Positions 1 through 64,000 of a stretch of 64,000 nucleotides of DNA are shown piece after piece. The notes under the pieces were generated by a model. The model was not told the origin of the DNA, searched no databases, and was given only the letters and a program-made list of their open reading frames with translations. Source of the DNA: a virus; the UHGV virus genome UHGV-1366123; one strand, given 5' to 3'. Both the position numbers and the translations under genes were made by a program. Numbering within the stretch: position 1 is the stretch's first letter; every line of letters begins with the position of its first letter.

Positions 1-137
1 ATTGGTCTCCAGAGAAGGCATATGAACAATTCATCACACACTTCTATAAGTACACTTACCTCATCGAAAAGTATAAGGGAAAGGAAGTGTTGACGAAGTT
101 TGGTGTTAACACAGAGAAATAAAAAACCTCCGCACTT

Positions 138-1109
138 ATGATAGATCAGTTATTCGTATCAAAGTTCTCTCCGAAGAAGCTATCCGCATTTGTTCTTCCA
201 CAGAGAATTAAGGACATGTTCAAAGATGAAGATGATCCACTCAGACAGTCTATGATCTTCTATGGTCTTCAAGGATGTGGGAAGTCAAGTCTTGCGAAAT
301 ACCTCGGTAAGAAGTACGTTTTCTTGTACATCAATGCATCGACAAACGGAAGAATTGAAGATCTTCGAGACATGGTCACAGAATTCTGTGATTCTTCCCC
401 ACTTATCTGGGATGATGGGGTGAAATCTGATCGAAAGGTAGTCCTTTTTGATGAGATAAATGGCGCATCCGCACAATTCTTTGAAGGTCTCAAAGGGTTC
501 ATGGAAGAATACTCATCAGTTATCTTCCTTGCAACAACGAACCACTTCCACAAGATACCAGATCCGATCAAGTCAAGAATGGTTTCGGTCGACTTCACAC
601 CTCAGAACAAAGAAGAAGAAGAACAGATCTTGAAAGGATACAAATCAAGAATTGGGAAGATCCTCGAAGGTTGTGGGATCGAGTGCTCGGAAGAAGGATT
701 CGAAATGCTGATGAAGAAGTATTACCCAGATTTTCGATCAACCTTGAACTTCCTGCAGAGCGTCTACAACGGATCGAAGATAGTCGACAAGAACTCGATA
801 TCGTCCTATGGTGACAGATTCTCCGAAATCTACGACATGATTCTTGACAAATCGGCAAATCCTGTCGACATTCATAAGCTCCTCGGTGGTGACTATTCAT
901 CAATGGCTTCCGAAATCATAGAATCGCTAGATACTGACTTCATCGAATACATGACTGGGAAACTCGGTTCTTCGATGACATCTGCAATTCCCACGATTTG
1001 TATTGTGGTCTGTGATCATCTTTACAAACTGCAAATGTCGGTCGATCCTATGATCGTCTTGAAGTCATGTGTATTCACGCTAAACAACTATTATAAATCC
1101 CTGAAATGA
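138..1109 (+). CDS. Sliding-clamp loader large subunit (AAA+ ATPase, T4 gp44/RFC-like)
   Basis: Walker A GLQGCGKSS, Walker B VVLFDEING, sensor-1 LATTNH, SRMV arginine-finger region; domain order as in RFC small subunit/gp44. Confidence 0.75.
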   Translation: MIDQLFVSKFSPKKLSAFVLPQRIKDMFKDEDDPLRQSMIFYGLQGCGKSSLAKYLGKKYVFLYINASTNGRIEDLRDMVTEFCDSSPLIWDDGVKSDRKVVLFDEINGASAQFFEGLKGFMEEYSSVIFLATTNHFHKIPDPIKSRMVSVDFTPQNKEEEEQILKGYKSRIGKILEGCGIECSEEGFEMLMKKYYPDFRSTLNFLQSVYNGSKIVDKNSISSYGDRFSEIYDMILDKSANPVDIHKLLGGDYSSMASEIIESLDTDFIEYMTGKLGSSMTSAIPTICIVVCDHLYKLQMSVDPMIVLKSCVFTLNNYYKSLK

Positions 1110-1408
1110 AAGCCATGGATTCAATAAAAGTGAGACAATCACTTCTCAGTGTTTACAAGAAATACGGATTATCGTGTAAGTATGAAAGTTCATCAATATC
1201 TTCTGGGATTATGAAGATACACCAAGAGACCTGCCATAAGTTAGGAAGTGTCGTCACGAATATCACTTTCGACGACAAGTCCAACATCTGCACCATAACA
1301 CATAACGATGGTGAGAAATGGTCTACGAAGTCATTCAGATTCACGTCATCTGAAGAATTCTTGTCATTGTACGACAAAACGATCGATGAGCTTCTGAACA
1401 AAAAGTAG
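1106..1408 (+). CDS. hypothetical protein (ATGA overlap with upstream gene; could be a clamp-loader partner)
   Basis: ORF with start overlapping the stop of the clamp loader; no recognisable motif. Confidence 0.4.
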   Translation: MKAMDSIKVRQSLLSVYKKYGLSCKYESSSISSGIMKIHQETCHKLGSVVTNITFDDKSNICTITHNDGEKWSTKSFRFTSSEEFLSLYDKTIDELLNKK

Positions 1409-1493
1409 GAAGACAAAAAAGAACGGTAGTTGGAAGATTGGTGATGAGCAATGCCTAAAAAACGTTGCTCATCATCTGTATTATAGAACTTAT

Positions 1494-1832
1494 GTGGAAA
1501 CTAATAATAACAACAAATCAATCAGTCAAACACTTATGGACAAACAAGAACTCGAAAAGATCGTAAAACCACTCTGTTGGAGAAGCTATGACAACGGAAG
1601 AGTTATCACCGCAGAAACAGTCTTGAAGTACAATCTGAAACTTGAAAAGGTAGGTGAATGCTACTTGGTTCACAGAATATACTCGGATAATGACTGCTTA
1701 GAGTATAACAAACCAGTCACGCTTCAAACTGCAAAAGATATCGCATGGACTGCTTATCTTCATACGATAGGTTGTATGATGGAAACTGTAACACAAGACG
1801 ACAACGATAATGGCAAAGGCAAGAGTAAGTAA
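1494..1832 (+). CDS. hypothetical protein
   Basis: ORF only. Confidence 0.35.
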   Translation: METNNNNKSISQTLMDKQELEKIVKPLCWRSYDNGRVITAETVLKYNLKLEKVGECYLVHRIYSDNDCLEYNKPVTLQTAKDIAWTAYLHTIGCMMETVTQDDNDNGKGKSK

Positions 1833-2211
1833 AGGAGCGTTTTCTTTTATCGATAAATTCCTCGATGATTGGCGCAAGGAAAAGGTAAGTGATGTCGATG
1901 AGGTCGTCGCATTTGTGAATGATTGTATTGACAAGCTACAGTCGTTGACAAACTTTGAAGTGTACTCACGAGAAACAAAAGTGTCTGATGGAACGTTCAA
2001 TATAAGTTGCGAAATGGAGGGAGACGAATACGGATTCGTGAGAGTTTATGCAACGCTGTTCGACGATCATAGTTACTACGCATCTTTGACTTATATCGAC
2101 AACGACACCCACGAGATTATCGATGGTCAGATATCAGTAAAGAAGAAGACGACAATGATCCAGAAGATGCAAGAGTTCGTGGAAAGTGTAGAACGTAAAA
2201 TCGGGAAGTAG
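1810..2211 (+). CDS. hypothetical protein
   Basis: ORF only; overlaps previous ORF by 23 nt. Confidence 0.4.
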   Translation: MAKARVSKGAFSFIDKFLDDWRKEKVSDVDEVVAFVNDCIDKLQSLTNFEVYSRETKVSDGTFNISCEMEGDEYGFVRVYATLFDDHSYYASLTYIDNDTHEIIDGQISVKKKTTMIQKMQEFVESVERKIGK

Positions 2212-2214
2212 TTT

Positions 2215-2655
2215 ATGGGATTTTTAAAGGCATTGAAGGATTTCGTGAACAAGAGAGGTGTTGTGAACACGAAAAGATCGTATGTTCACACAGATGATCT
2301 TCGTCTCAATCCTTCTTCTGAGCACCAAATATCAGAGGTCACAAAGTATGACATTGTACCTCATAACATGGTCGTGATAGCCACTCATGGAACTGGCTAC
2401 TTTGTACGTAGTGAAGATTGTCACACATACAAGGAAACAAACACGACGTGCTATGACTTCATACTTGAGAATCAATATGATGGATCGTTTGTGGATATCG
2501 TCATAAACTACGAAAGTGATGGAAATGGAGAAGGGAAGATCTGTAACATTTCCATGGCGTACGAATATGAAAACGACTCATCAATCGAAAACGTATCGAA
2601 AGATGAAGCGATAAAGTTTATGGCTTCATTCCTACAAAGAACTCTGCTATTATGA
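2215..2655 (+). CDS. hypothetical protein
   Basis: ORF only; its stop overlaps the first TATGACA iteron. Confidence 0.4.
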   Translation: MGFLKALKDFVNKRGVVNTKRSYVHTDDLRLNPSSEHQISEVTKYDIVPHNMVVIATHGTGYFVRSEDCHTYKETNTTCYDFILENQYDGSFVDIVINYESDGNGEGKICNISMAYEYENDSSIENVSKDEAIKFMASFLQRTLLL

Positions 2656-2835
2656 CAGAGTATGACACGAACGGATATGACAGACATATGACAAAGATGA
2701 CAGACGTATGACAAAGATGACAGACGTATGACAATTTTGTCATGACAACGATAATTTGGCACGATTTTTGTTATAATTATTATGAAAGATCGATCACTCG
2801 GATCAATCAACTTCAACCCAACATAAACAACAACA
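2651..2835 (+). promoter_or_regulatory. Iteron-plus-promoter cassette, copy A: about nine TGACA/TATGACA repeats at roughly 10-bp spacing, a TTGTCATGACAA palindrome, then a sigma70-like promoter (TTGGCA, ~16 nt, TATTAT)
   Basis: Direct reading; about 130 bp nearly identical to 49478-49641. Confidence 0.6.
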
Positions 2836-3516
2836 ATGACTATGACAACAACGGCAACCATACAAGACAAACTCGACAAGAACGTAGAGTTTGTTTGTTC
2901 ATTGTACAAGGCACGATTCGAAAAGTCGAAGGCTGTACAAGACGAATCGTTATACCACGTAACGTACACGATCACCTGTGAAGATTCCCACACTATCATC
3001 TTCCACGCAAACCTCTTTCCGAAAATGTTCGGGATGGTCATCAATGATCTACTGAATAATAATGAATCTTCAATGATCGTGGAGACACTTGAAAACGAAG
3101 ATGACTACGCAGAAAAAGTCGTGTCGACGCTTTCGGGTCTCATGTCTTACAAGAAATCAGAAGATGAAGAGGATCATTCTTCTGCAGACATGTACGACCT
3201 CGTAGGTTTTGCGGTTGGTGCAACAAAGAACGCCACGTGGGAACACAAATACGGAAAAGACGATATCAAGAAAACCTCATATGATCACTTCATCATCAAT
3301 ATCAACTATGAGGTGACAATGACTATCACACTTGAATATTGGGCAGATGGTCGTCCGTACGTTTCCGAAGTCGATATCCTCACGTTCACCGTACGTACTC
3401 TCAGTGGGACTTATGAGAAGAAGACACTCAACACTACGATATCGGACGCTATGCTTGAATCTGTCGATTTCATCAATCTTGCCAACAGGTTCTCGGGTGG
3501 TAGAATGATAAAATAG
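2836..3516 (+). CDS. hypothetical protein (downstream of iteron-promoter cassette A)
   Basis: ORF begins directly after the conserved leader; no motif recognised. Confidence 0.5.
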   Translation: MTMTTTATIQDKLDKNVEFVCSLYKARFEKSKAVQDESLYHVTYTITCEDSHTIIFHANLFPKMFGMVINDLLNNNESSMIVETLENEDDYAEKVVSTLSGLMSYKKSEDEEDHSSADMYDLVGFAVGATKNATWEHKYGKDDIKKTSYDHFIININYEVTMTITLEYWADGRPYVSEVDILTFTVRTLSGTYEKKTLNTTISDAMLESVDFINLANRFSGGRMIK

Positions 3517-3569
3517 AAACCTCCGTCTCCGTCGAGATCGACATTGACGTTTTTAAATAACACAAGCAA

Positions 3570-3613
3570 GTGAAACCTCGTGATAACAATTATCACGAGG
3601 TTTCACTTTTTTC
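3570..3613 (+). terminator. Rho-independent terminator (17-bp perfect stem GTGAAACCTCGTGATAA/TTATCACGAGGTTTCAC followed by TTTTTT)
   Basis: seen in sequence. Confidence 0.8.
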
Positions 3614-3673
3614 GAAAATATCAATATCAATATCGATCATCGATCATAATCATCATTATCAACATCCATCAAT

Positions 3674-4306
3674 ATGTTAGAGGTAGATTTAGCAAAGCTG
3701 GTAGTCTCTCATTTCTCCAAAGACTGTGAAGTGTATCAAGAAGTGAAAGCTTGTTCTTCACGTGTCATTGATATCGTGGTTCGTAGGAAATCGGGACTTA
3801 TGGCAATAGAAACCAAAGTGACGTTGAATATGAAACTTTGGGAACAGGCATTCAAGAACAAGAAGTGGTGTAATTACTCTTTCATCGCAATTCCCGAGAA
3901 CATCTATAGGAAATCTCGACGAAAGATGATCTCTGGTATATGCAGAGGTCTGAACATTGGTATCATTGTTGTAGATTTTGATGGAAATGTAAGCATTCAG
4001 TACAACCCTGCAGAAGAAATCCCCACACAAACCTTAAAGCTGTACGACGAACAGAAGTCGTTCGCTCTTGCAGGAAGTGGCGGTGTTCCATACTTTACAC
4101 CATTTAAGAAGACCGTCTCCGAGATCAAGAAGTATCTCGAAAAGCATGGGAAGTCAGAACTGGTAACCGTGATCAAGTCTATTGATCATCACTACAAAAC
4201 AGAGCAATCTGCAATACAGTCGATTCGAAATTATGCTTCCAAAGGTGTTTTAAAAGGTATTGTCTCGTCGGAAGACGGTAGGTATTTAGAGCTTTCCCAA
4301 CCTTAA
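3674..4306 (+). CDS. PD-(D/E)xK-fold nuclease-like protein
   Basis: Motif ...VIDIVV...(x13)...AIETKV fits the D-(x)n-E-x-K restriction-endonuclease-like core; C-terminal helical region. Confidence 0.45.
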   Translation: MLEVDLAKLVVSHFSKDCEVYQEVKACSSRVIDIVVRRKSGLMAIETKVTLNMKLWEQAFKNKKWCNYSFIAIPENIYRKSRRKMISGICRGLNIGIIVVDFDGNVSIQYNPAEEIPTQTLKLYDEQKSFALAGSGGVPYFTPFKKTVSEIKKYLEKHGKSELVTVIKSIDHHYKTEQSAIQSIRNYASKGVLKGIVSSEDGRYLELSQP

Positions 4307-4315
4307 ATAAGCAAA
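4304..4315 (+). promoter_or_regulatory. Putative late promoter motif TAAATAAGCAAA
   Basis: Member of a recurring 12-mer 20-30 nt upstream of structural-gene start codons. Confidence 0.5.
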
Positions 4316-4336
4316 CAATTCAAGAAAGACTATCCA

Positions 4337-6292
4337 ATGAGTAACAATAAAAATGTTGTAATCTTTGAGAACCATAGCGTTCCAATGAATCGTGTAAATG
4401 AATCGTTGGAAACCGCAAATGGGGTCAAAGATTACGTCTTTGAGGGTGTCTGTGCTACCTTTAATGGGAAAAACGAAAACGCAAGATTCTACGATAGAGA
4501 CGAGTATCTTCGTCATGTTGAATACCTTCAGAAGGAAATAGAACAGAACTCTCTGGCAGGATCTCTTGATCACCCAGATGGTGATGAAGAGGACGAAACG
4601 AAGGACATCTTCACCCCTAAAATGAAGGATCTGTCCCACCTCATCACAAAGCTTTGGTACAAGCCAGAGACTGATGAAGTCTGGATCAGAATCAAGCTTC
4701 TTGATACTGAATGGGGTAAGGATGCTAAGGCTTGTGTTGATGCTGGTATGCCACTGTTCATTAGCTCAAGATCATCTGGTTTCATTGACAAAGATGGGCG
4801 AGTATGGCTTGCACAAATTCACACATACGATATCGTCTACAGACCTGGGTTTGGTAACGCTAAACTTTCTCCAGTCCTCGAATCATTCGATGGAAAGAGC
4901 ACATATCTCAGCGTCTACTCACGCCAGAAGGAAGTAGACAGCACTGAATCTGAAAATACTAATATGGAAAAAAAGACTTATAAACTAAGCGAACTCACAA
5001 AGGAAGATGTTCTCTCGCTTCTGTTCAATCCTTCGGTGAAGGGAGCTTATGATTTCACGAGTGATGTGATCGAAAAACTCGACGAATTCTTCGATTATCC
5101 AAAGTTTATCGATTACTTCAATGAAAACGATCCAATGCTTTCTGACGCAATCGTGAACTACTTCATGGATTGTGGAAGATACGTTTATGATGATGGTACT
5201 TCTTGTGAAAATATCGCCGACTTCATAAAGATCGAAGTTGGTCGTGCATGTGACGACTATTTCGCAGAAATCAAGCAGACGTTCAAGGACAACTTCGGGG
5301 ATTTTGTTGAAGAAGGTGATGGAAAGGTAGACATCGATCGTTATGCTCGCATCATCGAAGAAAGCAAGAAATCAAAGAGAAATGTTCTGCGCAAGATCCA
5401 GTCGGTGAACGAATGCGAATCTGTGAAGTTGGTAGTTTCTGATTTCTGCAATGATCCTTCTTACGGATATGAAGATAAGTTCGAAGTCGCCAGAGAGTTC
5501 TTCGTCAAGTATCCCGAATATGGCGTAGTTGTCGATGATTGTTCTATGGAAGATGTTGTTCTTATCGCTTGTGATATGAAGAACGACTGCATCTATGACG
5601 AGATCGAGAACTCTGAAGTCAGAACCAAGAACGAAATCGCAGATGTCAAGCGTATTGTCAACAAGCTTTATGCTCAGATCAACCAAGACAGAGCAGAATA
5701 TAAGCAGACGATAAACTCACTCGTTCGAAATGTAAACCAAGTCCTCGAAGAGTACAAGGCAGATATCGAAAGTGCATTCATCACGATTGATGAAATCCGT
5801 GACGATGTTTACAACATAATCTCATGGATCGAATCAAACAACAGTGCACTTGACAAGTCAGAGGAAGTTGCACAGATCTCCAAGAAGCTGGATGATGCTA
5901 CCCAGAGCTTTAGTCAGAAGATTGGTGAAATCGAAGCATCACAGGATGCGGTAATGTCTCACGTAGACAATATCGAAAGTGATGTTTCCCTTATTGCCGA
6001 ATCTGCAAACAGAACGAAGCAGATGGTGAAGGAATCTGCAACGGCACGAAAGATTGAAGATGCGACAAGCATTGGTTCAAGAATCAACAACGTCATCGAG
6101 ACGATCAAGGCACAAACACCCGCTTTCCGTGTGTTTGAATCTGACGGTTCTCTCTACGTTCCTAACAGATTTGCAAAGAGTTATAACTCGCTCGACGAAG
6201 ACCAGAAGACTTTCGTCAAGTCTGTTTTTGAAACAAAGAATCCGAGATCTAAATCGGAATTCTTCTCCATTTGGGATTCTCTCGGTCTTTAA
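4337..6292 (+). CDS. Prohead core protease (T4 gp21-like) fused to an acidic coiled-coil scaffold-like C-terminal region
   Basis: N-terminal region with LDHPDG resembling the gp21 GHADHP active-site histidine block; long acidic/coiled-coil C-terminus; immediately upstream of the major capsid gene. Confidence 0.55.
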   Translation: MSNNKNVVIFENHSVPMNRVNESLETANGVKDYVFEGVCATFNGKNENARFYDRDEYLRHVEYLQKEIEQNSLAGSLDHPDGDEEDETKDIFTPKMKDLSHLITKLWYKPETDEVWIRIKLLDTEWGKDAKACVDAGMPLFISSRSSGFIDKDGRVWLAQIHTYDIVYRPGFGNAKLSPVLESFDGKSTYLSVYSRQKEVDSTESENTNMEKKTYKLSELTKEDVLSLLFNPSVKGAYDFTSDVIEKLDEFFDYPKFIDYFNENDPMLSDAIVNYFMDCGRYVYDDGTSCENIADFIKIEVGRACDDYFAEIKQTFKDNFGDFVEEGDGKVDIDRYARIIEESKKSKRNVLRKIQSVNECESVKLVVSDFCNDPSYGYEDKFEVAREFFVKYPEYGVVVDDCSMEDVVLIACDMKNDCIYDEIENSEVRTKNEIADVKRIVNKLYAQINQDRAEYKQTINSLVRNVNQVLEEYKADIESAFITIDEIRDDVYNIISWIESNNSALDKSEEVAQISKKLDDATQSFSQKIGEIEASQDAVMSHVDNIESDVSLIAESANRTKQMVKESATARKIEDATSIGSRINNVIETIKAQTPAFRVFESDGSLYVPNRFAKSYNSLDEDQKTFVKSVFETKNPRSKSEFFSIWDSLGL

Positions 6293-6312
6293 TGACCGAG
6301 AGAAATCTCTCC

Positions 6313-6324
6313 TAAATAACGAAA
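6313..6324 (+). promoter_or_regulatory. Putative late promoter motif TAAATAACGAAA (upstream of major capsid gene)
   Basis: recurring 12-mer. Confidence 0.55.
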
Positions 6325-6351
6325 TCAAAATTATAACAAAAGAAGATTTAT

Positions 6352-7974
6352 ATGACTAAGATAAATGAAGGTCTTCTCAACAGAGTGGTCAATGAACACT
6401 CTTCTAAGTTGAGAAAGCTGTTTAAGGACAGAGGTTATTCTGTCAATGAGTCTCGACTTCGTGATATCGCCCTCATGGCTCACACCAGAAAGATTTACGA
6501 AAGTGCTTCTAATGGTGCTAATGTCCCAGGTCGTGGTGCATTCTCATTCGGATCGGCTACTGAGCGTGGTTCTGCAGAAATGTTCGACAGACTCTTCACG
6601 GTGTTCGTAGACACTGCAGCTACTAACGTTGGTTTCGACCTCCTGCACGTAGCTCCTATGACGAAGAGCAACATCACGATGGTTGTCGCAGAACCAGTTT
6701 ATGCTGGTGGTAAGAAGGAATCTGCAAATGGTAATCACCTGCAGGTCTTCCAGATCAAGGCAAAGACCACGACGAGTGCTGATCCTCTGAAGGTAGGTAC
6801 GAAGTACGAAATCAAGGAAACTGGTGGTGCAACGAAGGTTGCTGAAGCCAAGTTCATCGGCATCCATCAGTACAATGGTAACTTCATCTTCGATCTCGTA
6901 AGTGTTGAAGCCACTCATAAGGACAAGGTTCTTGCAGAAATCCTCGAAAACGCAGAAATCACCTCGGGTAGCGGTAAGTGGGTTCTCAGTGGTAACACTG
7001 TAGACTACGTAAACGGCTTCACGAACTTCATCGCTGGTTTCTCGGGTTCTGGTCTTCAGAACAACGATCCTTTCCACGTTGGTCGTAACAACGGTAAGAC
7101 GCTGTTCAAGCCAATGTCACGTGAAGTTGGTGAAACGCAGGGTGCACGTACTCTTGGTACGAAGATGTGGAACAGAACGTTCTCTGCAGAAACCTTCCAC
7201 GTTGACCTCTCTCTGACGACGGAGCAGATTCAGGATGCTCGCATGGATCACGACTTCGACATGCTTGAATTCTCTGAAGAAATCATGAAGAATGACCTCG
7301 ATCAGTCTATCAATGATCACATTCTTTCTATGATCTTCGCTTCGGGTTGGGATCATCACGTTGCTATCAACAAGCTCTCCAACATCAACCTCAACGCAAA
7401 CTTCGGTACTGGTACTGGTGCAACGCAGGAATTTGTTGGTCTTGATGGTGAACTCAAGCAGATCTCTGGTGCAACCTCTGTTCTCCCTGCTGTTGGTGCA
7501 ATCGCAGAAAACCTTTCCACCCTGCAGAAGAGAATCATCACGAGAATGTTCTTCGCTTCTACGATCATCAAGAATCGTGGTCGTGTAGGTGCAGGTAACA
7601 CCGCTGTTGTCAATGGTACGAACTCTACGGCTATCCGTGACGTTCGTGGTTTTGCTATCGCCCCATTTGAAAACACGCTTCAGACGCAGTCATCCCTCGC
7701 CCACCTCGGTCAGTTCTACGGAATTGATGTCTTCGAAGATGGTCTGATGGATCTGAACGACTGCCGTGTGGCTGTCTTCAACAAGGGTGGTGAAAAGACC
7801 CCAGGTCTCGCATTCTGCCCATACATCCTCGGTGAAAAGGTTGAAACCGTCGCTGAAGGTACGATGGAGAAGAAGTTCAGACTTAAGTCTCGCTACGTTA
7901 TCGCTGAACGTGGTTCTCATCCAGAAGCTCAGTACATGACGTTCGTAGTAGAAGGTAGCGACAAGCTCGTCTAA
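6352..7974 (+). CDS. Major capsid protein (T4 gp23-like, HK97 fold)
   Basis: 540 aa; position after protease/scaffold; extreme codon bias (ggt/cgt/gaa/aac) typical of the most highly expressed late gene; overall gp23-like composition. Confidence 0.7.
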   Translation: MTKINEGLLNRVVNEHSSKLRKLFKDRGYSVNESRLRDIALMAHTRKIYESASNGANVPGRGAFSFGSATERGSAEMFDRLFTVFVDTAATNVGFDLLHVAPMTKSNITMVVAEPVYAGGKKESANGNHLQVFQIKAKTTTSADPLKVGTKYEIKETGGATKVAEAKFIGIHQYNGNFIFDLVSVEATHKDKVLAEILENAEITSGSGKWVLSGNTVDYVNGFTNFIAGFSGSGLQNNDPFHVGRNNGKTLFKPMSREVGETQGARTLGTKMWNRTFSAETFHVDLSLTTEQIQDARMDHDFDMLEFSEEIMKNDLDQSINDHILSMIFASGWDHHVAINKLSNINLNANFGTGTGATQEFVGLDGELKQISGATSVLPAVGAIAENLSTLQKRIITRMFFASTIIKNRGRVGAGNTAVVNGTNSTAIRDVRGFAIAPFENTLQTQSSLAHLGQFYGIDVFEDGLMDLNDCRVAVFNKGGEKTPGLAFCPYILGEKVETVAEGTMEKKFRLKSRYVIAERGSHPEAQYMTFVVEGSDKLV

Positions 7975-8003
7975 ACGAAGCCACGAAAATACACTCTCCT
8001 TTT

Positions 8004-8046
8004 TTGAGGGGCTGATGAACCATCTTGAGGTTTGTCAGCCCCTCAA
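8004..8046 (+). terminator. Stem-loop terminator after capsid gene (GAGGGGCTGA...TCAGCCCCTC)
   Basis: 10-12-bp GC-rich stem preceded by TTTTTT; weak U-tract downstream. Confidence 0.55.
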
Positions 8047-8105
8047 AGTGTTTCTAAAATATAAGAAACGTGGAGAAAAATGGTAACATCCATTTATGAA
8101 TTAAT

Positions 8106-9875
8106 ATGGCAAAAACTATCTTTAACGGAAACGCAAAGAGTTTTTCAGAGATCAACCAATTCATAGGAAACTTTGATAAATCTGGTGGTCTGCTCTCTGA
8201 ACACACAACAGCAGAAATCCGAGAATGGGTTCACACAGGTTCTTATGTCCTCAACGCCTGCATATCGGGATCAATCCTCAAAGGTGTACCTTCTGGCAGA
8301 ATCATCACAATATCTGGTGATCCAAAGACTGGGAAATCCTTCGTTCTTCTGTCATGTATGGCACAGTTACAAAAGAAGGGTTATTTCTGCATCTACTTCG
8401 ACACCGAGAACGCCACAAGCTATGACAGATTCATAGCACAAGGTGTTGATCCTCAAGGCGTACGTGTGATTGTACCAGAGACTGTGGCAGACATCACTGT
8501 ACAGCTCACACAGCTCACACAATCACTGCTTGACACCAAGAAGGAATACGAGCAGAAGAACAAGAAGCTTTCCGAAGATGAAAAGCTCGAAATCCCAAAG
8601 GTTGCAGTTTTCATCGATTCACTTTCTGCACTGAACTCATCGAAGCAATTCTCCGATGCTCTAAGTGGTGAAATGAAGCAGGACATGGGGACAGTAGCCA
8701 AGGAAATCAAGCTTCTGTTCAACATGATCACACCTCGTCTTGGGAAGCTCGACATCCCAATGCTCTGTACTGCACATGAATACGAAGCCGATCAAGGGTA
8801 TCAGAAAGTTCGTGTAACAAGCGGTGGTAAAGGGATCACTTACATGGCATCTGTTCTTGTATCTCTTCGTAAGAAGTTCGACCGAGATGAAAACAAGCAG
8901 AAGATGGGTGTCATTGTAACGGCAGGGATCAACGAATCTCGATTCTCGATTCACAGACCAGTAGAGTTTTACATCTCCTTCACAAAGGGGCTTAATGCTT
9001 ACATGGGTTTGCAGGAATTCGTATCATGGAACATCTGTGGGATCGATCGAGGGAGAATGGTGGCGTATATCGACACTGCATCAGAGATATCGAAGAAGAT
9101 CGGTCTTGACAAAACGAAGACTTACTCGACGAAGGAAATAGAACGAGAACTTGCACAGGCAAAGAAGCAAACGTTCTATCAATCTCTGTCATACGACCTC
9201 TACAATGGTCATATTCGAATTGTATCGTCAGATAACACGATCGTACTGCCCGACCTCGTACGTATGATGGAGCAAGATGGGTTTGACTTCACAGAAGATC
9301 TCGAAACAAAGACGATCAAGGACAAACTGATCGTGCACGGCATCTATTCTGATGAAGCAATGGCGAAGATGATCTCGAGCTATATCGACAGCGGTGATGC
9401 TTATATGGTCGGGAATGTGAAACTCGACGTTGCAAAGAATCAGAAACTCAAGTTCAAGAAGTCGATCATCCAGTCGATAAATGATAATTCTTACGAGGAA
9501 AGACTCGTGGAAGTCGAATCTGAACAGACGCAGGAAATCAACGAAAAGAAGGATCAGAAATTCGTATTCACCGAGAAGTTCTTCACAGAAAGATTCGAAG
9601 ATGGAAAGCTTATCCCATCGTCTGTCGAGAAGGTCTGTTTCCCCACACCTACTGGGACTGAATGGGTAGTCCGACATCTCAACAAGTCCTTCAAGAATCT
9701 GGAAATCTTCAACAAACATGTCTTCACTGACGAAATCTTGAAAACGCTTGATGAGAAGGTCATGATTCCTCTGTTCTCTTACAGAGATAAAGAATATGAG
9801 GACATGGACGGTGATCTTTCAAACACCGATATTGAAGAACTTTCCGAAATGGACAAGATTATGAGCGGATTATGA
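8106..9875 (+). CDS. RecA-family recombinase (T4 UvsX-like) with ~200-aa C-terminal extension
   Basis: Walker A GDPKTGKS, Walker B VAVFIDSLSAL, RecA-core order as in UvsX; 589 aa against ~390 aa for UvsX. Confidence 0.7.
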   Translation: MAKTIFNGNAKSFSEINQFIGNFDKSGGLLSEHTTAEIREWVHTGSYVLNACISGSILKGVPSGRIITISGDPKTGKSFVLLSCMAQLQKKGYFCIYFDTENATSYDRFIAQGVDPQGVRVIVPETVADITVQLTQLTQSLLDTKKEYEQKNKKLSEDEKLEIPKVAVFIDSLSALNSSKQFSDALSGEMKQDMGTVAKEIKLLFNMITPRLGKLDIPMLCTAHEYEADQGYQKVRVTSGGKGITYMASVLVSLRKKFDRDENKQKMGVIVTAGINESRFSIHRPVEFYISFTKGLNAYMGLQEFVSWNICGIDRGRMVAYIDTASEISKKIGLDKTKTYSTKEIERELAQAKKQTFYQSLSYDLYNGHIRIVSSDNTIVLPDLVRMMEQDGFDFTEDLETKTIKDKLIVHGIYSDEAMAKMISSYIDSGDAYMVGNVKLDVAKNQKLKFKKSIIQSINDNSYEERLVEVESEQTQEINEKKDQKFVFTEKFFTERFEDGKLIPSSVEKVCFPTPTGTEWVVRHLNKSFKNLEIFNKHVFTDEILKTLDEKVMIPLFSYRDKEYEDMDGDLSNTDIEELSEMDKIMSGL

Positions 9876-10135
9876 AAATCGATGAACTCGTAGATAAGCA
9901 GGATCTGAAGATAAAGCACATCTCTGGTGAATATCTTCACTATACGAACCACTCGATAGATGATGTCGTTTATGCTATCTTATCGAAAGGTAGGAAATCG
10001 ATGAAGTTCAACGATATCGTGAAAGTGTTCGGTGAAGAGAAACGTGATCAACTTTGGTCTCTTGTGGACGATATGGTCTCGCTTGATTATGCTTCCGTTA
10101 TAGGCGAAGAAGACAAGACGATTTCTCTCTTATAA
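9872..10135 (+). CDS. hypothetical protein
   Basis: ORF overlapping recombinase stop (ATGA). Confidence 0.4.
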   Translation: MKIDELVDKQDLKIKHISGEYLHYTNHSIDDVVYAILSKGRKSMKFNDIVKVFGEEKRDQLWSLVDDMVSLDYASVIGEEDKTISLL

Positions 10136-10140
10136 AGAAT

Positions 10141-10180
10141 GTGGGGGCTTTTCTGGAAATAAAAAGCAGAAAGCCCCCAC
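10141..10180 (+). terminator. Stem-loop (14-bp stem GTGGGGGCTTTCTG/CAGAAAGCCCCCAC)
   Basis: seen in sequence; no strong U-tract. Confidence 0.45.
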
Positions 10181-10209
10181 TAACTATCTTCAAAAATTAC
10201 AACAAGAAA

Positions 10210-11607
10210 ATGGCTGTTGGATTTGGTCAGAACTTTGAGAACATAGCTTACGTTTACATAAACTCACAACCTCACCTTTGGAAATCTGTTGATCATGAGT
10301 TCTTCAAATCTCCAACTCTGAAGGCACTATCAAAGCTCACCAAACAATTCTACGAAAGATTCCACGAGCAGATATTCTCTCCCGAAAATCCAAGTGTAGA
10401 GCAGATCGAATATCTCGTAATGGAAGACAAAAAGTCGTTTATGATTGACTTGAACATGTCAGAGGACGACAATGCGAAGACTTTCATTGCGAACGCATCA
10501 TACATCATCAAGACAAACATAAAAGCATTCTCTGAGGAATGGCTTGACGAGACTGTTGGTGCATGGATAATGTGGCAAAACAACCAGCGAGCATATAAAG
10601 AATCAATCTCTTATATGCAGACACAGAATATCACACCCGAGAATGTAAAGGAAGTGATCTCCAAAGCACGAGAGATTGTGGTCAGAGGTTCATCTCTATC
10701 GTTTGGTGATGAGGAGGTCTTTGACTTCTATGATCCTCAATCTCACAAGCAGATTTCCGTGGAAGACTACATCGACACTGGCTACGAGATGCTCAACCAG
10801 ATGCTCACGGAAGACAGACATAACGGATTCATACCTGGTACTCTCAACATGTTCATGGGTTCTACAAACTCTGGGAAATCGGTGATCCTTGGTAATCTTG
10901 CACTCAACATTTCAAGATCGGGTAAAAACGTGTTGTTTGTATCTGTGGAAATGTCAATCCCAAGAACTTTCCGACGAATCGGCTCTAACGCTTTTGACAT
11001 TCCAATATCGGAATATGACACGTTCTCAAACGACGACGCACTTCTATCAGAATCTATACAAAAGTTCAGAGCAAAGAACATGAACATTGGTGTACCACCA
11101 GGCAAGTTCCTCGCCTTGAAGTTCCCAAAGACTGGTGTCTCAAACATTTATGGAACTGCAAAGCGACTGGAAGAGAAGCATGGGATAAAGTGGCATGCAA
11201 TCGTAATTGACTATTTCACGGAACTACAAAACGATCACGGCACGGCACAAGATAAAACGTATCAATACCACAAGCAAAATGCTGATGATCTCTACCAAAT
11301 GGCTTCAGAGACGAATTGGTGTGTGATAACTGCCCATCAGTTAAATCGAGGTGCTTTGAACATGTCCGATATGACACTTTCATCTGTTGCTGAATCTTAC
11401 GGTATTGTTTACAGATGCGATAGTGTTATCGGGATGATTGCCACTGAGAAGATGCAGGTCGAACACACGATGTACATGAAGAATCTGAAATGTCGTGATT
11501 CGAAATACAAGAACTTCTTCGCAAAGTTTGATACAGAATTCTCAAAGATGAGAATCATAGAAACTGGGGAACTCATAAGCCCAGAAGATTATCAGATCTT
11601 CACATAG
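10210..11607 (+). CDS. Replicative DnaB/gp41-family helicase
   Basis: C-terminal RecA-like domain with Walker A GSTNSGKS and Walker B IVIDYF; start moved to ATG 10210 because the annotated GTG start lies inside a hairpin. Confidence 0.65.
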   Translation: MAVGFGQNFENIAYVYINSQPHLWKSVDHEFFKSPTLKALSKLTKQFYERFHEQIFSPENPSVEQIEYLVMEDKKSFMIDLNMSEDDNAKTFIANASYIIKTNIKAFSEEWLDETVGAWIMWQNNQRAYKESISYMQTQNITPENVKEVISKAREIVVRGSSLSFGDEEVFDFYDPQSHKQISVEDYIDTGYEMLNQMLTEDRHNGFIPGTLNMFMGSTNSGKSVILGNLALNISRSGKNVLFVSVEMSIPRTFRRIGSNAFDIPISEYDTFSNDDALLSESIQKFRAKNMNIGVPPGKFLALKFPKTGVSNIYGTAKRLEEKHGIKWHAIVIDYFTELQNDHGTAQDKTYQYHKQNADDLYQMASETNWCVITAHQLNRGALNMSDMTLSSVAESYGIVYRCDSVIGMIATEKMQVEHTMYMKNLKCRDSKYKNFFAKFDTEFSKMRIIETGELISPEDYQIFT

Positions 11608-11705
11608 GTCTCCGAACTCAAGGAAGGTACTTTCCTTGCACTCTGATGGTATTGGTGGTACTTACATAGCATCGAAGGCAAGAAAGCCCAAGGAAAAGGC
11701 AAAGA

Positions 11706-11750
11706 GAAAGCCCAACAACTTCTATCAAGTTGTTGGGCTTTCTCGTTATT
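11706..11750. terminator. Bidirectional terminator hairpin between convergent genes (14-bp stem)
   Basis: GAAAGCCCAACAAC/GTTGTTGGGCTTTC. Confidence 0.6.
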
Positions 11751-11780
11751 AATCAATGATTATTGGTTGATGGATGGTTT

Positions 11781-13127
11781 TTATTTCCCACTTCCTTCTT
11801 CTTCATCGTCTCCTTTCCAAAAGTCACGTTTTACACACTTTAGTCGTGTATAAAAACCTCTATCAGACCTGTAAACGTAAGAAAGATCATCAGAGACGTA
11901 TTGGCCAGATAGCATGTTGTCGAATCTGATCCCTTCTTCTCTGTCTCCTGCTCTGTCTCTCTCTTCTCTTTCTCTTTGGATAAAAATTGGGATCTGTTGA
12001 CATACACGAACGTAGTTGTTTATGTCCATCAAGTGACACTCAAGACCAAATCGTGAAGATGACTTTCTTTGTAGGAGGTTTGACATCTTTGAGAAGTAAT
12101 AGTTCTTGTGAACATTTTCGGAATATTGCTCGATGAAGTTCACTGATTTATGAACCGTTCGATCGGTGAGTTTGTGGCTATCACCTTCAGTTTCCAAGCT
12201 CTTTTGGAAGAACTCTTTATATTCCGAGGAATCGTGATCATAATAATGACAGCTTATTTTGTTACCGTCTTCTGTCATATCTCCGATAGAGTTCACAACA
12301 CGATAATACGAGATTCCGTTCTCTGTCAAGAGCTTTATGTTAGCATTTGACAAGAAGAATGGTGTCATCTCAGATTTTTCCTCATCACTCGTATCGAAAT
12401 CACGATCACCATACTTCAGTGATTCTCTTACTTTTCGAAGATCGATATCAATATCAAAAAGCTCGTTGACCTCGACAACATTTAAGTAGTAATACTGATC
12501 AACAAAAACTCTGAAGAAAGATTTATCGTCTTTGTACATTGAAGGTATGAGATCAGTCTGCAGGAACTCTTGAATGGTGATGTTCGGACAGATCCTCGTC
12601 ATCACGTCATCAGTTTTCGTGTCGTTTGATGCAAATCCAAGACCGAACATTTTTGCAATATCTTGAAGTGTATCAAACGAAGATTTCTTCCCGAACGATT
12701 TCACAAGATCATGGTGGAAATCTTCTATTTCAAGAATACCAAAGATCGTGATTCTCGCATTTTCTGATCCAGATGAAGATGACGAGTTTATGATTCTGAA
12801 GTTCTGTCTTATTGGTTTGAAGTCTTTGTTATCGGAACGAATGAACAACTTTAATACATCATCTGTCAGAGTTCCATAATATCTCATCACCCCGAAAGTG
12901 TCTTGGAGAGTACAAGAAATCGTAGGTAAAAAAGACTTACCAATTGAAAGTTCAAAGCTCTCAATTGAACCGTGGTCAAATTGGAATCCATTGATATCAA
13001 TAAACGGAGCGTATCTACCGACACGCTTCTTTGTTTCTACTGGGATATCCTTGATATCTGGGATTTTTATATCACCATGCTTCTGGATATCAATGGAAGG
13101 ATCAAAAATAACGACTACTTCTTTCAT
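11781..13127 (-). CDS. hypothetical protein (448 aa), co-oriented with the downstream WYL-like gene
   Basis: ORF; 4-nt overlap with upstream gene; acidic C-terminus. Confidence 0.5.
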   Translation of the reverse strand: MKEVVVIFDPSIDIQKHGDIKIPDIKDIPVETKKRVGRYAPFIDINGFQFDHGSIESFELSIGKSFLPTISCTLQDTFGVMRYYGTLTDDVLKLFIRSDNKDFKPIRQNFRIINSSSSSGSENARITIFGILEIEDFHHDLVKSFGKKSSFDTLQDIAKMFGLGFASNDTKTDDVMTRICPNITIQEFLQTDLIPSMYKDDKSFFRVFVDQYYYLNVVEVNELFDIDIDLRKVRESLKYGDRDFDTSDEEKSEMTPFFLSNANIKLLTENGISYYRVVNSIGDMTEDGNKISCHYYDHDSSEYKEFFQKSLETEGDSHKLTDRTVHKSVNFIEQYSENVHKNYYFSKMSNLLQRKSSSRFGLECHLMDINNYVRVCQQIPIFIQREREERDRAGDREEGIRFDNMLSGQYVSDDLSYVYRSDRGFYTRLKCVKRDFWKGDDEEEGSGK

Positions 13128-13588
13128 CTCTTCTCACCCTTGAATTCGCTCTTGGGAATCTGTTCGATTATGGTCGACATTGCGATATCGGTCGTACCGT
13201 TATAACCTTTACGGAAGTATGAGAACTTTCGACGATGAACGTACATGTTCGACATAGAATCGACCCTATAAAGTCTCCAGCCCGATTCGGCAGACCATTC
13301 ACGTCTCCCACGTCTTCCAGATTTTGAAACAGATCGAATCTTCACTTTTCCTCGGAGGTTATCTTCTTTGTCTGTCGATGCCACCATCCACGCACGGAGA
13401 TATTGACGAATCTTGCCGTCGACAACTGAATAACCATAACAATAGGGTTCTACAAATCTGGGACCTGGGAGCACACCGTCGTCATCTCGAGAATAGTAGA
13501 ATTGTACGTAGTATCTTTGCCGTATAGCAGATTGTAGAACACTTCCGTTTATCTCTCCAATCCCCTCAAAGATCTTCAATTTCTTCAT
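13124..13588 (-). CDS. WYL-domain-like protein (stand-alone, no HTH)
   Basis: Blocks R-R-YYV-F-Y ... PRFVEPYCYGYS ... YLRAWMVAS ... WRLYRVDSMSNM fit the WYL-domain conserved pattern. Confidence 0.45.
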   Translation of the reverse strand: MKKLKIFEGIGEINGSVLQSAIRQRYYVQFYYSRDDDGVLPGPRFVEPYCYGYSVVDGKIRQYLRAWMVASTDKEDNLRGKVKIRSVSKSGRRGRREWSAESGWRLYRVDSMSNMYVHRRKFSYFRKGYNGTTDIAMSTIIEQIPKSEFKGEKR

Positions 13589-13604
13589 ACCTGTCGAATA
13601 TACA

Positions 13605-13616
13605 TTTCGTTATTTA
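13605..13616 (-). promoter_or_regulatory. Putative late promoter TAAATAACGAAA (minus strand, drives WYL-like gene)
   Basis: recurring 12-mer, 16 nt upstream of ATG. Confidence 0.5.
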
Positions 13617-13650
13617 CAAATGTTTCCGAAATACGGTCAGAACGAAACTC

Positions 13651-13662
13651 TAAATAACGAAA
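13651..13662 (+). promoter_or_regulatory. Putative late promoter TAAATAACGAAA (divergent partner, drives 13672 gene)
   Basis: recurring 12-mer 9 nt upstream of ATG. Confidence 0.5.
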
Positions 13663-13671
13663 CTCGTTCTG

Positions 13672-15252
13672 ATGAATATCAAGAAACTATACGACAATAT
13701 AGCCGACGGCAATCTTACAACAGGTATTGTCGATGATCTCTTATGGAAAGATGCAGAGAGGATCAAGACTGGGAAAGACAGACCACAAGACCTTGATTCA
13801 CTGCTGGAGATGTACTCAAAGTGGTATCTTTCGAAGAAATCACTGATCAGAATCGAAGATCCAACATTCCTCTCTTTTAAGATAATCATCGATTGGACAT
13901 CACCACTTTTTAGGAACAACGACAAGCGTGTTCAAGTGAGGAAAGAGAAAATGGGAGGTGGTGAAAGTCTGTCGTATTACTTAGAATCGGTAAACCAGAC
14001 TTGGAGAAAGGAAAAACTTCTGAGTTTCCAAGGAAAGATGCGAGAACTGATGACCAATCGATTCCACTACATGAAGTCAATGGATGGTCTTGGAAGTTTT
14101 TGGAAGATACAGCCAAAAGTCGCATTTCTCCCACAAGAGATAACGATTAGCACGATAGAATCGATGGACATGTTCATATCTTCGATGGCAGATGACTATC
14201 TTCATGCAACGTACGACTATCAGAACATGAAGAATGTTGCACCGATCAATCTTCGACGGTTTGATATGATTATTGTTATCCACGAAGTCAGAAATATAAA
14301 GTCGCTCCTCTCTAACTATTTCAATAATGATGAGAAGTACAAGAAGACAATGGAAGAACATGGCGGTGAATCTGAGAGATTCATAAAAGACAAAGATGGG
14401 ATGGTCTTCCTCAATCCTTACCTCGGAACTCATGCCTACAAGTTCACAGATTGTGAGTTCGACTTTTCAGAAACTTTCTCCTATCTTTCCAGTGTCTCCA
14501 ATGAAGGAGGTAAAGAAGTGTCCACAAAGTTCAAGATATCGCTTGGTCGTATGGACTTCAGATATCACGACCTTGATGTCTTCTCAGAATCGGCAAGAAA
14601 GAAGAGATTCCTTGAGGAAGTAGAACCACACGTTTATCAGAGATCAGACAAACAATCTGAAATCTCGAGAGAGGTCAGAAGATTTACCGTCGGTGGAGAA
14701 AAATCTTCATCTTCGGGGATTGGTGATATTCTCAAGAAGGTAGCAATTGAAGAAGCTCGCAAAACATCAGAAGCTATTACAAGAGCAATTGATAATCAGA
14801 TCAAGGGGACTGTTTCACATGCAACAAAAGCTCTGAAGAAGAAGCTTGATGAACTTGAGACCGAGTTCAGACCTTCCAACGTTGCAGGAAGATTCGCAAA
14901 CAAACAAGCAAAGAAAGCAGGTGACTCGGCAAAACGTGCAATCGATAAAGTAGAATCGGGAGCAGATACCGCAATTTCGAAGTTGAAGGCTTTTATGGGT
15001 GACACAGGTAGTGCAGGGAATGATAGTGAACAAGGTGGGCAGATCATCAAGAGCCATAACGATCAGTTCGGCACATCAAAGGAAGAGACTGCAAAAGCAC
15101 TGAAGTCGATAAAGGAGAGTTCCGAATTCGAATTCCCAAGACACCAAGAAGATGATACTCGTGAACAGCTCCGTGAAATAATAACCGAGAATAAATCGAA
15201 GTTTGAATATGTTCGATCTGTTCTTGAAGAATCGATGAGACAAAATGGATAA
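13672..15252 (+). CDS. hypothetical late protein with C-terminal coiled-coil
   Basis: late-promoter motif upstream; KAxxxA heptad-like region. Confidence 0.5.
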   Translation: MNIKKLYDNIADGNLTTGIVDDLLWKDAERIKTGKDRPQDLDSLLEMYSKWYLSKKSLIRIEDPTFLSFKIIIDWTSPLFRNNDKRVQVRKEKMGGGESLSYYLESVNQTWRKEKLLSFQGKMRELMTNRFHYMKSMDGLGSFWKIQPKVAFLPQEITISTIESMDMFISSMADDYLHATYDYQNMKNVAPINLRRFDMIIVIHEVRNIKSLLSNYFNNDEKYKKTMEEHGGESERFIKDKDGMVFLNPYLGTHAYKFTDCEFDFSETFSYLSSVSNEGGKEVSTKFKISLGRMDFRYHDLDVFSESARKKRFLEEVEPHVYQRSDKQSEISREVRRFTVGGEKSSSSGIGDILKKVAIEEARKTSEAITRAIDNQIKGTVSHATKALKKKLDELETEFRPSNVAGRFANKQAKKAGDSAKRAIDKVESGADTAISKLKAFMGDTGSAGNDSEQGGQIIKSHNDQFGTSKEETAKALKSIKESSEFEFPRHQEDDTREQLREIITENKSKFEYVRSVLEESMRQNG

Positions 15253-15478
15253 CTACAAGGTACTTCATAGAAGAAAGACAAAGCTGAAGAATCTCGGGTA
15301 CGATTATCGAGGAAAGATCATGCAAAGATCGCTTTCGTCGATAATCTACCTTAATGAAAACGTCGAAGGATTCTTGGGGTATATCGAAGACATAATGACG
15401 CATCTGGTCTATTCAGTGAAATCTATCAAGAAGAGAGTGAACTTCCTTGTCGATAAAGATGAAGACCACATCAATTAA
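15245..15478 (+). CDS. hypothetical small protein
   Basis: ORF fills the gap between neighbours, overlapping starts and stops. Confidence 0.3.
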   Translation: MDNYKVLHRRKTKLKNLGYDYRGKIMQRSLSSIIYLNENVEGFLGYIEDIMTHLVYSVKSIKKRVNFLVDKDEDHIN

Positions 15479-16865
15479 AGACATCCTCGGTGAGGATCTT
15501 TTCAAGGAATATGAACGTGTGATGAGGAGCACGGCAGAAGTCGACATGTGTAAGATACACTTCGATGAGATTCCTGCATGTCCTCTGGAAGGATGTCACT
15601 TGACGATACCTTCCGACATAAAGCCTGTGATTGACAAGTCGTTATTAGACGCTGTCGACAAACTCACAAAGCAAGAAGAACCACCATTTTCAATTGATGA
15701 ATGTTTGTCTTCGATTAGTTCTACTATAAGTAACGTATCTACAAGAGTAGAGAAAGATAAAGGAACAATTCGAAGAATACTTGAACTTTCCAAAGATCTG
15801 TCTTTGATTTATGCTTGCTCTTTTATCCACGAGAAATCTTTAAAAGATAGATCGAAGATAACTGGTCTTGAAGCGGGTATCCCTTCGAGAGTTTATGATG
15901 TGATTAAAAATGCCCATCAAAAATCATCATCACCAATAGAGAGAGTTGAAGATCTCTCTCGAAAACTCAACTTTGAGAGTTTGGAGAAACTTCTCGAATC
16001 TCTTGATTATGCTCTTCGTATATTCAACAATTGTACAAACAGCAAGAGGAAGTACGATTCGAAGAATGCGATAAAGATCTTCGGGAAGAAGGATGGTAAA
16101 AAACTGAAGTCGAGAATCTTCCATCAGTCTTACGTAGAACACTTCATTATAGACTTTTGTAACAAGTTCGTAGTTTTCGATACAGAACTCAAAGAGAAAC
16201 AGATCGTGGATGATCTTCGAGCGGTGAAATGTGTAATACAGTCAATGATCGGTGACGAAGGTGTTAAAGATCAATCGAACATCAACACTAACACTAATCA
16301 AGATGCTGATATGTCTTTACGTGAAATCTCCAGAAATCCAAAGGCTTATGACATCACAAAGCCTGCATATTGGAGAAAGTTCACGAGTTTCTTGAACATT
16401 GTCTCGGTGATCCCTACGTATTGGACAACTGGTATAATCCTTCCACCTTCCACACCTATCAAGCTTCCGATCATCCACAAGTTCATGGTGGTCATTCCTG
16501 CAGTCATAATTGGGAAGATCTTCGTGATATGGCTAACTATCAATGGTGTTGTGGTTTTCCCCACGATGCTTGAAATAGACCTTAATCGAAAAGTCTCGTC
16601 CACATGGAGGATTCTCTTCCGTGGAGGATCTGTGAAGATAAAAGACAATGGAGGATCGATTGTTATAAACACAAACTTAAAGACGGAGACGGAAAATGGA
16701 GGATCTGCAATAGTCGACACGAATCCTTCCGAATTCCAATCTCTTGCTATACAATCTGACGATTTCCCACCTTTTGAGAGAATGGGAATGAATAATTTAC
16801 AATTCATAGCTTTCCTCAACGAAATGATGAGGAAGCAAGTGCCTTATATGGGCTTCCCTGTGTAG
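15447..16865 (+). CDS. hypothetical membrane-associated protein
   Basis: two hydrophobic segments in the C-terminal third (IPTYWTTGIILPP..., FMVVIPAVIIGKIFVIWLTINGVVVF). Confidence 0.5.
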   Translation: MSIKMKTTSIKDILGEDLFKEYERVMRSTAEVDMCKIHFDEIPACPLEGCHLTIPSDIKPVIDKSLLDAVDKLTKQEEPPFSIDECLSSISSTISNVSTRVEKDKGTIRRILELSKDLSLIYACSFIHEKSLKDRSKITGLEAGIPSRVYDVIKNAHQKSSSPIERVEDLSRKLNFESLEKLLESLDYALRIFNNCTNSKRKYDSKNAIKIFGKKDGKKLKSRIFHQSYVEHFIIDFCNKFVVFDTELKEKQIVDDLRAVKCVIQSMIGDEGVKDQSNINTNTNQDADMSLREISRNPKAYDITKPAYWRKFTSFLNIVSVIPTYWTTGIILPPSTPIKLPIIHKFMVVIPAVIIGKIFVIWLTINGVVVFPTMLEIDLNRKVSSTWRILFRGGSVKIKDNGGSIVINTNLKTETENGGSAIVDTNPSEFQSLAIQSDDFPPFERMGMNNLQFIAFLNEMMRKQVPYMGFPV

Positions 16866-16883
16866 TTAGAAAGAAAACAGAAG

Positions 16884-17360
16884 ATGCTTCAAAATCCTAA
16901 TCCGAATAACGTCAGAGGTTATAAACAAGGTTACTACATTCCAATCAATAAGGACAAGTTTGTTGGTCATTTGAATAAAGAAGGTGTTCCGTACAGATCA
17001 TCTTTGGAACTCAAGTTCATGAGACTTATTGATTCGAATCCGAATGTAGAAAAGTGGACATACGAACACCCCGACACAAAGATCTCATATTTCGATCCAA
17101 TGATGCAAAAACAGAGGACTTATTACCCAGATTTTTGGATGCAGATGAGAGTGAAGGGAGAACTTAAAACGTTCCTCATAGAAGTAAAACCCTACTCTCA
17201 AACCCAGATTCCGAAGAAATCTACAAGGAAATCGAAATCGACATATAGTAGAGAACTACAGACAAATCTGAATGTTGAAGTAAAGAGAAGATCTGCAGAA
17301 AAGTTCTGTGCAGAGAGAGGTTGGAAATATCTCTTTGTGACAGAGAAGTTCTTCAAGTGA
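16884..17360 (+). CDS. Head completion protein (T4 gp4-like, nuclease-like fold)
   Basis: SSLELKFMRLIDSNPNVEKW ... YYPDF ... LIEVKP ... AEKFCAERGW aligns block-for-block with T4 gp4. Confidence 0.65.
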   Translation: MLQNPNPNNVRGYKQGYYIPINKDKFVGHLNKEGVPYRSSLELKFMRLIDSNPNVEKWTYEHPDTKISYFDPMMQKQRTYYPDFWMQMRVKGELKTFLIEVKPYSQTQIPKKSTRKSKSTYSRELQTNLNVEVKRRSAEKFCAERGWKYLFVTEKFFK

Positions 17361-17386
17361 AGGATACCTCTTCTGATTAAAGAGAG

Positions 17387-17470
17387 GTACTTTCCTTGAG
17401 CTTGGAGGTACTTGGAGGTACTTTCACCCCACCGATAATTCTCGAATGCAAGGAAAGTACCTCTCTTTAA
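17387..17470. repeat. MITE-like hairpin element, 22-bp perfect TIRs TTAAAGAGAGGTACTTTCCTTG / CAAGGAAAGTACCTCTCTTTAA
   Basis: seen in sequence; family recurs at 10 or more loci. Confidence 0.7.
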
Positions 17471-17527
17471 TTCGACAAACCAGAATAACTTCGAAGGTTG
17501 ATCTAAAGACAATCCCGATATACAGAA

Positions 17528-17563
17528 AAGGCGACAACTCTCTAAATCGAGTTGTCGCCTTTT
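17528..17563. terminator. Bidirectional terminator (13-bp stem AAGGCGACAACTC/GAGTTGTCGCCTT plus U-tracts on both strands)
   Basis: seen in sequence. Confidence 0.65.
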
Positions 17564-17708
17564 CAACAACAAAAAGTGGTATCACATACGATGTTGTCCC
17601 TCATTGATTCGAACAAAGACTAACAGAGCCAAGGTCTGTTGTGCTACCATTACACCAAAGGACAATTCGAATGTCCCTCCGCCGTCTACTACGTTCAAGG
17701 GACTGATG

Positions 17709-17783
17709 GGTGATGGATGGGACTTGAACCCACAACCAATAGAACCACAACCTATTGCTCTAACCAATTTGAGCTACCATCAC
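17709..17783 (-). tRNA. tRNA-His (anticodon GTG)
   Basis: Hand fold: acceptor GTGATGG/CCATCAC, D stem GCTC/GAGC, anticodon stem ATAGG/TCTAT, loop TTGTGGT, T arm GTGGG-TTCAAGT-CCCAT. Confidence 0.7.
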
Positions 17784-17871
17784 AGACGTAGTGAGAGGTT
17801 TCGCTCCTCTGAATATCTTCATCAAGAAGCACTACGTTTGATAAAAAGGTGGCGAGTTGTCCATACTCTTC

Positions 17872-17944
17872 TCAGTCTGGTAGGATTCGAACCTACATCA
17901 TCTAAGAACCACCTTATAGGAATTTCCGATTATTCTACAGACTG
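17872..17944 (-). tRNA. tRNA-like sequence with canonical acceptor, D and T arms but a non-canonical anticodon arm (probable pseudo-tRNA)
   Basis: T arm GTAGG-TTCGAAT-CCTAC, acceptor CAGTCTG/CAGACTG, D stem GAAT/ATTC; no 5-bp stem with 7-nt loop can be drawn in the anticodon region. Confidence 0.4.
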
Positions 17945-18310
17945 AACAACAAACGATAATGAAGATTCAAAATGCTGAATATCTGCAAATCGGAAACTAT
18001 GATTGATTCATCTTTTAGACAGCTATGGACAATACCGAATGGGGTATCAAACCAGTAACTTGAAGATTTTTATAGATTGCTGTAAGTCCATAATCTAAAA
18101 GACGTTTTTTCTATCTTTTTCGTCGAAATCTTTACTGCAGACGTTATCTATGAGCCAATTATGAAGATTCTGTTTGCTGTGTGTCTACAGATCCCGACAT
18201 TAAGAATTCTTTAAAAGAACGCTTTGTGAATGATGACTTCCCAGTGGACTACGTAGTTTTAGGAGCAATTGCATAGTAATTTGCTGTGAATCCAATAGAT
18301 CATCATTTTG

Positions 18311-18395
18311 AGGAAGAACAGGGATTCGAACCCTGGGAACCTTGCAGTTCAACGGTTTTCAAGACCGTCGCAATCGACCACTCTGCCACTCTTCC
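18311..18395 (-). tRNA. tRNA-Ser (anticodon TGA), class II with long variable arm
   Basis: Hand fold: acceptor GGAAGAG/TTCTTCC, anticodon stem ACGGT/ACCGT, loop CTTGAAA, long variable arm, T arm AGGG-TTCGAAT-CCCT. Confidence 0.7.
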
Positions 18396-18740
18396 AATAT
18401 TGAGAAAACGATGGAAATCAGACTTACACTATAATCCCGAAACGTCACGATCTCGATCATCCAACCCCGTGGAAATCAGTACCACTTAGAGATTTAGCTT
18501 TAGAAAGTTGGACGACTTTCATCGATTTTCTCAAGCACCTTTTTTGTTGACAACCAGCAACTTAGGAGATAACACCCATTAGAGCAATGACCTTCCCATA
18601 TTCATAGGTCTTCTCTGGATAGAGTTGATGTTCAATATTGCGATGCCTTCTCAAAATCCCAACCCTATGAAAGACTTCTCAAAGACAACCGTTGTATATC
18701 GTTTCAAACGGTACTAAGTCGCTTTTTCTTTTTATTTTTG

Positions 18741-18810
18741 CGAAGAGAAGAGGGATCGAACCTCTCTGATCTTTATGGCTAGATCATCAGACCTTTTTCT
18801 GAATCTCTTC
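18741..18810 (-). tRNA. Atypical tRNA-like: canonical acceptor, D and T arms but an 8-nt anticodon loop AGCCATAA (contains CAU) on a 6-bp stem and a 1-nt variable region
   Basis: Acceptor GAAGAGA/TCTCTTC, T arm AGAGG-TTCGATC-CCTCT; anticodon arm TGATCT-AGCCATAA-AGATCA. Confidence 0.4.
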
Positions 18811-18853
18811 ATAAGTCTTATTATTTGATCTTCTTATCGGTTTCGTTTCTTTT

Positions 18854-19321
18854 TTATGTCCGTACAATATAAGCATCATAACCATACTGCAAACCATCAA
18901 AATAAGAGCTTATGTATTCATAACAACCTCGTAATGTTAGATATGCGTAATAGTCTGATCTTGAATTGTAGTTGCCATTTTGATAGCTATAACAAGCATT
19001 GGAGAAGTTGCTTATAAGCCGTTCCAATTTGGCAATGGTTTCATCAACCTCTTCAGACGACTTCCAACGTAAGTGACTTAGTTTCACTCCTATAATGAAA
19101 TCATCGATTTCTCGTTGATTTCTTTTTATCGTGAGCTTAAACTCATAGGGGCTGTCATAAGGATCGTCTTTGATATGTTCACGTGTCTTTGTTGTTGTTA
19201 TTTCAACTTCAAACATCGGTTCTCCATCGTAATATATCGTCTGTACAGATTGGAATATCTTGATGTTTGTCTTGTACACACCTCTATCAAGACCTTCATA
19301 AAACTCTGTAGGGCTAATCAT
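18854..19321 (-). CDS. hypothetical protein
   Basis: ORF only; Tyr-rich C-terminus. Confidence 0.45.
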   Translation of the reverse strand: MISPTEFYEGLDRGVYKTNIKIFQSVQTIYYDGEPMFEVEITTTKTREHIKDDPYDSPYEFKLTIKRNQREIDDFIIGVKLSHLRWKSSEEVDETIAKLERLISNFSNACYSYQNGNYNSRSDYYAYLTLRGCYEYISSYFDGLQYGYDAYIVRT

Positions 19322-19340
19322 TGATCTCTGTTTGATCAGT

Positions 19341-20294
19341 TCATTTAGTCGTAGTTTGTTTCTTCTTGATGATCATTCTAAAATAAGTCTGCTCGCCATT
19401 CACAGACAAATATTTCCCGTCGTTTCCCCTTCTGGATGTCACAATCTCAAATTGTTGAGGATTGAATTTATACAAGAATGTTATCGGAACCCCCATGCAA
19501 CCATTGTAATCTCGTGGTATATCCTTGACCCTATCGACATTTATACCATCATAATTGTCGTATTTGGGATATTCATGTTCGTGTCCATAGTAGTTTTTTG
19601 TAAGCGGAATATCTTCATGTCGCATAGAGTGGTTCAAATTCGTAAACCACAGACAATTATTGGTGGGCGTGATCATATTACCAGATTCGTCCATCCATGT
19701 TTTTTTCATGTAGGGTTCATAATGGGCTGGTATGATAAACCCAGAAAATTCGTTCCCACGATTTACACCAAGCCATGCCTTACCATCTTGAACGGATTTG
19801 AAGATTTCTTTGTTGGTGATAGAATTGATATTCCCAATAATGAGAAAGAGCTTATCGTATCTGATCAGTTGTGTCATATATTCACGGAACAACGAAAATG
19901 GTGGATTTGTAACAACTATGTCAGATTGTTCCAGCAAATCGATACTTTCTTGACTACGAAAGTCGCCATCACCATTGAAGTAAACAACATCAGCTGTCTT
20001 TGGATCTGTATCGACGAGTTCTGTCCCTGTGTATTCAAAGAAAAAACCACGACTGTTTTCCTTATAACAAGATGCAATCACCTTCCGAAGTCCCAATTCT
20101 TTGAAATTGGAAACGAAGTATTTGAAAAAGTTACTCGTCAGAGGATCATCACAATTGCAATACACAACTTTCCCTTTAAAATGGCTTTCATAATGTCGCA
20201 ATTCTCTTTCGATATCAATAAGTTGCGTATAGAACTCGTCGTTCTTTTGCTTTCTAGCATTACGAAGTAACTTGCTGGTTGTTGCCCTTGCCAT
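19341..20294 (-). CDS. N6-adenine DNA methyltransferase, EcoRI-methylase family (orphan)
   Basis: N-terminus MARATTSKLL..KNDEFYTQ..VVYCNCDDP..SNFFKYF..LGL.K.IASCY closely parallels M.EcoRI; motif IV IVVTNPPF present; no restriction enzyme gene adjacent. Confidence 0.8.
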   Translation of the reverse strand: MARATTSKLLRNARKQKNDEFYTQLIDIERELRHYESHFKGKVVYCNCDDPLTSNFFKYFVSNFKELGLRKVIASCYKENSRGFFFEYTGTELVDTDPKTADVVYFNGDGDFRSQESIDLLEQSDIVVTNPPFSLFREYMTQLIRYDKLFLIIGNINSITNKEIFKSVQDGKAWLGVNRGNEFSGFIIPAHYEPYMKKTWMDESGNMITPTNNCLWFTNLNHSMRHEDIPLTKNYYGHEHEYPKYDNYDGINVDRVKDIPRDYNGCMGVPITFLYKFNPQQFEIVTSRRGNDGKYLSVNGEQTYFRMIIKKKQTTTK

Positions 20295-20419
20295 ATTTCC
20301 GTCTTTTAATATAAATCTTCAGAATAGAGAATCGTCTTATCTTTTACATCTTCTATTTGATCAGCTTCTTTAGCTATCTTACAAACTTCATACCTATCAA
20401 CAAATATCACTTTAGAAGT

Positions 20420-20595
20420 GTAGAAGCCTTATCGTATGTGAAAAATCTGCGTTTTATCCAGTTCTCACTTCTTGTTTCAACCTGCCATTACTTTTTAGGA
20501 ACACGAGGTTCGGTCATCCATAAGAGGGCAGTCCGCAAGCGTAAATTCGGTGCTACGAACACCTACTCGATTTTTTATATGTTAGACAGTTTGAA
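20420..20595 (-). ncRNA. Putative TnpB omega-RNA (reRNA) scaffold region at and beyond the 3' end of tnpB
   Basis: Inferred from IS200/IS605 biology; locally GC-rich, structured segment (GGAACACGAGGTTCGGTCATCC...GGTGCTACGAACACC) immediately 3' of the tnpB stop. Confidence 0.35.
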
Positions 20596-21724
20596 GTTTT
20601 CTTTGTCCTTCAATGAGAATGTTCTTCGAAGCGTTTATATCTCTGTCGTGATATTCACCACATTCGGGACAAGTCCAAAACCTATCACCGAGTTTCAAGT
20701 CTTTCTTCTTGTAACCACAACATAAACAAGTCTTTGAACTTGGATAGAACCTATTGATAAGAACAACTCGCTTATCATTCATAAGAGCCTTATATTGCAA
20801 TATCGACTTGAACCGATAAAATCCAGACTCTTGGATAGCATTCGCAAGATAACGATTTCCAAGCATCCCTTTAATATTCAAGTCTTCCATGAACACCACG
20901 TCGTATGATTTGAGGATCTCGTTCACAACTGAGTGGATGTAGTTCTCTTTCTTGTTCGTTATATTCGCAATCACTTTTGCAAGTCTGATTCTCTGTTTGT
21001 TCCTATTGTTTGAACCTTTGACCTTTCTGGATAGTTGACGATGAAGTCTTGTGATCTTCTTTTCCTCCTTCTTGAAGAAGTGTTTGTTTTCAAACACAAA
21101 TCCATCAGAGGTTATGACGAAATCTTTCACACCAAGATCAATACCGACTTGCTTGTTGGTCTTTTCAAACTTTACAAATTCTGCTTCGGGAATGTCGATA
21201 AGGATTGATAAGAAGAAATTCCCACTCTTGGTTTTCGAGAGAGTTGCACTTCTTATGTTATCTTTGTACTTCTGTAAGCGTTTGTGATACAAGTCAGAAC
21301 AACGGAATCTGAGTTTTTGAAGAGAAGTGATTAGTGTTATATGTTTCGTTTCGAAAGTGTTCCTCTTTGAAATAGCATTACGAGGAAACAATGCTGATTG
21401 TTTGTCTTTCTTTGATTTAAACTTTGGAAAGCCTTTATGATGATTGAAGAAGTTTTGATAAGCACCGACCATCTGTTTGATTGCTTGGTTCATCACCTTT
21501 GTGTTCTGTTCTCTCAACCAAGCATATTGTTCATCTTTCAACAATGATCCGTGGAAATATTTCGATAGATCGCTTTCGCTTAGGTTTGTCTTGTCCGTTT
21601 CATAAGCCTTTTGTTTTCTATCGAGCATGTGATTATAGACAAAACGATAAGCACCAAGAACCTTGTTGAGTTCTTGTTCCTGCGCTTTGTTTGGATATAA
21701 CCTTATTTTAATCGCTCTAAACAT
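20582..21724 (-). mobile_element. tnpB: TnpB (IS200/IS605 OrfB-family RNA-guided nuclease), intact, no tnpA present
   Basis: N-terminal IRLYPNKAQ..YRFVYNH; RuvC-I GIDLGVKD, RuvC-II FMEDLNIKGM, zinc finger CLCCG...CPECG, RuvC-III DRDINASKNIL; all catalytic residues present. Confidence 0.8.
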
Positions 21725-21743
21725 GCCTATGATTGATTATCCA

Positions 21744-21968
21744 TTACAGATCTTTTTCTTCTGCTAATATCCTATCGAATTCCAATCTCAGACAGCGAAG
21801 ATAGCCGTTCATGTATTCATACTTAGTCTGCTGGAAGAACTTCTCATCTGGTGTCAACTTCTCAAACTCTAAAGATTGGATGAAATCGAGTTGCTTCAAA
21901 GTGACTTCTTTGAACCTTTCATAGCTCTTTAAAGCTTTCCGTCTCCTCTGTCCAAATTCTTCAAACAT
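21744..21968 (-). CDS. hypothetical protein
   Basis: ORF only. Confidence 0.4.
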   Translation of the reverse strand: MFEEFGQRRRKALKSYERFKEVTLKQLDFIQSLEFEKLTPDEKFFQQTKYEYMNGYLRCLRLEFDRILAEEKDL

Positions 21969-21974
21969 AACCTA

Positions 21975-22187
21975 TTAATCATTAGAGATTTTTGTAACAG
22001 CACCGAACTTCTTCAACTTTTCTGCAAGATCAAGGACATCTTGATCGTTCTCTGATTCATATAGAACTGGTTCATTCTGACGGACAAGTTCCATGGCATA
22101 ACTCAAAGAAATCTTTCGATAATCCATCAAGCACTTTATAACTTGAAGAGGTGCTTGACCTTTGTCTATGAGAATCAGCTTATACAT
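21975..22187 (-). CDS. Ribosomal protein bL12 (L7/L12) C-terminal-domain-like protein, stand-alone 70 aa
   Basis: LILIDKGQAPLQVIKCLMDYRKISLSYAMELVRQNEPVLYESENDQDVLDLAEKLKKFGAVTKI aligns with the bL12 CTD (..[47 protein letters not shown]). Confidence 0.6.
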   Translation of the reverse strand: MYKLILIDKGQAPLQVIKCLMDYRKISLSYAMELVRQNEPVLYESENDQDVLDLAEKLKKFGAVTKISND

Positions 22188-22212
22188 TTTGCTTGTTTTT
22201 ATTTTTAAAAAG

Positions 22213-22279
22213 TGCTTCGTGAAGGATTCGAACCTTCATCAATTCCGTCGAATCGCTCTGGCCATTGAGCTAACGAAGC
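22213..22279 (-). tRNA. Short (67-nt) tRNA-like element: perfect acceptor, D and T arms, anticodon arm collapsed (pseudo-tRNA)
   Basis: Acceptor GCTTCGT/ACGAAGC, D arm GCTC-AATGGCCA-GAGC, T arm GAAGG-TTCGAAT-CCTTC; only 17 nt between D and T arms. Confidence 0.35.
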
Positions 22280-22481
22280 CCTCATAGATTCCCAGTTTTA
22301 ACGGAAACTGTGGCGGACTATGAACCCCTGCGTGAAACCGCACTTGAACTTCAACCAAGATCTGTACGTACTTTAACCCAAGTGATAGGTTTTGAACCCT
22401 AATTGAAGCAGAACTATTCCCATTCTGAGAGGGGACGTTATCAACTTAAAAATTGGTGAAACGTCCTAAAGTCAACATCGG

Positions 22482-22554
22482 TACGCCATGAAGGATTTGA
22501 ACCTTCGACCGCCAAGGTATAAGCTTGGAACTCTAACCACTGAGTTAATGGCGC
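22482..22554 (-). tRNA. tRNA-Ile (anticodon TAT, decodes AUA)
   Basis: Acceptor GCGCCAT/ATGGCGT, D arm ACTC-AGTGGTT-AGAGT, anticodon stem CCAAG/CTTGG, loop CTTATAC, T arm GAAGG-TTCAAAT-CCTTC. Confidence 0.65.
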
Positions 22555-22589
22555 ATTTTCATCTTTCTATTTTCTTATTGATGGATCTT

Positions 22590-23135
22590 TTAGAACGTTT
22601 TACTGTATCCAAAAACGTCGGAAAGATCTCTCAGAGAATCATTCATAAGTATCTCGTGGACATTGTTGTAAACCGTACCAAGAAGATTCGATCCTCTCCA
22701 TTTCGATTTATCAACTATACGAATATCAGTTTCAGAAAGTCCACATCCCCAGATTTTGTCATAAGGACTGGCTTCTACAAACTCATAACCTTCATTAATT
22801 AGTTGTGTGTAGTGATCTCTGATTTTCTTTGAAGATCTTAGTTTCATCAGTACCACAAAGAGCATCACATCATATCTGACAGATGACCAACGACCATCAT
22901 TGTAGTTTCGAACAAGTCTTCCAAGCTCTTTACAAAAACGTGGGTTATCAGAATTCTTGAGGATCTGCATTGCGATATCTTCGTCTCCGAAGTACTTTGC
23001 TTTCAAGAACATGAACAATGATTCACCGCAATGGAAAACAAGACCATTATAGTTGATCTCGGATTTATAGAAGTTGCTGTAAAAATCCGAACCAGTGAAG
23101 AAAGTCACCAATTTATGATCTTTGAAAATCTTCAT
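22590..23135 (-). CDS. NADAR-domain protein (YbiA/DUF1768 family; ADP-ribose N-glycosidase-like)
   Basis: FFTGSDFYSNFY ... GESLFMFLKAKYF ... RWSSVRYDVMLFVVLMKLRS ... LINEGYEFVEASPYDKIWGCG matches YbiA blocks (F-SNF, SEHYFQAQKF, W..V...VM...L..KF, LL.T....LVE.S..D..WG.G). Confidence 0.75.
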   Translation of the reverse strand: MKIFKDHKLVTFFTGSDFYSNFYKSEINYNGLVFHCGESLFMFLKAKYFGDEDIAMQILKNSDNPRFCKELGRLVRNYNDGRWSSVRYDVMLFVVLMKLRSSKKIRDHYTQLINEGYEFVEASPYDKIWGCGLSETDIRIVDKSKWRGSNLLGTVYNNVHEILMNDSLRDLSDVFGYSKTF

Positions 23136-23157
23136 CGTGTCTCTTGTTCTTTTTTTG

Positions 23158-23230
23158 TGATTCCAGTGGGGCTTGAACCCACAACCCCTGCATTAAAAGT
23201 GCAGTGCTCTACCTGTTGAGCTATGAAATC
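23158..23230 (-). tRNA. tRNA-Lys (anticodon TTT)
   Basis: Acceptor GATTTCA/TGGAATC, D arm GCTC-AACAGGTA-GAGC, anticodon stem CTGCA/TGCAG, loop CTTTTAA, T arm GTGGG-TTCAAGC-CCCAC. Confidence 0.7.
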
Positions 23231-23370
23231 TAAACCATTGTTCTAAGCGAATCTCTTCAAGTGAATGATTAATCGCTTCGGTATTCTTATTGTGAATGTC
23301 AAGATATTAGTTTCAATGATAGTTACCAACAGCTATTGGAGATTATCAACAAATATTAGCAGTTCCCATG

Positions 23371-23446
23371 CCAAGAAGACCCCCCCCCGATGAATTGATT
23401 CTTTTTTATCAAAAAGAATCAATTCATCGGGGGGGGGTCTTCTTGG
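23371..23446. repeat. 76-bp perfect palindrome: 36-bp stem (CCAAGAAGA-C9-GATGAATTGATTCTTTTT) around a TATC loop, with C9/G9 homopolymer tracts
   Basis: seen in sequence; every position pairs. Confidence 0.9.
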
Positions 23447-23464
23447 AGATTATCGTTTATGGGT

Positions 23465-23520
23465 GAAGATTGAAGATTGAAGATTGAAGATTGAAGATTG
23501 AAGATTGAAGATTGGCTTCC
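23465..23520. repeat. Microsatellite (GAAGATT)x8
   Basis: seen in sequence. Confidence 0.95.
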
Positions 23521-23573
23521 GCATATTGAAGAAATGTGTTAAAGTGTATTATCAACTGATACGCTTTAAAGGA

Positions 23574-23657
23574 AGGTATTTTCCTTGCGCTCTGAGAGGT
23601 TCAAGAATATGAAAATAGCGGAGAATAGATCAGAGCGCAAGGAAAGTACCAAGGAAA
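23574..23657. repeat. MITE-like hairpin element copy (TIRs GGAAGGTATTTTCCTTGCGCTCTGA / TCAGAGCGCAAGGAAAGTACC; loop carries GAAAATAGCGGAG core)
   Basis: seen in sequence. Confidence 0.7.
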
Positions 23658-24060
23658 GCCAAGGAGACATATCCTTTGGAATGATGGGTTTCTGTCGGGA
23701 GACAATGACTATTTCCAAGGATTATGAGAAGACTATGACAATAATGGAGGACAATGGAAGATTATCAATGACTTGAAAGACAATGGTTGGAAAATGACTG
23801 ATTTTTAGAGGATTATCAGAGGACTATCTTTTGGAAAATGGTTGGTGATTATCGAATTAAAGGAAGGTACTTTCCTTGTCCTCGAAGCTATTCGAGAATA
23901 TGAAAATAGCGGAGACCATACTCGAGTTCAAGGAAAGTACCAAGGAAATCCAAGGAGACATATTTTCGAGGATTATGGTCTCTGTGGCTAATGGGAGGAA
24001 TATCTTGGAAAGAGAATATCAGTTTAAAGGTGTTAAAAGGTGTTAATCTGTTCGGGGATT
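23640..24060. repeat. Left iteron array: GACAATG / TGACAAT / GACTATGACAAT repeats (reverse complement of the right arrays)
   Basis: seen in sequence. Confidence 0.7.
23867..23941. repeat. MITE-like hairpin element copy
   Basis: TTAAAGGAAGGTACTTTCCTTG ... CAAGGAAAGTACC; loop GAGAATATGAAAATAGCGGAGACCATACTCGAG. Confidence 0.7.
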
Positions 24061-24070
24061 TAGTGAAGGT

Positions 24071-24170
24071 CTTTTTTAAAGTTTTACGCATGCGTTTTTT
24101 AAAGTTTTACGTGCGTGCGCTTTTTTTTGGAGTTTCACGCATGCGTTTTTTAAAGTTTCGCAACACGCAC
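24071..24170. repeat. Four tandem ~25-bp repeats TTTTTTAAAGTTTTACGCATGCG (each with a GCATGC or GCGTGC palindromic core); a fifth variant lies at 24376-24405
   Basis: seen in sequence. Confidence 0.85.
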
Positions 24171-24236
24171 CTGGTACTTTTGGTTTAAACTGGAGATTTA
24201 AAAACATGCGCACGACATGTTTCTGCGCTCAATGTA

Positions 24237-24289
24237 TGGTTTGGGGCAGCCTGGCTTGGCACTATCGTGCCAAGGCTGACCCCAAACCA
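24237..24289. repeat. Imperfect 26-bp palindrome TGGTTTGGGGCAGCCTGGCTTGGCAC-TATC-GTGCCAAGGCTGACCCCAAACCA, same TATC centre as the 36-bp palindrome
   Basis: seen in sequence. Confidence 0.8.
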
Positions 24290-24420
24290 GTTGTAAATAC
24301 TTTGTATTTACGATAAAACTGGAAAAAAATAACGCATGCGTATACGGGTATACACGGGAATTCGCGCGTTTTTTCAAAGTTTCGTGTATACGCACGGTTT
24401 GTCGGCAAATTCCGAGATTA

Positions 24421-24720
24421 GTCTGATTATCTTTCAATTTCAGTCTTTCAATTTTCAACTTTCCATTCAAAATCAGTTAACAATTCTTAACAATTCTCTG
24501 TTCTTGGAATGATTATCTTTCAATTTCAATCTTTCAATCTCTCTTTGAATAATCATCCATTGTCTTTCCAAGAATCATAGTCTTTCCAAGAATCATAAAT
24601 ATCTCGGGAATCATCAATGGTCTCTTTCAATTGTTCTGGTCTGTTCTGGGATTAAAAAGACTAATTTTGATTTTCAACTTTCCCTTTCCACAATAAAACC
24701 ATTTAGTGATTGTCTTTTGT
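24421..24720. repeat. AT-rich block of short direct repeats (TCTTTCAAT, TTCAATTTCA, TCTTTCCAAGAATCATA x2)
   Basis: seen in sequence. Confidence 0.7.
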
Positions 24721-24839
24721 CTTCAAAACGATTATCATTAAAGGGGCGGAAATCTATGATTCAGACAAAAGTCATCTTCTATTAACAAATCTTTAGAGAA
24801 TTCTTTCAATCTTTAGAGAAATTTTTCAAAGAGACTATG

Positions 24840-25017
24840 ACTTTTTCTATTGTCTTTGATAATCTTTTCACGATCCTCTATTGTCTTGGTGATTCTTTGA
24901 TGATCAGTCATTGTCTTTGATTATGGTTGATTGTCTTCCATAGTCTTCTGATAATCACTGACAATAGTCATTGTCTTCCGACAATCATACCACCATTCAA
25001 CAGAATACCTCTTCTGA
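24840..25017. repeat. Right iteron array 1: (A/C)(G)TCATTGTCTT(T/C) and GATTGTCTT repeats
   Basis: seen in sequence; three segmental copies follow. Confidence 0.75.
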
Positions 25018-25112
25018 TTACAGGAAGGTACTTTCCTTGCGCTCTGATCCATTTTCCGCTATTTCTATCCCACCGAATGTCTTCGAGGACAAGGAAAGTA
25101 CCTTCCTTTAAT
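25018..25112. repeat. MITE-like hairpin element copy with its loop inverted relative to the 23574 and 23867 copies
   Basis: TTACAGGAAGGTACTTTCCTTGCGCTCTGA ... TTCCGCTATTTC ... CAAGGAAAGTACCTTCCTTTAA. Confidence 0.7.
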
Positions 25113-25159
25113 TCAACCATTCTCAACCATTTTCTGGTAGATCATCTTCATAATCATTC

Positions 25160-25356
25160 AAAGAACCAGTTGTGAAGACGGTCATCATTGTCTTTCCATA
25201 ATCCTTTGATGGTCAGTCATTGTCTTTGATTGTTTTCCATAGTCAGTCATTGTCTTTGATTATGGTCGATTGTCTTTCCATAGTCTTCTCATAATCCTTC
25301 GAAATAGTCATTGTCTCCCGACAGAAACCCATAATCCTCGAGAATATGTCTCCTGA
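25160..25356. repeat. Right iteron array 2 (GTCATTGTCTTTGAT / GATTGTCTTTCCATAGTC units)
   Basis: seen in sequence. Confidence 0.75.
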
Positions 25357-25450
25357 TTACAGGAAGGTACTTTCCTTGAACTCGAGTATGGTCTCCGCTA
25401 TTTTCATATTCTTGAATATCTCAGAGCGCAAGGAAAGTACCTCGTCTTAA
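25357..25450. repeat. MITE-like hairpin element copy; loop is the inverted form of the 23867 copy
   Basis: loop AACTCGAGTATGGTCTCCGCTATTTTCATATTCT is the reverse complement of the 23867-copy loop. Confidence 0.7.
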
Positions 25451-25454
25451 TTAA

Positions 25455-25695
25455 TGAATCAGAACTATTGTCTCTTCATAGTCTTCTGATAATACTTCAA
25501 TAATCGTCCATTGTCTTTCAATAATCAGCCATTGTCTTCCGATTATGGTCGATTGTCTTTGATGATTGTTGATTGTCTTTGATGATTGTTGATTGTCTTC
25601 CATAATCAGTCATTATCTTGGATAGTCTTCCATAATCCTTCGAAATGGTCTATTGTCTTCGGATGATGACCCATAGTCCCCGAGAATACCTCTCC
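25455..25695. repeat. Right iteron array 3, including GATGATTGTTGATTGTCTTT x2
   Basis: seen in sequence. Confidence 0.75.
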
Positions 25696-25699
25696 TTGG

Positions 25700-25792
25700 C
25701 TCTCCTTGGTACTTTCCTTGCATTCTGATACACTTTCCGCTATTTTCATATTCTCGGGCTATTTCGAGGACAAGGAAAGTACCTCTCTTTAA
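25700..25792. repeat. MITE-like hairpin element copy
   Basis: CCTTGGTACTTTCCTTGCATTCTGA ... CAAGGAAAGTACCTCTCTTTAA. Confidence 0.65.
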
Positions 25793-25927
25793 TTCACAAC
25801 TCTGTGACCATTTCTCCAGCCAATTTTCTGATTATTGCTGGAAGGTCAATGTTTGGATACAGATGTGGGGAGAAGAAATCAAACTTCTCCCCACATTCTT
25901 CTTTTTGATTTGTAGGTTTCTTTTCTT

Positions 25928-27577
25928 TTAGTGAATGGTTCTTCTTTTAAGGAAACTTTCGTTGATTTCTCTGAAAAGTGATCTTGATTTCTTGTCCAAG
26001 TTCAATGGATCACGACAATCGTCGATTATGAAGAACTTCGAAGGTGTCTTCACAAGGGATTTCGACATGATGTAAGAATGATAAGTTTCATCAACTTCGT
26101 GATTTGCGACACGGATCTGTCGAATTGCGTATTTCCCAGTGATAAGTGAAACCTGTCCATCAATCTCCAAAACAGATGATCTTTCTCTATAAAGAAGTTT
26201 CATGACCTTCTCCAATGGTTCTGTATGATTAAGCAAACTCTTGAGAATTGTTGAATCGTTATCATTTACAGAGTAAACGTTGAACCTCATGAATCCGTGC
26301 TCATTGTTGATCCCTACGACAACACAATAGAACTTTCTCTTCTCAAGATCAACGTTCAAAGAGAATGAATATTCACCACTGACGACTATGTTCTTTGTCG
26401 ATATAGAAATTGAGAATGGTTTCCCATCAACTTCGATCACCTTCGAAAGACTCTCGTCGAGAAGTTCTATCCAGAACATGAATGACAATCCCTGCTTTGA
26501 GGAAACTCTCTGTTGATACTTGATAGCTGTTTCTCCAGTTTTCCCTACTGACATGTCGTAGATGAACTTCCCAAGTGAATTTCCATTGTTATCATAGTCA
26601 CATCTTTCAGATTTTACAAGACTTGGATCGAACTCTGAGTGCAAGAGATCATCGATACCTACGTTGTCCAGATTTTGTTTCGTGTTCTGTATGTCTTCCA
26701 TTTCGTCCAGCTGTTCATCTGAATAGTCGTCGATTTTCACGTTTTCTTTTAAAAACTGGAGATCATCGTCTCTTTTGTCGACATTCGTCATGTCCTCATA
26801 CTTCTTGATTGTACAGACATAGAAGCTTCCATGTTCACCTATCCCATGATTCAGATAAACGTCTTGGATCATGTACATTCTGTTAATCTCTGAGAAGTAA
26901 AGGTAGTCCATTCTTCTTGGTTCTTCTCGGACACCAAACACTTCTTCGAAATAGGTCTTCTCAAAGTAAACTTCCAGTTTTTCAAACTCGATCCCCCATT
27001 GTGAAAATTCGTGCCGAGGTTCTGGGATCTGGTTGTCTTTCAAGACAACTTTGAGAATCTTCATCGCCACAACATTGTGCAACGAATATTCTCTTAAGAA
27101 TTCATCTTTGGACTTCAAATCTGGATTTGTGTGCCAATACTTAACACTCACCGCTGAATGTTGCTGGATGTAATAGTTCATGTCGATCTCCAGCTTCTGA
27201 AGACCTATCGACATTCGAGCATAATCTTGAAGAGAATCCACACCAGACAGCAGGAACGATTCTCCTTGATCTATAAAAGTCGTCTGTGGAGATTTGTACT
27301 TAATAAGTGGCTTCTCGATCTCTATTTTTGATCCTAAGAAGTTCTCCACGAGGACATATCTGACTTTGATGTATTTTCCGTGGATTCCAACAAGAGAATC
27401 TCTGTTATACGCTTTCCACGTATCCCAATTTTTCCCATCGGAAGATGTTGTATAATCTCGAAGAAGCAAGGAAGATGAGTTTTCACCTTCCACTTTCTCC
27501 ATGACATATTCGATCTCTCTTGCGGATTTCTCTATATCGAATATAGCAACAGAACCTACGGTCTCCAGTTTTTTCAT
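25928..27577 (-). CDS. hypothetical large protein (possible structural protein)
   Basis: Long ORF; start placed at the internal Met (MKKLETVG...) to avoid overlap with the convergent phosphoesterase gene. Confidence 0.45.
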   Translation of the reverse strand: MKKLETVGSVAIFDIEKSAREIEYVMEKVEGENSSSLLLRDYTTSSDGKNWDTWKAYNRDSLVGIHGKYIKVRYVLVENFLGSKIEIEKPLIKYKSPQTTFIDQGESFLLSGVDSLQDYARMSIGLQKLEIDMNYYIQQHSAVSVKYWHTNPDLKSKDEFLREYSLHNVVAMKILKVVLKDNQIPEPRHEFSQWGIEFEKLEVYFEKTYFEEVFGVREEPRRMDYLYFSEINRMYMIQDVYLNHGIGEHGSFYVCTIKKYEDMTNVDKRDDDLQFLKENVKIDDYSDEQLDEMEDIQNTKQNLDNVGIDDLLHSEFDPSLVKSERCDYDNNGNSLGKFIYDMSVGKTGETAIKYQQRVSSKQGLSFMFWIELLDESLSKVIEVDGKPFSISISTKNIVVSGEYSFSLNVDLEKRKFYCVVVGINNEHGFMRFNVYSVNDNDSTILKSLLNHTEPLEKVMKLLYRERSSVLEIDGQVSLITGKYAIRQIRVANHEVDETYHSYIMSKSLVKTPSKFFIIDDCRDPLNLDKKSRSLFREINESFLKRRTIH

Positions 27578-27673
27578 ACTTTTTAAAGAAACGTTTTGTT
27601 GTTTATCTTCTATAAGACGTTGCAGATGGTGCATAAAGCCGAAAGATTTACAATAAACAACGATTAGGTAAAA

Positions 27674-28399
27674 ATGAAGATTCTCATAATTGGTGACGTT
27701 CACGAAAGCGACTTCTGGATAGACCACGTTCAAAAAAACAAAGATCGTGTCGAGAAGATCGTTTTCATGGGGGACTATTTCGATTCATTCAAGAAAGTCT
27801 CTGCGCAGGTGGCTTTCGAGAACTTTAAGAAGATCCTCGCTCTTCGTCAGACTTTAGGAGAAGAGAAGGTCATCCTCCTTATTGGCAACCACGACTTCCA
27901 TTATACAAAGTTCTGTATGGGAAGATATAGCGGATTTTCAACCACGACTTTTGTCCTTGTAGGGAGCTTCCTTGATGAACTGGTTGATAATGGAACTTTG
28001 GTTCTCTCCTATGAATCTGGCGGTTATCTTTTCTCTCATGCTGGGGTCTCCGAGACTTGGTTTAAGGAGATGACTGGTGAAGATTCAAGTGTCGAAGATA
28101 TCAACCCATTGTTCAAGCAATCTCCAAGAATCGTCGAATTCCGAAATGATGAACGAACCACGTCGCAATATGGCGACAACGAGCATCAGTCTCCGATTTG
28201 GATTCGACCAAATGCTCTCTCAGAGAATCCTTACGGAGATTATCATCAAATAGTTGGTCATACTGCTTTCGATTTCTCGAATATCGATTCTAATCGTGTG
28301 ACTATGGACAATGGTAAGAACCTCTATTTCACAGATTCTAATCAACACGAAGCATTCATCTTGGATACCGAGACTGGAGAGTGTGAAATCCTAAGATAA
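27674..28399 (+). CDS. Calcineurin-like metallophosphoesterase (Ser/Thr phosphatase-like)
   Basis: GDVHE, GDYFD, GNHD and GHTAF metal-binding motifs in canonical order. Confidence 0.7.
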   Translation: MKILIIGDVHESDFWIDHVQKNKDRVEKIVFMGDYFDSFKKVSAQVAFENFKKILALRQTLGEEKVILLIGNHDFHYTKFCMGRYSGFSTTTFVLVGSFLDELVDNGTLVLSYESGGYLFSHAGVSETWFKEMTGEDSSVEDINPLFKQSPRIVEFRNDERTTSQYGDNEHQSPIWIRPNALSENPYGDYHQIVGHTAFDFSNIDSNRVTMDNGKNLYFTDSNQHEAFILDTETGECEILR

Positions 28400-28417
28400 A
28401 ACAATAATCCGAACACA

Positions 28418-28470
28418 GATTGGGCGTAACAACTTTCTATTTTTGTTGTTACGCCCAATCTTTATTTTTA
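28418..28470. terminator. Bidirectional terminator (16-bp stem GATTGGGCGTAACAAC/GTTGTTACGCCCAATC plus T-tract)
   Basis: seen in sequence between convergent genes. Confidence 0.75.
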
Positions 28471-29064
28471 ATCGATAAACTCGTAATTGTCGGGATTGTT
28501 CACAATGTAGCAACCTACATCAATGTAGTAAAACTCACCACCACTTTTTATAACGTTTGATTCTCGAACGTCATCTATTAAGTAATAACCATCAAAGTAG
28601 ATGTTTCGAGAATAACCAGTTTCTTTGTTTTTACATGGTCTAAAACCTCTCTTGCGAAGATCTCTTCTTATTTCTTCTTCTGTAGCATCAACACCTTCGA
28701 TGAACTTCTGAGTGGTCATAAAGTAACTGCTGTCGTTCTCGATTATGCAGAAAGCTATCGGTGTTATCTTACTCTCGGGGAAAACTTTGTTATAAGTTTT
28801 AAGAGATCTGCACCAGAAATCAGCGTTTACTTCATAGTCGCAAGATACACCAAGAAGTCTTGTGGATGTGCTTTTGACAACCTTGTCTCCGTCGATATGC
28901 TTCCAAACGAAACTTTCACCACCTGTGTTTAATGGTTGCATAATGTCACCATCAATCACCGAAGCGAGTATTTCGTCATAGATATCAACATCATAGCCAC
29001 AATCAATAACCCTTGTGAAATCTGATCTCCAACTTTCAAAGATTGGTTTTATTAGGCGGTTCAT
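28468..29064 (-). CDS. hypothetical protein, possibly an atypical kinase-like fold
   Basis: YYLIDDVRESNVI ... YYIDVG resembles a catalytic-loop and DFG-like arrangement; weak. Confidence 0.3.
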   Translation of the reverse strand: MNRLIKPIFESWRSDFTRVIDCGYDVDIYDEILASVIDGDIMQPLNTGGESFVWKHIDGDKVVKSTSTRLLGVSCDYEVNADFWCRSLKTYNKVFPESKITPIAFCIIENDSSYFMTTQKFIEGVDATEEEIRRDLRKRGFRPCKNKETGYSRNIYFDGYYLIDDVRESNVIKSGGEFYYIDVGCYIVNNPDNYEFID

Positions 29065-29127
29065 GATGATTTTTCCGTTTCTTTATGTAAAATAAAGAAA
29101 CGTTTCCGTCGGGCAAATATACCACCT

Positions 29128-29139
29128 TAAATAAGCAAA
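29128..29139 (+). promoter_or_regulatory. Putative late promoter TAAATAAGCAAA
   Basis: recurring 12-mer. Confidence 0.5.
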
Positions 29140-29166
29140 ATATCTAAAAGAAAGACGAATTAAAAT

Positions 29167-29751
29167 ATGAGTAACAATACAAGAGATTATCACTTCTCCA
29201 AGAGTAGAGTGAATAATTCGCTGGATGAACCATTGTTCCTTACGAAGTTCTCTGCCAACATCATACTTCCAGACATCCTCAAAGAAAAGTACGGTACTGC
29301 AGAACTTCTCCATGAACAGATGCTGAAAATTGGTGGTCTTGATCTCGATAAGGTACCAGGTACTGTCACACAGAAGTTCCGCTATAACGATAGATCGTTC
29401 ATTGGTACTATTCTTGATACTAAGGTCGAACTATCGTTTGACTTTGAAGTAAACGTCGATTCAGAAACGAACGTTCCTTATCCTTACAACCTCCTGCAGG
29501 ATTGGCTTCGTCTATGCTATGACCCTAACACTGGCTTCCAATCTCTCAAGAAAGACTATGCAGGGAAATGTACGATAGATGTCACTGACAAGATCGGCAG
29601 ACTTATCAGACACGTCGACGTTGGTATCATGTTCCCAAAGTCAAATCTACCTGCATGGGAACTGAACAACACACAGGAAGCGATCTATAAGATCACTGGT
29701 TTTAAGTTCCAGTGTGAAAATGTGAAGTCATACAGAGCAGAAGACATCTAA
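29167..29751 (+). CDS. hypothetical late (structural?) protein
   Basis: late-promoter motif upstream. Confidence 0.45.
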   Translation: MSNNTRDYHFSKSRVNNSLDEPLFLTKFSANIILPDILKEKYGTAELLHEQMLKIGGLDLDKVPGTVTQKFRYNDRSFIGTILDTKVELSFDFEVNVDSETNVPYPYNLLQDWLRLCYDPNTGFQSLKKDYAGKCTIDVTDKIGRLIRHVDVGIMFPKSNLPAWELNNTQEAIYKITGFKFQCENVKSYRAEDI

Positions 29752-29782
29752 AAACGTCTCAGATTTCATAATTACCATTTAT

Positions 29783-29823
29783 CAGATTGGGCTGTCGGGG
29801 AGAAATCTCGACAGCCCAATCTG
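29783..29823 (+). terminator. Terminator hairpin (15-bp stem CAGATTGGGCTGTCG/CGACAGCCCAATCTG)
   Basis: seen in sequence. Confidence 0.6.
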
Positions 29824-29854
29824 TATAAGAACAAAAAACCAATCACTCTTAACA

Positions 29855-30205
29855 ATGAAAGTCTTAGAATTAGTACAGAATCTGAATCACGAGGTCATAA
29901 CACTCTTTCACGATTCTATAAGCTCATCACTGATATCCAACAACTTCCCTTTTGATGCTTTGAAGGTGTCAGTGTCCTTGCATGAAGGTAAGTCCACTCA
30001 TGTCGATTGCGAAATATCTCAAGAAAACATGGAGAAGACGTACACGATCTGTGTCGTAGAAGATGGTGTTCTCTATGCTCTGTGTGACACATCGATCTAT
30101 GGGAAATACCACGATGAAAATCAGAGTGTCATGGAAATCGTGGATGAATCTACAACTGTAGATGATGTAGTTGAGAGATTTTTACGGTACATCACTCACA
30201 GATAG
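29855..30205 (+). CDS. hypothetical protein
   Basis: ORF only. Confidence 0.45.
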   Translation: MKVLELVQNLNHEVITLFHDSISSSLISNNFPFDALKVSVSLHEGKSTHVDCEISQENMEKTYTICVVEDGVLYALCDTSIYGKYHDENQSVMEIVDESTTVDDVVERFLRYITHR

Positions 30206-30234
30206 CTTATAGGTTGTTTTCTGATAAGTTTTAA

Positions 30235-30285
30235 CGTGTCGTGTTGATGGGTTTCCGTGCCACATCAACACGACACGATTTATAA
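30235..30285 (+). terminator. Terminator hairpin (15-bp stem CGTGTCGTGTTGATG/CATCAACACGACACG)
   Basis: seen in sequence. Confidence 0.6.
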
Positions 30286-30290
30286 GAAAG

Positions 30291-31517
30291 ATGGAAAATC
30301 AAAAAGTGATGGAAAATATAACAACAAATCTGACAACAATAGACGACAACAGATTAAAAAGGTATCTTCTACTGATTGGTGACTTACACTTTGGTCGTGC
30401 TTCTAATGATCAGTCCGAACTCGATGAAAGTGTGAGATATTTTCATGAGTTTTTGTTCCCACTTCTCGAGAGAATGAATGAGAAATGCGGAGGGAACATG
30501 TCGATCATTCAGATGGGTGATGTCTTTGATAATAAGTCATCTGTTGGAACACTGACTGGTAACAACGTCATCGATATCTTCCTAAGACTTGCGTCAAAGA
30601 ACGACGTTTATGTTCTTGTTGGAAACCACGACACTGTTTATAAGGACATCCGTCATATCAACAACAACAAATCGATCTCCTTGATCCCAAGAGTGAATGT
30701 CATCCCGAACATCACAAAGATCCTCACAGAATCTGGGACACCTGCTTTCCTCTTACCTAACTATGGGAACAAGGAACTGTTCAAGAAGGCAGTTGATCTT
30801 TGTGAAGATTCTTCTTACATCTTTGGTCATGACGAGATCTCTGGCTTCCATTATGAAGGTAAGGAAGTTTCTGAGATTCACTCTTTACCAATGTCTGAGT
30901 TTGAAAGGTTCAAGCATGTCTTCATGGGTCATATTCACAAGCCACAAGACAGTGCAAATATCACCTACGTTGGAAGTGCTTATCACACAAGAGTCAACGA
31001 ATGGAGAAATGTCCCACAGATCGTGATTCTTGACACAGAAACTGGGAAGATTCAGAAGATCGAGAACAAGGTATCTTCGAGATACGTGAAAATAGACCTC
31101 TTCAAGTTCCTCGACATGAGGAGATCAGAAGCCTTGGAATTCGTCAAAGGAAACAAGGTCGTTATCCAATGCCCTAACGACACCATTATGCGATTCCAGA
31201 CACCAAAGATCACCCAGTCCGTTGAAGGTTATAAGAAGATCGACTACAAACAGGTGTTCGATAAAAATCAAAGGATTGGTGATGGTGGTGAAAGTGTTGA
31301 CTTGGATGAAGACGAAGATCTTCAAGATATCTCTGGTGTGGAACTATCTTCTGACATTTTTAGCTACATCAATGACTACATTGAAAGCATCGATTCAGTT
31401 GTTATCCAAGGCACGCTGATCCCCTTGTCTGAAAAATCGAAGTTGAAGATTTCGGAATCACTCAAAAAGGTCTACGATTCAGTCTCCGAAAAGTCAAAGC
31501 CCGAAGATCAAGAATAA
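30291..31517 (+). CDS. Recombination nuclease subunit, Mre11/SbcD family (T4 gp47-like)
   Basis: Metallophosphatase motifs GDLH, GDVFD, GNHD, GHIH; directly precedes the Rad50-like gene. Confidence 0.7.
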   Translation: MENQKVMENITTNLTTIDDNRLKRYLLLIGDLHFGRASNDQSELDESVRYFHEFLFPLLERMNEKCGGNMSIIQMGDVFDNKSSVGTLTGNNVIDIFLRLASKNDVYVLVGNHDTVYKDIRHINNNKSISLIPRVNVIPNITKILTESGTPAFLLPNYGNKELFKKAVDLCEDSSYIFGHDEISGFHYEGKEVSEIHSLPMSEFERFKHVFMGHIHKPQDSANITYVGSAYHTRVNEWRNVPQIVILDTETGKIQKIENKVSSRYVKIDLFKFLDMRRSEALEFVKGNKVVIQCPNDTIMRFQTPKITQSVEGYKKIDYKQVFDKNQRIGDGGESVDLDEDEDLQDISGVELSSDIFSYINDYIESIDSVVIQGTLIPLSEKSKLKISESLKKVYDSVSEKSKPEDQE

Positions 31518-31520
31518 GCA

Positions 31521-34145
31521 ATGAAAATTAAAAAGATAGAGTTTCAGAACATCTTCTCGTTTGGTAATAAGAAGATGGTCGTCGATTATGACAATCTTGG
31601 TGATGGTTCTCTCAACATGATCCTTGGGAAGAATGGTTGTGGGAAGTCATCTTTTATCAAGCTCCATAAGTTAGCTCTTTATTTCGATGCCGATGGTGTC
31701 ACAATGGACAGTATCGCAAACGACATAAACGGCAACGGATTCCTCTCGATCGATATCGAATCGAGAGGAAACGACTGGAGGATCGAATCGGAATACACTC
31801 GTACAAAGCTGTCCACGATCCGTGTTTACAAGAACGGAATAGAGCAAGACTGGGGGAAGATTCCAGATACAAAGAAGATGATAAAGTCGGAGGTTGTTGA
31901 CATTCCTTATCACATCTTCTCCAACATCCTCAGTCTCTCGGTCAATGACTTCAAATCATTCCTGTCAATGTCTCCAAAGGACACGAGAAACATTCGTGAC
32001 AGAATCTTCGGCTTCTATGTCTTGAATGACATGATGGAAAGTTTGAAACTTTCTCTGAAGTCTCAATCGGAAATCCACAAGACCAATCTTCTCTCGCTTC
32101 AATCTCTTGAAGAAACTCGTGATGATCTACGTGCAGAGATTGAAGAGATTGAAGCAAATAGCGATTCTCGAGAGAAGATCGATGAACTTGAAGGAAAGAT
32201 CGAAGAGAAGAAAGAGGAAATCAAGGAAACCGACGAGACTATTTCTGACCTCGAGAACAAGCGTCATCGTCATCTCTCGTATGAGAATAAGAGGAAGAAC
32301 GAGAAGCTCAAGGAAGATATACAAAGATTATCGGAAGAGATATTGAAGATGAACGAAGATAAAGATTCGCTCGAATCCGAATCTGAAGAATCAAAGAAGA
32401 AACTTTCGGAGGTATCTTCAAAGATCGCTTTACATTCTAAGCATAGAGAATATGCAAGGAAAGTGAAAGCAATGGAGGAAGCAGAAAAGTTGCAGGGAGA
32501 AATCGACACTTTGAAGTCGGAGATTTCCGAACATGAGGAGAGACTTTCCGAACTGATCTCCGAGAGATCTGTCTATCACGTAAAGCAAGACATCCGATCA
32601 AAGATTAATGAATCCGATCATCTTCGTGAAACGATCGATTCCCTTGTAAAGGAAAAGGAAGATCTTGAGAAAGATAAAGATGATGCTGTGCAGAAGCGTG
32701 ATGACGCTCAAAAGACCGTCGACGATCTTTCTACGAAAATTGCAGATCTTCACGTTTCATACAAATCTATAAAGAGAAAGAAGGAGACTTATGAATCTGG
32801 CCATTGTGATCAATGTGGATCAGAATTCAAAGATCCTCAGTCTCTGTCGAAGATCAGTGAATTCGAGGATGAACTTGAGAATATCGAATCTCACATCTCA
32901 GAACTTGAAGAGAGCAAGAAAGAATACAGATCGATTGTTTCTGAGTATAACGAGAAGATCACGAACCTGACATCGAGAATAAGAAACACCGACACAGACA
33001 TCGAAGATTCGAAGATTGGTGTTGAAGACATTGATAAGGAAATCTCCACACTTCTTCTTCAGAACGACCTTTCTCAAGAGGATATTCTCGGATCTTCGGA
33101 AAATGTCGACTATGACACACCGATCGATGAGTTGAAGTCGAAGATCTCTGAAAAGAAGTCTTTAAGAGATTCACAGATTTCTAAGATGAACTACATCATT
33201 GATCAAGTCTCCGACGTTGAAGATTCTGATGTGGAAATCCCCGAAGAATCTGAAGAAGAACTCATAGGCGAGAAGTCCTATCTTGAATCTATGAGAGAGA
33301 AGTACAACGAGGACATCCGTCAGAAGATCGAGGACATCTCTCATAAAAACCTCGCAATGGAGAATGCGAAGATGAGACTGATCGATGGAGACTTCGAAGA
33401 TTTCACAGAATCTGACCTTCTCCCAGATTCCGAGTTCTCTGCAATTGATCAGACAATCCGTGATTTTTCCAAGAAGATCAACACTTTGAAGTCAGAGATT
33501 TCGGAGATCAAGATCGAGATCTCCAAGATCAATGTTGCAGAAGAATCTCAGATCGAAGCGAAGAAGTCTGTGATAAAGAAGTATGATGACAAACTTGAGG
33601 AAACTCGAGAGAATATCAAGCGTTGCTACAAGTCTATCAGATTTTACAACGTCATGGAGAACATCATCTCCGACGATGGTGTGAAGTCTTACATTATCCG
33701 CAACGTAGTCCCTTACATCAACAAATCAGTCAACGACATCCTCTCCAATCTTGAGATACCTCTCGTTGTCAGATTCGATGACAACTTCAAGCCTTCGATT
33801 TACAGATTTGGGAAGCAGGTTTCAACATCATCAATCTCCACTGGACAGACAAAGATGATCGATTCTGCCATTATCTTCACTATCACGAAGTTCTTGATTT
33901 CGAAGTGTGGTGGTATTAACATCGTGTTCTATGATGAGATCTTCTCGTCGCTCCACACATCTGCCGTTTCTCAGATGATGGAAATCATTCACCGTGAACT
34001 CAAGGCGGAGATGAAACTGCACGTGTTCCTTGTCAACCACTCTTTTATCTCATCCTCGTTCTTCGATAACATCTTTGAACTTGAGATGGTTGACCACTTC
34101 TCACGTCTTCAGATTCGATCAATTGATGAGTACAACCAGAAGTAG
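31521..34145 (+). CDS. Recombination ATPase, Rad50/SbcC family (T4 gp46-like)
   Basis: N-terminal Walker A GKNGCGKSS, long coiled-coil, zinc hook CDQCG, C-terminal signature/Walker B region (IVFYDEIFS). Confidence 0.75.
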   Translation: MKIKKIEFQNIFSFGNKKMVVDYDNLGDGSLNMILGKNGCGKSSFIKLHKLALYFDADGVTMDSIANDINGNGFLSIDIESRGNDWRIESEYTRTKLSTIRVYKNGIEQDWGKIPDTKKMIKSEVVDIPYHIFSNILSLSVNDFKSFLSMSPKDTRNIRDRIFGFYVLNDMMESLKLSLKSQSEIHKTNLLSLQSLEETRDDLRAEIEEIEANSDSREKIDELEGKIEEKKEEIKETDETISDLENKRHRHLSYENKRKNEKLKEDIQRLSEEILKMNEDKDSLESESEESKKKLSEVSSKIALHSKHREYARKVKAMEEAEKLQGEIDTLKSEISEHEERLSELISERSVYHVKQDIRSKINESDHLRETIDSLVKEKEDLEKDKDDAVQKRDDAQKTVDDLSTKIADLHVSYKSIKRKKETYESGHCDQCGSEFKDPQSLSKISEFEDELENIESHISELEESKKEYRSIVSEYNEKITNLTSRIRNTDTDIEDSKIGVEDIDKEISTLLLQNDLSQEDILGSSENVDYDTPIDELKSKISEKKSLRDSQISKMNYIIDQVSDVEDSDVEIPEESEEELIGEKSYLESMREKYNEDIRQKIEDISHKNLAMENAKMRLIDGDFEDFTESDLLPDSEFSAIDQTIRDFSKKINTLKSEISEIKIEISKINVAEESQIEAKKSVIKKYDDKLEETRENIKRCYKSIRFYNVMENIISDDGVKSYIIRNVVPYINKSVNDILSNLEIPLVVRFDDNFKPSIYRFGKQVSTSSISTGQTKMIDSAIIFTITKFLISKCGGINIVFYDEIFSSLHTSAVSQMMEIIHRELKAEMKLHVFLVNHSFISSSFFDNIFELEMVDHFSRLQIRSIDEYNQK

Positions 34146-34375
34146 AAGCTTTATTGTCCCAGATTCCTTTGATGACCTCGAGGATGAATCTGGGACAATA
34201 AAACTCAAAGTCGGCTTTGATCTGTCAACGGATGTTATAGAATCGAAGTCAATCGACAAAGAAATGGACATCGACTTCGAGAAAAGTGTAAAACAAGAAG
34301 ATGCTACTGAAAGTGTTATAAGAATAATAGAAACAAAGAAGAAGAATAGCAATCCACTTTGGTGAAGATCTATCA

Positions 34376-34897
34376 ATGGAGAAAGAAATAAACCTTGAAG
34401 AATTCTCACATTCCGTAAGATATCTTCTCACAAACGGCATACTTCAAGACACCTCGGAAATCTACGAGTATTCTTGTGGTAGAAAGACAAAGGATGTCTC
34501 ATCCATATCGAACGCTATCTCATCATTCTCCAAGTCGATGGTTTCCATTGGTGATCTTTCGAAGATAAGTTCTAAGTTCTACAATTATAGACAAAAGCTC
34601 ATCACAAGAAAGCAACTTATCCTTGATGATCAATCTTTCATTGTTGCAGAAATGGCAAAAATGAAAAAGAAGGAGATGATCTCGTATAAGGTGGGTAGCA
34701 ATGAAGATGGGATTCGCCCTTCAAATGACACAGAGCGCAGGATGATTCTTGATGGAAATCTTTCTGACATGCAACTCGTTGTGGACACACTTGACAACCA
34801 CATCCAGTTTATAACTGATTCAGTAAAGAACATCACTGACATGATCTACGGCTTCACGTACGTCATCCAGTTTGAAGAATATCGTAAAAACTACTAA
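34376..34897 (+). CDS. hypothetical protein
   Basis: ORF only. Confidence 0.45.
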   Translation: MEKEINLEEFSHSVRYLLTNGILQDTSEIYEYSCGRKTKDVSSISNAISSFSKSMVSIGDLSKISSKFYNYRQKLITRKQLILDDQSFIVAEMAKMKKKEMISYKVGSNEDGIRPSNDTERRMILDGNLSDMQLVVDTLDNHIQFITDSVKNITDMIYGFTYVIQFEEYRKNY

Positions 34898-34939
34898 CTA
34901 ATCATCAATCAATAAGCAACTTTTAACAACAACGAACAA

Positions 34940-35485
34940 ATGAAGAAATCTGGGTACACAAAAGCACGTAACAACTATTACACATGGTTGGGGAAAATGT
35001 TCTTCGATCTCCTATGTCTCGCCATCATTCTCTACCTCGTGTTCTATGCAGTTGATCGTGATCATTCGTCTGTGTACAGACTGAGATTTGTCATATCAGT
35101 GAGTGTCGTTGCAATGTTCTATGTTCATGCAATCACTTACAAGAACTTCCTCGATTCAAGGACAAAATACAACTTCTATAAGTCTGTGATGAAGGCTTAT
35201 GAGTTCAACCTCGAAAACTATGAAAATGTGATCGAGGTCATCCGTCGACATGAGTACAAATCAGAAGAATACAAGGCAGATATTAATAGCTTGATGAATG
35301 CCGAAGATGAAGAAACGTTCTTCATTGTTGGTGAGAAGATCTTCAAAAATCTGACAGATGGTGTTTATGTCGATGAGATTGATTTCATCTATGAGCTTCT
35401 TGAATCCACCTCTTACATTGTCAAGTACGTCGATGAAGACTTCTTGAAGAAGACTTTCTTGAAAGAAAAATATAAGTGTAAGTAA
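34940..35485 (+). CDS. hypothetical membrane protein (two predicted TM helices)
   Basis: FFDLLCLAIILYLVFYAV and FVISVSVVAMFYVHAI hydrophobic segments. Confidence 0.45.
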   Translation: MKKSGYTKARNNYYTWLGKMFFDLLCLAIILYLVFYAVDRDHSSVYRLRFVISVSVVAMFYVHAITYKNFLDSRTKYNFYKSVMKAYEFNLENYENVIEVIRRHEYKSEEYKADINSLMNAEDEETFFIVGEKIFKNLTDGVYVDEIDFIYELLESTSYIVKYVDEDFLKKTFLKEKYKCK

Positions 35486-35582
35486 ATAAACAGGTTCATA
35501 GTAAATAACTGTTTATAGATTCGTTGCGTATCTACAGAATATAAGAAAGTAGGTACGCAACGATATCTGTTTAAATGACAAT

Positions 35583-37190
35583 ATGAAAGCAATACTTTCT
35601 GAAGACAAGATGTTTATCGACCTTCATTATGAAAATGAAGGAGAAATGTTACAGACAAACGACTACTTCCATAGGAAAGTAAAAAACTACCATTTCATGA
35701 AGAAGAAATTCAAAGGATGGAATGGTATTGTTGCTTATATCTACAAAGGGAAACGTATAAGATCGACGATGTGGTCGAAGCTTATCGAAATGTGTGAGAA
35801 ATATCACTTCCCACTTGAGTTTGAGAACTTTGATGGTTTTATCCGTGAGGAGATCACCTACGAATTTGTAGAAAAGTTCTGTAAGAAGCTTCTCTCTTGT
35901 CATCCAAAGATCAGACCATACGACTATCAGATTGACACTGTCTATAAAGCAATCAGGTCTCGTTTCAGTTGTGTAGAGGTCGCAACGAGTGGTGGTAAAA
36001 CGTTGATAATGTACATGTACATGATGCTTCTGAGATACTTGAAAATCTCGAAGAACATCCTTATCATTGAACCCGACCCAGGTCTTGTTATTCAGTCTTA
36101 TGATGAATGGCGAGATTATGCTTGTGGAAAATACAACCTCAATGTTGCAATGATCCATGGTGGTTCTAAGGACAAGCTCTCGGCAAACGATTTCCCACAC
36201 GCAATAGGAAACTTTGCATCACTTATAAATCTTCCCGATGAGTTCTTTGAGAAGTTTGACACTGTAATCTGTGACGAAGCACACAGATCCGTTGCCACAA
36301 CCATCAAGCAGATTCTTGCGAGATGTGGTGCAACAGAAAACCTTCTTGGATGTTCGGGATCATTCTACAAAGGAAAAGGCGATGCCGATGAGTTCACTGT
36401 AGAAGAGAACTTCGGACCAGTTGTGAGAGTTATCAAGAAAACTGATCTGATCAATAGAGGTGCAGCGACTAACATAACGATCAGAATGATAAACGTCAAG
36501 TTCTGTAGTAGACAAGAACTCATCCATTTAGCATCAGAAAAAGACTATATCGAAGATGGTGAGAAGTCGCTGAGATATGAACAACAGTTCATCCGAAATC
36601 ATAAACGTCTTCTTGAATGGAAATGTCAGTTCATCTGCTCCTTGAAAGGTAACACCCTTGTCTACTTCAATGACAAGAAGGGTGGTTATGGTCGAAAGAT
36701 CTATGAAAGACTTCAAGAGATCTCCTTCCAAAGAGGACTTTCTAAGAAAGTGTTCTATATTGATGGCGACATTTCTGCCACGGAGAGAGAAGTGATTAAA
36801 GACTACATGAGAAACGACACCACAGGTCAATCGATTCTCGTGGCGAATTATTCAGTTTTCTCTACTGGTCAATCGATTAAAAACCTTGTGAATGTTGTCA
36901 CTGGTGAAGCAATTAAGAGTGATATTCTTCTTAACCAGTCATCTGGTCGACTTTTGAGACTTTCTGATGGTAAGGAGATGTCATACTTTTACGATATAAC
37001 AGAAGATACTACTGTAGTTCGTTCAAATCCGATGACTGGACAAAAGGAAACCAAGAAATGTTTCATGGTGAATTGGTCAAAGTCGAGACTTGAATACTAC
37101 AGATCTGAAGATTTGATCGTAGAATCCTACAATGTTGATATAACAAAGGAAGGTTCTATGGAAATCAAAGAATCAGAGACTATCTTTTAA
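35583..37190 (+). CDS. SF2 DEAD/DEAH-box helicase (T4 UvsW-like)
   Basis: Motif I ATSGGKT, motif II ICDEAHR, Q-motif-like PYDYQ, C-terminal helicase domain (VANYSVFSTGQSIKNL). Confidence 0.65.
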   Translation: MKAILSEDKMFIDLHYENEGEMLQTNDYFHRKVKNYHFMKKKFKGWNGIVAYIYKGKRIRSTMWSKLIEMCEKYHFPLEFENFDGFIREEITYEFVEKFCKKLLSCHPKIRPYDYQIDTVYKAIRSRFSCVEVATSGGKTLIMYMYMMLLRYLKISKNILIIEPDPGLVIQSYDEWRDYACGKYNLNVAMIHGGSKDKLSANDFPHAIGNFASLINLPDEFFEKFDTVICDEAHRSVATTIKQILARCGATENLLGCSGSFYKGKGDADEFTVEENFGPVVRVIKKTDLINRGAATNITIRMINVKFCSRQELIHLASEKDYIEDGEKSLRYEQQFIRNHKRLLEWKCQFICSLKGNTLVYFNDKKGGYGRKIYERLQEISFQRGLSKKVFYIDGDISATEREVIKDYMRNDTTGQSILVANYSVFSTGQSIKNLVNVVTGEAIKSDILLNQSSGRLLRLSDGKEMSYFYDITEDTTVVRSNPMTGQKETKKCFMVNWSKSRLEYYRSEDLIVESYNVDITKEGSMEIKESETIF

Positions 37191-37201
37191 TTAATAGAAG
37201 A

Positions 37202-37825
37202 ATGAAACAGAAAAAAACAATCTATCTTGTAGGTGCTGTAGTACTTTTGTTTGTGATTACAGTCATCTGTGTAAAAAGCTGTAATGGTAGTTCTGGTAAA
37301 TCTATCACTGACACTACCGCTCTTGAATCGACTGTTGTAGATTCTCTACCACAGGATTCATTAGAATCTGTAATCACGATCGAACAAGAGATCGAAGCTC
37401 CCTTGAAGGTCGATTCTTCAAAGTTCCCCGACTACGTTTATTCTTATGAATACATCGAAGTCTATGAAAAATTCAAGCCACTACTTTCCGCAATAGCACA
37501 TGTTGAATCTCGTGGGATTCCAAACATGGTCTCCAAGAGTGGAAAGTATCAAGGTCTTCTCCAACAGTCAATCATCAATGTTGATGATTGTAACCAATCG
37601 ACGAACTCTGCGTTCAAGTACGAAGATCGAAAGAATCCCAAGAAGGCGGTGCAGATGTTCCTCATAACTCAGAAGAAGTACAATAAGAAGATGTCTTACG
37701 AAATGGCTTGTAGAATCTGGTCACGTCACGACATCAGTGGGACAGACCCCGAAGCTGGGAGATACTGGGAAAGAGTAAAACAAGAACTCGATAAGCACGA
37801 TTATTCCCCACTTTGGGAGAACTAA
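37202..37825 (+). CDS. Lytic transglycosylase-like (SLT-domain) protein with N-terminal membrane anchor or signal
   Basis: N-terminal hydrophobic LVGAVVLLFVITVICV; AIAHVESRG (catalytic Glu-Ser) ... GLLQQS resembles the SLT E-S ... GLMQ motifs. Confidence 0.55.
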   Translation: MKQKKTIYLVGAVVLLFVITVICVKSCNGSSGKSITDTTALESTVVDSLPQDSLESVITIEQEIEAPLKVDSSKFPDYVYSYEYIEVYEKFKPLLSAIAHVESRGIPNMVSKSGKYQGLLQQSIINVDDCNQSTNSAFKYEDRKNPKKAVQMFLITQKKYNKKMSYEMACRIWSRHDISGTDPEAGRYWERVKQELDKHDYSPLWEN

Positions 37826-37849
37826 TAACCAAGAGATAAATCGAAAAGT

Positions 37850-37892
37850 GTCGGAGGTATCTGAAAAAGGTATCTCCGACATTTCTCTTTTT
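37850..37892 (+). terminator. Stem-loop plus U-tract terminator
   Basis: GTCGGAG ... CTCCGAC then ATTTCTCTTTTTG. Confidence 0.45.
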
Positions 37893-37921
37893 GAAAATAT
37901 AAAGAAAAAACCGAGAGACAT

Positions 37922-38383
37922 ATGGCGAAGAAGGTTGTAGAGAACATGCTGTGGTCTACAGAACGTGTAGAGAAGCTCATACAGGAATTCAACGACAAGG
38001 GTGTACTTCCCAAGAAGAATCCGTTTTATAGTGGTGATGTTCGCTTGAGGAAACCACGTATCAACTTCTCATACACAGAGGATGAACTTCTTGAACTTGC
38101 AAAGGTTCAAGATTCTGTCTTGTACTTCTCAGAAAATCTGGCCAAGGTAAAAACTGATGATGGTATCAAGCATATCAAACTGAGACCATATCAGACAAGA
38201 ATCATCCAACAGCTTCAGTATTACAGACACAACGTCATCCTTGCTTCACGTCAGATTGGGAAAAGTAAAGGCTGGGGATCTGTTATAAATGGACTCGAAG
38301 GTGACTTCAAGATTTCTGACCTCTTCCCTCGAACACTCATCAATAGACTAAGATCAAAGCTGTATTCGACGATCTATGGGTAA
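37922..38383 (+). pseudogene. Large terminase (T4 gp17-like) N-terminal fragment, truncated just after the Walker A P-loop
   Basis: SVLYFSENLAKVKTDDGIKHIKLRPYQTRIIQQL..VILASRQIGKS aligns with gp17 (DIVYFAETY...VQLRDYQRDMLKIM..VCNLSRQLGKT); the ORF ends 30 codons later, directly abutting a MITE-like hairpin element. Confidence 0.6.
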
Positions 38384-38390
38384 ACGACTT

Positions 38391-38483
38391 CACGGAAGGC
38401 ACTTTCCTTGCGCTCTGAAGATTTCGGTGTTGTTCTCATAGCTCTTTGATATACAGAGCGCAAGGAAAGCACCTCGTCTTTAT
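38391..38483. repeat. MITE-like hairpin element copy abutting the truncated terminase ORF
   Basis: CACGGAAGGCACTTTCCTTGCGCTCTGA ... CAGAGCGCAAGGAAAGCACCTCGTCTTTAT. Confidence 0.7.
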
Positions 38484-38497
38484 CCGAAGATATATTC

Positions 38498-38551
38498 GAA
38501 AACCGATTGGGGTCATCTGATGCTATTTTCAGATGACCCCAATCGGTTTTC
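38498..38551. terminator. Bidirectional terminator (22-bp stem GAAAACCGATTGGGGTCATCTGA/TCAGATGACCCCAATCGGTTTTC)
   Basis: seen in sequence between convergent genes. Confidence 0.75.
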
Positions 38552-38567
38552 TTATTTCTCTTTCCTT

Positions 38568-39374
38568 TTAAGGAGAAACTTTACACGTGCCACTGAGCAC
38601 GGACTGTTCCATAGATTGAACAAGCGTTGATGCACTTGGATCGATCGGCAGTTTAGTGCCTATTATCTGCGCCAGACCCTTCAGAAGAATCATAAGTGGT
38701 TCACCATTCACCATTTTGTAGGAAGGATTCGCACCTGCCATGTACTCAGAACCATTGTCGTGTATCTTCTGTGAGTTCACGGTGACGCTATTCTCTGAAG
38801 AGATGTTGATCTGATTCTTGGAGACAATGTCGATATCGTCACCTCTGAGTTCTATAACTGCAGATCCTCCACGATGCGTGATCACTATCGACCCATCTGG
38901 CTTGATGTTTACGTTTGATTCGTTATAATCGATCATCATACCTTTCTTTTTACTGTAGAAGATCTTCATCTTCTCATCAGTATCGAACAGAAGTGAATGG
39001 AAGTTCTCGGGATCATTCTTGATCTCCTGCCGAAGTTCCTCGTCTAACCATTCAATAGAAAAGTAACGAGGGTGATAAATGTCGTCCTTGAACACCACTC
39101 TTACAACACTTCCCACCTTTGGTGCAGAATACGCACCTGCACCACTTTTGCTACCAAATGAAAGGGTTTCTATTGGATAAGCGTATGGAAGATCTTCATC
39201 TGGTATGCTTCCGAGATCTTTGGAATCGAATACACCAAAGACCCTAATCTTCACTCTGCCTGGGTCTTTGTCTGTTCCCTCAAGAGAGACGATTTCTCCA
39301 AGATGACTGCATGACATCATCTCCTTGAGTTCACCAAAAAGGTCTCTGTGGATTATTTCACTTCTATTAGACAT
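38568..39374 (-). CDS. Baseplate central spike/hub protein (gp5 / Phage_base_V-like OB-fold N-terminus)
   Basis: PKVGSVVRVVFKDDIYHPRYFSIEW matches the G-x-V-V-x-V-x-F-x-D-G/D-x-x-x-P-x-W/Y OB-domain motif of gpV/gp5. Confidence 0.5.
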   Translation of the reverse strand: MSNRSEIIHRDLFGELKEMMSCSHLGEIVSLEGTDKDPGRVKIRVFGVFDSKDLGSIPDEDLPYAYPIETLSFGSKSGAGAYSAPKVGSVVRVVFKDDIYHPRYFSIEWLDEELRQEIKNDPENFHSLLFDTDEKMKIFYSKKKGMMIDYNESNVNIKPDGSIVITHRGGSAVIELRGDDIDIVSKNQINISSENSVTVNSQKIHDNGSEYMAGANPSYKMVNGEPLMILLKGLAQIIGTKLPIDPSASTLVQSMEQSVLSGTCKVSP

Positions 39375-39930
39375 TTTCCAGTTTGTATTGTACTTCTCTT
39401 ATGTCTTGAGGTCTTACAACGTCAAGACCGTAGTAGATCGCTTTCCTTTTGAATTCGTCTGCTTCTTTTCTCACCTTTATATTTGTCGATATCACAACTA
39501 CAACATTGTCTTGGAATCTCGAGAACTCGTTCGTCTCTGTCATCGATCCATAATTCGTCGATCGGATTCCATAGTTGAAGATTCTCGGGATTTCGTCTAT
39601 CGCTCTTTTTGGAAGGTACATGTAGAAAATCGTCTCCCCTCCTTCATCTTCATAGTTTGGATTCTTCTCGATCTTGTAGCCATTCGTGATAATCGTCTGA
39701 TTACCATTATCACCACGGACTATTGCAGATGTTGACTTTTCGAGAATATGCTCCATAGAAATCTTCCCTTGGTAGTACCTCTCGACGATGTTCTTGACAC
39801 CATAGTACTTCTTTTGTGGAACATCTTGAAGTCTCATTCCGCCTTTGATAACTTTCAAGCACAATGCGAAAAGTTCACGCTGTTTTGAGCTTGTGGTGAA
39901 TTGTCGCCCATCTATTCTTGCCGAAGTCAT
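39367..39930 (-). CDS. hypothetical baseplate-module protein
   Basis: co-oriented and overlapping with the gp5-like and gp25-like genes. Confidence 0.4.
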   Translation of the reverse strand: MTSARIDGRQFTTSSKQRELFALCLKVIKGGMRLQDVPQKKYYGVKNIVERYYQGKISMEHILEKSTSAIVRGDNGNQTIITNGYKIEKNPNYEDEGGETIFYMYLPKRAIDEIPRIFNYGIRSTNYGSMTETNEFSRFQDNVVVVISTNIKVRKEADEFKRKAIYYGLDVVRPQDIREVQYKLENV

Positions 39931-39973
39931 AAAGAATCGTTATTAGTTGTTTTTAACACTTCCTTTATGATTC

Positions 39974-40315
39974 TTATCGTATAACGAATGACAGTTTTTT
40001 AGTATAGTTTATTGTTATGTCAATTATGCAAGTATCTCGCTCCTCGGTTTCCATGAAGCTAACTTCAACCTCAGTGTGGAACATGTCGTAATAAGTAGAA
40101 TATTCTCTTATCTTCGTCATTATCTCACGTTCCAGCGCCTTATTATCGATGTTTGTCTCATAAACCAGTCTTTCAAGATCAAGTGGCATTCCAAAAGATC
40201 CCATGACTTCATGGGGTGAAGTGTTGAGGATCATGACAATTTCTTGGATGTATTTGTTGATATTGTCATTTATGTCCATTTTTGTTGCACTTGGATCGAT
40301 GTTGATATCTTTCAT
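39974..40315 (-). CDS. Baseplate wedge protein, gp25/GPW family
   Basis: NTSPHEVMGSFGMPLDLERLVYE...REYSTYYDMFHTEVEVSFMETE parallels T4 gp25 (TRKGSRPFDPEFGCDLSDQLFEN...RNYEPRI...); size 113 aa. Confidence 0.55.
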   Translation of the reverse strand: MKDINIDPSATKMDINDNINKYIQEIVMILNTSPHEVMGSFGMPLDLERLVYETNIDNKALEREIMTKIREYSTYYDMFHTEVEVSFMETEERDTCIIDITINYTKKLSFVIR

Positions 40316-40371
40316 CTTTTTGTTTTTATCTACAGCCTTTATTTAAAGATATACGTCGGGAAAAGATATCG

Positions 40372-40383
40372 TAAATAACGAAA
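40372..40383 (+). promoter_or_regulatory. Putative late promoter TAAATAACGAAA
   Basis: recurring 12-mer 13 nt upstream of ATG 40397. Confidence 0.5.
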
Positions 40384-40396
40384 TCGCTGACGGAAG

Positions 40397-40990
40397 ATGC
40401 TTTCTAATCCAGTTTTTAACAGATTTCACTTATACTTTTCGAGACAATTTCTCATACCTTCTGTGAGGAAGAAGTTTCAGAGATGGTTTGATAGACAGAC
40501 ACCAGTCTTTGATTCTATGATTGCATATGTCAACGATTCAATATACGGTGTTGACATCCCTCAGATGTCTACACAAATAGTTGATCAAACATCCAGAGAC
40601 GGATCAAAGAGACATTACGCAGGTTCTCTGTCTGCTACATCATCAATCAAAAAGTCGATCACTGTTAGTTTCAAGATAAGGAACAACTTCTTCACTTACT
40701 TTCTCATGAGATCAATGTTTGTCGAGTTCATAGATCGTCGTGATAAGAACACTGACTTTATACTCCCCCACATTACGCTCGACATTATCGACCAGTACGG
40801 CTATGTGATCTTCACCCAGAACTATCACGGTGTTGTCTTTGAGAGCATTTCTTCGATTTCCTTGAAGAAAAATGAGAATGGCTTTGGTTACAGAGAGTTT
40901 ACCTGCACTTTCAGATACAACTCAATCGAAGAAGTCTCACCTCTCGAAGAAATGACCCCACTAAAACTTTCGTCTGAAAATGTCTATTAA
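40397..40990 (+). CDS. hypothetical late protein
   Basis: late promoter upstream. Confidence 0.45.
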   Translation: MLSNPVFNRFHLYFSRQFLIPSVRKKFQRWFDRQTPVFDSMIAYVNDSIYGVDIPQMSTQIVDQTSRDGSKRHYAGSLSATSSIKKSITVSFKIRNNFFTYFLMRSMFVEFIDRRDKNTDFILPHITLDIIDQYGYVIFTQNYHGVVFESISSISLKKNENGFGYREFTCTFRYNSIEEVSPLEEMTPLKLSSENVY

Positions 40991-42068
40991 AATCGCCAAT
41001 AAGCCTTATTATGTGACATGTTCACAATCTTACACACTTGGTAAAAATCAACCTTATCAAGTGAACAAGTTTATAGATGGACGGAAATCGACAAAGATAG
41101 TCGAAAAGTTTAAAAGCAAGAAGGAAGCCGATAAGTATCGTGAAAAATTCAACGACAAATGGATCGTGACTTTCTGCACGACAGATGGTGAAGAACTTGA
41201 AGATATCGAAGTGTTCTCAACAAAACAAGATGCCGAGAAGTTCTTCGGGGACAACATACTCTCCAACAAAGAGCATATCAAGAATGAAGAGGATGAGGAA
41301 GATGATCGTCTGATTCATATGCTTGAAACCTCCTTGATGGACGGTTATCTTCCGTCGACCATTCTTGGAGATGATGCTTCCGATGAGGAACGTGAAAGAC
41401 TTCAGAGACTTCAAGAAGCAGAACTGGCAGATGGTGAGTATGATGAAAACACGACGATGGCACTTGCGAGAGCCAATGATCTCCTCAGATCTGTCGCTGA
41501 ACTCTACCTTGATAAGGGAACGATCGAGAAGCATAAGTTCATCCTCAACAAACTTGCTTTTGAACAGCAATCGATCTCATCGATCACTCTCCAGATTGTC
41601 ATCTCTAACAGACTTCTCAAGAAGATCTACAAAGAGATAGTGAAGAATCCTTCACCGAAGAATATCGATTCACTGGTAAAACTACAGAAGATGATCCTTG
41701 ACCTTTCGAAGTATCAAAGAGAATACATCGATTCGGTACAATCATCATTCAAGAATCTGAAGAAGGATAGTGAAGAAGAGATCTTTGCTCAAGATGAGGT
41801 GATGGATGTTGATGTTGTTGATGTCACACACGAAGATGGATCACTTTCGACAAACTCAAGATCGGAACTCATCAAGAAGCTTGCTGAATTCCGATCTGCT
41901 TCTTCTGATATGAAAATACCAAAGTCACCGAATACGAAACTCGTGACCGATGACCCACTCGTGGAAACGGAAGCCAAGATCTACGTTCCAAATGCTGATC
42001 CTTCTGATGGTGTGGATTCACTTACGGAAGCTGAAGATGATGGACTTTCCTCGTCTCTCAACTACTAA
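40980..42068 (+). CDS. hypothetical acidic protein (D/E-rich; possible internal or scaffold-like)
   Basis: composition only. Confidence 0.4.
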   Translation: MSIKIANKPYYVTCSQSYTLGKNQPYQVNKFIDGRKSTKIVEKFKSKKEADKYREKFNDKWIVTFCTTDGEELEDIEVFSTKQDAEKFFGDNILSNKEHIKNEEDEEDDRLIHMLETSLMDGYLPSTILGDDASDEERERLQRLQEAELADGEYDENTTMALARANDLLRSVAELYLDKGTIEKHKFILNKLAFEQQSISSITLQIVISNRLLKKIYKEIVKNPSPKNIDSLVKLQKMILDLSKYQREYIDSVQSSFKNLKKDSEEEIFAQDEVMDVDVVDVTHEDGSLSTNSRSELIKKLAEFRSASSDMKIPKSPNTKLVTDDPLVETEAKIYVPNADPSDGVDSLTEAEDDGLSSSLNY

Positions 42069-42098
42069 TCATTGATCAGCAGATAACCGTCGTTTTTT

Positions 42099-43904
42099 AT
42101 GAAGAAAAAACAAGTTAGAAAAACAACAAAGAATTCCCCTGCAAAATCTGTGAAAGATGGGAAATCTATAATAAAAACTGGTGTTAATCCAAATGTGAAA
42201 AATGGGGAGAAGTCATCAGATAGTGAAGCTATAAATTCTGCCGACCCAGATGCTCACATGATCGACGAGGTCACGGTGTCTGCACCAGCAGGTCTTGAGA
42301 GGAATAGTCAGCTTGTCTATGCCGAACACGATTCTGATGATGACAATGCCGAAGCGGATGAATATTTCACTGGTGGTGTCCAATCCAAAGGTGTTCCGTC
42401 AATCTTTAATGATTATTCGATTATGATTCATCCTCTTGCTTCTGGTGCACGTGACTTCCTCGATCGAAAAGGTGATCGAGGAATCTTTGGTCATAAGAAG
42501 AATGCTGGTGAACCTACAATTGAACAACTTCTTATCGATTTCAAGGTCAATAACAAGGAGGAAATCACTCAGATGCCTTACTACGCCAACGACTTCCTTT
42601 ATTGTAAGTGGTATCGCATGCTCCCTTTGAACAGACTTATCACACTTCGTCGTTATCCTTATCCGACTTATGATAACCTTGAGTTCTCTGAAAGAAAGAA
42701 CATAAGACCAGTTGCACAAGCCGTCACTTACTTTGGAGAACCGACAGAGAACAATCTGTCTGATATCCTCAAGATCAATGGTAAGATCAATTGGAAGGCA
42801 GTTTCTTCTCAGATATGGGATGCTCAAGCCCAAAGTCAACCAGGTCTTGAAGAATCGGCAAAGGTCAACAAGATCGGTCAACTTGGAAGACTTTCTGGTA
42901 CTGGTCGTGTTGCAGGTGCTCTCAATGCGACATCAAAGACTGCCAACAATCTCACGTCAACGGTGAATAACAACTACGTCGGTATTGGTAAGTACCTCTC
43001 TGCAATAACTGGTAAAGGTGATATAACTGGTCGTCAAAATGCAAGTATAAGTGCAGCTCGTGCTTCGATGGACTTTAGTTACACGCATAAGGTCTACGGA
43101 CCAGTCAACGTTGTCAAAGACACAATGACACGTGACACTGGGATTGGTGGCGAGTTCAAGTTCACTCTTGTCTTTGATTATCAGTTGAAATCTTATGCTA
43201 ACATGAACCCAAAGCTCGTCATGTTAGACCTCATTAACAACCTCCTTGCACTCACCTTCTTCCATGCGAAATGGTGGGGTGGTGCTAACCGATTTATGCC
43301 AGCTACTCAGAAGCAATTCGGATTCCTCGGTGATGCCAGCAAGTTCTACAGTGGTGACTATGGTGGTTACTTTGGTAGCATTATGGATCAGTTCAAGAGC
43401 GCATTTAGCGTTGTGGGTGATGCTTTCAAACAGCTTATGGGTGGTATACTTTCGGGAGACCTTAACGCAATCAAAGGTGTCCTCGGTAAGGGCTTTGGAA
43501 CGATAATGGATATGCGAAGTGCGCAATCTCGCCCACAATCAGTAGCTGTCCATTCACTGGTAAGTGGTGCACCAGTGGGAGAATATCACATGGTCATCGG
43601 TAATCCTTACAATCCGATAGCTTCCGTGGGTAATCTCATAATGGAATCGTTTGATATCACGTTCCCCGACGGAACTCTTGGATTCGATGATTTCCCCGAT
43701 ACATTGAGGTTGCGTGTGAACATGAAGAAAGCTCGTGCGCTTGATTCTGGGGACTGGCAGTCTATGCTTGCTCTTGGTTATGGTCGTACTTACGTTCCCG
43801 AAAAAGGAATCATCAACAAAGATGGTAGTAAGCCAGTTATTGATATGTCAAAGAGAAAGAAGACGAGAGCGAAGACAGCTCAAGAAGCAGGTATCGAATA
43901 CTAA
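42099..43904 (+). CDS. hypothetical large virion protein (Gly-rich central region; portal not excluded)
   Basis: WYRMLPLNRLITLRRYPYP loosely recalls the T4 portal WY...RRLDP segment; weak. Confidence 0.3.
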   Translation: MKKKQVRKTTKNSPAKSVKDGKSIIKTGVNPNVKNGEKSSDSEAINSADPDAHMIDEVTVSAPAGLERNSQLVYAEHDSDDDNAEADEYFTGGVQSKGVPSIFNDYSIMIHPLASGARDFLDRKGDRGIFGHKKNAGEPTIEQLLIDFKVNNKEEITQMPYYANDFLYCKWYRMLPLNRLITLRRYPYPTYDNLEFSERKNIRPVAQAVTYFGEPTENNLSDILKINGKINWKAVSSQIWDAQAQSQPGLEESAKVNKIGQLGRLSGTGRVAGALNATSKTANNLTSTVNNNYVGIGKYLSAITGKGDITGRQNASISAARASMDFSYTHKVYGPVNVVKDTMTRDTGIGGEFKFTLVFDYQLKSYANMNPKLVMLDLINNLLALTFFHAKWWGGANRFMPATQKQFGFLGDASKFYSGDYGGYFGSIMDQFKSAFSVVGDAFKQLMGGILSGDLNAIKGVLGKGFGTIMDMRSAQSRPQSVAVHSLVSGAPVGEYHMVIGNPYNPIASVGNLIMESFDITFPDGTLGFDDFPDTLRLRVNMKKARALDSGDWQSMLALGYGRTYVPEKGIINKDGSKPVIDMSKRKKTRAKTAQEAGIEY

Positions 43905-43931
43905 CATTCGACTTTATTCTAATATTACTAA

Positions 43932-43983
43932 CAAGAGAGCCACATCTGGAAGTGTCCCAGATGTGGCTCTCTTGCTTTTTCTT
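43932..43983 (+). terminator. Strong terminator (18-bp stem CAAGAGAGCCACATCTGG/CCAGATGTGGCTCTCTTG followed by CTTTTTCTT)
   Basis: seen in sequence. Confidence 0.8.
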
Positions 43984-43984
43984 A

Positions 43985-44046
43985 TACTTTCCGCTATGAA
44001 ACTATTCTTCGATATCTTCGAGTGCAAGGAAAGTACCTCTCTTTAA
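43985..44046. repeat. MITE-like hairpin element, right half only (loop core TTCCGCTAT plus CAAGGAAAGTACCTCTCTTTAA)
   Basis: seen in sequence. Confidence 0.55.
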
Positions 44047-45551
44047 GTCGTAATGTTCAAGACATCGATCACATTTTCGACATCGTTCTCTATTATGACG
44101 AAATAGAGCTTACGATTCGCATTTTTAAGAATCGTAACAGACGTGTTTTCTTCCATTATGAACATGTACTCACGAGCCGACAGCTCTTCACTCACCACGT
44201 TCTTCATATAGTGCTTCTGCCCATAGTCATCAACATAGACGAGGAAAGCACGATGATTGTTGTTCTGTGATTCTACACCTTTCAGATTTATCCTGTAGGT
44301 CGATCTAAATGGCGTGACGTGGATGTCCTTCTTGTCGGTTGTGATATCGGTAACGTTTACGTACTTTGTGATATACTTCGTCTTTATGACATCGTTTGAC
44401 ACCTCACGTATGTTCTTATCTGAAGATCTCGCAATTTTCTGCACAACTCTTATGTTTTGTAAAGGTGCTTGAAGTTTTACCAGTTTCCCTTGGAAGGCTT
44501 GGATATCTCTTGTGCTTATTGATGCTTCAACGCTCATACCATTTGCGTTATAAGCATTCATCAAAGTCATCTTGTAGTCGATACTGACCGAGATCACACC
44601 CTTGTTCTCTATCACTGGTCTGAACTTGAAGATCTTGTCAAAGTCAGTGTTCTGTACAGTTACCCACGTATCCTGCTCAATGAAAGAGTTACCAACCTGT
44701 TCAACAACTCTTATCTCGTGTTGTACAAAATAAGAGTTCTTTGACATCGAGTTTAGTCTGTACATGAAGTCCTCGAAACTCATACCTTCAAAACTTCCCG
44801 AGAACTCAACACAAGTCTTGTCTTCCGAAAATCTCAGTTCTGCGCTTAACGATTTGTATTCGTTCCCAATCGGAAATGATGACCGATGCTTGTTGTATGT
44901 TTGGAATACCTTGAATCCGTTCTCTACGTGAAGATTTCGGATTTCATAAGTCTCGACATGTAGAACACTGTCAATAACCATGTCCTGACCGAACACTCTC
45001 TTTACCATTTCTTCATCTGTTCGAGAATATTCGAGAATATCGTCAATGCTTATTATGTCAAACTCGATGTATCTGTCAAAGACTGATTCTGTGATTCTCT
45101 TGGGAGATTTTGCGTACGTCACATCACCTATTCGTGGAGAGAAGACGACAATATCTGCCAAATTGAAAACTTTCTCGGTGTCTCTGATGAAAAGGTTTAT
45201 TCCAATACCTTCTATGTTCTGCAGGTTATATCCACAAAGAAGATGAAGACGAACCTTGTTGTATTTCATCTTGTCATAAAACCTAAGATCACATTTCTCA
45301 TCTTTGAATATGGTGTTGTGATCGGATAGTTTCTGACCCTGTTCATCGATAGCCATTGTGTCATGCCTGTCTGTGATGAGGTGTACTTTGTCGATACTGT
45401 TCCCAGTTCCCTTCTCGTTATACAGAGTACATGTGCCGTCATATTCCGAAGTTATTCTACGAAGTCGAACATCGGTATCGTGTTTTTCTGACGCACTTGC
45501 AACGAATTCAAGTAGAAGTTCTGTACTTATTCGTATGTATCGTGAATTCAT
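44043..45551 (-). CDS. hypothetical late structural protein (502 aa)
   Basis: late promoter motif upstream (minus strand). Confidence 0.5.
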   Translation of the reverse strand: MNSRYIRISTELLLEFVASASEKHDTDVRLRRITSEYDGTCTLYNEKGTGNSIDKVHLITDRHDTMAIDEQGQKLSDHNTIFKDEKCDLRFYDKMKYNKVRLHLLCGYNLQNIEGIGINLFIRDTEKVFNLADIVVFSPRIGDVTYAKSPKRITESVFDRYIEFDIISIDDILEYSRTDEEMVKRVFGQDMVIDSVLHVETYEIRNLHVENGFKVFQTYNKHRSSFPIGNEYKSLSAELRFSEDKTCVEFSGSFEGMSFEDFMYRLNSMSKNSYFVQHEIRVVEQVGNSFIEQDTWVTVQNTDFDKIFKFRPVIENKGVISVSIDYKMTLMNAYNANGMSVEASISTRDIQAFQGKLVKLQAPLQNIRVVQKIARSSDKNIREVSNDVIKTKYITKYVNVTDITTDKKDIHVTPFRSTYRINLKGVESQNNNHRAFLVYVDDYGQKHYMKNVVSEELSAREYMFIMEENTSVTILKNANRKLYFVIIENDVENVIDVLNITT

Positions 45552-45566
45552 TATTGTTCTTTGAGA

Positions 45567-45578
45567 TTTCGTTATTTA
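45567..45578 (-). promoter_or_regulatory. Putative late promoter TAAATAACGAAA (minus strand)
   Basis: recurring 12-mer 15 nt upstream of ATG at 45551. Confidence 0.5.
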
Positions 45579-45596
45579 CAATATTCACGAAAATCA

Positions 45597-45630
45597 AAAG
45601 CCCCGACGAGAACGATCTCGTCGGGGCTTT
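45597..45630 (-). terminator. Terminator (14-bp stem AAAGCCCCGACGAG/CTCGTCGGGGCTTT; U-tract on minus strand)
   Basis: seen in sequence. Confidence 0.65.
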
Positions 45631-45658
45631 CTACTTAACCCGTAAACATTTATGAATT

Positions 45659-45958
45659 CTAATCCACGTAGATCTCGAACCCATGTTTCTTATAAAAGTC
45701 GAAGTGTCTGGTTTTCCCACATTGGGGGACAATGTTAAACGTTCGCTCAAGATTTCTCTTGTTATCTGGGAAAATCCGATGATAATCGTTATACGTCATC
45801 TTGAAAGCGTATGAGACATCTTCGAAGATGTCTTTAACGTCATCATTGTCTCGGATCTTCTCTGTGAACTCTTCGTACGTGCAAACCTGCCCAAGTGGGT
45901 TCACAACACCACTCTCTGTGAACTTTATATTACCGTGTAAAACAAACTCTTCTTCCAT
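45659..45958 (-). CDS. hypothetical protein
   Basis: ORF only. Confidence 0.45.
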   Translation of the reverse strand: MEEEFVLHGNIKFTESGVVNPLGQVCTYEEFTEKIRDNDDVKDIFEDVSYAFKMTYNDYHRIFPDNKRNLERTFNIVPQCGKTRHFDFYKKHGFEIYVD

Positions 45959-46358
45959 TTCTTGTGCAAATTATCGATGCTCTCATCTTTTTTATATCTT
46001 CTGCCATATCTTCAGCACTTCCGTAGATTCCACTAAGTGAATAAACCCAGATTCCTTCGTCAGTTTTCTTGAAGTCAACATCTGCAGTCCCACAACCTGC
46101 TGAATAATAGTCTTCTATCGTCTTGCAAAGCTTGCGATTCCCCGAGGTCATCGTTTTCCCTGCAGAGAAATAGAACGAACAAATCTCTCGAGCAGATTCA
46201 AGAAGATCAATATTCTCCGCAACGTATACAGATGCGGTCTGCTTCTTGAAACCGATATGTTTAAGTTCATCGATGAATGGTTGGATTGGTTCATCAACAG
46301 TCACTTTCACACAACCATTCTCAACTTCTACCTTTGTTAAAGCTCCAAAAACTTCCAT
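45930..46358 (-). CDS. hypothetical protein
   Basis: ORF only. Confidence 0.45.
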   Translation of the reverse strand: MEVFGALTKVEVENGCVKVTVDEPIQPFIDELKHIGFKKQTASVYVAENIDLLESAREICSFYFSAGKTMTSGNRKLCKTIEDYYSAGCGTADVDFKKTDEGIWVYSLSGIYGSAEDMAEDIKKMRASIICTRNGRRVCFTR

Positions 46359-46378
46359 ATTATAAGAATAATAAAAGT

Positions 46379-47083
46379 ATGATTTACATCTCGATAGACT
46401 TTTCTCTTAATAGCACTGGTGTGACGTTCTACAAAGATGGAGAATATCACTTCATGAGCTATATCAACTTCGATAAATCATCGAAGAAAACCAAGGAAAT
46501 CATAGACAAACTTTCTGAATTGTCTAACTTTTCCTACCATTCTTATTATCGTTCCCCAGTTACGTCTCCAAACCTCAGAGAAGACGGTCTCTATGGTTGG
46601 GAACGTGAACATGTCGAAAACTGCATCTACTATGGAGAAGATCTCTGTCAGAAGATTTCGAGAACTCTTCTCGAGCTTTATGGAGGTTATGAGAAGCAAT
46701 CCGTAGCTTGTATCATAGAAAACTACTCATACTCGTCACAATCTTCCACTCTTATCCAAATGGTGGAAAACACGTTCTCCCTCAAAAGATCACTTATCGA
46801 GCGTGTTTGTAATCTTGAGAACTTTTACATAATCCCTGCACCAAAGGTGAAAGCGTTTGTTGGTAAAGGTTCATTCGACAAATACGACATGCTTAGATCT
46901 TACATTAATAACGGAGCAGTGAATGCCTTCCATAAGTGCATCTCTGAAAATGAAAATCAGTTCATAAAAAAGCGTATAAAGAAAGGGAAGGAATTCAACG
47001 AGGTCTTATGTCCTGTACAGGATATCATCGACTCGTACTGGATGTTAGAATACTTTTTAAAACAAGAAAATATCAATAACTAA
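46379..47083 (+). CDS. RuvC/RNase-H-fold Holliday-junction-resolvase-like protein
   Basis: MIYISIDFSLNSTGV (N-terminal Asp), ACIIENYSYS (Glu), C-terminal VQDIIDSYWM (Asp-Asp) in RuvC/A22-like order; start moved to ATG 46379. Confidence 0.45.
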   Translation: MIYISIDFSLNSTGVTFYKDGEYHFMSYINFDKSSKKTKEIIDKLSELSNFSYHSYYRSPVTSPNLREDGLYGWEREHVENCIYYGEDLCQKISRTLLELYGGYEKQSVACIIENYSYSSQSSTLIQMVENTFSLKRSLIERVCNLENFYIIPAPKVKAFVGKGSFDKYDMLRSYINNGAVNAFHKCISENENQFIKKRIKKGKEFNEVLCPVQDIIDSYWMLEYFLKQENINN

Positions 47084-47090
47084 TTAGTAA

Positions 47091-47597
47091 ATGAGTACTA
47101 CGAAGGTAATCAGCGTCGATGTTGTCGAGATATCGAGCATCATCTCGGAACTTGAGTTCGTACAGAAGATCCCATCAATTCATCTTGCTGTGTTCTCAAA
47201 CAAGAATCTTCAGAAGCTACAAGAGATAATCTCCAACATTCGAAAGGGCTACAATGAAGCGATGCAGAATGTCGAGAAGCACGAAGAATATAGACAGAAA
47301 CTAAGAGAGCTTGGTATCAAGTACGGCATTCTCGATGAAAATGGAGAATCGAAGATGGTCGACGGTAAGCTCGACATTTCCGACGAAGATCTTCAGAAGG
47401 TCGAAGAAGAAACAAAGAAGGTCGATGAAGAATTCTCGGAAACCATAAAGAAGATCAACGAGATTAACAGTGAATATGAGGAAATCATCTCATCAAAGAT
47501 GAACGTTGAGGTAGATGTTGCAAGTATTCAGCATTTCCCCCAAGAGATCACTGGCGAAAGCATTAAGAACATAGTCACGTTTGGTCTTATTGAATAG
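47091..47597 (+). CDS. hypothetical coiled-coil protein
   Basis: ORF; E/K-rich. Confidence 0.45.
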   Translation: MSTTKVISVDVVEISSIISELEFVQKIPSIHLAVFSNKNLQKLQEIISNIRKGYNEAMQNVEKHEEYRQKLRELGIKYGILDENGESKMVDGKLDISDEDLQKVEEETKKVDEEFSETIKKINEINSEYEEIISSKMNVEVDVASIQHFPQEITGESIKNIVTFGLIE

Positions 47598-47624
47598 TCA
47601 TCTTGTCGTTTCGTAAACTGAAGA

Positions 47625-47668
47625 TTTGGGGATGTCTCTGGTATCCGAGACATCCCCAAAGCCTTTTT
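47625..47668 (+). terminator. Terminator (14-bp stem TTTGGGGATGTCTC/GAGACATCCCCAAA plus T-tract)
   Basis: seen in sequence. Confidence 0.7.
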
Positions 47669-47680
47669 AAATAAACGAAA
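47668..47680 (+). promoter_or_regulatory. Putative late promoter variant TAAATAAACGAAA
   Basis: recurring motif 10 nt upstream of ATG 47691. Confidence 0.45.
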
Positions 47681-47690
47681 TTGATAACAA

Positions 47691-48401
47691 ATGGATATTC
47701 AAATACTCAGAACATTAGTCCAAGAGTTTGGTTTGTCGATCGCCATTTCCGTTATATTCGTCACTATTGCTGTTAAATTCATAAAGAATACGATCGATCA
47801 GAATAACAAACTCATGAAAATGATACTCGAAGATCATCGCAAGAAAGATCAGATCGAAGTATCAGAAAAACACAAAGAATCCATAAATCTAAGACTTGAG
47901 ATTAACAAAAGAATATCAAGACTGATTGATGATTTCCGTAGGGATCATGAAGCCGATCGTGTTTATATCTTCGAATATCACAATGGTGAATCAAACTTAA
48001 ACGGTCTTGCTTTCGCAAAAATGTCTGAGACTTATGAAACTTCAAAGCCTGGGTTCACATCTCACAAGACTGCAATGCAGGGTATTCCAACTGGGATGAT
48101 GATCAATCTCAATCAAGAGGTTCTTATCAATGAGCAGGTTTGTGTAAGATCCGTTGCAGATTTCCGTCGTGACAATCAAGACCAATCTCTCTTGAATATC
48201 ACCAAGTATGATACGAAGTCGCTGTATATTAAGCTTATAAAGAACTCTAAAGATTATCCAATCGGCTTTATTGGTGTTGATTTTGTAAAGGAGGAGATGA
48301 GTGAAGAGAGCGAGTTTGATCTTATGGATGAACTTGAAGCACTCTCCTATAAGATCTCATCACTTCTCGAAATTGAAGATTCTAAGAAACTAAACGAATA
48401 A
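47691..48401 (+). CDS. Membrane protein with a single N-terminal TM helix and large C-terminal domain (T-type holin-like topology)
   Basis: FGLSIAISVIFVTIAVKFI hydrophobic segment at residues ~13-31; topology recalls T4 gp t; no sequence match claimed. Confidence 0.35.
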   Translation: MDIQILRTLVQEFGLSIAISVIFVTIAVKFIKNTIDQNNKLMKMILEDHRKKDQIEVSEKHKESINLRLEINKRISRLIDDFRRDHEADRVYIFEYHNGESNLNGLAFAKMSETYETSKPGFTSHKTAMQGIPTGMMINLNQEVLINEQVCVRSVADFRRDNQDQSLLNITKYDTKSLYIKLIKNSKDYPIGFIGVDFVKEEMSEESEFDLMDELEALSYKISSLLEIEDSKKLNE

Positions 48402-48405
48402 ATCA

Positions 48406-48612
48406 ATGAACAACAAGGAAAAGATCGCCTATTACAGAAATCTGGCCATAGCACTTAGAACTATCGGTTTGCAGGTAACGCAGGAAGATGCTGTTCTCAT
48501 TTCGAACATTGTAAAGCTCATAAACGAGAACAAAGATGCGAAGGTCTCAGATCTCTATGATGTGGCGGAACAATCAAAGAAAGAAATAGAAGAAATACAA
48601 AAGATCGGCTGA
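48406..48612 (+). CDS. hypothetical small protein
   Basis: ORF only. Confidence 0.4.
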   Translation: MNNKEKIAYYRNLAIALRTIGLQVTQEDAVLISNIVKLINENKDAKVSDLYDVAEQSKKEIEEIQKIG

Positions 48613-48623
48613 AAAAGATAACC

Positions 48624-48699
48624 GATTGACACTAATATTCATTGGGCGATATCAACCATAAACTTGGAAGATATCGCCCAATGAATATTAGTGTCAATC
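48624..48699. terminator. Bidirectional hairpin with a 30-bp perfect stem (GATTGACACTAATATTCATTGGGCGATATC / GATATCGCCCAATGAATATTAGTGTCAATC)
   Basis: seen in sequence between convergent genes. Confidence 0.75.
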
Positions 48700-48712
48700 G
48701 TCTATCAACGAG

Positions 48713-49447
48713 TTAATCAAAGAAGTCCATAAAGTCACCAGTTCTCTTTTCTTGTAGTTCTTGTAGGACATCCTTTACCAGTTCCTTTCCTTCATTCTTT
48801 ATTGATGCGTGGTCGATCTTATAACCAGCGATCAGTTTCTGATCTGTAAATCCAAAGATCGATGCAATCGATACCTTACATTGACCACAAACGTATCTGA
48901 AGAAAAGTTCGTGTTCAAACATTGCTTCATCGGGGACTTTCACTGAGACATGAGCTACACAACTTGCTTTTGGATCTACACCAATGACAGTGAGCATGTT
49001 TGATATTGATGAATAGTCGTATTGAACGTCACTTATGCAGAACTTTTCGATCTGTTGATAAAAGTAAGATGATGCGATTGCCGTGAGATATGCTTCAGAA
49101 TCGCCATTTATCGCCATTCTTAAGTTATAATTCGTTCCTCTGAAATCTCCTCCCATCAGATAAGAATTCCCCATAAAGCTGTTCTGACGGGTTTGACGGA
49201 ATCTCATCACGGCATGAACATTCTTTGGGAAAGCAATCTGTCTCTTTAATCTGAACAAATCAGTGTTGAATGCGCTTGGTGAAACCACCAAGTACTGATA
49301 TTCATGAGAATCGTCATCGTGATCATAGAAATAGGCGAGTGATTTGTCTATGATCTGGTTGATTCTCGTTATGCTCGGACTTGCTGGGATAACACCACCC
49401 TCTGTGAGTTCGTCTGTTATATGCTTTATAAACGCTTCTCTTGTCAT
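48713..49447 (-). CDS. hypothetical protein
   Basis: start placed at internal Met (MTREAFIKH) because the annotated N-terminal 34 codons overlap the TGACA iteron array. Confidence 0.45.
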   Translation of the reverse strand: MTREAFIKHITDELTEGGVIPASPSITRINQIIDKSLAYFYDHDDDSHEYQYLVVSPSAFNTDLFRLKRQIAFPKNVHAVMRFRQTRQNSFMGNSYLMGGDFRGTNYNLRMAINGDSEAYLTAIASSYFYQQIEKFCISDVQYDYSSISNMLTVIGVDPKASCVAHVSVKVPDEAMFEHELFFRYVCGQCKVSIASIFGFTDQKLIAGYKIDHASIKNEGKELVKDVLQELQEKRTGDFMDFFD

Positions 49448-49477
49448 CGCTTTTTCGTTTATGTACCTTCCGAGAAG

Positions 49478-49641
49478 TATGACAGCGTATATGACACGAG
49501 TGACATGACAGAATATGACAAAGATGACAGAATATGACAACTTTGTCATGACAGTGATGATTTGGCACGATTTTTGTTATAATTATTATGAAAGATCACT
49601 CGGATCAATCAATCAACCCAACATAAACAACAATTCCAATC
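49478..49641 (+). promoter_or_regulatory. Iteron-plus-promoter cassette, copy B (about eight TATGACA/ATGACAG repeats, TTTGTCATGACA palindrome, sigma70-like TTGGCA-N16-TATTAT, conserved leader)
   Basis: about 130 bp at roughly 90% identity to 2687-2830. Confidence 0.6.
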
Positions 49642-50508
49642 ATGGCAACTCAGATCCTCAACCTCAAGCCCTGCTCCGAACTTCTCGTTCATAACTCATG
49701 CACTAAGCGTGGGCAAGTCCACTCAATCTACAACAATGGAGTCAAGTTCCTCGTAGATGAGAACGCAAACCATACCGAAGAAGACGGATACGTTCAGTTC
49801 ATAGCTTGGTCAGACGACTTCATCTCGTTCAAGCCACGTCAGGCAAACGAGATATATAACGGTCATCAATCTGTGATGACAATCAAGCAGATGGAATTCA
49901 TCTGCAACACGCTCAACAAATTTGATGATGAAGGTGTGGAAATCATCGAGATATCGATCAACTTCGACGAAGATCACCGAAAGAATGAAGATGATCTCAT
50001 CTACGCCCCTAACATGAAAACGTTCGTTCGCTATAGTCTTGATGGTGAAGAATACGATTGTAGTTTCATCAGCGCATATGACAACGACGAAGTTGTCCCT
50101 GCGGTTAGTGATGAACAAGAACAAGAAAAAGAAAAGATAGTTCTTATTAACGAGAAGGTGTCTCGTAGTCGTCGTCGCAAGATGCTCAAGACCAACAGCA
50201 TCAAGTATGGTCTTGCGAGCTATGAGTTCGTAGAAGAACTCACGGAATCCAACGAACCATGTCTCCAGTTCCTCACCGAGAATGAGTGGATCGTTTACAA
50301 GGCAATAGTCAGAGCAATGGAACAACAAATGCGTGATGTCATCCGTGCATCTGACGTTGTCCAAGGTGATCACGCTATCGCTGGGACTATTTCCACCCTA
50401 AATATGAAGGGGTTCGTTCGCTGTCGTGTCGGAGGTGATAAGCATGGGAAAGGATTCATCTCTGCAGTGACAACAAAGAACTATAACGATTTTAGTCTTA
50501 ATCGATGA
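49642..50508 (+). CDS. hypothetical protein (downstream of iteron-promoter cassette B)
   Basis: ORF begins right after the conserved leader. Confidence 0.5.
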   Translation: MATQILNLKPCSELLVHNSCTKRGQVHSIYNNGVKFLVDENANHTEEDGYVQFIAWSDDFISFKPRQANEIYNGHQSVMTIKQMEFICNTLNKFDDEGVEIIEISINFDEDHRKNEDDLIYAPNMKTFVRYSLDGEEYDCSFISAYDNDEVVPAVSDEQEQEKEKIVLINEKVSRSRRRKMLKTNSIKYGLASYEFVEELTESNEPCLQFLTENEWIVYKAIVRAMEQQMRDVIRASDVVQGDHAIAGTISTLNMKGFVRCRVGGDKHGKGFISAVTTKNYNDFSLNR

Positions 50509-51185
50509 GGAAATTTTTAGCATCTCTACTTCTCTACATTTTAGAATCTTTAGAAAGGGTTCTGAAGTTCAGAAATGTCTCCAAAGATGAAACTTTGGAG
50601 ACATTTCTCGTATCTTCCAATTTTCGTGTTCTCTCACACGAATGTAAAAATGACAAATCGGGATGCATGAACAGCAGACTTCACCCACATAACACAAGAC
50701 AGCTTCAGAAAGTTCATAGATGCCAAATGGAGCATCTTTATGAACTCTGGTTTGAAGATGGTAGAAAGACCGTGATATCCAAAGATCATCCACTAATCAC
50801 GGAAACTTACGGAATCTTCACTCTTGAGAAGTTTGGGATATCTTCTTGTTTGTCTTTCTTCAGAAGGAAGATTGATGTTTCTCACAGACACATTTACATC
50901 ATAAACTTAGAAGGTGGTGTTTCAAAGCTCATAAGTGTGGAACGTTCCTACTTCCCACATATGACTTATGATGTCTCGGTGTCGTGTGACAGGCTTTACT
51001 TCTCCGATGGACTTCTGAATCACAATTGTGTAACTTCCGACACAAAGGTGGAAGTAAAAATCAAAGATGAAGAAAGCCACGGATCAGTGCCAATCTTTGA
51101 ACTTTTCTATAGGAATAAAAGGACGAAGACATTTCTCGATCGTTTGATATACTTTCTGTTCCGTCAGAAACAGAAATTTAAATAA
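50505..51185 (+). CDS. Hint/intein-domain-containing protein (mini-intein-like blocks B, F and G)
   Basis: GRKTVISKDHPLITETYG (block B T-x-x-H) and MTYDVSVSCDRLYFSDGLLNHN|C (blocks F/G with terminal His-Asn followed by Cys). Confidence 0.45.
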   Translation: MRKFLASLLLYILESLERVLKFRNVSKDETLETFLVSSNFRVLSHECKNDKSGCMNSRLHPHNTRQLQKVHRCQMEHLYELWFEDGRKTVISKDHPLITETYGIFTLEKFGISSCLSFFRRKIDVSHRHIYIINLEGGVSKLISVERSYFPHMTYDVSVSCDRLYFSDGLLNHNCVTSDTKVEVKIKDEESHGSVPIFELFYRNKRTKTFLDRLIYFLFRQKQKFK

Positions 51186-51190
51186 CGAAA
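51179..51190 (+). promoter_or_regulatory. Putative late promoter TAAATAACGAAA
   Basis: 13 nt upstream of ATG 51204. Confidence 0.5.
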
Positions 51191-51203
51191 TATTCTCGAG
51201 AAC

Positions 51204-52652
51204 ATGTCTTATACACCTCTTCTTCCACTTCTGAAAAGGGGAACATTCATAACTTTCAAATCGTCTGGTGAAGATGTAAAGACGATTTCATCTGGGAATG
51301 ATGCGAACGGATTTAAGTTTTCAAAGTTTGCACTTCTCAATCTTCCTCCTATCGTTGCATCTAAAACAAACACCTCTCAGAGAAATACGCTTGATGCACG
51401 AAGAATAGAAGGTTTTTACACCTCGGATTATAGTCAGAAGACGCTCCTTATCCATGACCGTGCAAGGAAGATTCTCTCAGAATCTTTCCAGAACTACATC
51501 CTCAACATGGAAAGCATTCTCCTTGAATCTGACACTTATGACCGTGCCACTCTTCGGAATGCATCAGAGAGAATCTTCTTCAAGTGGCTCAAGGAAACTG
51601 GAGCGATCCGCTTTGAAGAACAGCCCGAAGTGTCACAGTTTAAAGCGGATAAAGACAAACGTTTCATCGAGGAAAAATCTGAGATATACGACAAAGTTGT
51701 TCAATACATCGGTGACATTGACATTTCTGTAAGAGAGAACATCGTCGACGGTGATTCATATTCAGAAGCTTATATCAACATTCCTTCTGATCACGGTTCT
51801 ACCCCAGAAGTGATGTTCAGATCAATATCCGATAAGAACTATAACGAACAGACTGTAGTAAGACATCGTGCGCAATCAGAACTGATAAATGGTAGAAGTT
51901 CGAGAGATATAACTGATATGGGACTTTCTGTGGAAGCGGTTTATGACTGTGACACACAACCAGGTACACTGACCTATTCTCAGCAGTGGATGCAAGAGAA
52001 ATCGACGTTGTATCCAAATGGTTACTATACTGATAAAGAGTTCGGAAATGCCACGAATGTAGAAATCACGAGATCATACGCAGATGGTTCTGATCCAGTC
52101 ACTTTCAAAAGATCATCACTTGATGGTATTTCGATCGACTTCGATATCTCTTCATATAAGCAGATCGAAGAATATAACAAGACACATTCTGATAGAATAT
52201 CCACGCTCGGTGATTTTAATACGAAGTCTGGTGCACGAAGCTTTGATTTCAATTGCATCCTCGTCTACTATGACGTAGAAGATTCTTCTGGGGAAACAGT
52301 GACCAATCTTTATGGTGTTCTGTTCCTTGGTGATGTAGTCCCATATAACACGGAATCTGCTGTTCTCTCGACAGTAAGAAAAATAAGACATGATAACGTC
52401 ACATATCAGCAGGGTAATTCGCTGTCATATAAACTGAACTTTAAGACCGATTTCCACTATGGTGACGCAGTTTCTCATCACTCTGTAAATGACGATTCAT
52501 CGAGAATAATGGCGACAATGATGCAAATCATCGACAGATACAACGCACTCTCGTCCAAGTTTGATGAAGCACTCGTGTTGAACAAGAAGCTCATAGAACA
52601 TATTAAGAAAAACGATAGAAAACTCGAAGATGGAAGAAAAATCAATGATTAG
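51204..52652 (+). CDS. hypothetical late structural protein (482 aa)
   Basis: late promoter upstream. Confidence 0.5.
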   Translation: MSYTPLLPLLKRGTFITFKSSGEDVKTISSGNDANGFKFSKFALLNLPPIVASKTNTSQRNTLDARRIEGFYTSDYSQKTLLIHDRARKILSESFQNYILNMESILLESDTYDRATLRNASERIFFKWLKETGAIRFEEQPEVSQFKADKDKRFIEEKSEIYDKVVQYIGDIDISVRENIVDGDSYSEAYINIPSDHGSTPEVMFRSISDKNYNEQTVVRHRAQSELINGRSSRDITDMGLSVEAVYDCDTQPGTLTYSQQWMQEKSTLYPNGYYTDKEFGNATNVEITRSYADGSDPVTFKRSSLDGISIDFDISSYKQIEEYNKTHSDRISTLGDFNTKSGARSFDFNCILVYYDVEDSSGETVTNLYGVLFLGDVVPYNTESAVLSTVRKIRHDNVTYQQGNSLSYKLNFKTDFHYGDAVSHHSVNDDSSRIMATMMQIIDRYNALSSKFDEALVLNKKLIEHIKKNDRKLEDGRKIND

Positions 52653-53016
52653 TCCAGTACCAGTAGAATATGCCTCGTTCGATGCAAAGATTCTAAATGT
52701 CACCTTGCAAAAGATTTACTCTTGTATTCAAGATATGAACGTGGAGGATGAGTTGACTGTCGACGCATATGAGCTTGAACAACTTGAAAAATCTCATCGA
52801 CTTCTGTGGAATCTGGCGCAGGTCATGTCCCAATTCTCAAATGAGGATAAGGTGAACGAACTTATAAAGGTTTGTGATAACCATATACTCGATCTCGATA
52901 ACATGCTCGAAACCGAACAATCAGTAGACGTTATCGAAACCATCAAGAAGAATAAGAAATCTTGGGAAAGACAGAAATCTCACGTAGAAGCAGTGAAATC
53001 TCTGTTCGAGTACTAA
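52630..53016 (+). CDS. hypothetical protein
   Basis: ORF overlapping the upstream stop. Confidence 0.4.
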   Translation: MEEKSMISPVPVEYASFDAKILNVTLQKIYSCIQDMNVEDELTVDAYELEQLEKSHRLLWNLAQVMSQFSNEDKVNELIKVCDNHILDLDNMLETEQSVDVIETIKKNKKSWERQKSHVEAVKSLFEY

Positions 53017-53052
53017 CATTTCGAAATAAAACACAATCTTTAATCTATGATT

Positions 53053-53097
53053 GATGACCTCAAGAGAACCTCTCTCTTGAGGTCATCGCTTATTTGC
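53053..53097 (+). terminator. Terminator (15-bp stem GATGACCTCAAGAGA/TCTCTTGAGGTCATC)
   Basis: seen in sequence. Confidence 0.65.
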
Positions 53098-53165
53098 CCT
53101 ACTTTCATCCCAAAAGATTGATCAGAGAGCAAGGAAAGTACCTTCCTGTGATAAGGAAAGTATTC
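53095..53165. repeat. MITE-like hairpin element, degenerate or half copy (TCAGAGAGCAAGGAAAGTACCTTCC)
   Basis: seen in sequence. Confidence 0.5.
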
Positions 53166-53215
53166 TTCTGTGATAAGAATCACAGAGGACACTAAAAAGA
53201 TAGATCACAAAACTT

Positions 53216-55177
53216 ATGAACATTGACGACATTCTCTCCCTCGATCTTGATTCTCTCCGAGAATGGTTACGTGAGAGAAACGATGAATATCGATCGGGAT
53301 TTCCCACTGTCTCAGACGATGATTATGACAAGGCGTACAATCATTATTCTCAAGAGACGTGTACAAGACTGTTTGATGGTCGTGTTTCACACGAACGTGT
53401 AGAAAACTCGATCCCAATGTACGGTCTCGAGAAGATAAAGACAATCGAAGAATTCCGTGAATGGGTTATTAAAAATGGGCTTCAGTCTCAGAAGTTCATC
53501 ATCACACCAAAGTATGATGGCGTGTCTTGTGGCGTGACAACAGATGAAAATGGGCAAGTTACTGCACTCGTGAAAGGTCGTGAGAATATGAGCTTCTCGA
53601 TTTCTCACCATTTCTCACTTATAGAACCACTTTTCAAAGATGATGAAGAGATAGTCGGTGAACTTATCATTCCACAGAGCGTATTCTCAGAGAAGTACTC
53701 ATCAGAATACAAGAATGTGAGAAACATGGTCGCAGGAAAGCTCAATCCACGATCAAGGTCTTCGGAGGAGCTTCGAGACTTTGTCTTTATGAAGTACACC
53801 AGTTATGCTGGTTCTTATAAGACAAAGCAGGAGATGATCGACAGGTTGAACACTCTCAACAAGATACCTGTTAGGTACATTCTCGTCGACTACGAAGACA
53901 TAACCGAAGAGTTCCTATCAACAACTTATCAAGAGTTTATCCTTGAGTTTGAAATCGATGGTCTTGTTATTGATGTTAATGACCTCTCTGTTGCAGATTC
54001 TCTTGGTCGCAACTCTATCGGAAATCCAAAGTTCGCCATTGCTTATAAAGGATCATTTGGTGACACAAAGAAGGTGATTATCCGATCTTTGAATTGGTTC
54101 ATCGGGAAAGATGGAACGTTTAACCCCACCATTTCGACCGACAAAGTCCTCATTGATGGTGCTATGTGTGGCAACAACATCTACGTCGACAATGCAAGTT
54201 ATGTCCGTGATAATGGCTTGAGACCTGGACAAGAAATCTTCATCAAGAGATCTGGGAAAGTGATACCAAGAATCCACTCTATTCCCGAGAAAGAAAGATG
54301 GAAGTCTTACGGAGAAATGGTGGAAAACAGTCACCTCTTCCGAGAATGTCCCCATTGTTCAAGTCCGATTGTCCTTGATGATTCTCTCGTGGATGTTTAT
54401 TGTCCAAATGAGAAATGCTCTGGGAGAAATCTCCAAGAGTTCATCTTCTTCTTCAAAGTGTTCGGTGTTGAAGGGATGTCAGATGTGACATATGAGAAGA
54501 TCTTCGACAAGAATTCTTTATACACTGACGAAATAGTAAGAGTCATCAGAGATCGTGCGAGTGTGTTCTCAGAGTTTGGAGACAAGCGTTCTTCCAACAT
54601 TGTCCGTTCGCTTGAAAAGTGTATATCCGACATCACCATTTCTCGTCTTATGCACGCATCAAACATGTTCCAAAGTCTTGGATCAGTCAAACTTCAATGG
54701 ATCGTCGATGAGTATTCTCTCACGTGGGAAAACTTAGAAGATTTCTACCCCTCATCCACAGACATTCTCAAAATCAACGGATTCGGGGATATCCAAGCAG
54801 GTATCTTTGTGGAAAACTATAAGAAGTTTATCGATTTCTATAAGTCCTTGTCCTCGGTACTCACTTTCAAGACAAAGGTAGAAACCACAGAATCCGACAT
54901 TTATCAAGGGAGAGTTTTCTGTTTCACTGGTTTCAGAAACAAGGCGATGGAAGACACTATTGTTAAAAATGGTGGGAAAGTGTCTGCAACATACACGAAG
55001 GTAGTTACTGATCTTGTCATTAAGGAGAAGGGAAGTGGATCATCGAAGGAACAAAAGGCGATGAGTGCAGGGATTAGGATTTATAGCGAATCAGAGTTTA
55101 GAGAACTGTTGGGAATGGAGACGATCATTGAGGAACAGCAAAAGTCGTTGATAGATCCTTCAAAAGCACTCTTCTAA
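53216..55177 (+). CDS. ligA: NAD-dependent DNA ligase (LigA family)
   Basis: Adenylation motif KYDGVSCG (KxDG), Zn-finger CPHCSSPIVLD...CPNEKC, C-terminal BRCT-like GRVFCFTGF...; 653 aa. Confidence 0.75.
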   Translation: MNIDDILSLDLDSLREWLRERNDEYRSGFPTVSDDDYDKAYNHYSQETCTRLFDGRVSHERVENSIPMYGLEKIKTIEEFREWVIKNGLQSQKFIITPKYDGVSCGVTTDENGQVTALVKGRENMSFSISHHFSLIEPLFKDDEEIVGELIIPQSVFSEKYSSEYKNVRNMVAGKLNPRSRSSEELRDFVFMKYTSYAGSYKTKQEMIDRLNTLNKIPVRYILVDYEDITEEFLSTTYQEFILEFEIDGLVIDVNDLSVADSLGRNSIGNPKFAIAYKGSFGDTKKVIIRSLNWFIGKDGTFNPTISTDKVLIDGAMCGNNIYVDNASYVRDNGLRPGQEIFIKRSGKVIPRIHSIPEKERWKSYGEMVENSHLFRECPHCSSPIVLDDSLVDVYCPNEKCSGRNLQEFIFFFKVFGVEGMSDVTYEKIFDKNSLYTDEIVRVIRDRASVFSEFGDKRSSNIVRSLEKCISDITISRLMHASNMFQSLGSVKLQWIVDEYSLTWENLEDFYPSSTDILKINGFGDIQAGIFVENYKKFIDFYKSLSSVLTFKTKVETTESDIYQGRVFCFTGFRNKAMEDTIVKNGGKVSATYTKVVTDLVIKEKGSGSSKEQKAMSAGIRIYSESEFRELLGMETIIEEQQKSLIDPSKALF

Positions 55178-55246
55178 TCATCCTCCCCAGAACATTAATG
55201 AGAGAGCCGACAGATCTTTTTCTATCGGCTCTCTCGACATATTTGT

Positions 55247-55258
55247 AAATAACGAAAC
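55247..55258 (+). promoter_or_regulatory. Putative late promoter TAAATAACGAAA
   Basis: 13 nt upstream of ATG 55271. Confidence 0.5.
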
Positions 55259-55270
55259 TTTGTCCGAAAT

Positions 55271-58200
55271 ATGTCTAAAAGATCATCAGCAATTGTTAGA
55301 ACAAACCCATTATTAACTGGTAATATCAAGTTTGTAGTGAAATCAGACGGAGATTTCCAGATTTCCACAATACCAGTTAATGATACATTGTCGAGCATAG
55401 CTTATACGAAACCACTTAGTGTATCATCAGCACCTTTTGATGATATCTCGAAAGTTTTCGCTGATGTTCCGAAGAACATATTCTACGAAGCACCTTCCAA
55501 ACCCGATGGTTATGTCTATGAGAAGTATGCGGACATGGTTGATCAAACCTATCTTTACAAAGTTCAGAGATGTACGTCGATGCTGTACGATGAGGAATTT
55601 TCGATTTTTGCCCCACTTTACATTGGTGAAAAACTTCCGAAATACTTCATCATTTATAAGTCCGATGGAAAGAAGGACAGACTTCGTGACTGTCAAATCT
55701 TGAAGATAATCGATCTCCATAAGTCCCCTATTGGGAAGTATTTCCAAAAACTCACTGATTTCCCACTTTTTAAAAATTCCCACCTACAATGTGACTTTAT
55801 ACAAAAGCATGTCACTTACACTGGGATATCCATCGACAAATCATCAATTGTGCAGATATCCGAATCGATTGAAGACTTTGTGGATGGTGGGAAAAGTGTC
55901 TACGAGTTTGATAAATGGGTCACGGAAGGTTACAAGAGACATTCGCTCGTCTCCCACAAGCTCTTCAACTTCGAGTTCCTTTTTGATGATCCTTCCCGAG
56001 AGATCAAGTATGAGAATTACTTCGGTCTTTATGCCGATGACATAAATCTCACAACCTATCTGTATTCAGACATAAATGATGTCGTAATATCGAAAATACA
56101 AGACAACTTCAAAGATGTCGACCTTTGTCTTATGAAGACTGATGATGCAGTTGTCGATATCAAGAACTTCAAGAAGAAAGATTTCCCACAATACACAACA
56201 ACGAACATTTTCAACATACGCCTTCAAGGAGATGAGGAGCAAGAACCTGCTTACAACGAGATTATCTACGACGCTTCACGTAAGCCGATGATCAACACGT
56301 CGATAAAGATCTTCATTGATGGGAAAGAATCAGAAACGATACTCTCCAACACCCTCTTGAATCTTGAGCAAGGTGACTATGGTTATGAGAAATGGTCTCG
56401 TGATGGTTGGTTCTTGACATATTACAACCCATTCGGATCTAAAGAAGAAGTCCTGCAGAGAATTGCGTCGTGTCTTGAATGGGTCGTTGATGCTCTCCGT
56501 CTGTATGGTGTGAAAGTCTTCGTGGATAATGACCACGACAGAATAATCGTCGAAAACTCAACAAGACCTTCTATTGAGTTCGAGATAACTTCTGCTGATG
56601 GAACACTTTCGCTCTTGTATGAGAAATTCTCAAGAAGTGATAACAACTTCATGATGTCCCATTCTAATGCTCTCAACTGTGTAGACAAGTACGTAAAGAA
56701 TGGGAATCACTTTGAACGTGTCAAGCACGTCAAGAAGAGACGACACGTTGATATGTTCGACATAATCTCGGACACACCAATCTATCAGACAAAGAACGTC
56801 ATACAGGTTTATGATCAGACCGAATTCACCTTGTCCGTCGTGAACTTCATCGATATCTGTGACTTCGACTTTATGATCAAGACAAAGACAAAGAGAAACG
56901 ACATACTCATTGAACTTGAACAATACACTCCCGAAGAACAGAAGACTGATCCCGATCTGTCCAAGTTCCTCGGTTATGATACGATTTCGATTGATGAGAA
57001 GAGACCTCTTGTTTCTCTGCAATCAGTGTGCAAGTGGGTTTCTGAGTTTAAAGATGTCCGTCTGGATGAGTATCGTTTGAATGTATCGGAAGAGTTCGGT
57101 TCGGATAACTTCTCTCCTTCGTTCAACATTTCTTATCCTAATCCGAAGTATTACACCCACGAGTTCTTCCCAATTTCGAGACATCCACTGGTGGAGAAAG
57201 ATGGGAAAATGTCTGCGTATTTCTCTGAACCATTCAACGAACTGAAGTATTGCTTCTCGAGTTATGACTACTTCCAAGAATACTTCACTGTCTTTGGTTA
57301 TAGCTTTAGAGACGGATCGTACTCGAAAACTGATCCTTCTGAAAATTGGTCAATCATTTCGAAGAACAACGTCGGTGACTTCGTTACAATGTTTAGGGGT
57401 GTGCTCATAAGTATCCATTCCAAGAACGATATCGACGGCTACAAGTTCTCCTCGATTCTCAATGTCAATCCTAATGGTCAGTCTTCCATACGCATTGTGA
57501 GAAATAGACGGTTTAAGAGCATTGTTATGATCTGTACCATTTCTTACAATGACTATAAGATATCGAAAAACAATCTCTCCTTCCTCAATCTTTATACAAT
57601 GGGGTCTCAATCCACAAAGTCTAAAGATGGGAAGATAATCGATGGCAACCGTATCGACTTCGAAGGTGTAAGTGGTCTTCTGAAAATTGGTATTGATTCT
57701 TCCAACAATGACACTGTCAAGATGCAGGAATATGACCAGATGTTTGGTATAGAACTCGATATGCGATTTGTCTCTTACACTGATAGTTCTATTGAAATCG
57801 ATGCTATGATCAATGGTAGTCCACGTAAACTTCACGAATGGTACTCATTGAAAGATGATAAAACGTTCATGGAGATAATCGGCATCGAAGAAGATCTGGA
57901 GACTAATAGAAAGAATCTCGTAATGTTCAGATCCTTGAAGTGTGATTCTCTTGGGATTTACCTCAAACACGGATCTCTGACAATCAAAGACTATAACCAC
58001 AATTCGATCGTTATCGGAAAGTCGGTCAAGAAATGGGACAACTCGCACGAATTCTTCACGATTGATGACGGTGTTGTTTACATTGAAGCAAACAAGCCAT
58101 CAATGGAAGCCATCACCACACTTACGCCAAAGTCTCTCGTACAACATATCCAATCGTTAGATCCTAAGAAGAAGTCTTTGAAGTGGTATCTCGTCGGTGG

Positions 58201-59017
58201 TGGTAAAAACTTCCACAATTTCCAACACGAGTTTGTCAACTTCTCTCTTCTTCGTGAGATTGTAGAAAACAACAACTTCTCATATACAGAAGATAGAAGA
58301 CAAGATGACCTACAGTTTAAGTTCCACAGACCTATTGATCTCGGTTCTATGAAGAGGTATGGCGGAAAGTATGATCCAAAGATCAGTAAACTATCGACTG
58401 CTATCAATCCGAAAGTCTCTTCTATGATCGACCATTATCGAATGTCTTATAATGACTCTAAGGACACGTTCGACAAGACGATCAATTACGATATTCGAAA
58501 GGAGAATACTGCATTTGTGCTCGGAGATATCCGAATCCCAGAGTTCGTATACAACGACCATAAGTCATTAAAGGTCACAAGTCTCCCACTTTTTGGCGAC
58601 ACGTCTATCCCTTATGACAAATCTAAGCACTTTGCAGATTTCACGAGTATGTTCTCATCGAAGATCCTCAACTTGCCCAATTCGTTCGAGATAACTGTTG
58701 GGAAGTGGAATGTTGATGATCAAGGGAACTATTCTTCCGAGATTAACCTCATCGATTCTTTCTTGGAAAAGTTCAAGCAGGAGATGATTGATGCCGTTGA
58801 TCATCTTGGTACAATCGATGATCCTCGTGTCTATGTGGAAGAATATTGTAAGAAGAATATCGGAATGCTCTACAAGATCTCGGATTCGAAGATGCTCTCA
58901 AATGGTGAAGTCGTCAAAGATTTCTCAATTTCTCTCGATCAGAACGTCATAAAGATTCATCACCATACGATAGAAAATGTTCATCTTGAGATGACCATTT
59001 CCGTGGGTCTTGTGTAA
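55271..59017 (+). CDS. Large virion structural protein (1248 aa; baseplate wedge or fibre-like)
   Basis: size, late promoter; no enzymatic motifs. Confidence 0.5.
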   Translation: MSKRSSAIVRTNPLLTGNIKFVVKSDGDFQISTIPVNDTLSSIAYTKPLSVSSAPFDDISKVFADVPKNIFYEAPSKPDGYVYEKYADMVDQTYLYKVQRCTSMLYDEEFSIFAPLYIGEKLPKYFIIYKSDGKKDRLRDCQILKIIDLHKSPIGKYFQKLTDFPLFKNSHLQCDFIQKHVTYTGISIDKSSIVQISESIEDFVDGGKSVYEFDKWVTEGYKRHSLVSHKLFNFEFLFDDPSREIKYENYFGLYADDINLTTYLYSDINDVVISKIQDNFKDVDLCLMKTDDAVVDIKNFKKKDFPQYTTTNIFNIRLQGDEEQEPAYNEIIYDASRKPMINTSIKIFIDGKESETILSNTLLNLEQGDYGYEKWSRDGWFLTYYNPFGSKEEVLQRIASCLEWVVDALRLYGVKVFVDNDHDRIIVENSTRPSIEFEITSADGTLSLLYEKFSRSDNNFMMSHSNALNCVDKYVKNGNHFERVKHVKKRRHVDMFDIISDTPIYQTKNVIQVYDQTEFTLSVVNFIDICDFDFMIKTKTKRNDILIELEQYTPEEQKTDPDLSKFLGYDTISIDEKRPLVSLQSVCKWVSEFKDVRLDEYRLNVSEEFGSDNFSPSFNISYPNPKYYTHEFFPISRHPLVEKDGKMSAYFSEPFNELKYCFSSYDYFQEYFTVFGYSFRDGSYSKTDPSENWSIISKNNVGDFVTMFRGVLISIHSKNDIDGYKFSSILNVNPNGQSSIRIVRNRRFKSIVMICTISYNDYKISKNNLSFLNLYTMGSQSTKSKDGKIIDGNRIDFEGVSGLLKIGIDSSNNDTVKMQEYDQMFGIELDMRFVSYTDSSIEIDAMINGSPRKLHEWYSLKDDKTFMEIIGIEEDLETNRKNLVMFRSLKCDSLGIYLKHGSLTIKDYNHNSIVIGKSVKKWDNSHEFFTIDDGVVYIEANKPSMEAITTLTPKSLVQHIQSLDPKKKSLKWYLVGGGKNFHNFQHEFVNFSLLREIVENNNFSYTEDRRQDDLQFKFHRPIDLGSMKRYGGKYDPKISKLSTAINPKVSSMIDHYRMSYNDSKDTFDKTINYDIRKENTAFVLGDIRIPEFVYNDHKSLKVTSLPLFGDTSIPYDKSKHFADFTSMFSSKILNLPNSFEITVGKWNVDDQGNYSSEINLIDSFLEKFKQEMIDAVDHLGTIDDPRVYVEEYCKKNIGMLYKISDSKMLSNGEVVKDFSISLDQNVIKIHHHTIENVHLEMTISVGLV

Positions 59018-59031
59018 CCGCTCTCGGAAGG

Positions 59032-59043
59032 TAAATAAGCAAA
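59032..59043 (+). promoter_or_regulatory. Putative late promoter TAAATAAGCAAA
   Basis: 16 nt upstream of ATG 59060. Confidence 0.5.
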
Positions 59044-59059
59044 TATCCTCCGAAAAAGC

Positions 59060-62000
59060 ATGGGAAAATATAGCGGAACTGACATCCAAGATATGACACT
59101 GTTCAGCATAGAACAAGACGATTCTGTACTGAATCTTGTAGAAAAACTGAACCACAACTTTGATCAGATACTCAGGCATGAAAGAACTGATCTTGTTGAT
59201 TTCATGACTACTTTGATCCTTAGAAACATAGCAGATGGGAAATATTCCGAAATTCTCGGTGCTGAAGGGTCTCGTATAAAGATGATCGGTAAACCTGGGC
59301 GTGATGGTAGCGATGGGCGTGATGGGAACACTGTGGTACAAGCATCACAGTCCGTCAAGTTCCTACAGATGAACACCAGTGATCTTCGTGAAATACAGTA
59401 CAATTCATACTCGATTTCTATTCCTAACACACCAGAAAAGGAAAATGAAAGAATCGAACTTCTGAAGTATCGTGTGGGTGATGTTATATTCACGAAAAAT
59501 GGTGACCTGCTTACTGTCGAATCGGTGACTGATTCTGAGATATTTGTTACAAGAAAGATAAACTACTCAGCACTGAGCGGAGGTGGTGGTGGTGGAGGAA
59601 CATCACCAGGCACTGGAGGAGGTGGAAGTGGATCAACTGGCGGAGGTGGATCTGCTTTCCATATAAACACCGATATTGAAAACTCTACAGTCCGTGACCA
59701 TATTTTACAAACTGCCGATCGTATACTTCTTGGTCAGTTCATTCCTTCATCTGGGGAATCGAATAACAGCACGAGATATTACAGATTTGGTCTTGGTATT
59801 GGGAAGCATGCTTATGGAGATCCAACTCTGGCCATTGCAAACATACCACAGACTTTAACTGCAGATGCTAATGCTGTCGATTCTGATATAAAGGATCAAG
59901 TAAGGTTGTACTTCCGTAAGAATTCCCAGCAATCGTTCGACTTTGTAAGTCCACGTCATTGGGCATCGGCCAGATATGTTGATCTTTACGAGAACGACAA
60001 ATCGAAGGGACTAGTAACTGGTCAACGTCTTCGTCTCTCTCTTGAGAACAGTGATGGTGAAGATACTAACCAACCATTCATAGAACTTCTCACTAACAAG
60101 AGAACAAGCGATTCTCATTCTACGATTTCCACGCATACCTTATCAGTAATTGATCGCCACAACAAGAGGGCAGTCGTTATTGATAATCGTCAGCGGTTTG
60201 TTATAAAGTCCATGATTGCCGATTTCTCAAAGTCTATCCTTTACACGAACGAGAGAAATGATGTCTTGGCAACCGAATATGAAACGTTCTCTGCCCCATC
60301 TATCAAGACCAACACGATCTCTCCTAACAGTGGAACTATGGTTTCCATTGGATCTGGGAATGGACTCTCGGCAGATATCCTCAAAACGAAGAAGTTACAA
60401 GGTGTCAGTGGTGCAATGTCACTTTCTGACAACACTGTTCTGACTGTTGATGCGGGAAGTGATATCCGCATCGGTGACACTTACATTCGTCAGTGGATTT
60501 CTGATACTAATTCAAAAGTTGGTGAACTTGATAGAAAGAGTATAAAATCGAACACTCTCTTCTCAGATATCTTCGTCGATGTTCGAGAGCAGAAGTTAGA
60601 TCTCCGTACTCTTGGGTTTGGTCTGTTCTCTCCGTCTGATGGTAAGAACATGACGATCTCCACCAACACTCTTCAAAAGACTGGTGAAGGGACTTCGTCG
60701 AACATCTACGTTTCGACATTCATCAAGGGTGATGCTGGTGTGTTCCATAACAAATACTCTCCTATTCACAGGTTGTTCGGTGTGTTTGCTATTGGTGACA
60801 CTGACGTTCTTGCAGATACTCATTATGATACCTCTGAAAGTGATAAAAACACGCTCATTGGTATGGGTGCTTGGGGACATGGAAAGTTCGCATCTTCACA
60901 ATCGGTAAGTGTTGAATCAGTCAAATCCAAGAAGATTGCAGATTATGAAGACTACGTGAAGATACCTGCTTTCAATCTTAGTGGTGGTAGCATTGACTAT
61001 TCTACGATAACGTTCCCTTCTCAAAACAAAGACGAAGGTTGGAAGAAAGCAGGTAACGTTATCGTGATGAAGCCATCGACGAACCTCATCAGTCAATCTG
61101 AGAAGTACGTTTTCGAATCTGAGAAGAAGGTGAAGACGTACTACGTGAAGTTGCACAATGAGATCTATGATGACACACGTGACACACGTAAACCGATAGG
61201 TTTCAAAGTTCAAGACGGTTGGTCATGTTTCGAATACGATATCAATGATGTCTCAACTTATCAGAAGACGATATTCGACAAGGTGAGAGTAGATGTCAGT
61301 GATCAAACGAAGAATCACATCGCAGGTAATCGTAGAGGTGCTGGGGTTCCTTATGGTGAAGGTAACATTTTCTCGACCATTATCAACTACGACGCAGAAG
61401 GAAGACCAATAAAGAGAAAACCTGGTGGGAATTCTGCAAACAACTTCATGCTCAATGCGACATCATTTATGGCGTTCATTGGTCATTATCAGATGAAAGG
61501 TCATAGTTCTGAACTACTGGAATATGAAGACATACAACCTGCAGTTTATCAAGACTTTGTACACGAGGTTCAGAGGAATTTCTACTACATGAACGCTATG
61601 GACTTGATAGCAGAAGGTATGAATTCAAACACAAATCCGATAACCTTCGAAAAATTCCAGAGAGTGCTCACGAATGGTGGTACTAAGTGTGAAACGTTCG
61701 ATTCATATATCGAATCAAAACAGAATGGGAGATCGAGGAAGACAGCGTTTGTGTTCTCTCCTATCAAGACGAGATCGATCGTAAAGATGTCACCATTCTC
61801 TGACAGATCTCTCAATCACGTTCCATGTGTTATGACGACATTCATAAAAGATCATAGCGTGACTGATGAATCACAGGAACTCTTGTCAAACGACATGTTC
61901 TCCCTCAAAGTTGTTGGTGATGTTGTTCATATGGACATTTATGTTGAATGTTCAGTGTTGCAGGTGAAGAAACCGAATGTAGACAACTTCTACGCATATC

Positions 62001-62842
62001 AAAGACATGTTTACTCTTCTGGCGCATATGAACCCAACACTGATTCATCAACAGCTTTGAAGACTATTCTCTCCAATACAAGGCTCACGGAATGTTTAAC
62101 TGATGACATTTCATCAAGTCCTATGAGTTTATGGGCAGGGCGTATTCTGTCTAATGCGGAAGGTTATAATGCGGTGTATAAGAAGTCACATGTGCATAAT
62201 ATAAAACTGTCAGATCAAACTCCTTTACAAGAATCGTATGGGTTCTCGATGTCTATGCTGATTCCTTCTGTCTTCATACCAGTGACCGATATCATGTTCT
62301 CTGATAACACAACTCTCTACACGGATGGTATGTGCAGAATATCTGTAACACCATTCAGAGCAGGAAGAAAATCTCTTCAGGGTTCTATGATGAAAGACGC
62401 TATCCCAAATAGAAAAGCGAATATTGATTCAAATCGTCGATTTAACAACGTGGTGTTTGATGATAGACTTGTCGAGTTCAGCGGTTATACATCACTTTAC
62501 AAGAAAGGTGTTGGTTATACACAAGGATACTCTGCCGATTGTGGTTTCGCTCCAAACAAACAATCTTACACCTCGATCGTTGTAGAATTCGAAAATCCTA
62601 ACTACATTGACAAATATTCTCTTTCGTCGAATCTTGTAGAGCCACAGAGCGGTGTGAAGTTCAAGAAGATCTCTCTGACGTGGGTAAAACCTGGTATCTC
62701 AGAAATACTTGAAAGAATGCAGATGTCAGATAGAACAAGAACTGGTGGATTCTCGCTTGATAACGAAATCTCGGTAGAAACCCAGAAGATCTATGGAGAA
62801 GAGATGTACAAGCAGATGCAGAAGTATCTCGATAATGAGTAA
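59060..62842 (+). CDS. Tail-fibre-like protein (1260 aa) with collagen-like Gly-X-Y run and poly-Gly linker
   Basis: GKPGRDGSDGRDGNT collagen-like triplets and SGGGGGGGTSPGTGGGGSGSTGGGGS linker near the N-terminus; late promoter. Confidence 0.55.
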   Translation: MGKYSGTDIQDMTLFSIEQDDSVLNLVEKLNHNFDQILRHERTDLVDFMTTLILRNIADGKYSEILGAEGSRIKMIGKPGRDGSDGRDGNTVVQASQSVKFLQMNTSDLREIQYNSYSISIPNTPEKENERIELLKYRVGDVIFTKNGDLLTVESVTDSEIFVTRKINYSALSGGGGGGGTSPGTGGGGSGSTGGGGSAFHINTDIENSTVRDHILQTADRILLGQFIPSSGESNNSTRYYRFGLGIGKHAYGDPTLAIANIPQTLTADANAVDSDIKDQVRLYFRKNSQQSFDFVSPRHWASARYVDLYENDKSKGLVTGQRLRLSLENSDGEDTNQPFIELLTNKRTSDSHSTISTHTLSVIDRHNKRAVVIDNRQRFVIKSMIADFSKSILYTNERNDVLATEYETFSAPSIKTNTISPNSGTMVSIGSGNGLSADILKTKKLQGVSGAMSLSDNTVLTVDAGSDIRIGDTYIRQWISDTNSKVGELDRKSIKSNTLFSDIFVDVREQKLDLRTLGFGLFSPSDGKNMTISTNTLQKTGEGTSSNIYVSTFIKGDAGVFHNKYSPIHRLFGVFAIGDTDVLADTHYDTSESDKNTLIGMGAWGHGKFASSQSVSVESVKSKKIADYEDYVKIPAFNLSGGSIDYSTITFPSQNKDEGWKKAGNVIVMKPSTNLISQSEKYVFESEKKVKTYYVKLHNEIYDDTRDTRKPIGFKVQDGWSCFEYDINDVSTYQKTIFDKVRVDVSDQTKNHIAGNRRGAGVPYGEGNIFSTIINYDAEGRPIKRKPGGNSANNFMLNATSFMAFIGHYQMKGHSSELLEYEDIQPAVYQDFVHEVQRNFYYMNAMDLIAEGMNSNTNPITFEKFQRVLTNGGTKCETFDSYIESKQNGRSRKTAFVFSPIKTRSIVKMSPFSDRSLNHVPCVMTTFIKDHSVTDESQELLSNDMFSLKVVGDVVHMDIYVECSVLQVKKPNVDNFYAYQRHVYSSGAYEPNTDSSTALKTILSNTRLTECLTDDISSSPMSLWAGRILSNAEGYNAVYKKSHVHNIKLSDQTPLQESYGFSMSMLIPSVFIPVTDIMFSDNTTLYTDGMCRISVTPFRAGRKSLQGSMMKDAIPNRKANIDSNRRFNNVVFDDRLVEFSGYTSLYKKGVGYTQGYSADCGFAPNKQSYTSIVVEFENPNYIDKYSLSSNLVEPQSGVKFKKISLTWVKPGISEILERMQMSDRTRTGGFSLDNEISVETQKIYGEEMYKQMQKYLDNE

Positions 62843-62878
62843 AGATATAAGAAAGGTGGAATATAACATTTTTGTATA

Positions 62879-63862
62879 ATGAGTAGCTACGACGAATTAG
62901 AAGAAAAAGCAAAAGAAAACCTCCTCCGAGAGACAGAAGGAACACCTTTTGGTGGATTCAAACCTATGGATAGAGAACAGCTTGAATCAGAGTTTGTGAC
63001 GAAGCATAACTTCGTGCCTATTCCTGCCGATGAATTACCATCAAGGTCTTTCTTCTATGACAAGGGCACTCAAGTTCTTGTCAAATCTGCAAGCGTTCAA
63101 GAAGTCAAGCATTTCTCATCGATCAATGATGAGGATTTCTTTGACATTCAAGACAAGATGTCCACACTCTTCAACGTTTGTGTGAGAATCTCAAAGAACG
63201 GAAATCCTATAAGTTACAGAGATCTTTCCGAATTCGACAAGATTTACGTCTTCTTCGCTGTTCGTGAGAGAACTTTCCTTGCTGATGGTCGCCAATCCAC
63301 GATTTCTCACAAGTCTCCATGTCCCAGTTGTGGTGAGGAAATCTCGGTAGAAATCGAAAAGGGGAATCTTGGTTATTACAGCATTCCAGATTCTATAATG
63401 AAGTTCTATGATGATGAACGCAGATCATTCGTTATTAATCACGAGAAATTCGAATCTCCGCTTGAAATCTTTGTTCCTACTGTTGGTGTGACGGAGAAGA
63501 TCTTCCAATACATCAAAGAAGCAGAAATCAAGAAGCAGAGAGGTGAAGGTGGTTATTACGACCTTGCTGATCTTACGATCATCATGTACATTACCAAGGA
63601 TTGGAGAGATATCGACGACAGTGGTAAGTACATCAAGCGCAAACTTGAAGAAATCAAGCGTTGGTCAGTCGATAAGTACAAGGTCGCTACTCATGTCACT
63701 AAGACACTCAAAGTTGGTGTTGATCCTATGATGGAAGTACACTGTTCAAAGTGTGGAAAGGAGAACAAGGTACCAGTCCGATTTCCAGAGTGGTCAACTC
63801 TACTCTCTGATGAAAGTATCATTGGAGAACTTTTCGGAGATAGTTCATCGTCTGATCTTTGA
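62879..63862 (+). CDS. hypothetical protein with two CxxC zinc-ribbon pairs
   Basis: CPSCGEE and CSKCGKE. Confidence 0.45.
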   Translation: MSSYDELEEKAKENLLRETEGTPFGGFKPMDREQLESEFVTKHNFVPIPADELPSRSFFYDKGTQVLVKSASVQEVKHFSSINDEDFFDIQDKMSTLFNVCVRISKNGNPISYRDLSEFDKIYVFFAVRERTFLADGRQSTISHKSPCPSCGEEISVEIEKGNLGYYSIPDSIMKFYDDERRSFVINHEKFESPLEIFVPTVGVTEKIFQYIKEAEIKKQRGEGGYYDLADLTIIMYITKDWRDIDDSGKYIKRKLEEIKRWSVDKYKVATHVTKTLKVGVDPMMEVHCSKCGKENKVPVRFPEWSTLLSDESIIGELFGDSSSSDL

Positions 63863-64000
63863 TAAGATACTGTCGTGGTCAGAGATTCATCAGATGCCAT
63901 ATGTTGAACTGCAATCTCTGATCTTGGCTTACAAGAAGAGACTTGAGGAAGAAGAGGAAGAAAGACTAAGGCGAGAAGCTCTGCAACAACAAGAGTATGA

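What the first reader, a model, noticed from the sequence alone, without database searches (positions are those of the whole stretch)
2651..2835. Duplicated ~130-bp regulatory cassette (TATGACA iteron array, TTGTCATGACAA palindrome, sigma70-like promoter, conserved leader) at two loci 47 kb apart
The two copies are 2651-2835 and 49478-49641, and their promoter-proximal ~130 bp are about 90% identical. Each has 8-9 TGACA-containing repeats at roughly helical spacing, ending in a perfect 12-bp palindrome just upstream of TTGGCA-N16-TATTAT. The same 5' leader runs into two unrelated downstream ORFs, 2836 and 49642. This looks like a shared operator array controlling two early genes, bound by an unknown repressor or activator. 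Copy B overlaps the annotated N-terminus of the divergent minus-strand gene.
Basis: seen in the sequence. Interest (0 to 1): 0.65.

Follow-up and report, generated by a model that had tools for sequence, protein, structure and literature searches.

The report
Duplicated sigma-54 promoter with TGACA array
A ~150-kb phage of a probable Bacteroidota host carries two copies of a host-style sigma-54 (-24/-12) promoter preceded by a phased array of TGACA protein-binding half-sites, which suggests the phage has plugged a few genes into a host stress-type control circuit instead of an ordinary sigma-70 operator.

Summary
The repeat is real. Copies at 2651-2835 and 49478-49641 share a 36-nt identical core. 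Their proximal ~130 bp are about 87-91% identical. They hold 9 and 8 TGACA half-sites about 10 bp apart, plus one inverted TGTCA.

TATTAT varies in related phages. The invariant block is TTGGCACrATyTTTGT. This matches the sigma-54 -24/-12 promoter class mapped in Flavobacterium psychrophilum at 22.2 bits, the top two hits in the window.

The predicted start is near 2784 and 49590. That places the TTGTCATGACAA palindrome about -41.5, with the array reaching about -130.

The same palindrome-plus-core module sits upstream of a csp gene in a Flavobacteriaceae genome and an hsp20 gene in a metagenome contig. Sigma-54 is reported to drive chaperone genes in Bacteroidota.

The phage's general late promoter is a different motif, TAAATAA[CG][CG]AAA.

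Copy B is probably ancestral. Copy A is missing in a more distant relative, and one relative has a third copy.

The binding protein is unknown. A host regulator is favoured. The copy-B product, a weak winged-helix candidate, is an alternative. Nothing shows that the driven genes are early.

The parts
2651..2733 (+). Copy A distal array: eight (T)ATGACA half-sites in direct orientation, spaced 9-15 bp, including a tandem 20-bp unit TATGACAAAGATGACAGACG x2. It starts on the stop codon of the upstream gene 2215-2655.
2737..2748 (.). Copy A palindrome TTGTCATGACAA (TGTCA at 2738, TGACA at 2743). Its centre lies about 41.5 nt upstream of the predicted start. The same 12-mer is found 6 nt upstream of sigma-54-type cores at a bacterial csp gene (L035) and an hsp20 gene (L053).
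2756..2771 (+). Copy A core promoter TTGGCACGATTTTTGT, a sigma-54 class -24 (GG 2758-2759) / -12 (GT 2770-2771) element.
   Evidence: PWM 22.2 bits, joint top hit of the window. It is 15/16 identical to the mutagenesis-tested remF sigma-54 promoter of F. psychrophilum. It is invariant in relatives.
2784..2835 (+). Copy A predicted 5' leader of about 52 nt, with the start inferred at 2783-2785. It is CA-rich, has no Shine-Dalgarno sequence and is essentially unstructured, apart from a 4-bp 5' hairpin GATC(2792-2795)/GATC(2801-2804).
   Evidence: Start offset of 13-15 nt taken from the mapped F. psychrophilum promoters. Folding z-scores are not significant. One compensatory change is seen in the hairpin, GATC/GATC to GACC/GGTC, in L001/L002. 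No Rfam hit.
2836..3516 (+). Gene driven by copy A: a 226-aa protein of unknown function, confined to this phage clade. It is followed by a 19-bp hairpin plus T-run (3568-3615), so it is probably monocistronic.
49478..49539 (+). Copy B distal array: seven ATGACA/GTGACA half-sites in direct orientation.
49543..49554 (.). Copy B palindrome TTGTCATGACAG (10-bp perfect core TGTCATGACA).
49562..49577 (+). Copy B core promoter TTGGCACGATTTTTGT (sigma-54 class -24/-12).
49590..49641 (+). Copy B predicted leader, with the start inferred at 49589-49591. Hairpin GATC 49594-49597 / GATC 49603-49606.
49642..50508 (+). First gene driven by copy B: a 288-aa protein with a conserved N-terminal domain, a variable acidic linker and a highly conserved C-terminal domain. 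The C-terminal domain gives weak winged-helix matches (TrmB E=0.0086, Penicillinase_R E=0.11). It is a candidate DNA-binding protein.
   Evidence: The AlphaFold model is unusable, pLDDT 36.
50505..51185 (+). Second gene of the copy B unit (226 aa, unknown, with a sub-threshold Hint/intein-like hit). The next gene, 51204, has its own late-type promoter at 51179-51190.
48713..49447 (-). Divergent neighbour of copy B: a T4 gp13-like neck protein of 244 aa from the conserved ATG at 49447. Its own upstream motif CATAAACGAAA resembles the late promoter. It is not part of the cassette.

Best explanation
Each cassette is a sigma-54-class (-24/-12) promoter of the kind used by Bacteroidota hosts, with the core TTGGCACGATTTTTGT.

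- Start site (inferred): about 13-15 nt after the -12 G, at about 2784 and 49590.
- Upstream element: just upstream lies an enhancer/operator built from one short half-site, (A)TGACA(A). It forms an inverted pair, TTGTCA|TGACAA, whose centre is about -41.5. A further 6-9 copies in helical phase (period about 9.7 bp) reach to about -130.
- Mechanism (inferred): a TGACA-binding protein occupies one face of the DNA and controls open-complex formation by the sigma-54 holoenzyme. This protein is most likely a host regulator of a sigma-54 stress regulon, either the enhancer-binding activator or a repressor. It is less likely to be a phage protein.
- Transcript: it begins with a 4-bp hairpin and an unstructured, CA-rich leader without a Shine-Dalgarno sequence. 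This suits Bacteroidota-style translation. It encodes one gene at locus A and two at locus B.
- Evolution: copy B is probably ancestral. Copy A arose by copying the array, core, leader and first codons into the stop/start overlap ATGACA of the neighbouring genes. The arrays expand by 10- and 20-bp tandem duplication.

Shown: the anatomy, the conservation, the promoter-class match and the host parallels. Inferred: sigma-54 dependence, the start site, who binds, and whether binding activates or represses.
For: Promoter class:
- A PWM built from 15 TSS-mapped sigma-54 (SM4) promoters of F. psychrophilum (PMC9723704 Table S2) scores both cores at 22.2 bits. This is the top two of the window, above every training sequence (12.7-19.6) and above the best of 20 shuffles (19.5).
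- The -12 'TTGT', in place of the textbook TTGC, is normal in that mapped set. The last base is T in 5, A in 4, C in 5 and G in 1.

Host context:
- The major capsid protein is closest to phages of Flavobacterium, Tenacibaculum, Chryseobacterium and Prevotella.
- Genes lack Shine-Dalgarno sequences.

Host parallels:
- The identical 12-bp palindrome lies 6 nt upstream of a sigma-54-type core at a csp gene in a Flavobacteriaceae MAG (L035) and at an HSP20 gene (L053).
- Another csp promoter has TGACAA-N8-TTGGCACACTTCTTGC (L067).
- The literature reports sigma-54-type promoters at groES/EL, dnaK, grpE, lon, htpG, clpB and hsp20 in Flavobacteriia and Bacteroidia, and lists csp among sigma-54-enriched genes without naming a phylum (PMC9723704; PMC12316311).

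Half-sites as binding sites:
- The pentamers and their phase to the core are conserved (13, 18, 27, 37, 46 nt), while spacers and copy number vary.

Not the general late promoter:
- TAAATAA[CG][CG]AAA occurs 10 times against 0.06 expected, in front of the protease, capsid and other genes.

Duplication history:
- L028 lacks copy A and has the sequence ctactATGACAACA at that junction. L029, from the same sample, keeps copy B.
Against: - No transcription data exist, so the start site and sigma-54 dependence are inferred from sequence only.
- The host is not identified.
- No enhancer-binding protein (Sigma54_activat domain) is encoded in the window proteins scanned.
- Classical enhancers lie at least 70 bp upstream and are inverted repeats. 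Here the best-conserved site is at -41.5 and most sites are direct repeats. This looks as much like a repressor operator as an enhancer.
- The core overlaps a near-match to the Bacteroidota sigma-A -7 box (nAnnTTTG), and F. psychrophilum csp itself is sigma-A driven.
- The host parallels rest on two exact cases and one partial case. About 4 chance hits were expected in the genome scan (my own estimate, not a tool output).
- L053 may itself be a phage contig.
- The most distant syntenic relative (L031) has no cassette at all.
Confidence: 0.6

Rival explanations
1. Phage autoregulation. The copy-B product (gene 49642, with a putative C-terminal winged helix) binds the TGACA half-sites. It controls its own promoter and that of gene 2836. 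This would be a small phage-encoded regulon, and it is compatible with a sigma-54 core.
For: - The gene sits directly downstream of the ancestral copy B in every relative that has the cassette.
- Its C-terminal ~80 residues are nearly invariant.
- They give two independent weak winged-helix hits over the same residues (TrmB E=0.0086, Penicillinase_R E=0.11).
- The protein is confined to this clade, as is the array.
Against: - The hits are below Pfam thresholds, and the AlphaFold model failed (pLDDT 36).
- The distant homologue P0054 keeps the putative recognition helix (IAGTISTL), yet its locus L031 has no TGACA cluster, no palindrome and no sigma-54 core.
- The same palindrome occurs in a bacterial genome that has no such phage gene nearby (L035).
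Confidence: 0.25
2. An ordinary housekeeping-sigma promoter. This would be either the reader's TTGGCA-N16-TATTAT, an extended -10 TGTTATAAT, or the Bacteroidota sigma-A -7 box GATyTTTG. The TGACA array would act as a class II-type activator or repressor site.
For: - The consensus scan lists TTGGCA-16-TATTAT at 10/12.
- GATyTTTG/AATCTTTG matches nAnnTTTG, with its variable base at an 'n' position.
- Many Flavobacteriaceae csp promoters carry TATCTTTGC.
- F. psychrophilum csp is classed as sigma-A.
Against: - TATTAT is not conserved.
- E. coli-type -35/-10 hexamers are not what Bacteroidota sigma-A recognises (PMC9723704).
- The first T of TAnnTTTG is absent in all 18 instances, and no TTG lies 19-21 nt upstream.
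- None of these readings explains why TTGGCAC is invariant and sits exactly 10 nt from the TTG.
- TAnnTTTG is not enriched in the window: 31 found against 43 expected.
Confidence: 0.15
3. Iteron-type replication origins. The direct repeats would be iterons bound by monomers of an initiator, such as the winged-helix product of 49642. The inverted repeat would be the autorepression operator, as in iteron plasmids or the two SPP1 origins.
For: - The layout fits: direct repeats in helical phase, an inverted repeat of the same half-site at the promoter of an adjacent winged-helix-like gene, and only 2-3 copies per genome.
- The 20-bp units each hold two half-sites.
Against: - Relatives L029 and L030 keep only the palindrome plus 1-3 half-sites. 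L027 has the distal sites flipped.
- Half-site phase is fixed relative to the promoter core.
- No separate AT-rich unwinding element or DnaA boxes were noticed on reading the sequence. This was not formally scanned.
- GC skew follows gene orientation only.
- The identical palindrome-plus-core module precedes bacterial csp and hsp20 genes.
Confidence: 0.07

Closest known systems
Sigma-54 (RpoN) -24/-12 promoters of Flavobacteriia, motif SM4 of F. psychrophilum (remF, skp, groS, clpB and others; PMC9723704)
   Same: - The 16-nt register is identical: TTGGCAyrnnnnTTGn.
- The phage core is 15/16 identical to remF and shares TTGGCACGAT with skp.
- 'GT' at -13/-12 is as common as 'GC' in that set.
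- The flank downstream is AT-rich.
   Different: - It lies on a lytic-type phage genome.
- It is preceded by a dense array of short repeats that starts only 7 nt upstream of the -24 element.
- Dependence on RpoN and an activator is untested here.
Enhancer (UAS) arrays of sigma-54 promoters, for example the five NtrC sites of glnAp2 or the three NorR sites.
   Same: Multiple sites for one protein are spread over about 100 bp upstream of a -24/-12 promoter. This could nucleate an oligomer.
   Different: - Classical sites are 15-17-bp inverted repeats centred at least 70 bp upstream. Here a 5-6-bp half-site recurs every ~10 bp, mostly as direct repeats.
- The best-conserved site is at -41.5, a position more typical of repressors or class II activators.
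Heptad-repeat operators of the omega repressor (inc18 plasmids) and tandem met-boxes of MetJ. This comparison is recalled from general knowledge.
   Same: Arrays of 7-10 very short repeats, in direct or inverted orientation, lie upstream of several promoters. They are bound cooperatively by one small protein.
   Different: Those repeats are contiguous (7-8-bp period) and regulate sigma-70-family promoters. Here the period is about 9.7 bp and the core is sigma-54-type. No ribbon-helix-helix protein was identified.
Iteron plasmid origins with Rep autoregulation (pPS10, F, R6K) and the SPP1 oriL/oriR pair. This comparison is recalled from general knowledge.
   Same: Direct repeats combine with an inverted repeat of the same sequence at the promoter of an adjacent winged-helix-like gene. 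There are two loci per genome.
   Different: See the membership test. The repeats are dispensable in relatives. No unwinding element was noticed on reading. The same module occurs at bacterial stress genes.
T4-type late promoters (TATAAATA, recognised by gp55). The T4 details are recalled from general knowledge.
   Same: The phage has T4-like replication and morphogenesis genes. It also has its own short late motif, TAAATAA[CG][CG]AAA, 12-35 nt upstream of starts.
   Different: The cassette is a separate and much rarer promoter class. It is long and composite, and it resembles host promoters.

Membership tests
Sigma-54-dependent (-24/-12) promoter | GG and G(C/T) dinucleotides exactly one helical turn apart within TGGCAC-N5-TTGn | tested here: met
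   TTGGCACGATTTTTGT at 2756-2771 and 49562-49577. It is invariant in 18 related instances.
Sigma-54-dependent (-24/-12) promoter | Scores as a member against experimentally mapped promoters of a related host clade | tested here: met
   22.2 bits against a PWM of 15 F. psychrophilum SM4 promoters. These are the top two hits of 128,000 positions. The best of 20 shuffles scored 19.5.
Sigma-54-dependent (-24/-12) promoter | Transcription start 12-15 nt downstream of the -12 element, and dependence on rpoN | not testable with these tools
   This needs 5' end mapping and an rpoN mutant of the unidentified host.
Sigma-54-dependent (-24/-12) promoter | Upstream enhancer bound by an AAA+ enhancer-binding protein | tested here: inconclusive
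   A repeat array is present from about -41 to -130. The binder is unknown, and no Sigma54_activat domain was found in the window proteins scanned. About 85 kb of the genome lies outside the window.
   The hexamer reads TGTTAT, CGTTAT, TTCTAT or TATTGT in relatives.
Bacteroidota sigma-A promoter (-33 TTG / -7 TAnnTTTG) | TAnnTTTG at -12 to -5, usually with TTG 19-21 nt upstream | tested here: inconclusive
   GATyTTTG or AATCTTTG is present, but the first T is absent in 18/18 instances. No TTG lies at the right distance; the nearest TTTG is 23 nt away. The motif is not enriched in the window.
Iteron-type replication origin | At least three conserved direct repeats that are essential and retained across relatives | tested here: not met
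   L030 keeps one extra half-site and L029 keeps three. L027 has the distal sites inverted.
Iteron-type replication origin | Adjacent initiator gene with winged-helix DNA-binding domains | tested here: inconclusive
   Only sub-threshold winged-helix hits for the 49642 product. No Rep family hit, and the structure model failed.
Structured cis-regulatory RNA leader (riboswitch or attenuator) | Stable, conserved secondary structure or an Rfam match | tested here: not met
   No Rfam hit at E<=1. Folding z-scores run from -0.4 to -1.4. Only a 4-bp 5' hairpin is present, with one compensatory change.

The most novel reading that the evidence does not exclude
The phage has copied the operator/enhancer and sigma-54 promoter of its host's stress (chaperone, cold-shock, hsp20) regulon and multiplied the operator half-site up to ten-fold. 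This ties a few phage genes to the host stress response. On hundreds of replicating genomes, the arrays could also act as a decoy that titrates the host regulator and reprogrammes host chaperone expression during infection. Copy A sits next to the head-assembly genes. This would be sigma-54-based host takeover in Bacteroidota phages. The four sigma-54-type cores in the unrelated phage contig L060 hint that such use may be widespread.
Probability: 0.12. Interest if true: 0.8.

Novelty: new variant of a known kind. Interest (0 to 1): 0.55.

Why it matters
- Phage gene control through the host sigma-54 holoenzyme is rarely documented as far as I know, and two literature searches here found nothing comparable. 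Sigma-54 control of stress genes in Bacteroidota has only recently been recognised.
- The cassette gives a compact, testable system. It combines a consensus sigma-54 core, a 12-bp palindrome shared with bacterial csp and hsp20 promoters, and a natural series of half-site copy numbers (2 to 11) across related phages.
- It could identify the still uncharacterised regulator and operator of the Bacteroidota sigma-54 stress regulon.
- It could show how a phage wires genes into that regulon, or interferes with it.
- It also provides a strong, portable promoter/leader module for Bacteroidota genetics.
- If it proves to be only a duplicated promoter with a repressor site, it is a neat but ordinary example of promoter duplication.

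Tried and rejected
- Nucleotide search of the region against GenBank phages found no match.
- Pfam and PHROGs scans of the two driven proteins and their neighbours found no family.
- AlphaFold models were poor: the 49642 product at pLDDT 36 and the 2836 product at pLDDT 56. Foldseek against viral and PDB libraries returned only an orthologue and noise.
- A profile search of 1.84 billion representative proteins found only clade members, one distant homologue (P0054) and a spurious repeat protein.
- A PDB profile search found nothing.
- Divergent gene as regulator: rejected, because it is a gp13-like neck protein.
- Cassette as the general late promoter: rejected, because the late motif is TAAATAA[CG][CG]AAA.
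- Other apparent sigma-54 hits, TGGTACTTTCCTTGC at 23637, 25707 and 38397: rejected, because they are arms of a repeated hairpin element.
- The hit at 27739 lies inside a coding region.
- Riboswitch or structured leader: rejected.
- GC skew as an origin signal was uninformative.
- Additional single operator sites elsewhere in the window: none found.
- Of the genome-scan hits, L032, L033, L034 and L036 look coding or chance. Of the metagenome hits, L056 and L058 look like chance.
- A resemblance of the reverse-strand TGTCAT repeats to E. coli Pho boxes was considered from memory only and not pursued.
- Literature searches for phage sigma-54 promoters or a Bacteroidota heat-shock operator found nothing specific.

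Full report
**1. Observation**

The two regions read exactly as described.

- A 36-nt block, TTGGCACGATTTTTGTTATAATTATTATGAAAGATC, is identical at 2756-2791 and 49562-49597, with none expected by chance.
- The promoter-proximal ~129 nt share 117 identical positions.
- Copy A has nine TGACA on the + strand (2653-2743) and one TGTCA (2738).
- Copy B has eight TGACA (49480-49549) and one TGTCA (49544).
- Spacings are mostly 9-11 bp, and no other such cluster exists in the window.
- The 12-bp palindrome is perfect only in copy A. Copy B reads TTGTCATGACAG.

**2. Genomic setting**

The window is part of a ~150-kb T4-like phage with 40% GC.

- It encodes a clamp loader, UvsX, a DnaB-like helicase, an SbcCD-like nuclease, an NAD-dependent ligase, an S80 prohead protease, a major capsid protein and a baseplate hub-like protein.
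- The capsid protein is closest to phages of Flavobacterium (39.5%), Tenacibaculum, Chryseobacterium, Prevotella (Lak) and Sphingomonas PAU.
- Genes have no Shine-Dalgarno sequences.
- A Bacteroidota host is therefore likely, but it is not proven.
- A separate short motif, TAAATAA[CG][CG]AAA, occurs 10 times against 0.06 expected. It always lies 12-35 nt upstream of a start codon, including those of the protease, the capsid gene and genes 51204, 55271 and 59060. This is the phage's general late-type promoter, so the cassette is a different and rare class.
- Gene 2836 is followed by a 19-bp hairpin and a T-run (3568-3615), so copy A probably drives one gene.
- Copy B drives 49642 and the overlapping 50505 before the next late promoter.
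- The divergent gene at copy B is a T4 gp13-like neck protein. Its conserved start is at 49447, outside the array.

**3. Comparative evidence**

Related IMG/VR and ENA contigs carry orthologous cassettes at both loci.

- Across 18 instances the TGACA pentamers are kept. Their distances to the core are also kept at 13, 18, 27, 37 and 46 nt upstream of TTGGCAC, continuing with a period of about 9.7 bp.
- The spacers vary, and the copy number ranges from 2 to 11.
- Arrays grow by tandem duplication: TGACAGAGTA x4 in L022, and a 20-bp unit x2 in the window.
The invariant block is TTGGCACrATyTTTGTTATAA.
- More distant relatives, at 50-54% identity of the 49642 protein, keep only the palindrome TGTCATGACA, 1-3 further half-sites and the core (L029, L030). 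L027 has the distal sites inverted.
- The most distant syntenic relative (L031) has no cassette.
- At locus A, L028 comes from the same sample as L029, which retains copy B. L028 has no cassette. There the upstream stop overlaps the start, as ctactATGACAACA.
- In the window, TATGACA flanks the cassette on both sides (2651 and 2841). In the related phages (L003-L009 against L010-L015), copies A and B share the leader up to ATGGCAAC; the window's own copy A reads ATGACTATGACAAC at that point.
- Copy A is therefore most simply a secondary copy of B, inserted by microhomology. Deletion in the L028 lineage is not excluded.
- One relative (contig 111166) has a third, more divergent copy upstream of a 163-aa ORF that is not in this window. 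'Two per genome' is therefore a lower bound.

**4. Promoter class**

TGGCACG-N4-TTGT has the spacing of a sigma-54 promoter. The only departure from the textbook form is T instead of C at -12.

- The F. psychrophilum transcription-start map (PMC9723704) defines a sigma-54 motif, SM4. One member, remF, was validated by mutagenesis.
- Its Table S2 gives TTGGCACGATTTTAGT for remF, TTGGCACGATAGTTGA for skp, TTGGCATAGCTTTTGT and twelve others.
- In that set the base after the -12 G is T in 5, A in 4, C in 5 and G in 1.
- A PWM built from these 15 sequences scores both cassette cores at 22.2 bits. These are the two best positions in the window. They score above every training sequence, and above the best of 20 shuffles at 19.5.
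- In the mapped set the start lies 13-15 nt after the -12 G. This predicts starts at 2783-2785 and 49589-49591, inside the conserved TTATGAAAGA. The palindrome centre then falls at about -41.5.
- The sigma-A reading (nAnnTTTG, with a start at about 2775) cannot be excluded. It does not explain the invariant TTGGCAC, and the first T of the box is never present.

**5. Host parallels**

- A scan of 185,579 species genomes for TGTCATGACA-N7-10-TTGGCAC-N5-TTG gave five hits, against about four expected by chance on my own estimate. Four of the five were in Bacteroidota.
- Four of the five look coding or chance. One, L035, is intergenic, about 60 nt upstream of a csp gene in a Flavobacteriaceae MAG. 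It matches the phage beyond the pattern searched, as TTGTCATGACAA-N6-(AT)TTGGCACAAT..TTGTT.
- A metagenome scan with the 12-bp palindrome found the same module in front of an HSP20 gene (L053; Pfam E=2e-23). That contig may itself be phage-like.
- Other Flavobacteriaceae csp promoters are either sigma-A-only (TATCTTTGC) or sigma-54-type. Examples of the latter are TTGGCATTATCTTTGC and TTGGCACGCTTATTGA. One has TGACAA 8 nt upstream of the core.
- The literature reports sigma-54-type promoters at groES/EL, dnaK, grpE-dnaJ, lon, htpG, clpB and skp in F. psychrophilum. It reports enrichment at groEL/ES, ibpA (hsp20), grpE and dnaJK across Bacteroidota, and lists csp among sigma-54-enriched genes without naming a phylum.
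- The cassette therefore looks like a host stress-regulon promoter/operator whose half-site the phage has multiplied.
- A different phage contig (L060) has four sigma-54-type cores 27-38 nt upstream of start codons within 11.5 kb, without arrays. Sigma-54-type promoters may be common in Bacteroidota phages.

**6. Who binds the TGACA sites**

This is not resolved.

- No Sigma54_activat domain was found in the window proteins scanned.
- The 49642 product has a nearly invariant C-terminal domain with two weak winged-helix hits over the same residues. That makes it a candidate autoregulator.
- Against this, its distant homologue keeps the putative recognition helix while its locus lacks TGACA sites. 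The palindrome also exists in a bacterial genome (L035).
- Structure prediction failed for both driven proteins, so their functions remain unknown.
- The leader is unstructured and has no Rfam match. It carries only a 4-bp 5' hairpin, supported by one compensatory change.

**7. Verdict**

- The general idea of a shared operator array is supported.
- The sigma-70 promoter, the 'early gene' label and the overlap with the neighbouring gene are not supported.
- The best reading is a duplicated sigma-54-class promoter with a phased TGACA enhancer/operator array of host stress-regulon type. I put about 0.6 on the whole reading and about 0.75 on the promoter class alone.
- Rivals are a phage winged-helix autoregulator (0.25, not exclusive), a housekeeping-sigma promoter (0.15) and iteron origins (0.07).
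- It is a new variant of a known kind, of moderate-to-good interest (0.55).

Noticed in passing
window 4304-4315, 6313-6324, 13605-13616(-), 13651-13662, 29128-29139, 40372-40383, 45567-45578(-), 51179-51190, 55246-55257, 59032-59043: The motif TAAATAA[CG][CG]AAA occurs 10 times against 0.06 expected. It always lies 12-35 nt upstream of a start codon in the right orientation (protease, major capsid protein, large structural-type genes). It is probably this phage's T4-like late promoter. Looser variants lie upstream of 47691, 48713(-) and 39974(-).
   Followed up: partly
window ~23560-23660(-), ~25690-25790(+), ~38390-38480(+); partial copies in intergenic regions at 11608-11780, 17361-17480, 43905-44042, 53017-53215; also upstream of the third cassette in L059: A repeated element is built on GGTACTTTCCTTGC(GCTCTGA) and its complement GCAAGGAAAGTACC. 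It often forms a long inverted repeat with a ~35-nt loop, placed between genes. Its function is unknown. It mimics the sigma-54 consensus by chance.
   Followed up: partly
L060 (IMGVR_UViG_3300024269_000036, 121.7 kb): 1728(-), 3675(-), 4890(+), 9427(+): An unrelated phage contig has four strong sigma-54-type cores (TTGGCACGATATTTGT, TTGGCATAATTTTTGT, TTGGCACGGTATTTGT, GTGGCACGATATTTGT), each 27-38 nt upstream of an ATG and without TGACA arrays. Sigma-54-type promoters may be a regular promoter class in some Bacteroidota phages.
   Followed up: partly
L054 / L059 (contig IMGVR_UViG_3300045988_111166 = ERZ772966 NODE-4, 150,065 bp): A third cassette copy in a close relative. It has four TGACA, the palindrome TTGTCATGACAA, the variant core TTGGCATAATCTTTGTTATAAT and the hairpin GATC-TTCT-GATC. 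It drives a 163-aa ORF that has no counterpart in this window.
   Followed up: partly
window 17593-18395 and 22480-23230 (- strand): Six tRNA genes (Gln-TTG, His-GTG, one with an abnormal anticodon loop, Ser-TGA, Ile-TAT, Lys-TTT). They lie in a 9-kb region with few long ORFs.
   Followed up: no
window 20582-21724(-), 16884-17360(+): A phrog_506 'transposase' (E=7e-112, possibly TnpB-like) and a TnsA-like endonuclease-domain protein (PF08722, E=2e-14). These point to mobile elements inside the phage genome.
   Followed up: no
window 25560-25600: A tandem 20-nt repeat, tgatgattgttgattgtctt, x2, followed by related 'cttccataatc' repeats in the gene-poor region upstream of the hairpin element.
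   Followed up: no
window 4337-6292: The prohead protease homologue (Peptidase_S80 / phrog_207, matching residues ~3-241) is 651 aa long. It carries a ~400-residue C-terminal extension of unknown role, possibly a fused scaffold.
   Followed up: no
window 22590-23135(-), 28468-29064(-), 27674-28399(+): A NADAR-domain protein, a 'Kinase-PolyVal' Ser/Thr/Tyr kinase domain protein and a calcineurin-like phosphoesterase. These are possible host-takeover or anti-defence genes.
   Followed up: no
window 50505-51185 and 3674-4306: These are the second gene of the copy-B unit and the gene after the copy-A terminator. The first gives a sub-threshold Hint/intein-splicing hit (E=0.005). The second matches only phrog_12193 (unknown function); by eye its N-terminal half resembles a PD-(D/E)XK nuclease motif, which was not tested.
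   Followed up: no

Follow-up and report, generated by a model that had tools for sequence, protein, structure and literature searches.

Which kind of locus separates two conserved structural genes in the genome of the uncultured phage UHGV-1366123, and do its genes form a functional unit? In the stretch of 64,000 nucleotides analyzed here (the window), core genes stop at positions 16884-17360, which encode a homologue of the head-completion protein gp4 that matches PHROG 218 and 2394 T4-like phage records. A conserved structural gene resumes at 25.9 kb, because 25928-27733 encodes a homologue of proteins from PAU, MaF61 and Tenacibaculum phage PTm1, the last of which is annotated as a neck protein. 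The limits set in an earlier note, which had described an accessory island between these genes, are thus borne out. An intrinsic-terminator hairpin of unique sequence, read from the sequence as GGCGACAACT..AGTTGTCGCC followed by TTTTC, lies at 17530..17564 on the plus strand, and collinearity with the window holds in all relatives to about 17562-17575. At the other end, a unique terminator-type hairpin (25862..25897) is found just past the 3' end of the neck-protein gene. Accessory-type genes are also seen further rightward, namely those for a metallophosphatase (27674-28399) and a Kinase-PolyVal protein (28468-29064).

Matches to UvsX, gp41, gp46/47, Dda, gp4 and the prohead protease indicate, at the level of homology, a T4-type set of genes for replication and morphogenesis. 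The closest major capsid proteins are those of Flavobacterium phage MaF61 (39.5%) and of Tenacibaculum, Lak and PAU phages. Shine-Dalgarno sequences are absent from the genes, and the host is most likely a Prevotella-like member of the Bacteroidota.

We compared the region with eight related phage contigs (L001 to L008) with flanks of 90-95% identity. Between 17.6 and 23.3 kb the comparison reveals a mosaic, in which cassettes have been gained or lost, exchanged for others or put in another order. Most cassettes are present in only three to six of the seven comparable genomes with 90-95% identical flanks: the tnpB gene occurs in four, a methylase gene in five, an open reading frame for 155 residues in three and a bL12-like gene in six. 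L003 and L007 show a swapped cassette order, and a different gene for 338 residues occupies the region there. Cassette junctions consist of shared strings of 10-13 nt, e.g. AGATCAATGAT, and cassettes would be traded between co-circulating relatives via recombination at such very short shared sequences. Gene content and order are therefore not conserved for the cassettes, and the repeat locus at 23.4-25.9 kb is kept, so that the description as an accessory island is right for 17.6-23.3 kb and wrong for the repeats. Contigs L004, L005, L006 and L007 end in or beside repeats, as might be expected of an assembly artefact or a chimera made by repeats; this explanation is nevertheless negligible in our view, since the same architecture recurs in independent assemblies from different samples, three contigs of 149-150 kb among them spanning the region from end to end. 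Judged from these alignments, the 8.5 kb are a genuine hot spot of gene exchange in an uncultured T4-like phage. Its parts are each of a known kind, namely tRNAs, a ribosomal-protein domain, a TnpB element, a NADAR enzyme and an orphan methylase.

All of the gene content listed in the earlier note was found. The opposite polarity claimed for the 8.5 kb applies to the called genes from 17593 to 23230, every one of which is carried by the minus strand (as are the gene remnants and the guide-RNA scaffold described below), and not to the left repeat array and the folded element, which lie on the plus strand. The genes are closely spaced on one strand, the late-type and TATAAGAA-type promoter motifs of the window are absent inside the block and, for three of its proteins, a part in anti-defence is known or suspected from the family (PMC11825919), all of which would suit a single counter-defence or host-takeover module whose parts are expressed and act together. 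Such a module is improbable in the light of the independent assortment of the cassettes, the swapped order and additional 338-aa gene in L003 and L007, the occurrence of the 155-aa cassette alone in other phages and the disruption of a resident gene by TnpB. From independent assortment it follows that the cassettes are not functionally linked. The region is not a new co-functional module, because each protein type has been described in phages and no fixed combination recurs. Rather, 17.6-23.3 kb may be pictured as small gene cassettes, independent of one another and set between tRNA and tRNA-like genes; going by family membership, each cassette most likely acts alone.

Seven tRNA-type genes exceed the Rfam gathering score and six are reported by ARAGORN, in line with the count of seven made initially. 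Five are canonical and two have abnormal anticodon arms. The genes for tRNA-Gln(UUG) (17593-17664) and tRNA-His(GUG) (17708-17783), both detected by Rfam and ARAGORN, make up a cassette (17593..17783) restricted to the window, L001 and L007. The gene at 17871..17945 (42.3 bits in Rfam, 'tRNA-???' in ARAGORN) lacks a normal anticodon because its anticodon loop comprises 6 nt. The genes for tRNA-Ser(UGA) (18310..18395) and tRNA-Lys(UUU) (23157..23230) are common to all relatives. A 3'-half fragment at 18740..18790 marks the site of a missing tRNA-Tyr(GUA), the gene for which is present in five relatives and absent from the window and L005. In the second abnormal gene, a tRNA-like cloverleaf without anticodon loop (22213..22279), a 5-bp stem with a GACG tetraloop replaces the anticodon arm; it is shared with L001 and L008, and the stem in L008 differs by compensating changes. 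The tRNA-Ile(UAU) gene (22480..22554) matches a sequence of Prevotella Lak phages at 91.5% identity, and all six relatives carry at the same position a different gene, for a tRNA with a CAU anticodon. As members of their families, these tRNAs would supply or replace host tRNAs.

The methylase gene (19341..20294) encodes an N6-adenine methyltransferase of the M.EcoRI family (EcoRI_methylase PF13651, E=1.7e-116; PADLOC MTase_II, 2.9e-129). Neither PADLOC nor further searches revealed a nuclease partner, so that its designation as an orphan stands. GAATTC is not avoided (42 sites observed, 33.7 expected). By analogy with its family, the enzyme would modify phage DNA against a restriction system. 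The neighbouring 155-aa open reading frame (18854..19321) is a mobile cassette that sits on the other side of the methylase gene in L003 and L007 and also occurs, there without methylase, in unrelated phages of 94-255 kb. A further open reading frame for 74 residues (21744..21968) is present in four of the seven genomes.

The TnpB cassette has a size of 1.3 kb. Its open reading frame (20582-21724, 380 aa), together with a 16-nt leader, spans 20582..21740. The protein contains three Pfam domains (HTH, OrfB and zinc-ribbon), matches ISDra2 TnpB over its full length (3e-55) and aligns at the catalytic motifs. Neither TnpA nor a left-end hairpin is present at the cassette, confirming a lone TnpB. 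A conserved guide-RNA (omega RNA) scaffold forms its right end (20431..20581, ending ...ACATACGAT beside the flank); these 3' 150 nt are conserved, with compensatory stem changes, in loci where TnpB is only 64-66% identical. Next to it lies the 3' remnant of a 92-aa gene (20306..20430, PHROG 839) that is intact in L005, L007 and L008, which are devoid of TnpB. The right-end junction reads GAAGCCTT followed by ATCGTATG in the window and L002 as opposed to ATATGTCGT followed by ATCGTATG in L001, and TnpB has two insertion points in the 92-aa gene, which differ between relatives. Beside TnpB the target gene lacks its 5' part, and the 16-nt leader is similar to what precedes the intact gene in L007 and L008. 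The left side is thus no clean transposon end, and TnpB may have arrived here by recombination instead of transposition. The nearest relatives stem from Lak phages and a Prevotella sp. scaffold, and TnpB is present in 425 phage records. With ISDra2-like TnpB of the IS200/IS605 family the element shares a full-length TnpB, a structured conserved 3' region ending at the element boundary and a flanking guide-position sequence that varies between insertion sites. It differs in having neither TnpA nor a left-end hairpin, in the missing 5' target part and in behaving as a gene cassette in the variable region of a lytic phage. It may be a selfish cassette for an RNA-guided nuclease, equipped with a guide-RNA scaffold and lacking a transposase, that presumably spreads or persists by cutting TnpB-free alleles at co-infection.

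The stand-alone 70-aa protein encoded at 21975..22187 resembles the C-terminal domain of bL12 (L7/L12), weakly by sequence and clearly by predicted fold. The Ribosomal_L12 match (E=0.0016) remains under the Pfam cut-off, sequence-profile matches to solved L7/L12 chains reach E values of 0.35-0.9 only and identity to bacterial bL12 is only about 25%. The AlphaFold model (pLDDT 91), in contrast, superimposes on the C-terminal domain of E. coli L7/L12 (1ctf) with a TM score of 0.87-0.89 and an rmsd of 1.4 A, so that the assignment made in the earlier note can be retained. bL12 domains are already known in phages (Mizuno 2019, PMC6375957), and the common features are a phage open reading frame with the L7/L12 C-terminal fold, sporadic acquisition and a variable genomic context. 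Unlike the proteins described there, the 70-aa protein has neither the N-terminal dimerisation/uL10-binding domain nor the hinge, and its gene resides in a genome of about 150 kb whereas the cultivated cases are below 80 kb. As a family member, it would present the factor-binding domain of bL12 without the ribosome-anchoring part.

The NADAR-domain protein (22590..23135, 181 aa; PF08719, 1e-31) is found in all relatives and keeps the catalytic Glu and Lys in the alignment, supporting the earlier assignment; its relationship to the solved NADAR protein 8bau is at family level only (E=3e-15). NADAR in phages is exemplified by AdfN (gp30.3), the anti-DarTG1 enzyme of T4 (PMC11825919). Like AdfN and phage orphan NADARs (PMC11825919; PMC11543638), it is a stand-alone NADAR protein of a T4-type phage without a DarT partner; the enzyme is one predicted from sequence. 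It would strip ADP-ribose from DNA, countering DarT1-type toxins as T4 AdfN does.

The right part of the interval is of a different nature. The bins 25001-26000 and 23001-24000 are the densest repeat kilobases of the window, confirming that its most repeat-dense non-coding DNA lies here. As this locus is kept in every relative reaching that far, is matched by a paralogue at another place in the genome and contains a hairpin dispersed window-wide, it is a conserved non-coding locus and not an accessory cassette. No long open reading frame exists in it under any stop-codon reassignment in six genomes. It includes a perfect hairpin with 36-bp arms (23371-23446) and (TGAAGAT) x7.3 (23464-23514), together 23371..23514. 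The left array (23566..23978, plus strand) comprises two units with hairpins at 23575-23650 and 23866-23941, each a 76-nt hairpin followed by a conserved tail of ~90 nt and degenerate 10-nt repeats. At 24066..24160 (plus strand), GCG-TTTTTT-AAAGTTTY, a mini-palindrome with a T run, is repeated in tandem three to four times, with an extra copy at about 24362-24380. The right array (24860..25800, minus strand) consists of three units of ~340 nt with hairpins at 25027-25102, 25366-25441 and 25708-25783. In this arrangement two opposed hairpin arrays flank a conserved folded element of ~230 nt (24177..24410, plus strand).

The folded element, whose consensus fold consists of RNA or DNA hairpins, is 90-97% identical between copies, two of which occur per related genome. 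Its 30 pairs are 99.8% paired, with five compensatory and no one-sided changes. It matches no Rfam family and is undescribed. The supported pairs are without exception Watson-Crick, and a single orthologue/paralogue split accounts for four of the five compensatory ones; the element is most likely a small structured RNA, with pairs that would fit RNA or DNA and reflect few independent events. L008 lacks the element at the repeat locus, and this copy is therefore dispensable.

The Watson-Crick pairs would also suit a site that acts as DNA and is bound by phage proteins, for example an origin of replication or another site of protein assembly. Palindromic 13-mers, phased 10-nt repeats and hairpins are the proposed binding sites, the repeat period is 10-21 nt, each hairpin arm is itself close to a palindrome centred on GTAC, with 64 bp between the centres of the two arms, GC drops to 0.318 at 24500-24999, and the paralogous locus is a divergent intergenic region directly upstream of the DNA-polymerase gene. 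Still, we rate such a site as unlikely, given that the hairpin is scattered over at least five other post-stop intergenic sites, that the centre of the locus is lost in L008, that no initiator gene is evident and that no skew switch occurs apart from gene orientation.

The 76-nt hairpin is clade-specific: in IMG/VR it is restricted to this clade, with several loci per genome. Its 14-nt core has 18 matches in the window (0.37 expected). Five copies reside in the repeat locus, and others are scattered across the whole window, at at least five intergenic sites just after stop codons. It occupies four of six convergent gene junctions, 5-16 nt from the stop codon and beside a separate perfect-stem terminator. 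The copy at 17376..17471 begins 16 nt past the gp4 stop codon, and its perfect 23-bp arms enclose a 50-nt loop (folded as RNA, -47 to -49 kcal/mol, z about -7); fold z-scores range from -5 to -9. Stem mismatches favour neither strand, and the repeat contains no sigma-70 consensus.

An exact 16-codon frame is kept in 26 of 43 distinct copies, nearly all copies have a loop of exactly 50 nt, several differences between copies are third-position changes and the sequence upstream of ATG is A-rich, as suits hosts without Shine-Dalgarno use. It is conceivable, albeit very doubtful, that the units are genes for a 16-residue peptide, MKIAExxxExKEST[F/S]L, starting in the loop; that they serve as leader-peptide or attenuator-type regulators or as a small-peptide source is just as doubtful. 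Copies at 17386, 25027 and 38398 have no ATG, L002:15005 has a frameshift, the ATGAAAATAGCGG stretch is conserved in nucleotides without synonymous variation, and longer readings differ in frame and length between orthologues. Likewise, orthologous copies do not share the open reading frames that start in the loop. The hairpin most likely serves to process or stabilize transcript ends, or else to bind a protein. Long perfect stems (13-23 bp, as here) suit double-strand RNA processing or exonuclease protection. By analogy, bacterial REP/BIME repeats and T7 RNase III processing hairpins may be compared, as they too are conserved families of palindromic hairpins in 3' intergenic positions near stop codons; the phage element appears much longer than both (76-96 nt with a 50-nt loop). 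Unlike REP/BIME, it is phage-borne and clade-specific, recurs at ~300-340-nt spacing in one locus and has no associated transposase that we could find.

The earlier note did not recognize the combination as a described module. Yet, every component is already known in phages and the region fits the hyperplastic regions of T4-type phages (Arbiol 2010, PMC2839356; Comeau 2014, PMC4122927). The interval is probably such a hyperplastic (accessory) region in an uncultured T4-type phage of ~150 kb, composed of independent cassettes and a conserved non-coding repeat locus. In common are non-essential small genes and tRNAs between core modules, differences between close relatives by insertion, deletion, replacement and reordering, and conserved stem-loop repeats in the genome, represented there by the PeSL promoter/stem-loop cassettes. 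In other T4-type phages, PeSL-like sequences have been noted where the DNA-polymerase locus is split (PMC2839356; PMC4122927), and in this clade the paralogous non-coding locus adjoins the split polymerase gene. In contrast to PeSLs, which are promoter/terminator cassettes of ~100 bp upstream of ORFans in about 50 copies per genome, junctions here are 10-13-nt strings near start codons, and the hairpin lacks a sigma-70 consensus, is mostly located just after stop codons beside ordinary terminators and amounts to about 10 copies per 64 kb.

The genes flanking the island match PHROG families for prohead protease, UvsX, gp41 helicase, the gp4 head completion protein, gp46/47, Dda and NAD ligase, and gp4, which forms the left border, has homologues in 2394 records of T4-like phages. 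At the DNA level, none of the cultured phages gives a match. The capsid protein is closest to that of Flavobacterium phage MaF61 (39.5%), followed by those of Tenacibaculum, Lak and PAU phages, TnpB is closest to proteins from Prevotella Lak phages (50%) and from a scaffold of Prevotella sp. CAG:1092 (64%), and the tRNA-Ile gene shares 91.5% identity with Lak DNA. On the grounds of these affinities, and because Shine-Dalgarno sequences are absent from the genes of the window, the host is probably a Prevotella-like member of the Bacteroidota. The right boundary at ~25.9 kb proposed in the earlier note is sound, as the 601-aa gene residing there (25928-27733) is homologous to the annotated neck protein of Tenacibaculum phage PTm1 and also has counterparts in PAU and MaF61. 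For the same reason this gene is not the missing N-terminal half of a DNA polymerase, a possibility raised by the relatives, in which a 400-aa protein (L029:11188-12390, minus strand) corresponds to no more than the C-terminal half of a phage DNA polymerase and the enzyme is therefore split. Just right of the neck gene lie genes for a calcineurin-like metallophosphatase (27674-28399, plus strand) and a Kinase-PolyVal domain protein (28468-29064, minus strand), the latter domain being the kinase type of polyvalent anti-defence proteins. Genes of the accessory type thus extend past 25.9 kb.

Eight relatives are present in IMG/VR (L001-L008; four source contigs of 149-151 kb and one of 145 kb), and their core and flanking genes are 90-95% identical to those of the window. 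The clade as a whole comprises more than 30 contigs of 145-151 kb. All are collinear with it up to ~17562-17575 and again from ~25.6 kb, with a patchwork in between. Called genes between 17593 and 23230 are all on the minus strand. Only tRNA-Ser, NADAR and tRNA-Lys occur in each of the seven genomes compared, the window included. The bL12-like ORF is found in six, the methylase in five, TnpB and a 74-aa ORF in four each, and the tRNA-Gln/tRNA-His cassette, a 155-aa ORF and an anticodon-less tRNA-like gene in three each. A gene for tRNA-Tyr is present in five genomes and missing in L005 and in the window, where a 3' tRNA fragment remains (18740-18790). The order of methylase and 155-aa ORF is reversed in L003 and L007, the 155-aa ORF residing on the other side of the methylase. 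The same two genomes carry an extra minus-strand ORF of 338-341 aa between a tRNA with CAU anticodon and the bL12-like gene (L003:15590-16615, L007:14622-15638), which is without Pfam match, absent from the window and another optional cassette. Cassettes are joined at short shared strings such as AGATCAATGAT, and no long repeats are found at the junctions. The left 6 kb acts as a hot spot of recombination in which independent accessory cassettes and tRNAs gather.

Three Pfam domains are recognized in TnpB, which can be aligned along its entire length (residues 3-371) with solved TnpB-type nucleases, including the DLG, EDLN, HDRD and CxxC motifs of the RuvC-like catalytic site and the zinc ribbon. 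Genomes lacking TnpB feature an intact minus-strand gene for a 92-aa protein (PHROG 839). In the window (20431-21740, 1310 nt) as well as in L002 and L003 the junction between cassette and gene reads GAAGCCTT/ATCGTATG (slashes mark junctions); in L001 the same cassette end lies some 60 nt deeper in the gene (ATATGTCGT/ATCGTATG). The two right-end junctions are independent. In most empty-site alleles ATC precedes both right-end flanks (GAAGATC/AAGGC and CATC/ACGAC), and in the empty allele of L007 the second site is preceded by CACC; with regard to a fixed short target motif, this comparison covers two sites only, and the left flank is rearranged. The 150 nt downstream of tnpB are conserved, with compensating changes in stems, in two loci encoding distant homologues (L139 and L140, TnpB 64-66% identical), and in this alignment conserved blocks in the tnpB 3' region give way to divergence after CATACGAT, i.e. 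at the junction. Rfam yields no match to the region, even at lax thresholds, and its single-sequence fold is not significant. The arrangement fits a scaffold for a guide RNA, with the guide itself supplied by the flank. The island has no ORF for TnpA (Y1 transposase), only 16 nt separate the left boundary from the TnpB start codon, which leaves no subterminal left-end hairpin, and the target gene lacks its 5' part. The element is therefore devoid of both a transposase of its own and a left end, and it is presumably maintained or spread via nuclease-driven copying or recombination. The presence of a transposase-less TnpB/guide-RNA cassette at two positions in one phage gene renders TnpB-driven spread between co-infecting phages testable, and this two-site insertion would repay experiments.

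The assignments of methylase, TnpB, NADAR and bL12 C-terminal domain made in the earlier note all hold, that of the bL12 domain by fold and below the Pfam cut-off. The methylase belongs to the M.EcoRI family (E=1.7e-116, residues 10-304, full length) and also matches the PADLOC model for type II methyltransferases (2.9e-129). A cognate endonuclease was not found beside it. As neighboring ORFs have no nuclease or defence match and other T4-like phages (94-255 kb) possess the adjacent 155-aa ORF but no methylase, this ORF is rejected as restriction partner and the methylase is an orphan. Neither the 155-aa nor the 74-aa ORF yielded any matches. The sequence GAATTC is not avoided in the window (42 observed, 33.7 expected), and GGATCC, GAGCTC and GACGTC are wholly absent (7-8 expected each), which suggests restriction avoidance for some sites and protection by the methylase for others. 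Methylation against restriction is the likely role of the enzyme.

NADAR is identified with 110.8 bits (E=1e-31) against a curated cut-off of 35.1, and its residues E38 and K45 align with the catalytic glutamate and lysine of PnNADAR (8bau). Their spacing of seven residues is that of E36 and K43 in T4 AdfN (gp30.3), for which reversal of DarT1-type DNA ADP-ribosylation has been shown (PMC11825919). Judged from its family, the phage protein is likely to reverse the same modification and would thereby counter DarTG1. Matters are less straightforward for the 70-aa ORF. It scores 19.2 bits against Pfam Ribosomal_L12 (E=0.0016, cut-off 25.9) and profile searches against the PDB give E values of 0.35 or worse. 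Its AlphaFold model (pLDDT 91.3) has the beta-alpha-alpha-beta-alpha-beta fold of the bL12 C-terminal domain and superimposes on that of E. coli L7/L12 with a TM score of 0.87-0.89 and an rmsd of 1.4 A. Foldseek returns L7/L12 C-terminal domains as top matches (TM 0.83-0.89), with ClpS being weaker (TM ~0.75). All 70 residues make up the C-terminal domain; the N-terminal dimerization and uL10-binding domain and the hinge are absent. Given this and the score below cut-off, we address it as a bL12-domain protein and not as ribosomal protein bL12. Its family makes a role as a free bL12 factor-binding domain likely; bL12 domains have been reported in phages before (PMC6375957). Taken together, the island records anti-defence genes being traded, with NADAR fixed in the clade and the methylase, TnpB and several tRNAs optional.

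Rfam detects seven tRNA-type genes above threshold and ARAGORN six. Five are canonical with a 7-nt anticodon loop (Gln-UUG, His-GUG, Ser-UGA, Ile-UAU and Lys-UUU). The gene at 17871-17945 has an anticodon loop of 6 nt, and in the cloverleaf at 22213-22279 the anticodon arm is replaced by a 5-bp stem with a GACG tetraloop, the stem showing compensating changes in L008. The tRNA-Ile(UAU) gene at 22480 did not arise by a CAU-to-UAU point mutation of the CAU-anticodon tRNA that the relatives all carry; the two are different genes. Supply of tRNAs is the likely role of the phage tRNAs, and the two anticodon-less tRNA-like genes are among the features that would repay experiments.

The right part (23.37-25.9 kb) is a conserved non-coding locus and comprises the two most repeat-dense kilobases of the window. 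Stop-codon recoding does not account for its lack of ORFs, as in six genomes no long ORF emerges under any reassignment. First comes a perfect hairpin whose arms measure 36 bp, then (TGAAGAT) x7.3, two repeat units on the plus strand, a central part and three units of ~340 nt on the minus strand. At the start of each unit stands a 76-nt hairpin, GGTACTTTCCTTG-N50-CAAGGAAAGTACC, whose outer arms often lengthen the stem to 23 bp; a conserved tail of ~90 nt and degenerate 10-nt repeats come next. The window contains 18 copies of the hairpin core (0.37 expected), and within IMG/VR only this clade has the repeat, at several loci in each genome. The contigs of L004, L005, L006 and L007 end at or inside hairpin repeats, which accordingly break short-read assemblies. 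Outside the locus, hairpins are situated at 11.6, 17.4, 38.4 and 44.0 kb, 5-16 nt past stop codons and at four of the six convergent gene junctions in the window; a partial copy at 53.1 kb lies ~110 nt past a stop codon. A function as bidirectional terminator of convergent genes was considered for the repeat. At every such junction a separate terminator with a unique perfect stem resides beside it, so the repeat is not the terminator itself. Long perfect hairpins of unique sequence with A/T runs on either side are seen at all convergent junctions (11700-11745, 28417-28460, 38500-38550, 43932-43975, 48620-48700) and look like bidirectional intrinsic terminators.

The hairpins fold with -37 to -49 kcal/mol (z-scores -5 to -9). 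Selection at the RNA level on their stems is not borne out, as single substitutions on the sense strand give G.U pairs about as often as mismatches. Most loops carry GAATATGAAAATAGCGGA, which opens a 16-codon frame, MKIAExxxExKEST(F/S)L, in 26 of 43 distinct copies, and the hairpin units could alternatively be mini-ORF regulators; longer frames lack conservation, and small protein genes in the units are rejected because length and frame of the ORFs vary between orthologous copies. A CsrA-type GGA sponge and a CRISPR-repeat mimic were considered for the units, and nothing supports either. The hairpins do not behave as mobile palindromes of the MITE/REP type: those at 11.6 and 17.4 kb occupy identical positions in all relatives covering them, no consistent target-site duplications are found at hairpin ends, and there is no transposase besides TnpB, itself absent from relatives that retain the repeats. 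PeSL (promoter-early stem-loop) cassettes are stable multicopy stem-loops at the edges of variable ORFs. Stem stability is very high here too, but all relatives have orthologous copies, these follow stop codons, and only the deletion of the locus center in L008 is bounded by hairpin copies. The sigma-70-type early promoter of PeSLs is lacking, as sigma-70-like sites are not enriched (35 found, 28.5 +/- 5.2 expected).

Relatives share 90-97% identity in the center of the locus (24040-24416), compared with 70-80% in the arrays. The center harbors a folded element of ~230 nt that is missing at this locus in L008. A second copy, 70-73% identical, is present in each genome in another non-coding locus, which has hairpin repeats too and immediately precedes the polymerase half-gene; in L029 this paralogous locus (L029:12390-13818, 1.4 kb) contains the folded element and two hairpin repeats. 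The consensus fold combines one long and one short hairpin with enclosing stems. Across its 30 pairs 99.8% of cells are paired, with five pairs changed on both sides and none on one side only; shifted controls reach 23-45%. In four of the five compensatory pairs the change falls between orthologues and paralogues, which leaves few independent events. Even at lax thresholds there is no Rfam match, and a metagenome pattern scan gave 90 loci, with covariance-model scores only in the same phage clade. The locus is best read as a gene for a small structured RNA between arrays of transcript-end hairpins. All supported pairs are Watson-Crick, so that RNA and DNA structure are not distinguished. An origin-like DNA site is one alternative, mini-ORF regulators are another. 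It appears improbable that the locus and its paralogue make up a new class of phage structured RNA with mini-ORF hairpin arrays that, together with the two anticodon-less tRNA-like genes, forms an RNA-based takeover or counter-defence system; such RNAs might, for example, serve as decoys or sponges that engage RNA-targeting or ribosome-associated factors of Bacteroidota hosts. Both the hairpin family and the folded element would repay experiments. Should either prove to be a functional RNA, it would represent a new regulatory or takeover element of phages whose hosts have atypical transcription and translation signals.

Promoter-like boxes are found across the window. The conserved box TAAATAA(C/G)(G/C)AA resides 25-45 nt upstream of ten genes, including those for capsid and prohead protease (plus strand: 4304, 6313, 13651, 29128, 40372, 51179, 55246, 59032; minus strand: 13616, 45578), and never inside the island. 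It looks like the late-promoter motif of the clade, analogous to TATAAATA in T4. Another box, (A/T)TATAAGAA, stands ahead of genes for replication and repair (8059, 30280, 34316, 35539, 62845 and others), often directly after a hairpin or within a hairpin loop (35520-35560), a stem-loop-plus-promoter layout reminiscent of PeSLs. The loop box GAATATGAAAATAGCGGA bears only a loose resemblance to TATAAGAA. Near-identical upstream regions of ~90 nt at 2757-2777 and 49563-49583 both contain TGGCACGATTTTTGTTATAAT, the spacing of which resembles a sigma-54 -24/-12 element; they may represent another promoter class.

Among known systems, the TnpB cassette resembles IS200/IS605 TnpB-omega RNA elements in the catalytic and zinc-ribbon residues of TnpB and in a structured 3' region that reaches the element boundary, but differs from them in lacking TnpA and a left-end hairpin. 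For the island as a whole, nothing supports a single co-functional module. Relatives exhibit a patchwork of cassettes, as reported for T4-type phages in their hyperplastic regions (PMC2839356, PMC4122927). Like these regions, the island is situated between conserved core blocks, with the gp4 homologue to its left and the neck-protein homologue to its right, and close relatives differ by insertion, deletion, replacement and reordering. The island is a further example of this known type of region and not a new kind, and it provides a clean natural case of cassette turnover in a human-associated clade of Bacteroidota phages with a T4-type core.

What the first reader, a model, noticed from the sequence alone, without database searches (positions are those of the whole stretch)
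17387..17470. Genome-wide MITE-like hairpin element family with ~22-bp TIRs (TTAAAGAGAGGTACTTTCCTTG ... CAAGGAAAGTACCTCTCTTTAA) and an invertible-looking core
At least ten full or partial copies are present. The ones I located are at 11619-11700, 17387-17470, 23574-23657, 23867-23941, 25018-25112, 25357-25450, 25700-25792, 38391-38483, 43985-44046 and 53095-53165. They are almost always intergenic and immediately downstream of genes. Several are bounded by TTAA. The ~40-50-nt loop carries a conserved core (GAAAATAGCGGAG) that appears in both orientations in different copies; the 25357 loop is the exact reverse complement of the 23867 loop. This suggests either a miniature transposable element proliferating in a phage genome or a structured RNA or regulatory cassette whose core can invert.
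Basis: seen in the sequence. Interest (0 to 1): 0.65.

Follow-up and report, generated by a model that had tools for sequence, protein, structure and literature searches.

The report
Conserved paired-arm hairpin repeats in phage
A ~150-kb uncultured phage carries about ten copies per 64 kb of a ~100-base palindromic module that sits beside transcription terminators and in two non-coding arrays. It behaves like a conserved, recombining boundary element and not like an actively jumping mini-transposon.

Summary
The repeat family is real.

**Anatomy**
- The family-wide invariant is not a 22-bp TIR. It is two 13-14-nt arms, GGTACTTTCCTTG and CAAGGAAAGTACC, in inverted orientation.
- The arms lie exactly 50 nt apart in 73 of 81 copies.
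- Most loops carry a central TATGAAAA core.

**Location**
- Four of the five dispersed window copies lie at convergent gene junctions, next to ordinary intrinsic terminators.
- The other five form a 2.5-kb non-coding array.

**Comparison with relatives**
- Every testable site is occupied, from ~90% nucleotide identity down to 57-79% protein identity.
- No empty site and no target duplication was seen. TTAA is not conserved.
- A sister clade (57-64% identity) lacks the family.
- Two unrelated phages carry one to two copies each. Bacterial genomes carry none.

**Sequence evolution**
- The arms are as constrained as non-synonymous sites (pi 0-0.04). Loops evolve at or above the synonymous rate, are mosaic, and are flipped at one or two orthologous sites in more distant relatives.
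- Covariation is no better than shuffles, so the arm sequence itself is conserved, not just a helix.

**Verdict**
This is a new variant of extragenic palindromic or PeSL-like elements. It is probably a paired recognition site acting as a symmetric boundary and recombination module. An active MITE is not supported, and a programmed invertible switch is unproven.

The parts
17372..17475 (-). Complete element S2, the copy in the finding. Arms lie at 17376-17398 and 17449-17471 and are 100% complementary, with a 50-nt loop. It sits between the stop of the TnsA-like gene (17360) and terminator 17525-17564.
   Evidence: I5; 99.5 bits; dG -46 to -48, z about -7.5. Orthologues are aligned.
11612..11715 (-). 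Degenerate element S1. The arm next to dnaB (11625-11638) is intact and the distal arm is degenerate (CCTTTTCCTTG on the minus strand). It begins 4 nt after the dnaB stop and abuts terminator 11701-11747.
   Evidence: 49.7 bits. The orthologue in L206 is complete.
23561..23657 (+). Array copy 1, in plus orientation, with a right flank of CAAGGAAAG direct repeats.
   Evidence: 85.1 bits.
23852..23948 (+). Array copy 2, in plus orientation.
   Evidence: 91.3 bits.
25013..25116 (-). Array copy 3, in minus orientation. The core ATG is replaced by ATA.
   Evidence: I4; 98.0 bits.
25352..25455 (-). Array copy 4, in minus orientation. Its loop matches the reverse complement of the copy-2 loop at 44 of 50 positions.
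   Evidence: (102.9 bits).
25701..25797 (-). Array copy 5, in minus orientation.
   Evidence: 88.5 bits.
38384..38487 (-). Complete element S3, between the stop of the TerL-fragment gene (38383) and terminator 38487-38562. GTAC has become GCAC in both arms on the same strand, so the change is not compensatory.
   Evidence: I6; 84.9 bits.
43951..44051 (-). Partial element S4. Only one arm is intact (44025-44046), and it overlaps the stop codon of gene 44043..45551 (minus strand). The rest of the model match overlaps terminator 43932-43974. Orientation is ambiguous: the core reads on the minus strand, but the model scores higher on the plus strand.
   Evidence: (43.8 bits on plus, 23.0 on minus).
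53054..53178 (-). Partial element S5. One arm is intact (53130-53143) with half a loop. It lies between two co-directional genes, 73 nt upstream of the NAD-ligase gene.
   Evidence: (30.4 and 20.1 bits). The orthologue is in L107.
23240..25900 (.). Non-coding array locus that holds five elements. Two plus-orientation copies lie on the left and three minus-orientation copies on the right, around a centre with 23-nt repeats and a hairpin. The number of units varies among relatives.
11701..11747 (.). Intrinsic-terminator-type hairpin of the GAAA-stem-TTTC kind, abutting S1.
   Evidence: I8.
17525..17564 (.). Bidirectional terminator-type hairpin 55 nt from S2.
   Evidence: (I22).
38487..38562 (.). 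Terminator-type hairpin with a 34-nt stem, abutting S3.
   Evidence: I3.
43932..43974 (.). Terminator-type hairpin about 10 nt from the sequence of S4 recognisable by eye (43985-44046); the model match 43951-44051 overlaps it.
   Evidence: I14.

Best explanation
The repeats are a lineage-specific family of conserved extragenic palindromic modules. They are not active transposons.

**What each module is.** Two invariant 13-14-nt arms, GGTACTTTCCTTG and CAAGGAAAGTACC, point towards each other and are held exactly 50 nt apart. That is 64 bp from arm start to arm start, roughly six helical turns. The loop usually carries TATGAAAA near its centre.

**Shown:**
- The modules sit at the ends of transcription units, beside or even around ordinary intrinsic terminators. 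They also sit in two non-coding arrays.
- Their positions have stayed fixed during divergence to 57-79% protein identity.
- The arm sequence is under constraint, while the loops evolve at or above the neutral rate.
- Loops are exchanged between copies by gene conversion, and have been flipped between the arms.
- Recombination between copies adds and removes array units.

**Inferred:**
- The letters of the arms and their spacing are conserved, not just base-pairing. Orientation of the loop is dispensable. I therefore read the arms as a pair of recognition sites for a sequence-specific factor, most simply a dimeric or tetrameric DNA-binding protein. A protein that reads the folded stem in RNA is less likely but possible.
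- On this reading the module is a symmetric, bidirectional boundary. It would act as a fail-safe terminator or insulator between convergent or adjacent transcription units and around the array centres.
- As a by-product, the ~100 bp of shared sequence serves as a portable homology patch. Through it, loops, array units and occasionally whole modules move between copies and between co-infecting phages. This is analogous to the PeSLs of T4-type phages.
For: **The family is real and has a fixed geometry.**
- The family is well above chance.
- The arm-to-arm offset is 64 nt in 73 of 81 copies.
- The 50-nt spacer is kept even where loops cannot be aligned: L104, L133, L198 and the second L206 copy.

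**Location.**
- Four of five dispersed window copies lie in the six convergent junctions. The chance of this is about 2e-4.
- The copies abut hairpins of the GAAA-stem-TTTC type (relatives).
- In L104 and in the second L206 copy the terminator-like hairpin lies inside the loop.

**Positional conservation.**
- No empty site appears in relatives of about 88-93% nucleotide identity.
- S1, S2 and S3 are occupied in the SRR19906134 phage, which is 57-79% identical at protein level. S1 and S2 are also occupied in L202-L204.

**Constraint.** Nucleotide diversity is:
- 0-0.04 in the arms;
- 0.16-0.27 at third codon positions;
- 0.21-0.35 in the loops;
- 0.16 in the adjacent terminator.

**Sequence is conserved, not structure.**
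- 94.8% of cells pair, but covariation equals the shuffled controls. The only two double changes come from one copy.
- G-U and A-C mismatches are symmetric, 18 against 15 in the core.

**Loops are dispensable in sequence and direction.**
- Loops at S2 are mosaic, with switch points at the core.
- The loop is flipped in L202/L203.

**Neither protein-coding nor a known promoter.**
- There is no three-base periodicity.
- The downstream ORFs are not conserved, and indels are not multiples of three.
- No sigma-70-type site is found, and the Bacteroidota -7 motif is not enriched.
- The phage's own promoter-like motif, TAAATAACGAAA, is distinct from the element.

**Recombination role.** Array unit number differs among relatives, with junctions in shared sequence.
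Against: - No binding protein has been identified. The one weak lead, a ParB-like PHROG hit next to S5, failed in Pfam.
- A shared factor would also have to exist for the unrelated phages L104 and L133. Those phages use Shine-Dalgarno sites, unlike the 150-kb clade, and so probably infect different hosts.
- Frequent gene conversion among about 15-20 copies, together with exchange between phages, could keep the arms uniform with less selection than I infer.
- The predicted RNA hairpins are very stable: dG -32 to -48 kcal/mol, z -4 to -8. An RNA-level role therefore cannot be excluded.
- The TATGAAAA core lies 21 nt after one arm in most subfamilies. It is co-oriented with the gene ending upstream at 9 of 12 sites (not significant, P = 0.15). 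A purely symmetric model leaves this unexplained.
- There are no transcript, read or binding data.
Confidence: 0.45

Rival explanations
1. The repeats are a MITE-type non-autonomous transposon. It spread in an ancestor of this phage lineage, hopped into other phages, and is now immobile or domesticated. The arms would be transposase-binding terminal inverted repeats.
For: - The architecture fits: terminal inverted arms, small size, no coding capacity and many copies.
- Decayed one-arm copies exist (S4, S5).
- The copies sit in harmless sites, namely convergent junctions.
- The family is absent from the sister clade L199-L201, L207 and L208, at 57-64% identity, over about 87 kb of sequence.
- Unrelated phages L104/L154 and L133 carry copies, with 41-46-nt stretches 87-88% identical to S1.
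- In MITEs the TIRs are typically better conserved than the interior.
Against: - No empty site was found at any dispersed site that a relative covers, across roughly ten strains and three deeper lineages.
- There is no direct-repeat target duplication, and TTAA is not conserved at orthologous copies.
- The arms are conserved in place far below the neutral rate, which a dead insertion would not show.
- The exact 50-nt interior length is kept even in unalignable loops.
- No cognate transposase was seen. The resident TnpB has unrelated flanks.
- Neither the two-arm pattern nor the 19-mer arm occurs above chance in 185,579 bacterial and archaeal genomes.
Confidence: 0.2
2. The module works as a plain RNA hairpin in 3' untranslated regions. 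It would act as a barrier to 3' exonucleases, as an RNase III processing site, or as an auxiliary terminator. This is how REP and Correia elements work in bacteria.
For: - The predicted stems are very stable in either orientation.
- At S1, S2 and S3 the element lies between the stop codon of the plus-strand gene and the terminator. At S4 and in L035 it lies between the stop codon of the gene on the other strand and the terminator.
- The elements start 0-20 nt after a stop codon.
- A symmetric hairpin would tolerate flipping of the loop.
Against: - Covariation is no better than in shuffles. Single uncompensated arm changes are common, for example GCAC in both arms of S3 on the same strand.
- There is no strand bias between G-U and A-C mismatches.
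- The outer and inner stem extensions are not maintained.
- A helix-only constraint explains neither an arm sequence that stays invariant across saturated divergence nor an exact 50-nt loop.
- Several copies lie beyond a terminator or between two terminators (L081, L083).
- No Rfam family matches.
Confidence: 0.2
3. The module is a programmed invertible switch (an inverton). A recombinase would flip the 50-nt core between the arms to turn something on or off within a phage population.
For: - The inverted arms flank an asymmetric, conserved core.
- The loop orientation differs at orthologous S2 between L202/L203 and L204 or the window, and probably at S3 in L198.
- A 1.5-kb contig, L184, matches an inversion isomer of the array segment at about 23740-25280.
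Against: - All eight S2 and six S3 orthologues among the close relatives share one orientation.
- The two orientations inside the window are whole inverted units.
- No invertase or tyrosine recombinase was found among the ORFs scanned.
- As far as I know, 50 bp between crossover sites is shorter than known site-specific inversion systems use.
- No promoter was detected in the loop.
- L184 has 1.8x coverage, and an assembler path through inverted repeats is ambiguous.
Confidence: 0.05
4. The module is a start-codon cassette. The ATG lies 21 nt after the left arm in an open 50-nt loop and would start a 16-aa peptide (MKIAE.....KESTFL) or small genes. The hairpin would present or regulate the start site.
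For: - An ATG sits at a fixed offset in most subfamilies, followed by AAA as in real genes of this phage.
- The loop is large enough to hold an initiating ribosome (inference).
- In L104 and L133 a real gene with a Shine-Dalgarno site starts 21-23 nt after an arm.
Against: - There is no codon-position pattern. The 19-nt core is invariant at all three codon positions.
- The ORFs are mostly 16 aa, are not conserved, and are broken by indels that are not multiples of three.
- The ATG is replaced by GTA, ATA or GCA in a conserved subfamily.
- At four window sites the ORF would run antisense into a convergent gene.
- The loop can be flipped.
Confidence: 0.05

Closest known systems
PeSLs (promoter-early stem-loops) of T4-type phages (PMC2839356, PMC4122927)
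   Same: - Both are blocks of about 100 bp of conserved intergenic sequence containing a stem-loop.
- Both begin at the stop codon of the upstream gene.
- Both are repeated many times in a large virulent phage and are concentrated in plastic regions.
- In both, recombination between copies produces indels, mosaics and exchange between phages.
   Different: - PeSLs are defined by a strong sigma-70 promoter next to a short G/C stem-loop terminator, and they lie upstream of ORFs. Here no promoter is detectable.
- Here the repeat is a long-range inverted pair with an exact 50-nt spacer.
- Here most dispersed copies sit at convergent junctions beside separate terminators.
REP/BIME extragenic palindromes of enterobacteria and pseudomonads (my own knowledge)
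   Same: - Both are extragenic, lie just after stop codons and at convergent junctions, and are often close to terminators.
- Both occur in clusters with alternating orientation.
- Both hold their positions among strains.
- For REP/BIME, proposed roles are mRNA 3'-end protection, attenuation and protein binding (gyrase, IHF).
   Different: - REPs are imperfect palindromes of about 35 nt with short loops.
- REPs live in bacterial chromosomes and are mobilised by RAYT transposases.
- The present elements are phage-only and have 13-14-nt arms 50 nt apart. No RAYT was seen.
Correia elements (CREE/NEMIS) of Neisseria (my own knowledge)
   Same: Correia elements are 100-155-bp non-coding elements with 26-bp terminal inverted repeats. 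They are intergenic, their transcripts fold into hairpins that RNase III cuts, and they have a central protein-binding (IHF) site.
   Different: - Correia elements duplicate a TA target and show presence/absence polymorphism among strains. Neither feature is seen here.
- Correia elements are bacterial, not phage elements.
SAS/ESAS repeats of Cluster K mycobacteriophages (PMC3203893)
   Same: - Both are phage-specific conserved repeats that are absent from host genomes.
- Both include paired imperfect inverted repeats.
- Both are conserved at orthologous genes across subclusters.
- For both, the function is unknown but is thought to involve binding of a factor.
   Different: - ESAS inverted repeats are 17 bp long and separated by 4-13 bp.
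- They lie immediately upstream of start codons, in one orientation, and are restricted to one genome arm.
Integron attC sites / Vibrio VCRs (my own knowledge)
   Same: Both are imperfect palindromes of 60-140 bp at cassette 3' ends, arranged in arrays of short units that are gained and lost.
   Different: - Integrons need an IntI integrase and an attI site, and attC sites have the R''/R' consensus GTTRRRY. None of these is present here.
- The array units here are non-coding.

Membership tests
MITE (non-autonomous DNA transposon) | Terminal inverted repeats bounding a short non-coding element present in many copies | tested here: met
   The arms are 13-23 nt, the element is about 94-104 nt, and there are ten loci in 64 kb.
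MITE (non-autonomous DNA transposon) | Target-site duplication flanking the TIRs | tested here: not met
   No direct repeats flank S2 or S3. TTAA belongs to the palindrome and is TCAC or TTAC in the orthologous copies.
MITE (non-autonomous DNA transposon) | Insertion polymorphism (empty sites) among related genomes | tested here: not met
   The flank-distance test shows occupied sites in every relative that covers a dispersed site; S4 had no covering locus. S1-S3 are occupied in the deeper relatives. Only whole-clade absence is seen, in L199-L201, L207 and L208.
MITE (non-autonomous DNA transposon) | A cognate autonomous element or transposase with the same ends | tested here: inconclusive
   The only transposase-like gene in the window is a TnpB with unrelated flanks. 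The rest of the ~150-kb genome was not fully scanned.
Invertible promoter switch (inverton) | Inverted repeats flanking a segment found in both orientations at one locus | tested here: inconclusive
   Between lineages the feature is met at S2 (L202/L203 against L204 and the window). Among close relatives there is a single orientation. Heterogeneity within one sample cannot be tested here.
Invertible promoter switch (inverton) | A site-specific recombinase encoded nearby and a promoter inside the segment | tested here: not met
   No recombinase was found among the scanned ORFs. No promoter consensus is present in the loop.
PeSL (T4-type phages) | Sigma-70-type early promoter within the cassette | tested here: not met
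   The consensus scan finds none in any element. The best candidate, TTGTCC-N17-TATGAA, matches only 8 of 12 positions and lacks the final T.
PeSL (T4-type phages) | A stem-loop plus conserved intergenic sequence that mediates recombinational indels | tested here: met
   Stem-loop. Variation in unit number and mosaic loops.
REP/BIME | Imperfect palindrome of about 35-40 nt with a short loop, associated with a RAYT | tested here: not met
   The arms are 50 nt apart. The family is absent from bacterial genomes. No Y1 transposase was seen in the window.
Intrinsic (Rho-independent) terminator | G+C-rich stem, 3-8-nt loop and a U tract | tested here: not met
   The terminator scan of the array region (23000-26000) does not call any of the five array elements. 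Separate terminator-type hairpins lie beside the dispersed elements.
Any Rfam RNA family | Score at or above the family's gathering threshold | tested here: not met
   Only tRNAs pass the threshold. In E-value mode there is only sub-threshold noise resembling miRNA precursors.

The most novel reading that the evidence does not exclude
The arms are the DNA (or stem) recognition sites of a dedicated phage-encoded factor. Together with that factor they would form a previously undescribed sequence-specific, bidirectional boundary system.
- It would terminate or insulate transcription, or stop replication forks, at unit ends and around two origin-like arrays.
- The fixed 64-bp geometry would be required for cooperative binding.
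- The loop would be a free payload that recombination between the arms can swap and flip. The system would thus double as a vehicle for shuffling modules within and between phages.
Probability: 0.15. Interest if true: 0.7.

Novelty: new variant of a known kind. Interest (0 to 1): 0.45.

Why it matters
Large virulent phages are known to use short conserved intergenic cassettes both as regulatory punctuation and as homology patches for shuffling modules. PeSLs in T4-type phages are the worked example. The comparable punctuation of the uncultured phages related to the Bacteroidota jumbo phages is unknown.

This family offers a clear and experimentally tractable candidate:
- a 13-nt motif pair with rigid spacing;
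- positions at transcription-unit boundaries;
- positional stability over deep divergence;
- visible gene conversion, loop flipping and transfer between phages.

If the arms bind a factor, that would define a new boundary or terminator mechanism. If they do not, the family is still a useful marker for annotating unit boundaries, for explaining why assemblies of these phages break, and for tracing recombination among gut or oral phages.

Tried and rejected
1. **Sigma-70 or Bacteroidota promoter inside the element.** The consensus scan finds none. TAnnTTTG is not enriched, with 31 hits against 43 expected. The phage has a different promoter-like motif of its own, TAAATAACGAAA.
2. **Small-peptide or gene-start reading.** The ATG offset is striking. 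However, there is no codon periodicity, the ORFs are not conserved, and indels are not multiples of three.
3. **Covariation test for an RNA helix.** The result is no better than shuffles, and G-U against A-C mismatches are symmetric.
4. **Known RNA families.** There is no match.
5. **Link to the resident TnpB/IS605 element.** Its flanks are unrelated to the element.
6. **Host origin or a CRISPR-repeat mimic.** The two-arm pattern has 0 hits, and the 19-mer arm has 6 scattered hits at chance level, in 185,579 genomes.
7. **Cultured phages.** There is no blastn match. A literature search for the motif returned only unrelated primer and shRNA hits.
8. **ParB-like protein next to S5.** The PHROG hit is weak (E = 2e-4) and Pfam does not support it.
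9. **GC skew as a pointer to an origin at the array.** The skew only tracks the coding strand.
10. **My interim claim that core orientation is always fixed relative to the flanks.** The L202/L203 copies overturned it.
11. **L151.** This 10+10-nt pattern hit lies in a coding region, looks like chance, and was dropped.
Full report

Yes. The named copy has perfect 23-nt arms at 17376-17398 and 17449-17471, separated by 50 nt. Its true start is therefore 17377, not 17387.

Motif counts are far above chance:
- The 22-mer arm with up to 3 mismatches occurs 10 times against 0 expected.
- The 14-mer AGGTACTTTCCTTG with up to 2 mismatches occurs 18 times against 0.37 expected.
- The 9-mer CAAGGAAAG occurs 20 times against 0.84 expected, and 17 of those lie in the elements.

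I built a covariance model from 30 diverse copies and ran it without filters. Seven are complete: 17372, 23561, 23852, 25013, 25352, 25701 and 38384. Three are degenerate: 11612, 43951 and 53054.

**2. What genome is this?**

- The major capsid protein is closest to Flavobacterium phage MaF61 (39.5% identity). More distant matches are the Lak, PAU and Tenacibaculum jumbo phages.
- Genes lack Shine-Dalgarno sites.
- The only megablast hit to known phages is a 58-bp tRNA match to Prevotella Lak phages.
- Relatives in IMG/VR and in metagenomes are contigs of 144-151 kb that are 88-93% identical to the window.

The window therefore comes from an uncultured ~150-kb phage clade that probably infects Bacteroidota.

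**3. Anatomy across 81 two-arm copies** (window plus relatives)

- The invariant parts are GGTACTTTCCTTG and its reverse complement CAAGGAAAGTACC.
- The arm-to-arm offset is 64 nt in 73 of 81 copies, which means a spacer of exactly 50 nt.
- Just inside the arms, CTC and GAG are usually kept.
- The outer extension (AAAGRRAG and other variants) and the inner extension pair in only about half of the cells. The '22-bp TIR' is thus a property of a few copies.
- Most loops carry TATGAAAA, with the ATG exactly 21 nt after one arm. This holds even in subfamilies whose loops otherwise differ.
- This core defines an orientation, which I call canonical.
- RNA folds are very stable: dG -32 to -48 kcal/mol, z -4 to -8.

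**4. Where the elements sit**

In the window, four of the five dispersed copies occupy four of the six convergent gene junctions. The chance of this is about 2e-4. Each of these lies within 0-55 nt of a separate terminator-type hairpin of the GAAA-stem-TTTC kind: 11701-11747, 17525-17564, 38487-38562 and 43932-43974. The fifth copy (S5) is a one-arm remnant between co-directional genes.

The elements begin 0-20 nt after a stop codon.

Sites elsewhere in relatives' genomes show the same habit. The orders seen are:
- gene, terminator, element;
- gene, element, terminator;
- element(s) between two terminators.

In L104 and in the second L206 copy, a terminator-like hairpin lies inside the 50-nt loop.

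The other five window copies form a 2.5-kb locus (about 23240-25900):
- It has no conserved ORF.
- It is rich in short tandem repeats.
- Two copies in plus orientation lie on the left and three in minus orientation on the right, around a centre with 23-nt repeats and a hairpin.
- Relatives have a second, similar locus next to a DNA polymerase B gene.

**5. Mobility tests**

*Close relatives.* I compared the distance between unique flanks in every relative that covers a site. All covered dispersed sites are occupied (S1, S2, S3 and S5; no locus covered S4). Only the arrays differ, by whole units of about 260-345 bp.

*Deeper relatives.* I reached these through three proteins.
- L202, L203 and L204 (84-85% protein identity) have S1 and S2.
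- The SRR19906134 phage has all three sites:
  - S3 is in L198 (helicase 78% identical), again with an exact 50-nt spacer.
  - S1 is in L206 (DnaB 79% identical).
  - The contig L205 (57% identical) starts and ends inside arms at S1 and S2.
- A more distant sister group has no copy in about 87 kb. This group is L199-L201, L207 and L208, at 57-64% identity and 28-35% G+C where measured (L199-L201).

*Other tests.*
- No target duplication is present. The TTAA at S2 is TCAC or TTAC in L202 and L204.
- The window's only transposase-like gene is a TnpB (20582-21724) whose flanks are unrelated to the element.
- Bacterial and archaeal genomes lack the element, as do deposited phage genomes.

*Transfer between phages.* Two unrelated phage lineages do carry it. 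L104/L154/L179 has one copy, and L133 has one full copy plus one half copy. Both have the same arms and the same 50-nt spacer. They also have stretches of 41-46 nt that are 87-88% identical to S1. They share no detectable protein similarity with the window clade. Those phages use Shine-Dalgarno sites.

So the family arose or arrived in one ancestor, has been positionally stable since, and has occasionally been transferred.

**6. What is under constraint?**

Nucleotide diversity at orthologous S2 and S3:

| Region | Diversity (pi) |
|---|---|
| Arms | 0-0.04 |
| First and second codon positions of neighbouring genes | 0.02 |
| Third codon positions | 0.16-0.27 |
| Adjacent terminator | 0.16 |
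| Outer flanks | 0.11-0.14 |
| Loops | 0.21-0.35 |

The arms pair in 94.8% of cells, but every covariation measure equals its shuffled control. The only two double changes come from a single copy. Uncompensated changes are common; for example, S3 has GCAC in both arms on the same strand. G-U and A-C mismatches are balanced. The letters of the arms and their spacing are therefore conserved, not merely a helix.

**7. The loops are a free and mobile payload**

- At S2 the eight close relatives have identical arms but mosaic loops. L009, for example, combines the left half of L027's loop with the right half of the window's loop, switching at the TTTCAT core. This is gene conversion among copies.
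- In L202/L203 the S2 loop is the reverse complement of the loop in L204, with 25 of 26 central bases identical, while the outer flanks remain collinear.
- In L198, S3 is likewise flipped compared with the window. CACCGA sits at loop positions 32-37 on opposite strands.
- A low-coverage contig, L184, matches an inversion isomer of about 23740-25280. An assembler path through inverted repeats is ambiguous, so I treat this as weak evidence.
- Within the window, the two core orientations are explained by whole inverted units.

**8. Coding and promoter readings**

- The loop ATG resembles real starts of this phage, which often begin ATGAAA. However, variation shows no three-base periodicity, and the 19-nt core is invariant at all codon positions.
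- The ORFs are mostly 16 aa and are not conserved. The sequences between array copies differ by indels that are not multiples of three.
- One conserved subfamily lacks the ATG.
- No sigma-70-type site is found, and the Bacteroidota -7 motif is not enriched.
- The phage has its own promoter-like 12-mer, TAAATAACGAAA. It occurs seven times exactly, always 10-25 nt upstream of an ATG on the right strand.

**9. Interpretation**

*Shown.* This is a conserved, lineage-specific extragenic module at transcription-unit boundaries and in two non-coding arrays. Its arm sequences and spacing are constrained. Its interior is exchangeable and can be flipped. Recombination between copies changes array size.

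*Inferred.* The arms are paired recognition sites for a sequence-specific factor. That would make the module a symmetric boundary (a fail-safe terminator or insulator) and, incidentally, a homology patch for shuffling.

*Rivals.* An ancient, now fixed or domesticated MITE and a plain RNA hairpin both remain possible. Both fit the constraint pattern less well. A programmed switch and a peptide cassette are unlikely.

**10. Comparison with known systems**

The closest known systems are:
- PeSLs of T4-type phages (PMC2839356, PMC4122927);
- REP/BIME and Correia elements (my own knowledge);
- SAS/ESAS repeats of Cluster K mycobacteriophages (PMC3203893).

The family fails a defining test of each. 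It has no sigma-70 promoter, no short-loop palindrome or RAYT, no TA duplication or insertion polymorphism, and no short-spacer inverted repeat upstream of start codons. I therefore class it as a new variant of a known kind and not as a member of any of them.

Noticed in passing
window 6313, 13605(-), 13651, 40372, 45567(-), 51179, 55246 (variants at 4304, 29128, 59032): The exact 12-mer TAAATAACGAAA occurs seven times. Each copy lies 10-25 nt upstream of an ATG on the same strand, including the major capsid gene. It looks like a phage-specific promoter motif and is distinct from the hairpin element.
   Followed up: partly
window 20582-21724 (-) and 20295-20581: There is a TnpB (IS605 OrfB / Cas12f-like) gene with a 288-nt non-coding stretch at its 3' end, which is a candidate omega-RNA. 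It is conserved in relatives, and its flanks are unrelated to the hairpin family.
   Followed up: partly
window 23240-25900: The array locus also holds several other repeats:
- a perfect 36-nt palindrome with a C9/G9 run (23371-23446);
- (TGAAGAT)x7 (23464-23514);
- a 23-nt repeat, TTTTTTAAAGTTTTACGCATGCG, in 3.6 copies (24072-24158);
- a hairpin at about 24236-24290.
The locus looks like an origin or a regulatory region. A second similar locus lies next to polB in relatives, and several assemblies break at these loci.
   Followed up: partly
L184 (ERZ772912, 1.5 kb) against window 23574-26006: This low-coverage contig joins the reverse complement of 24495..23740 to 25280..26006, and is 99.7% identical on the right-hand side. 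It is an inversion isomer of the array centre. It could be a real inversion between inverted units or an ambiguous assembler path.
   Followed up: partly
L008 (relative), downstream of the S2 orthologue: An insertion of several hundred bp carrying an extra ORF lies between two copies of the terminator hairpin that follows S2. It looks like a moron-type gene gain at a duplicated terminator.
   Followed up: no
window 37922-38383: This 153-aa ORF matches only the N-terminal part of large-terminase profiles. It is followed by S3, a terminator and three genes on the opposite strand. The terminase gene may be split or be a fragment.
   Followed up: no
window 17871-17945 and 22213-22279: ARAGORN reports one tRNA with an abnormal anticodon loop (17871-17945). 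Rfam finds a further tRNA at 22213-22279 that ARAGORN misses.
   Followed up: no
L075 ~4130-4250 and L017 ~9330-9450; L207 11440-11600: TGTCAT/ATGACA repeats spaced about 10 nt apart lie upstream of one element in relatives. TATGACAAGTTGTCATA palindromes follow dnaB in the relative L207, which lacks the element. This appears to be a second repeat or operator-like motif family in the wider phage group.
   Followed up: no
window 16884-17360, 19341-20294, 30291-34145: A TnsA-like endonuclease gene lies directly upstream of S2. The window also encodes an EcoRI-type adenine methyltransferase and an SbcCD-like nuclease pair, a palindrome-cutting type, despite the many palindromic repeats in this genome.
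   Followed up: no
window 48617-48706: A 42-nt inverted repeat (90% complementary, 6-nt loop) lies between convergent genes and has no hairpin element beside it. It shows that not every convergent junction carries the family.
   Followed up: no
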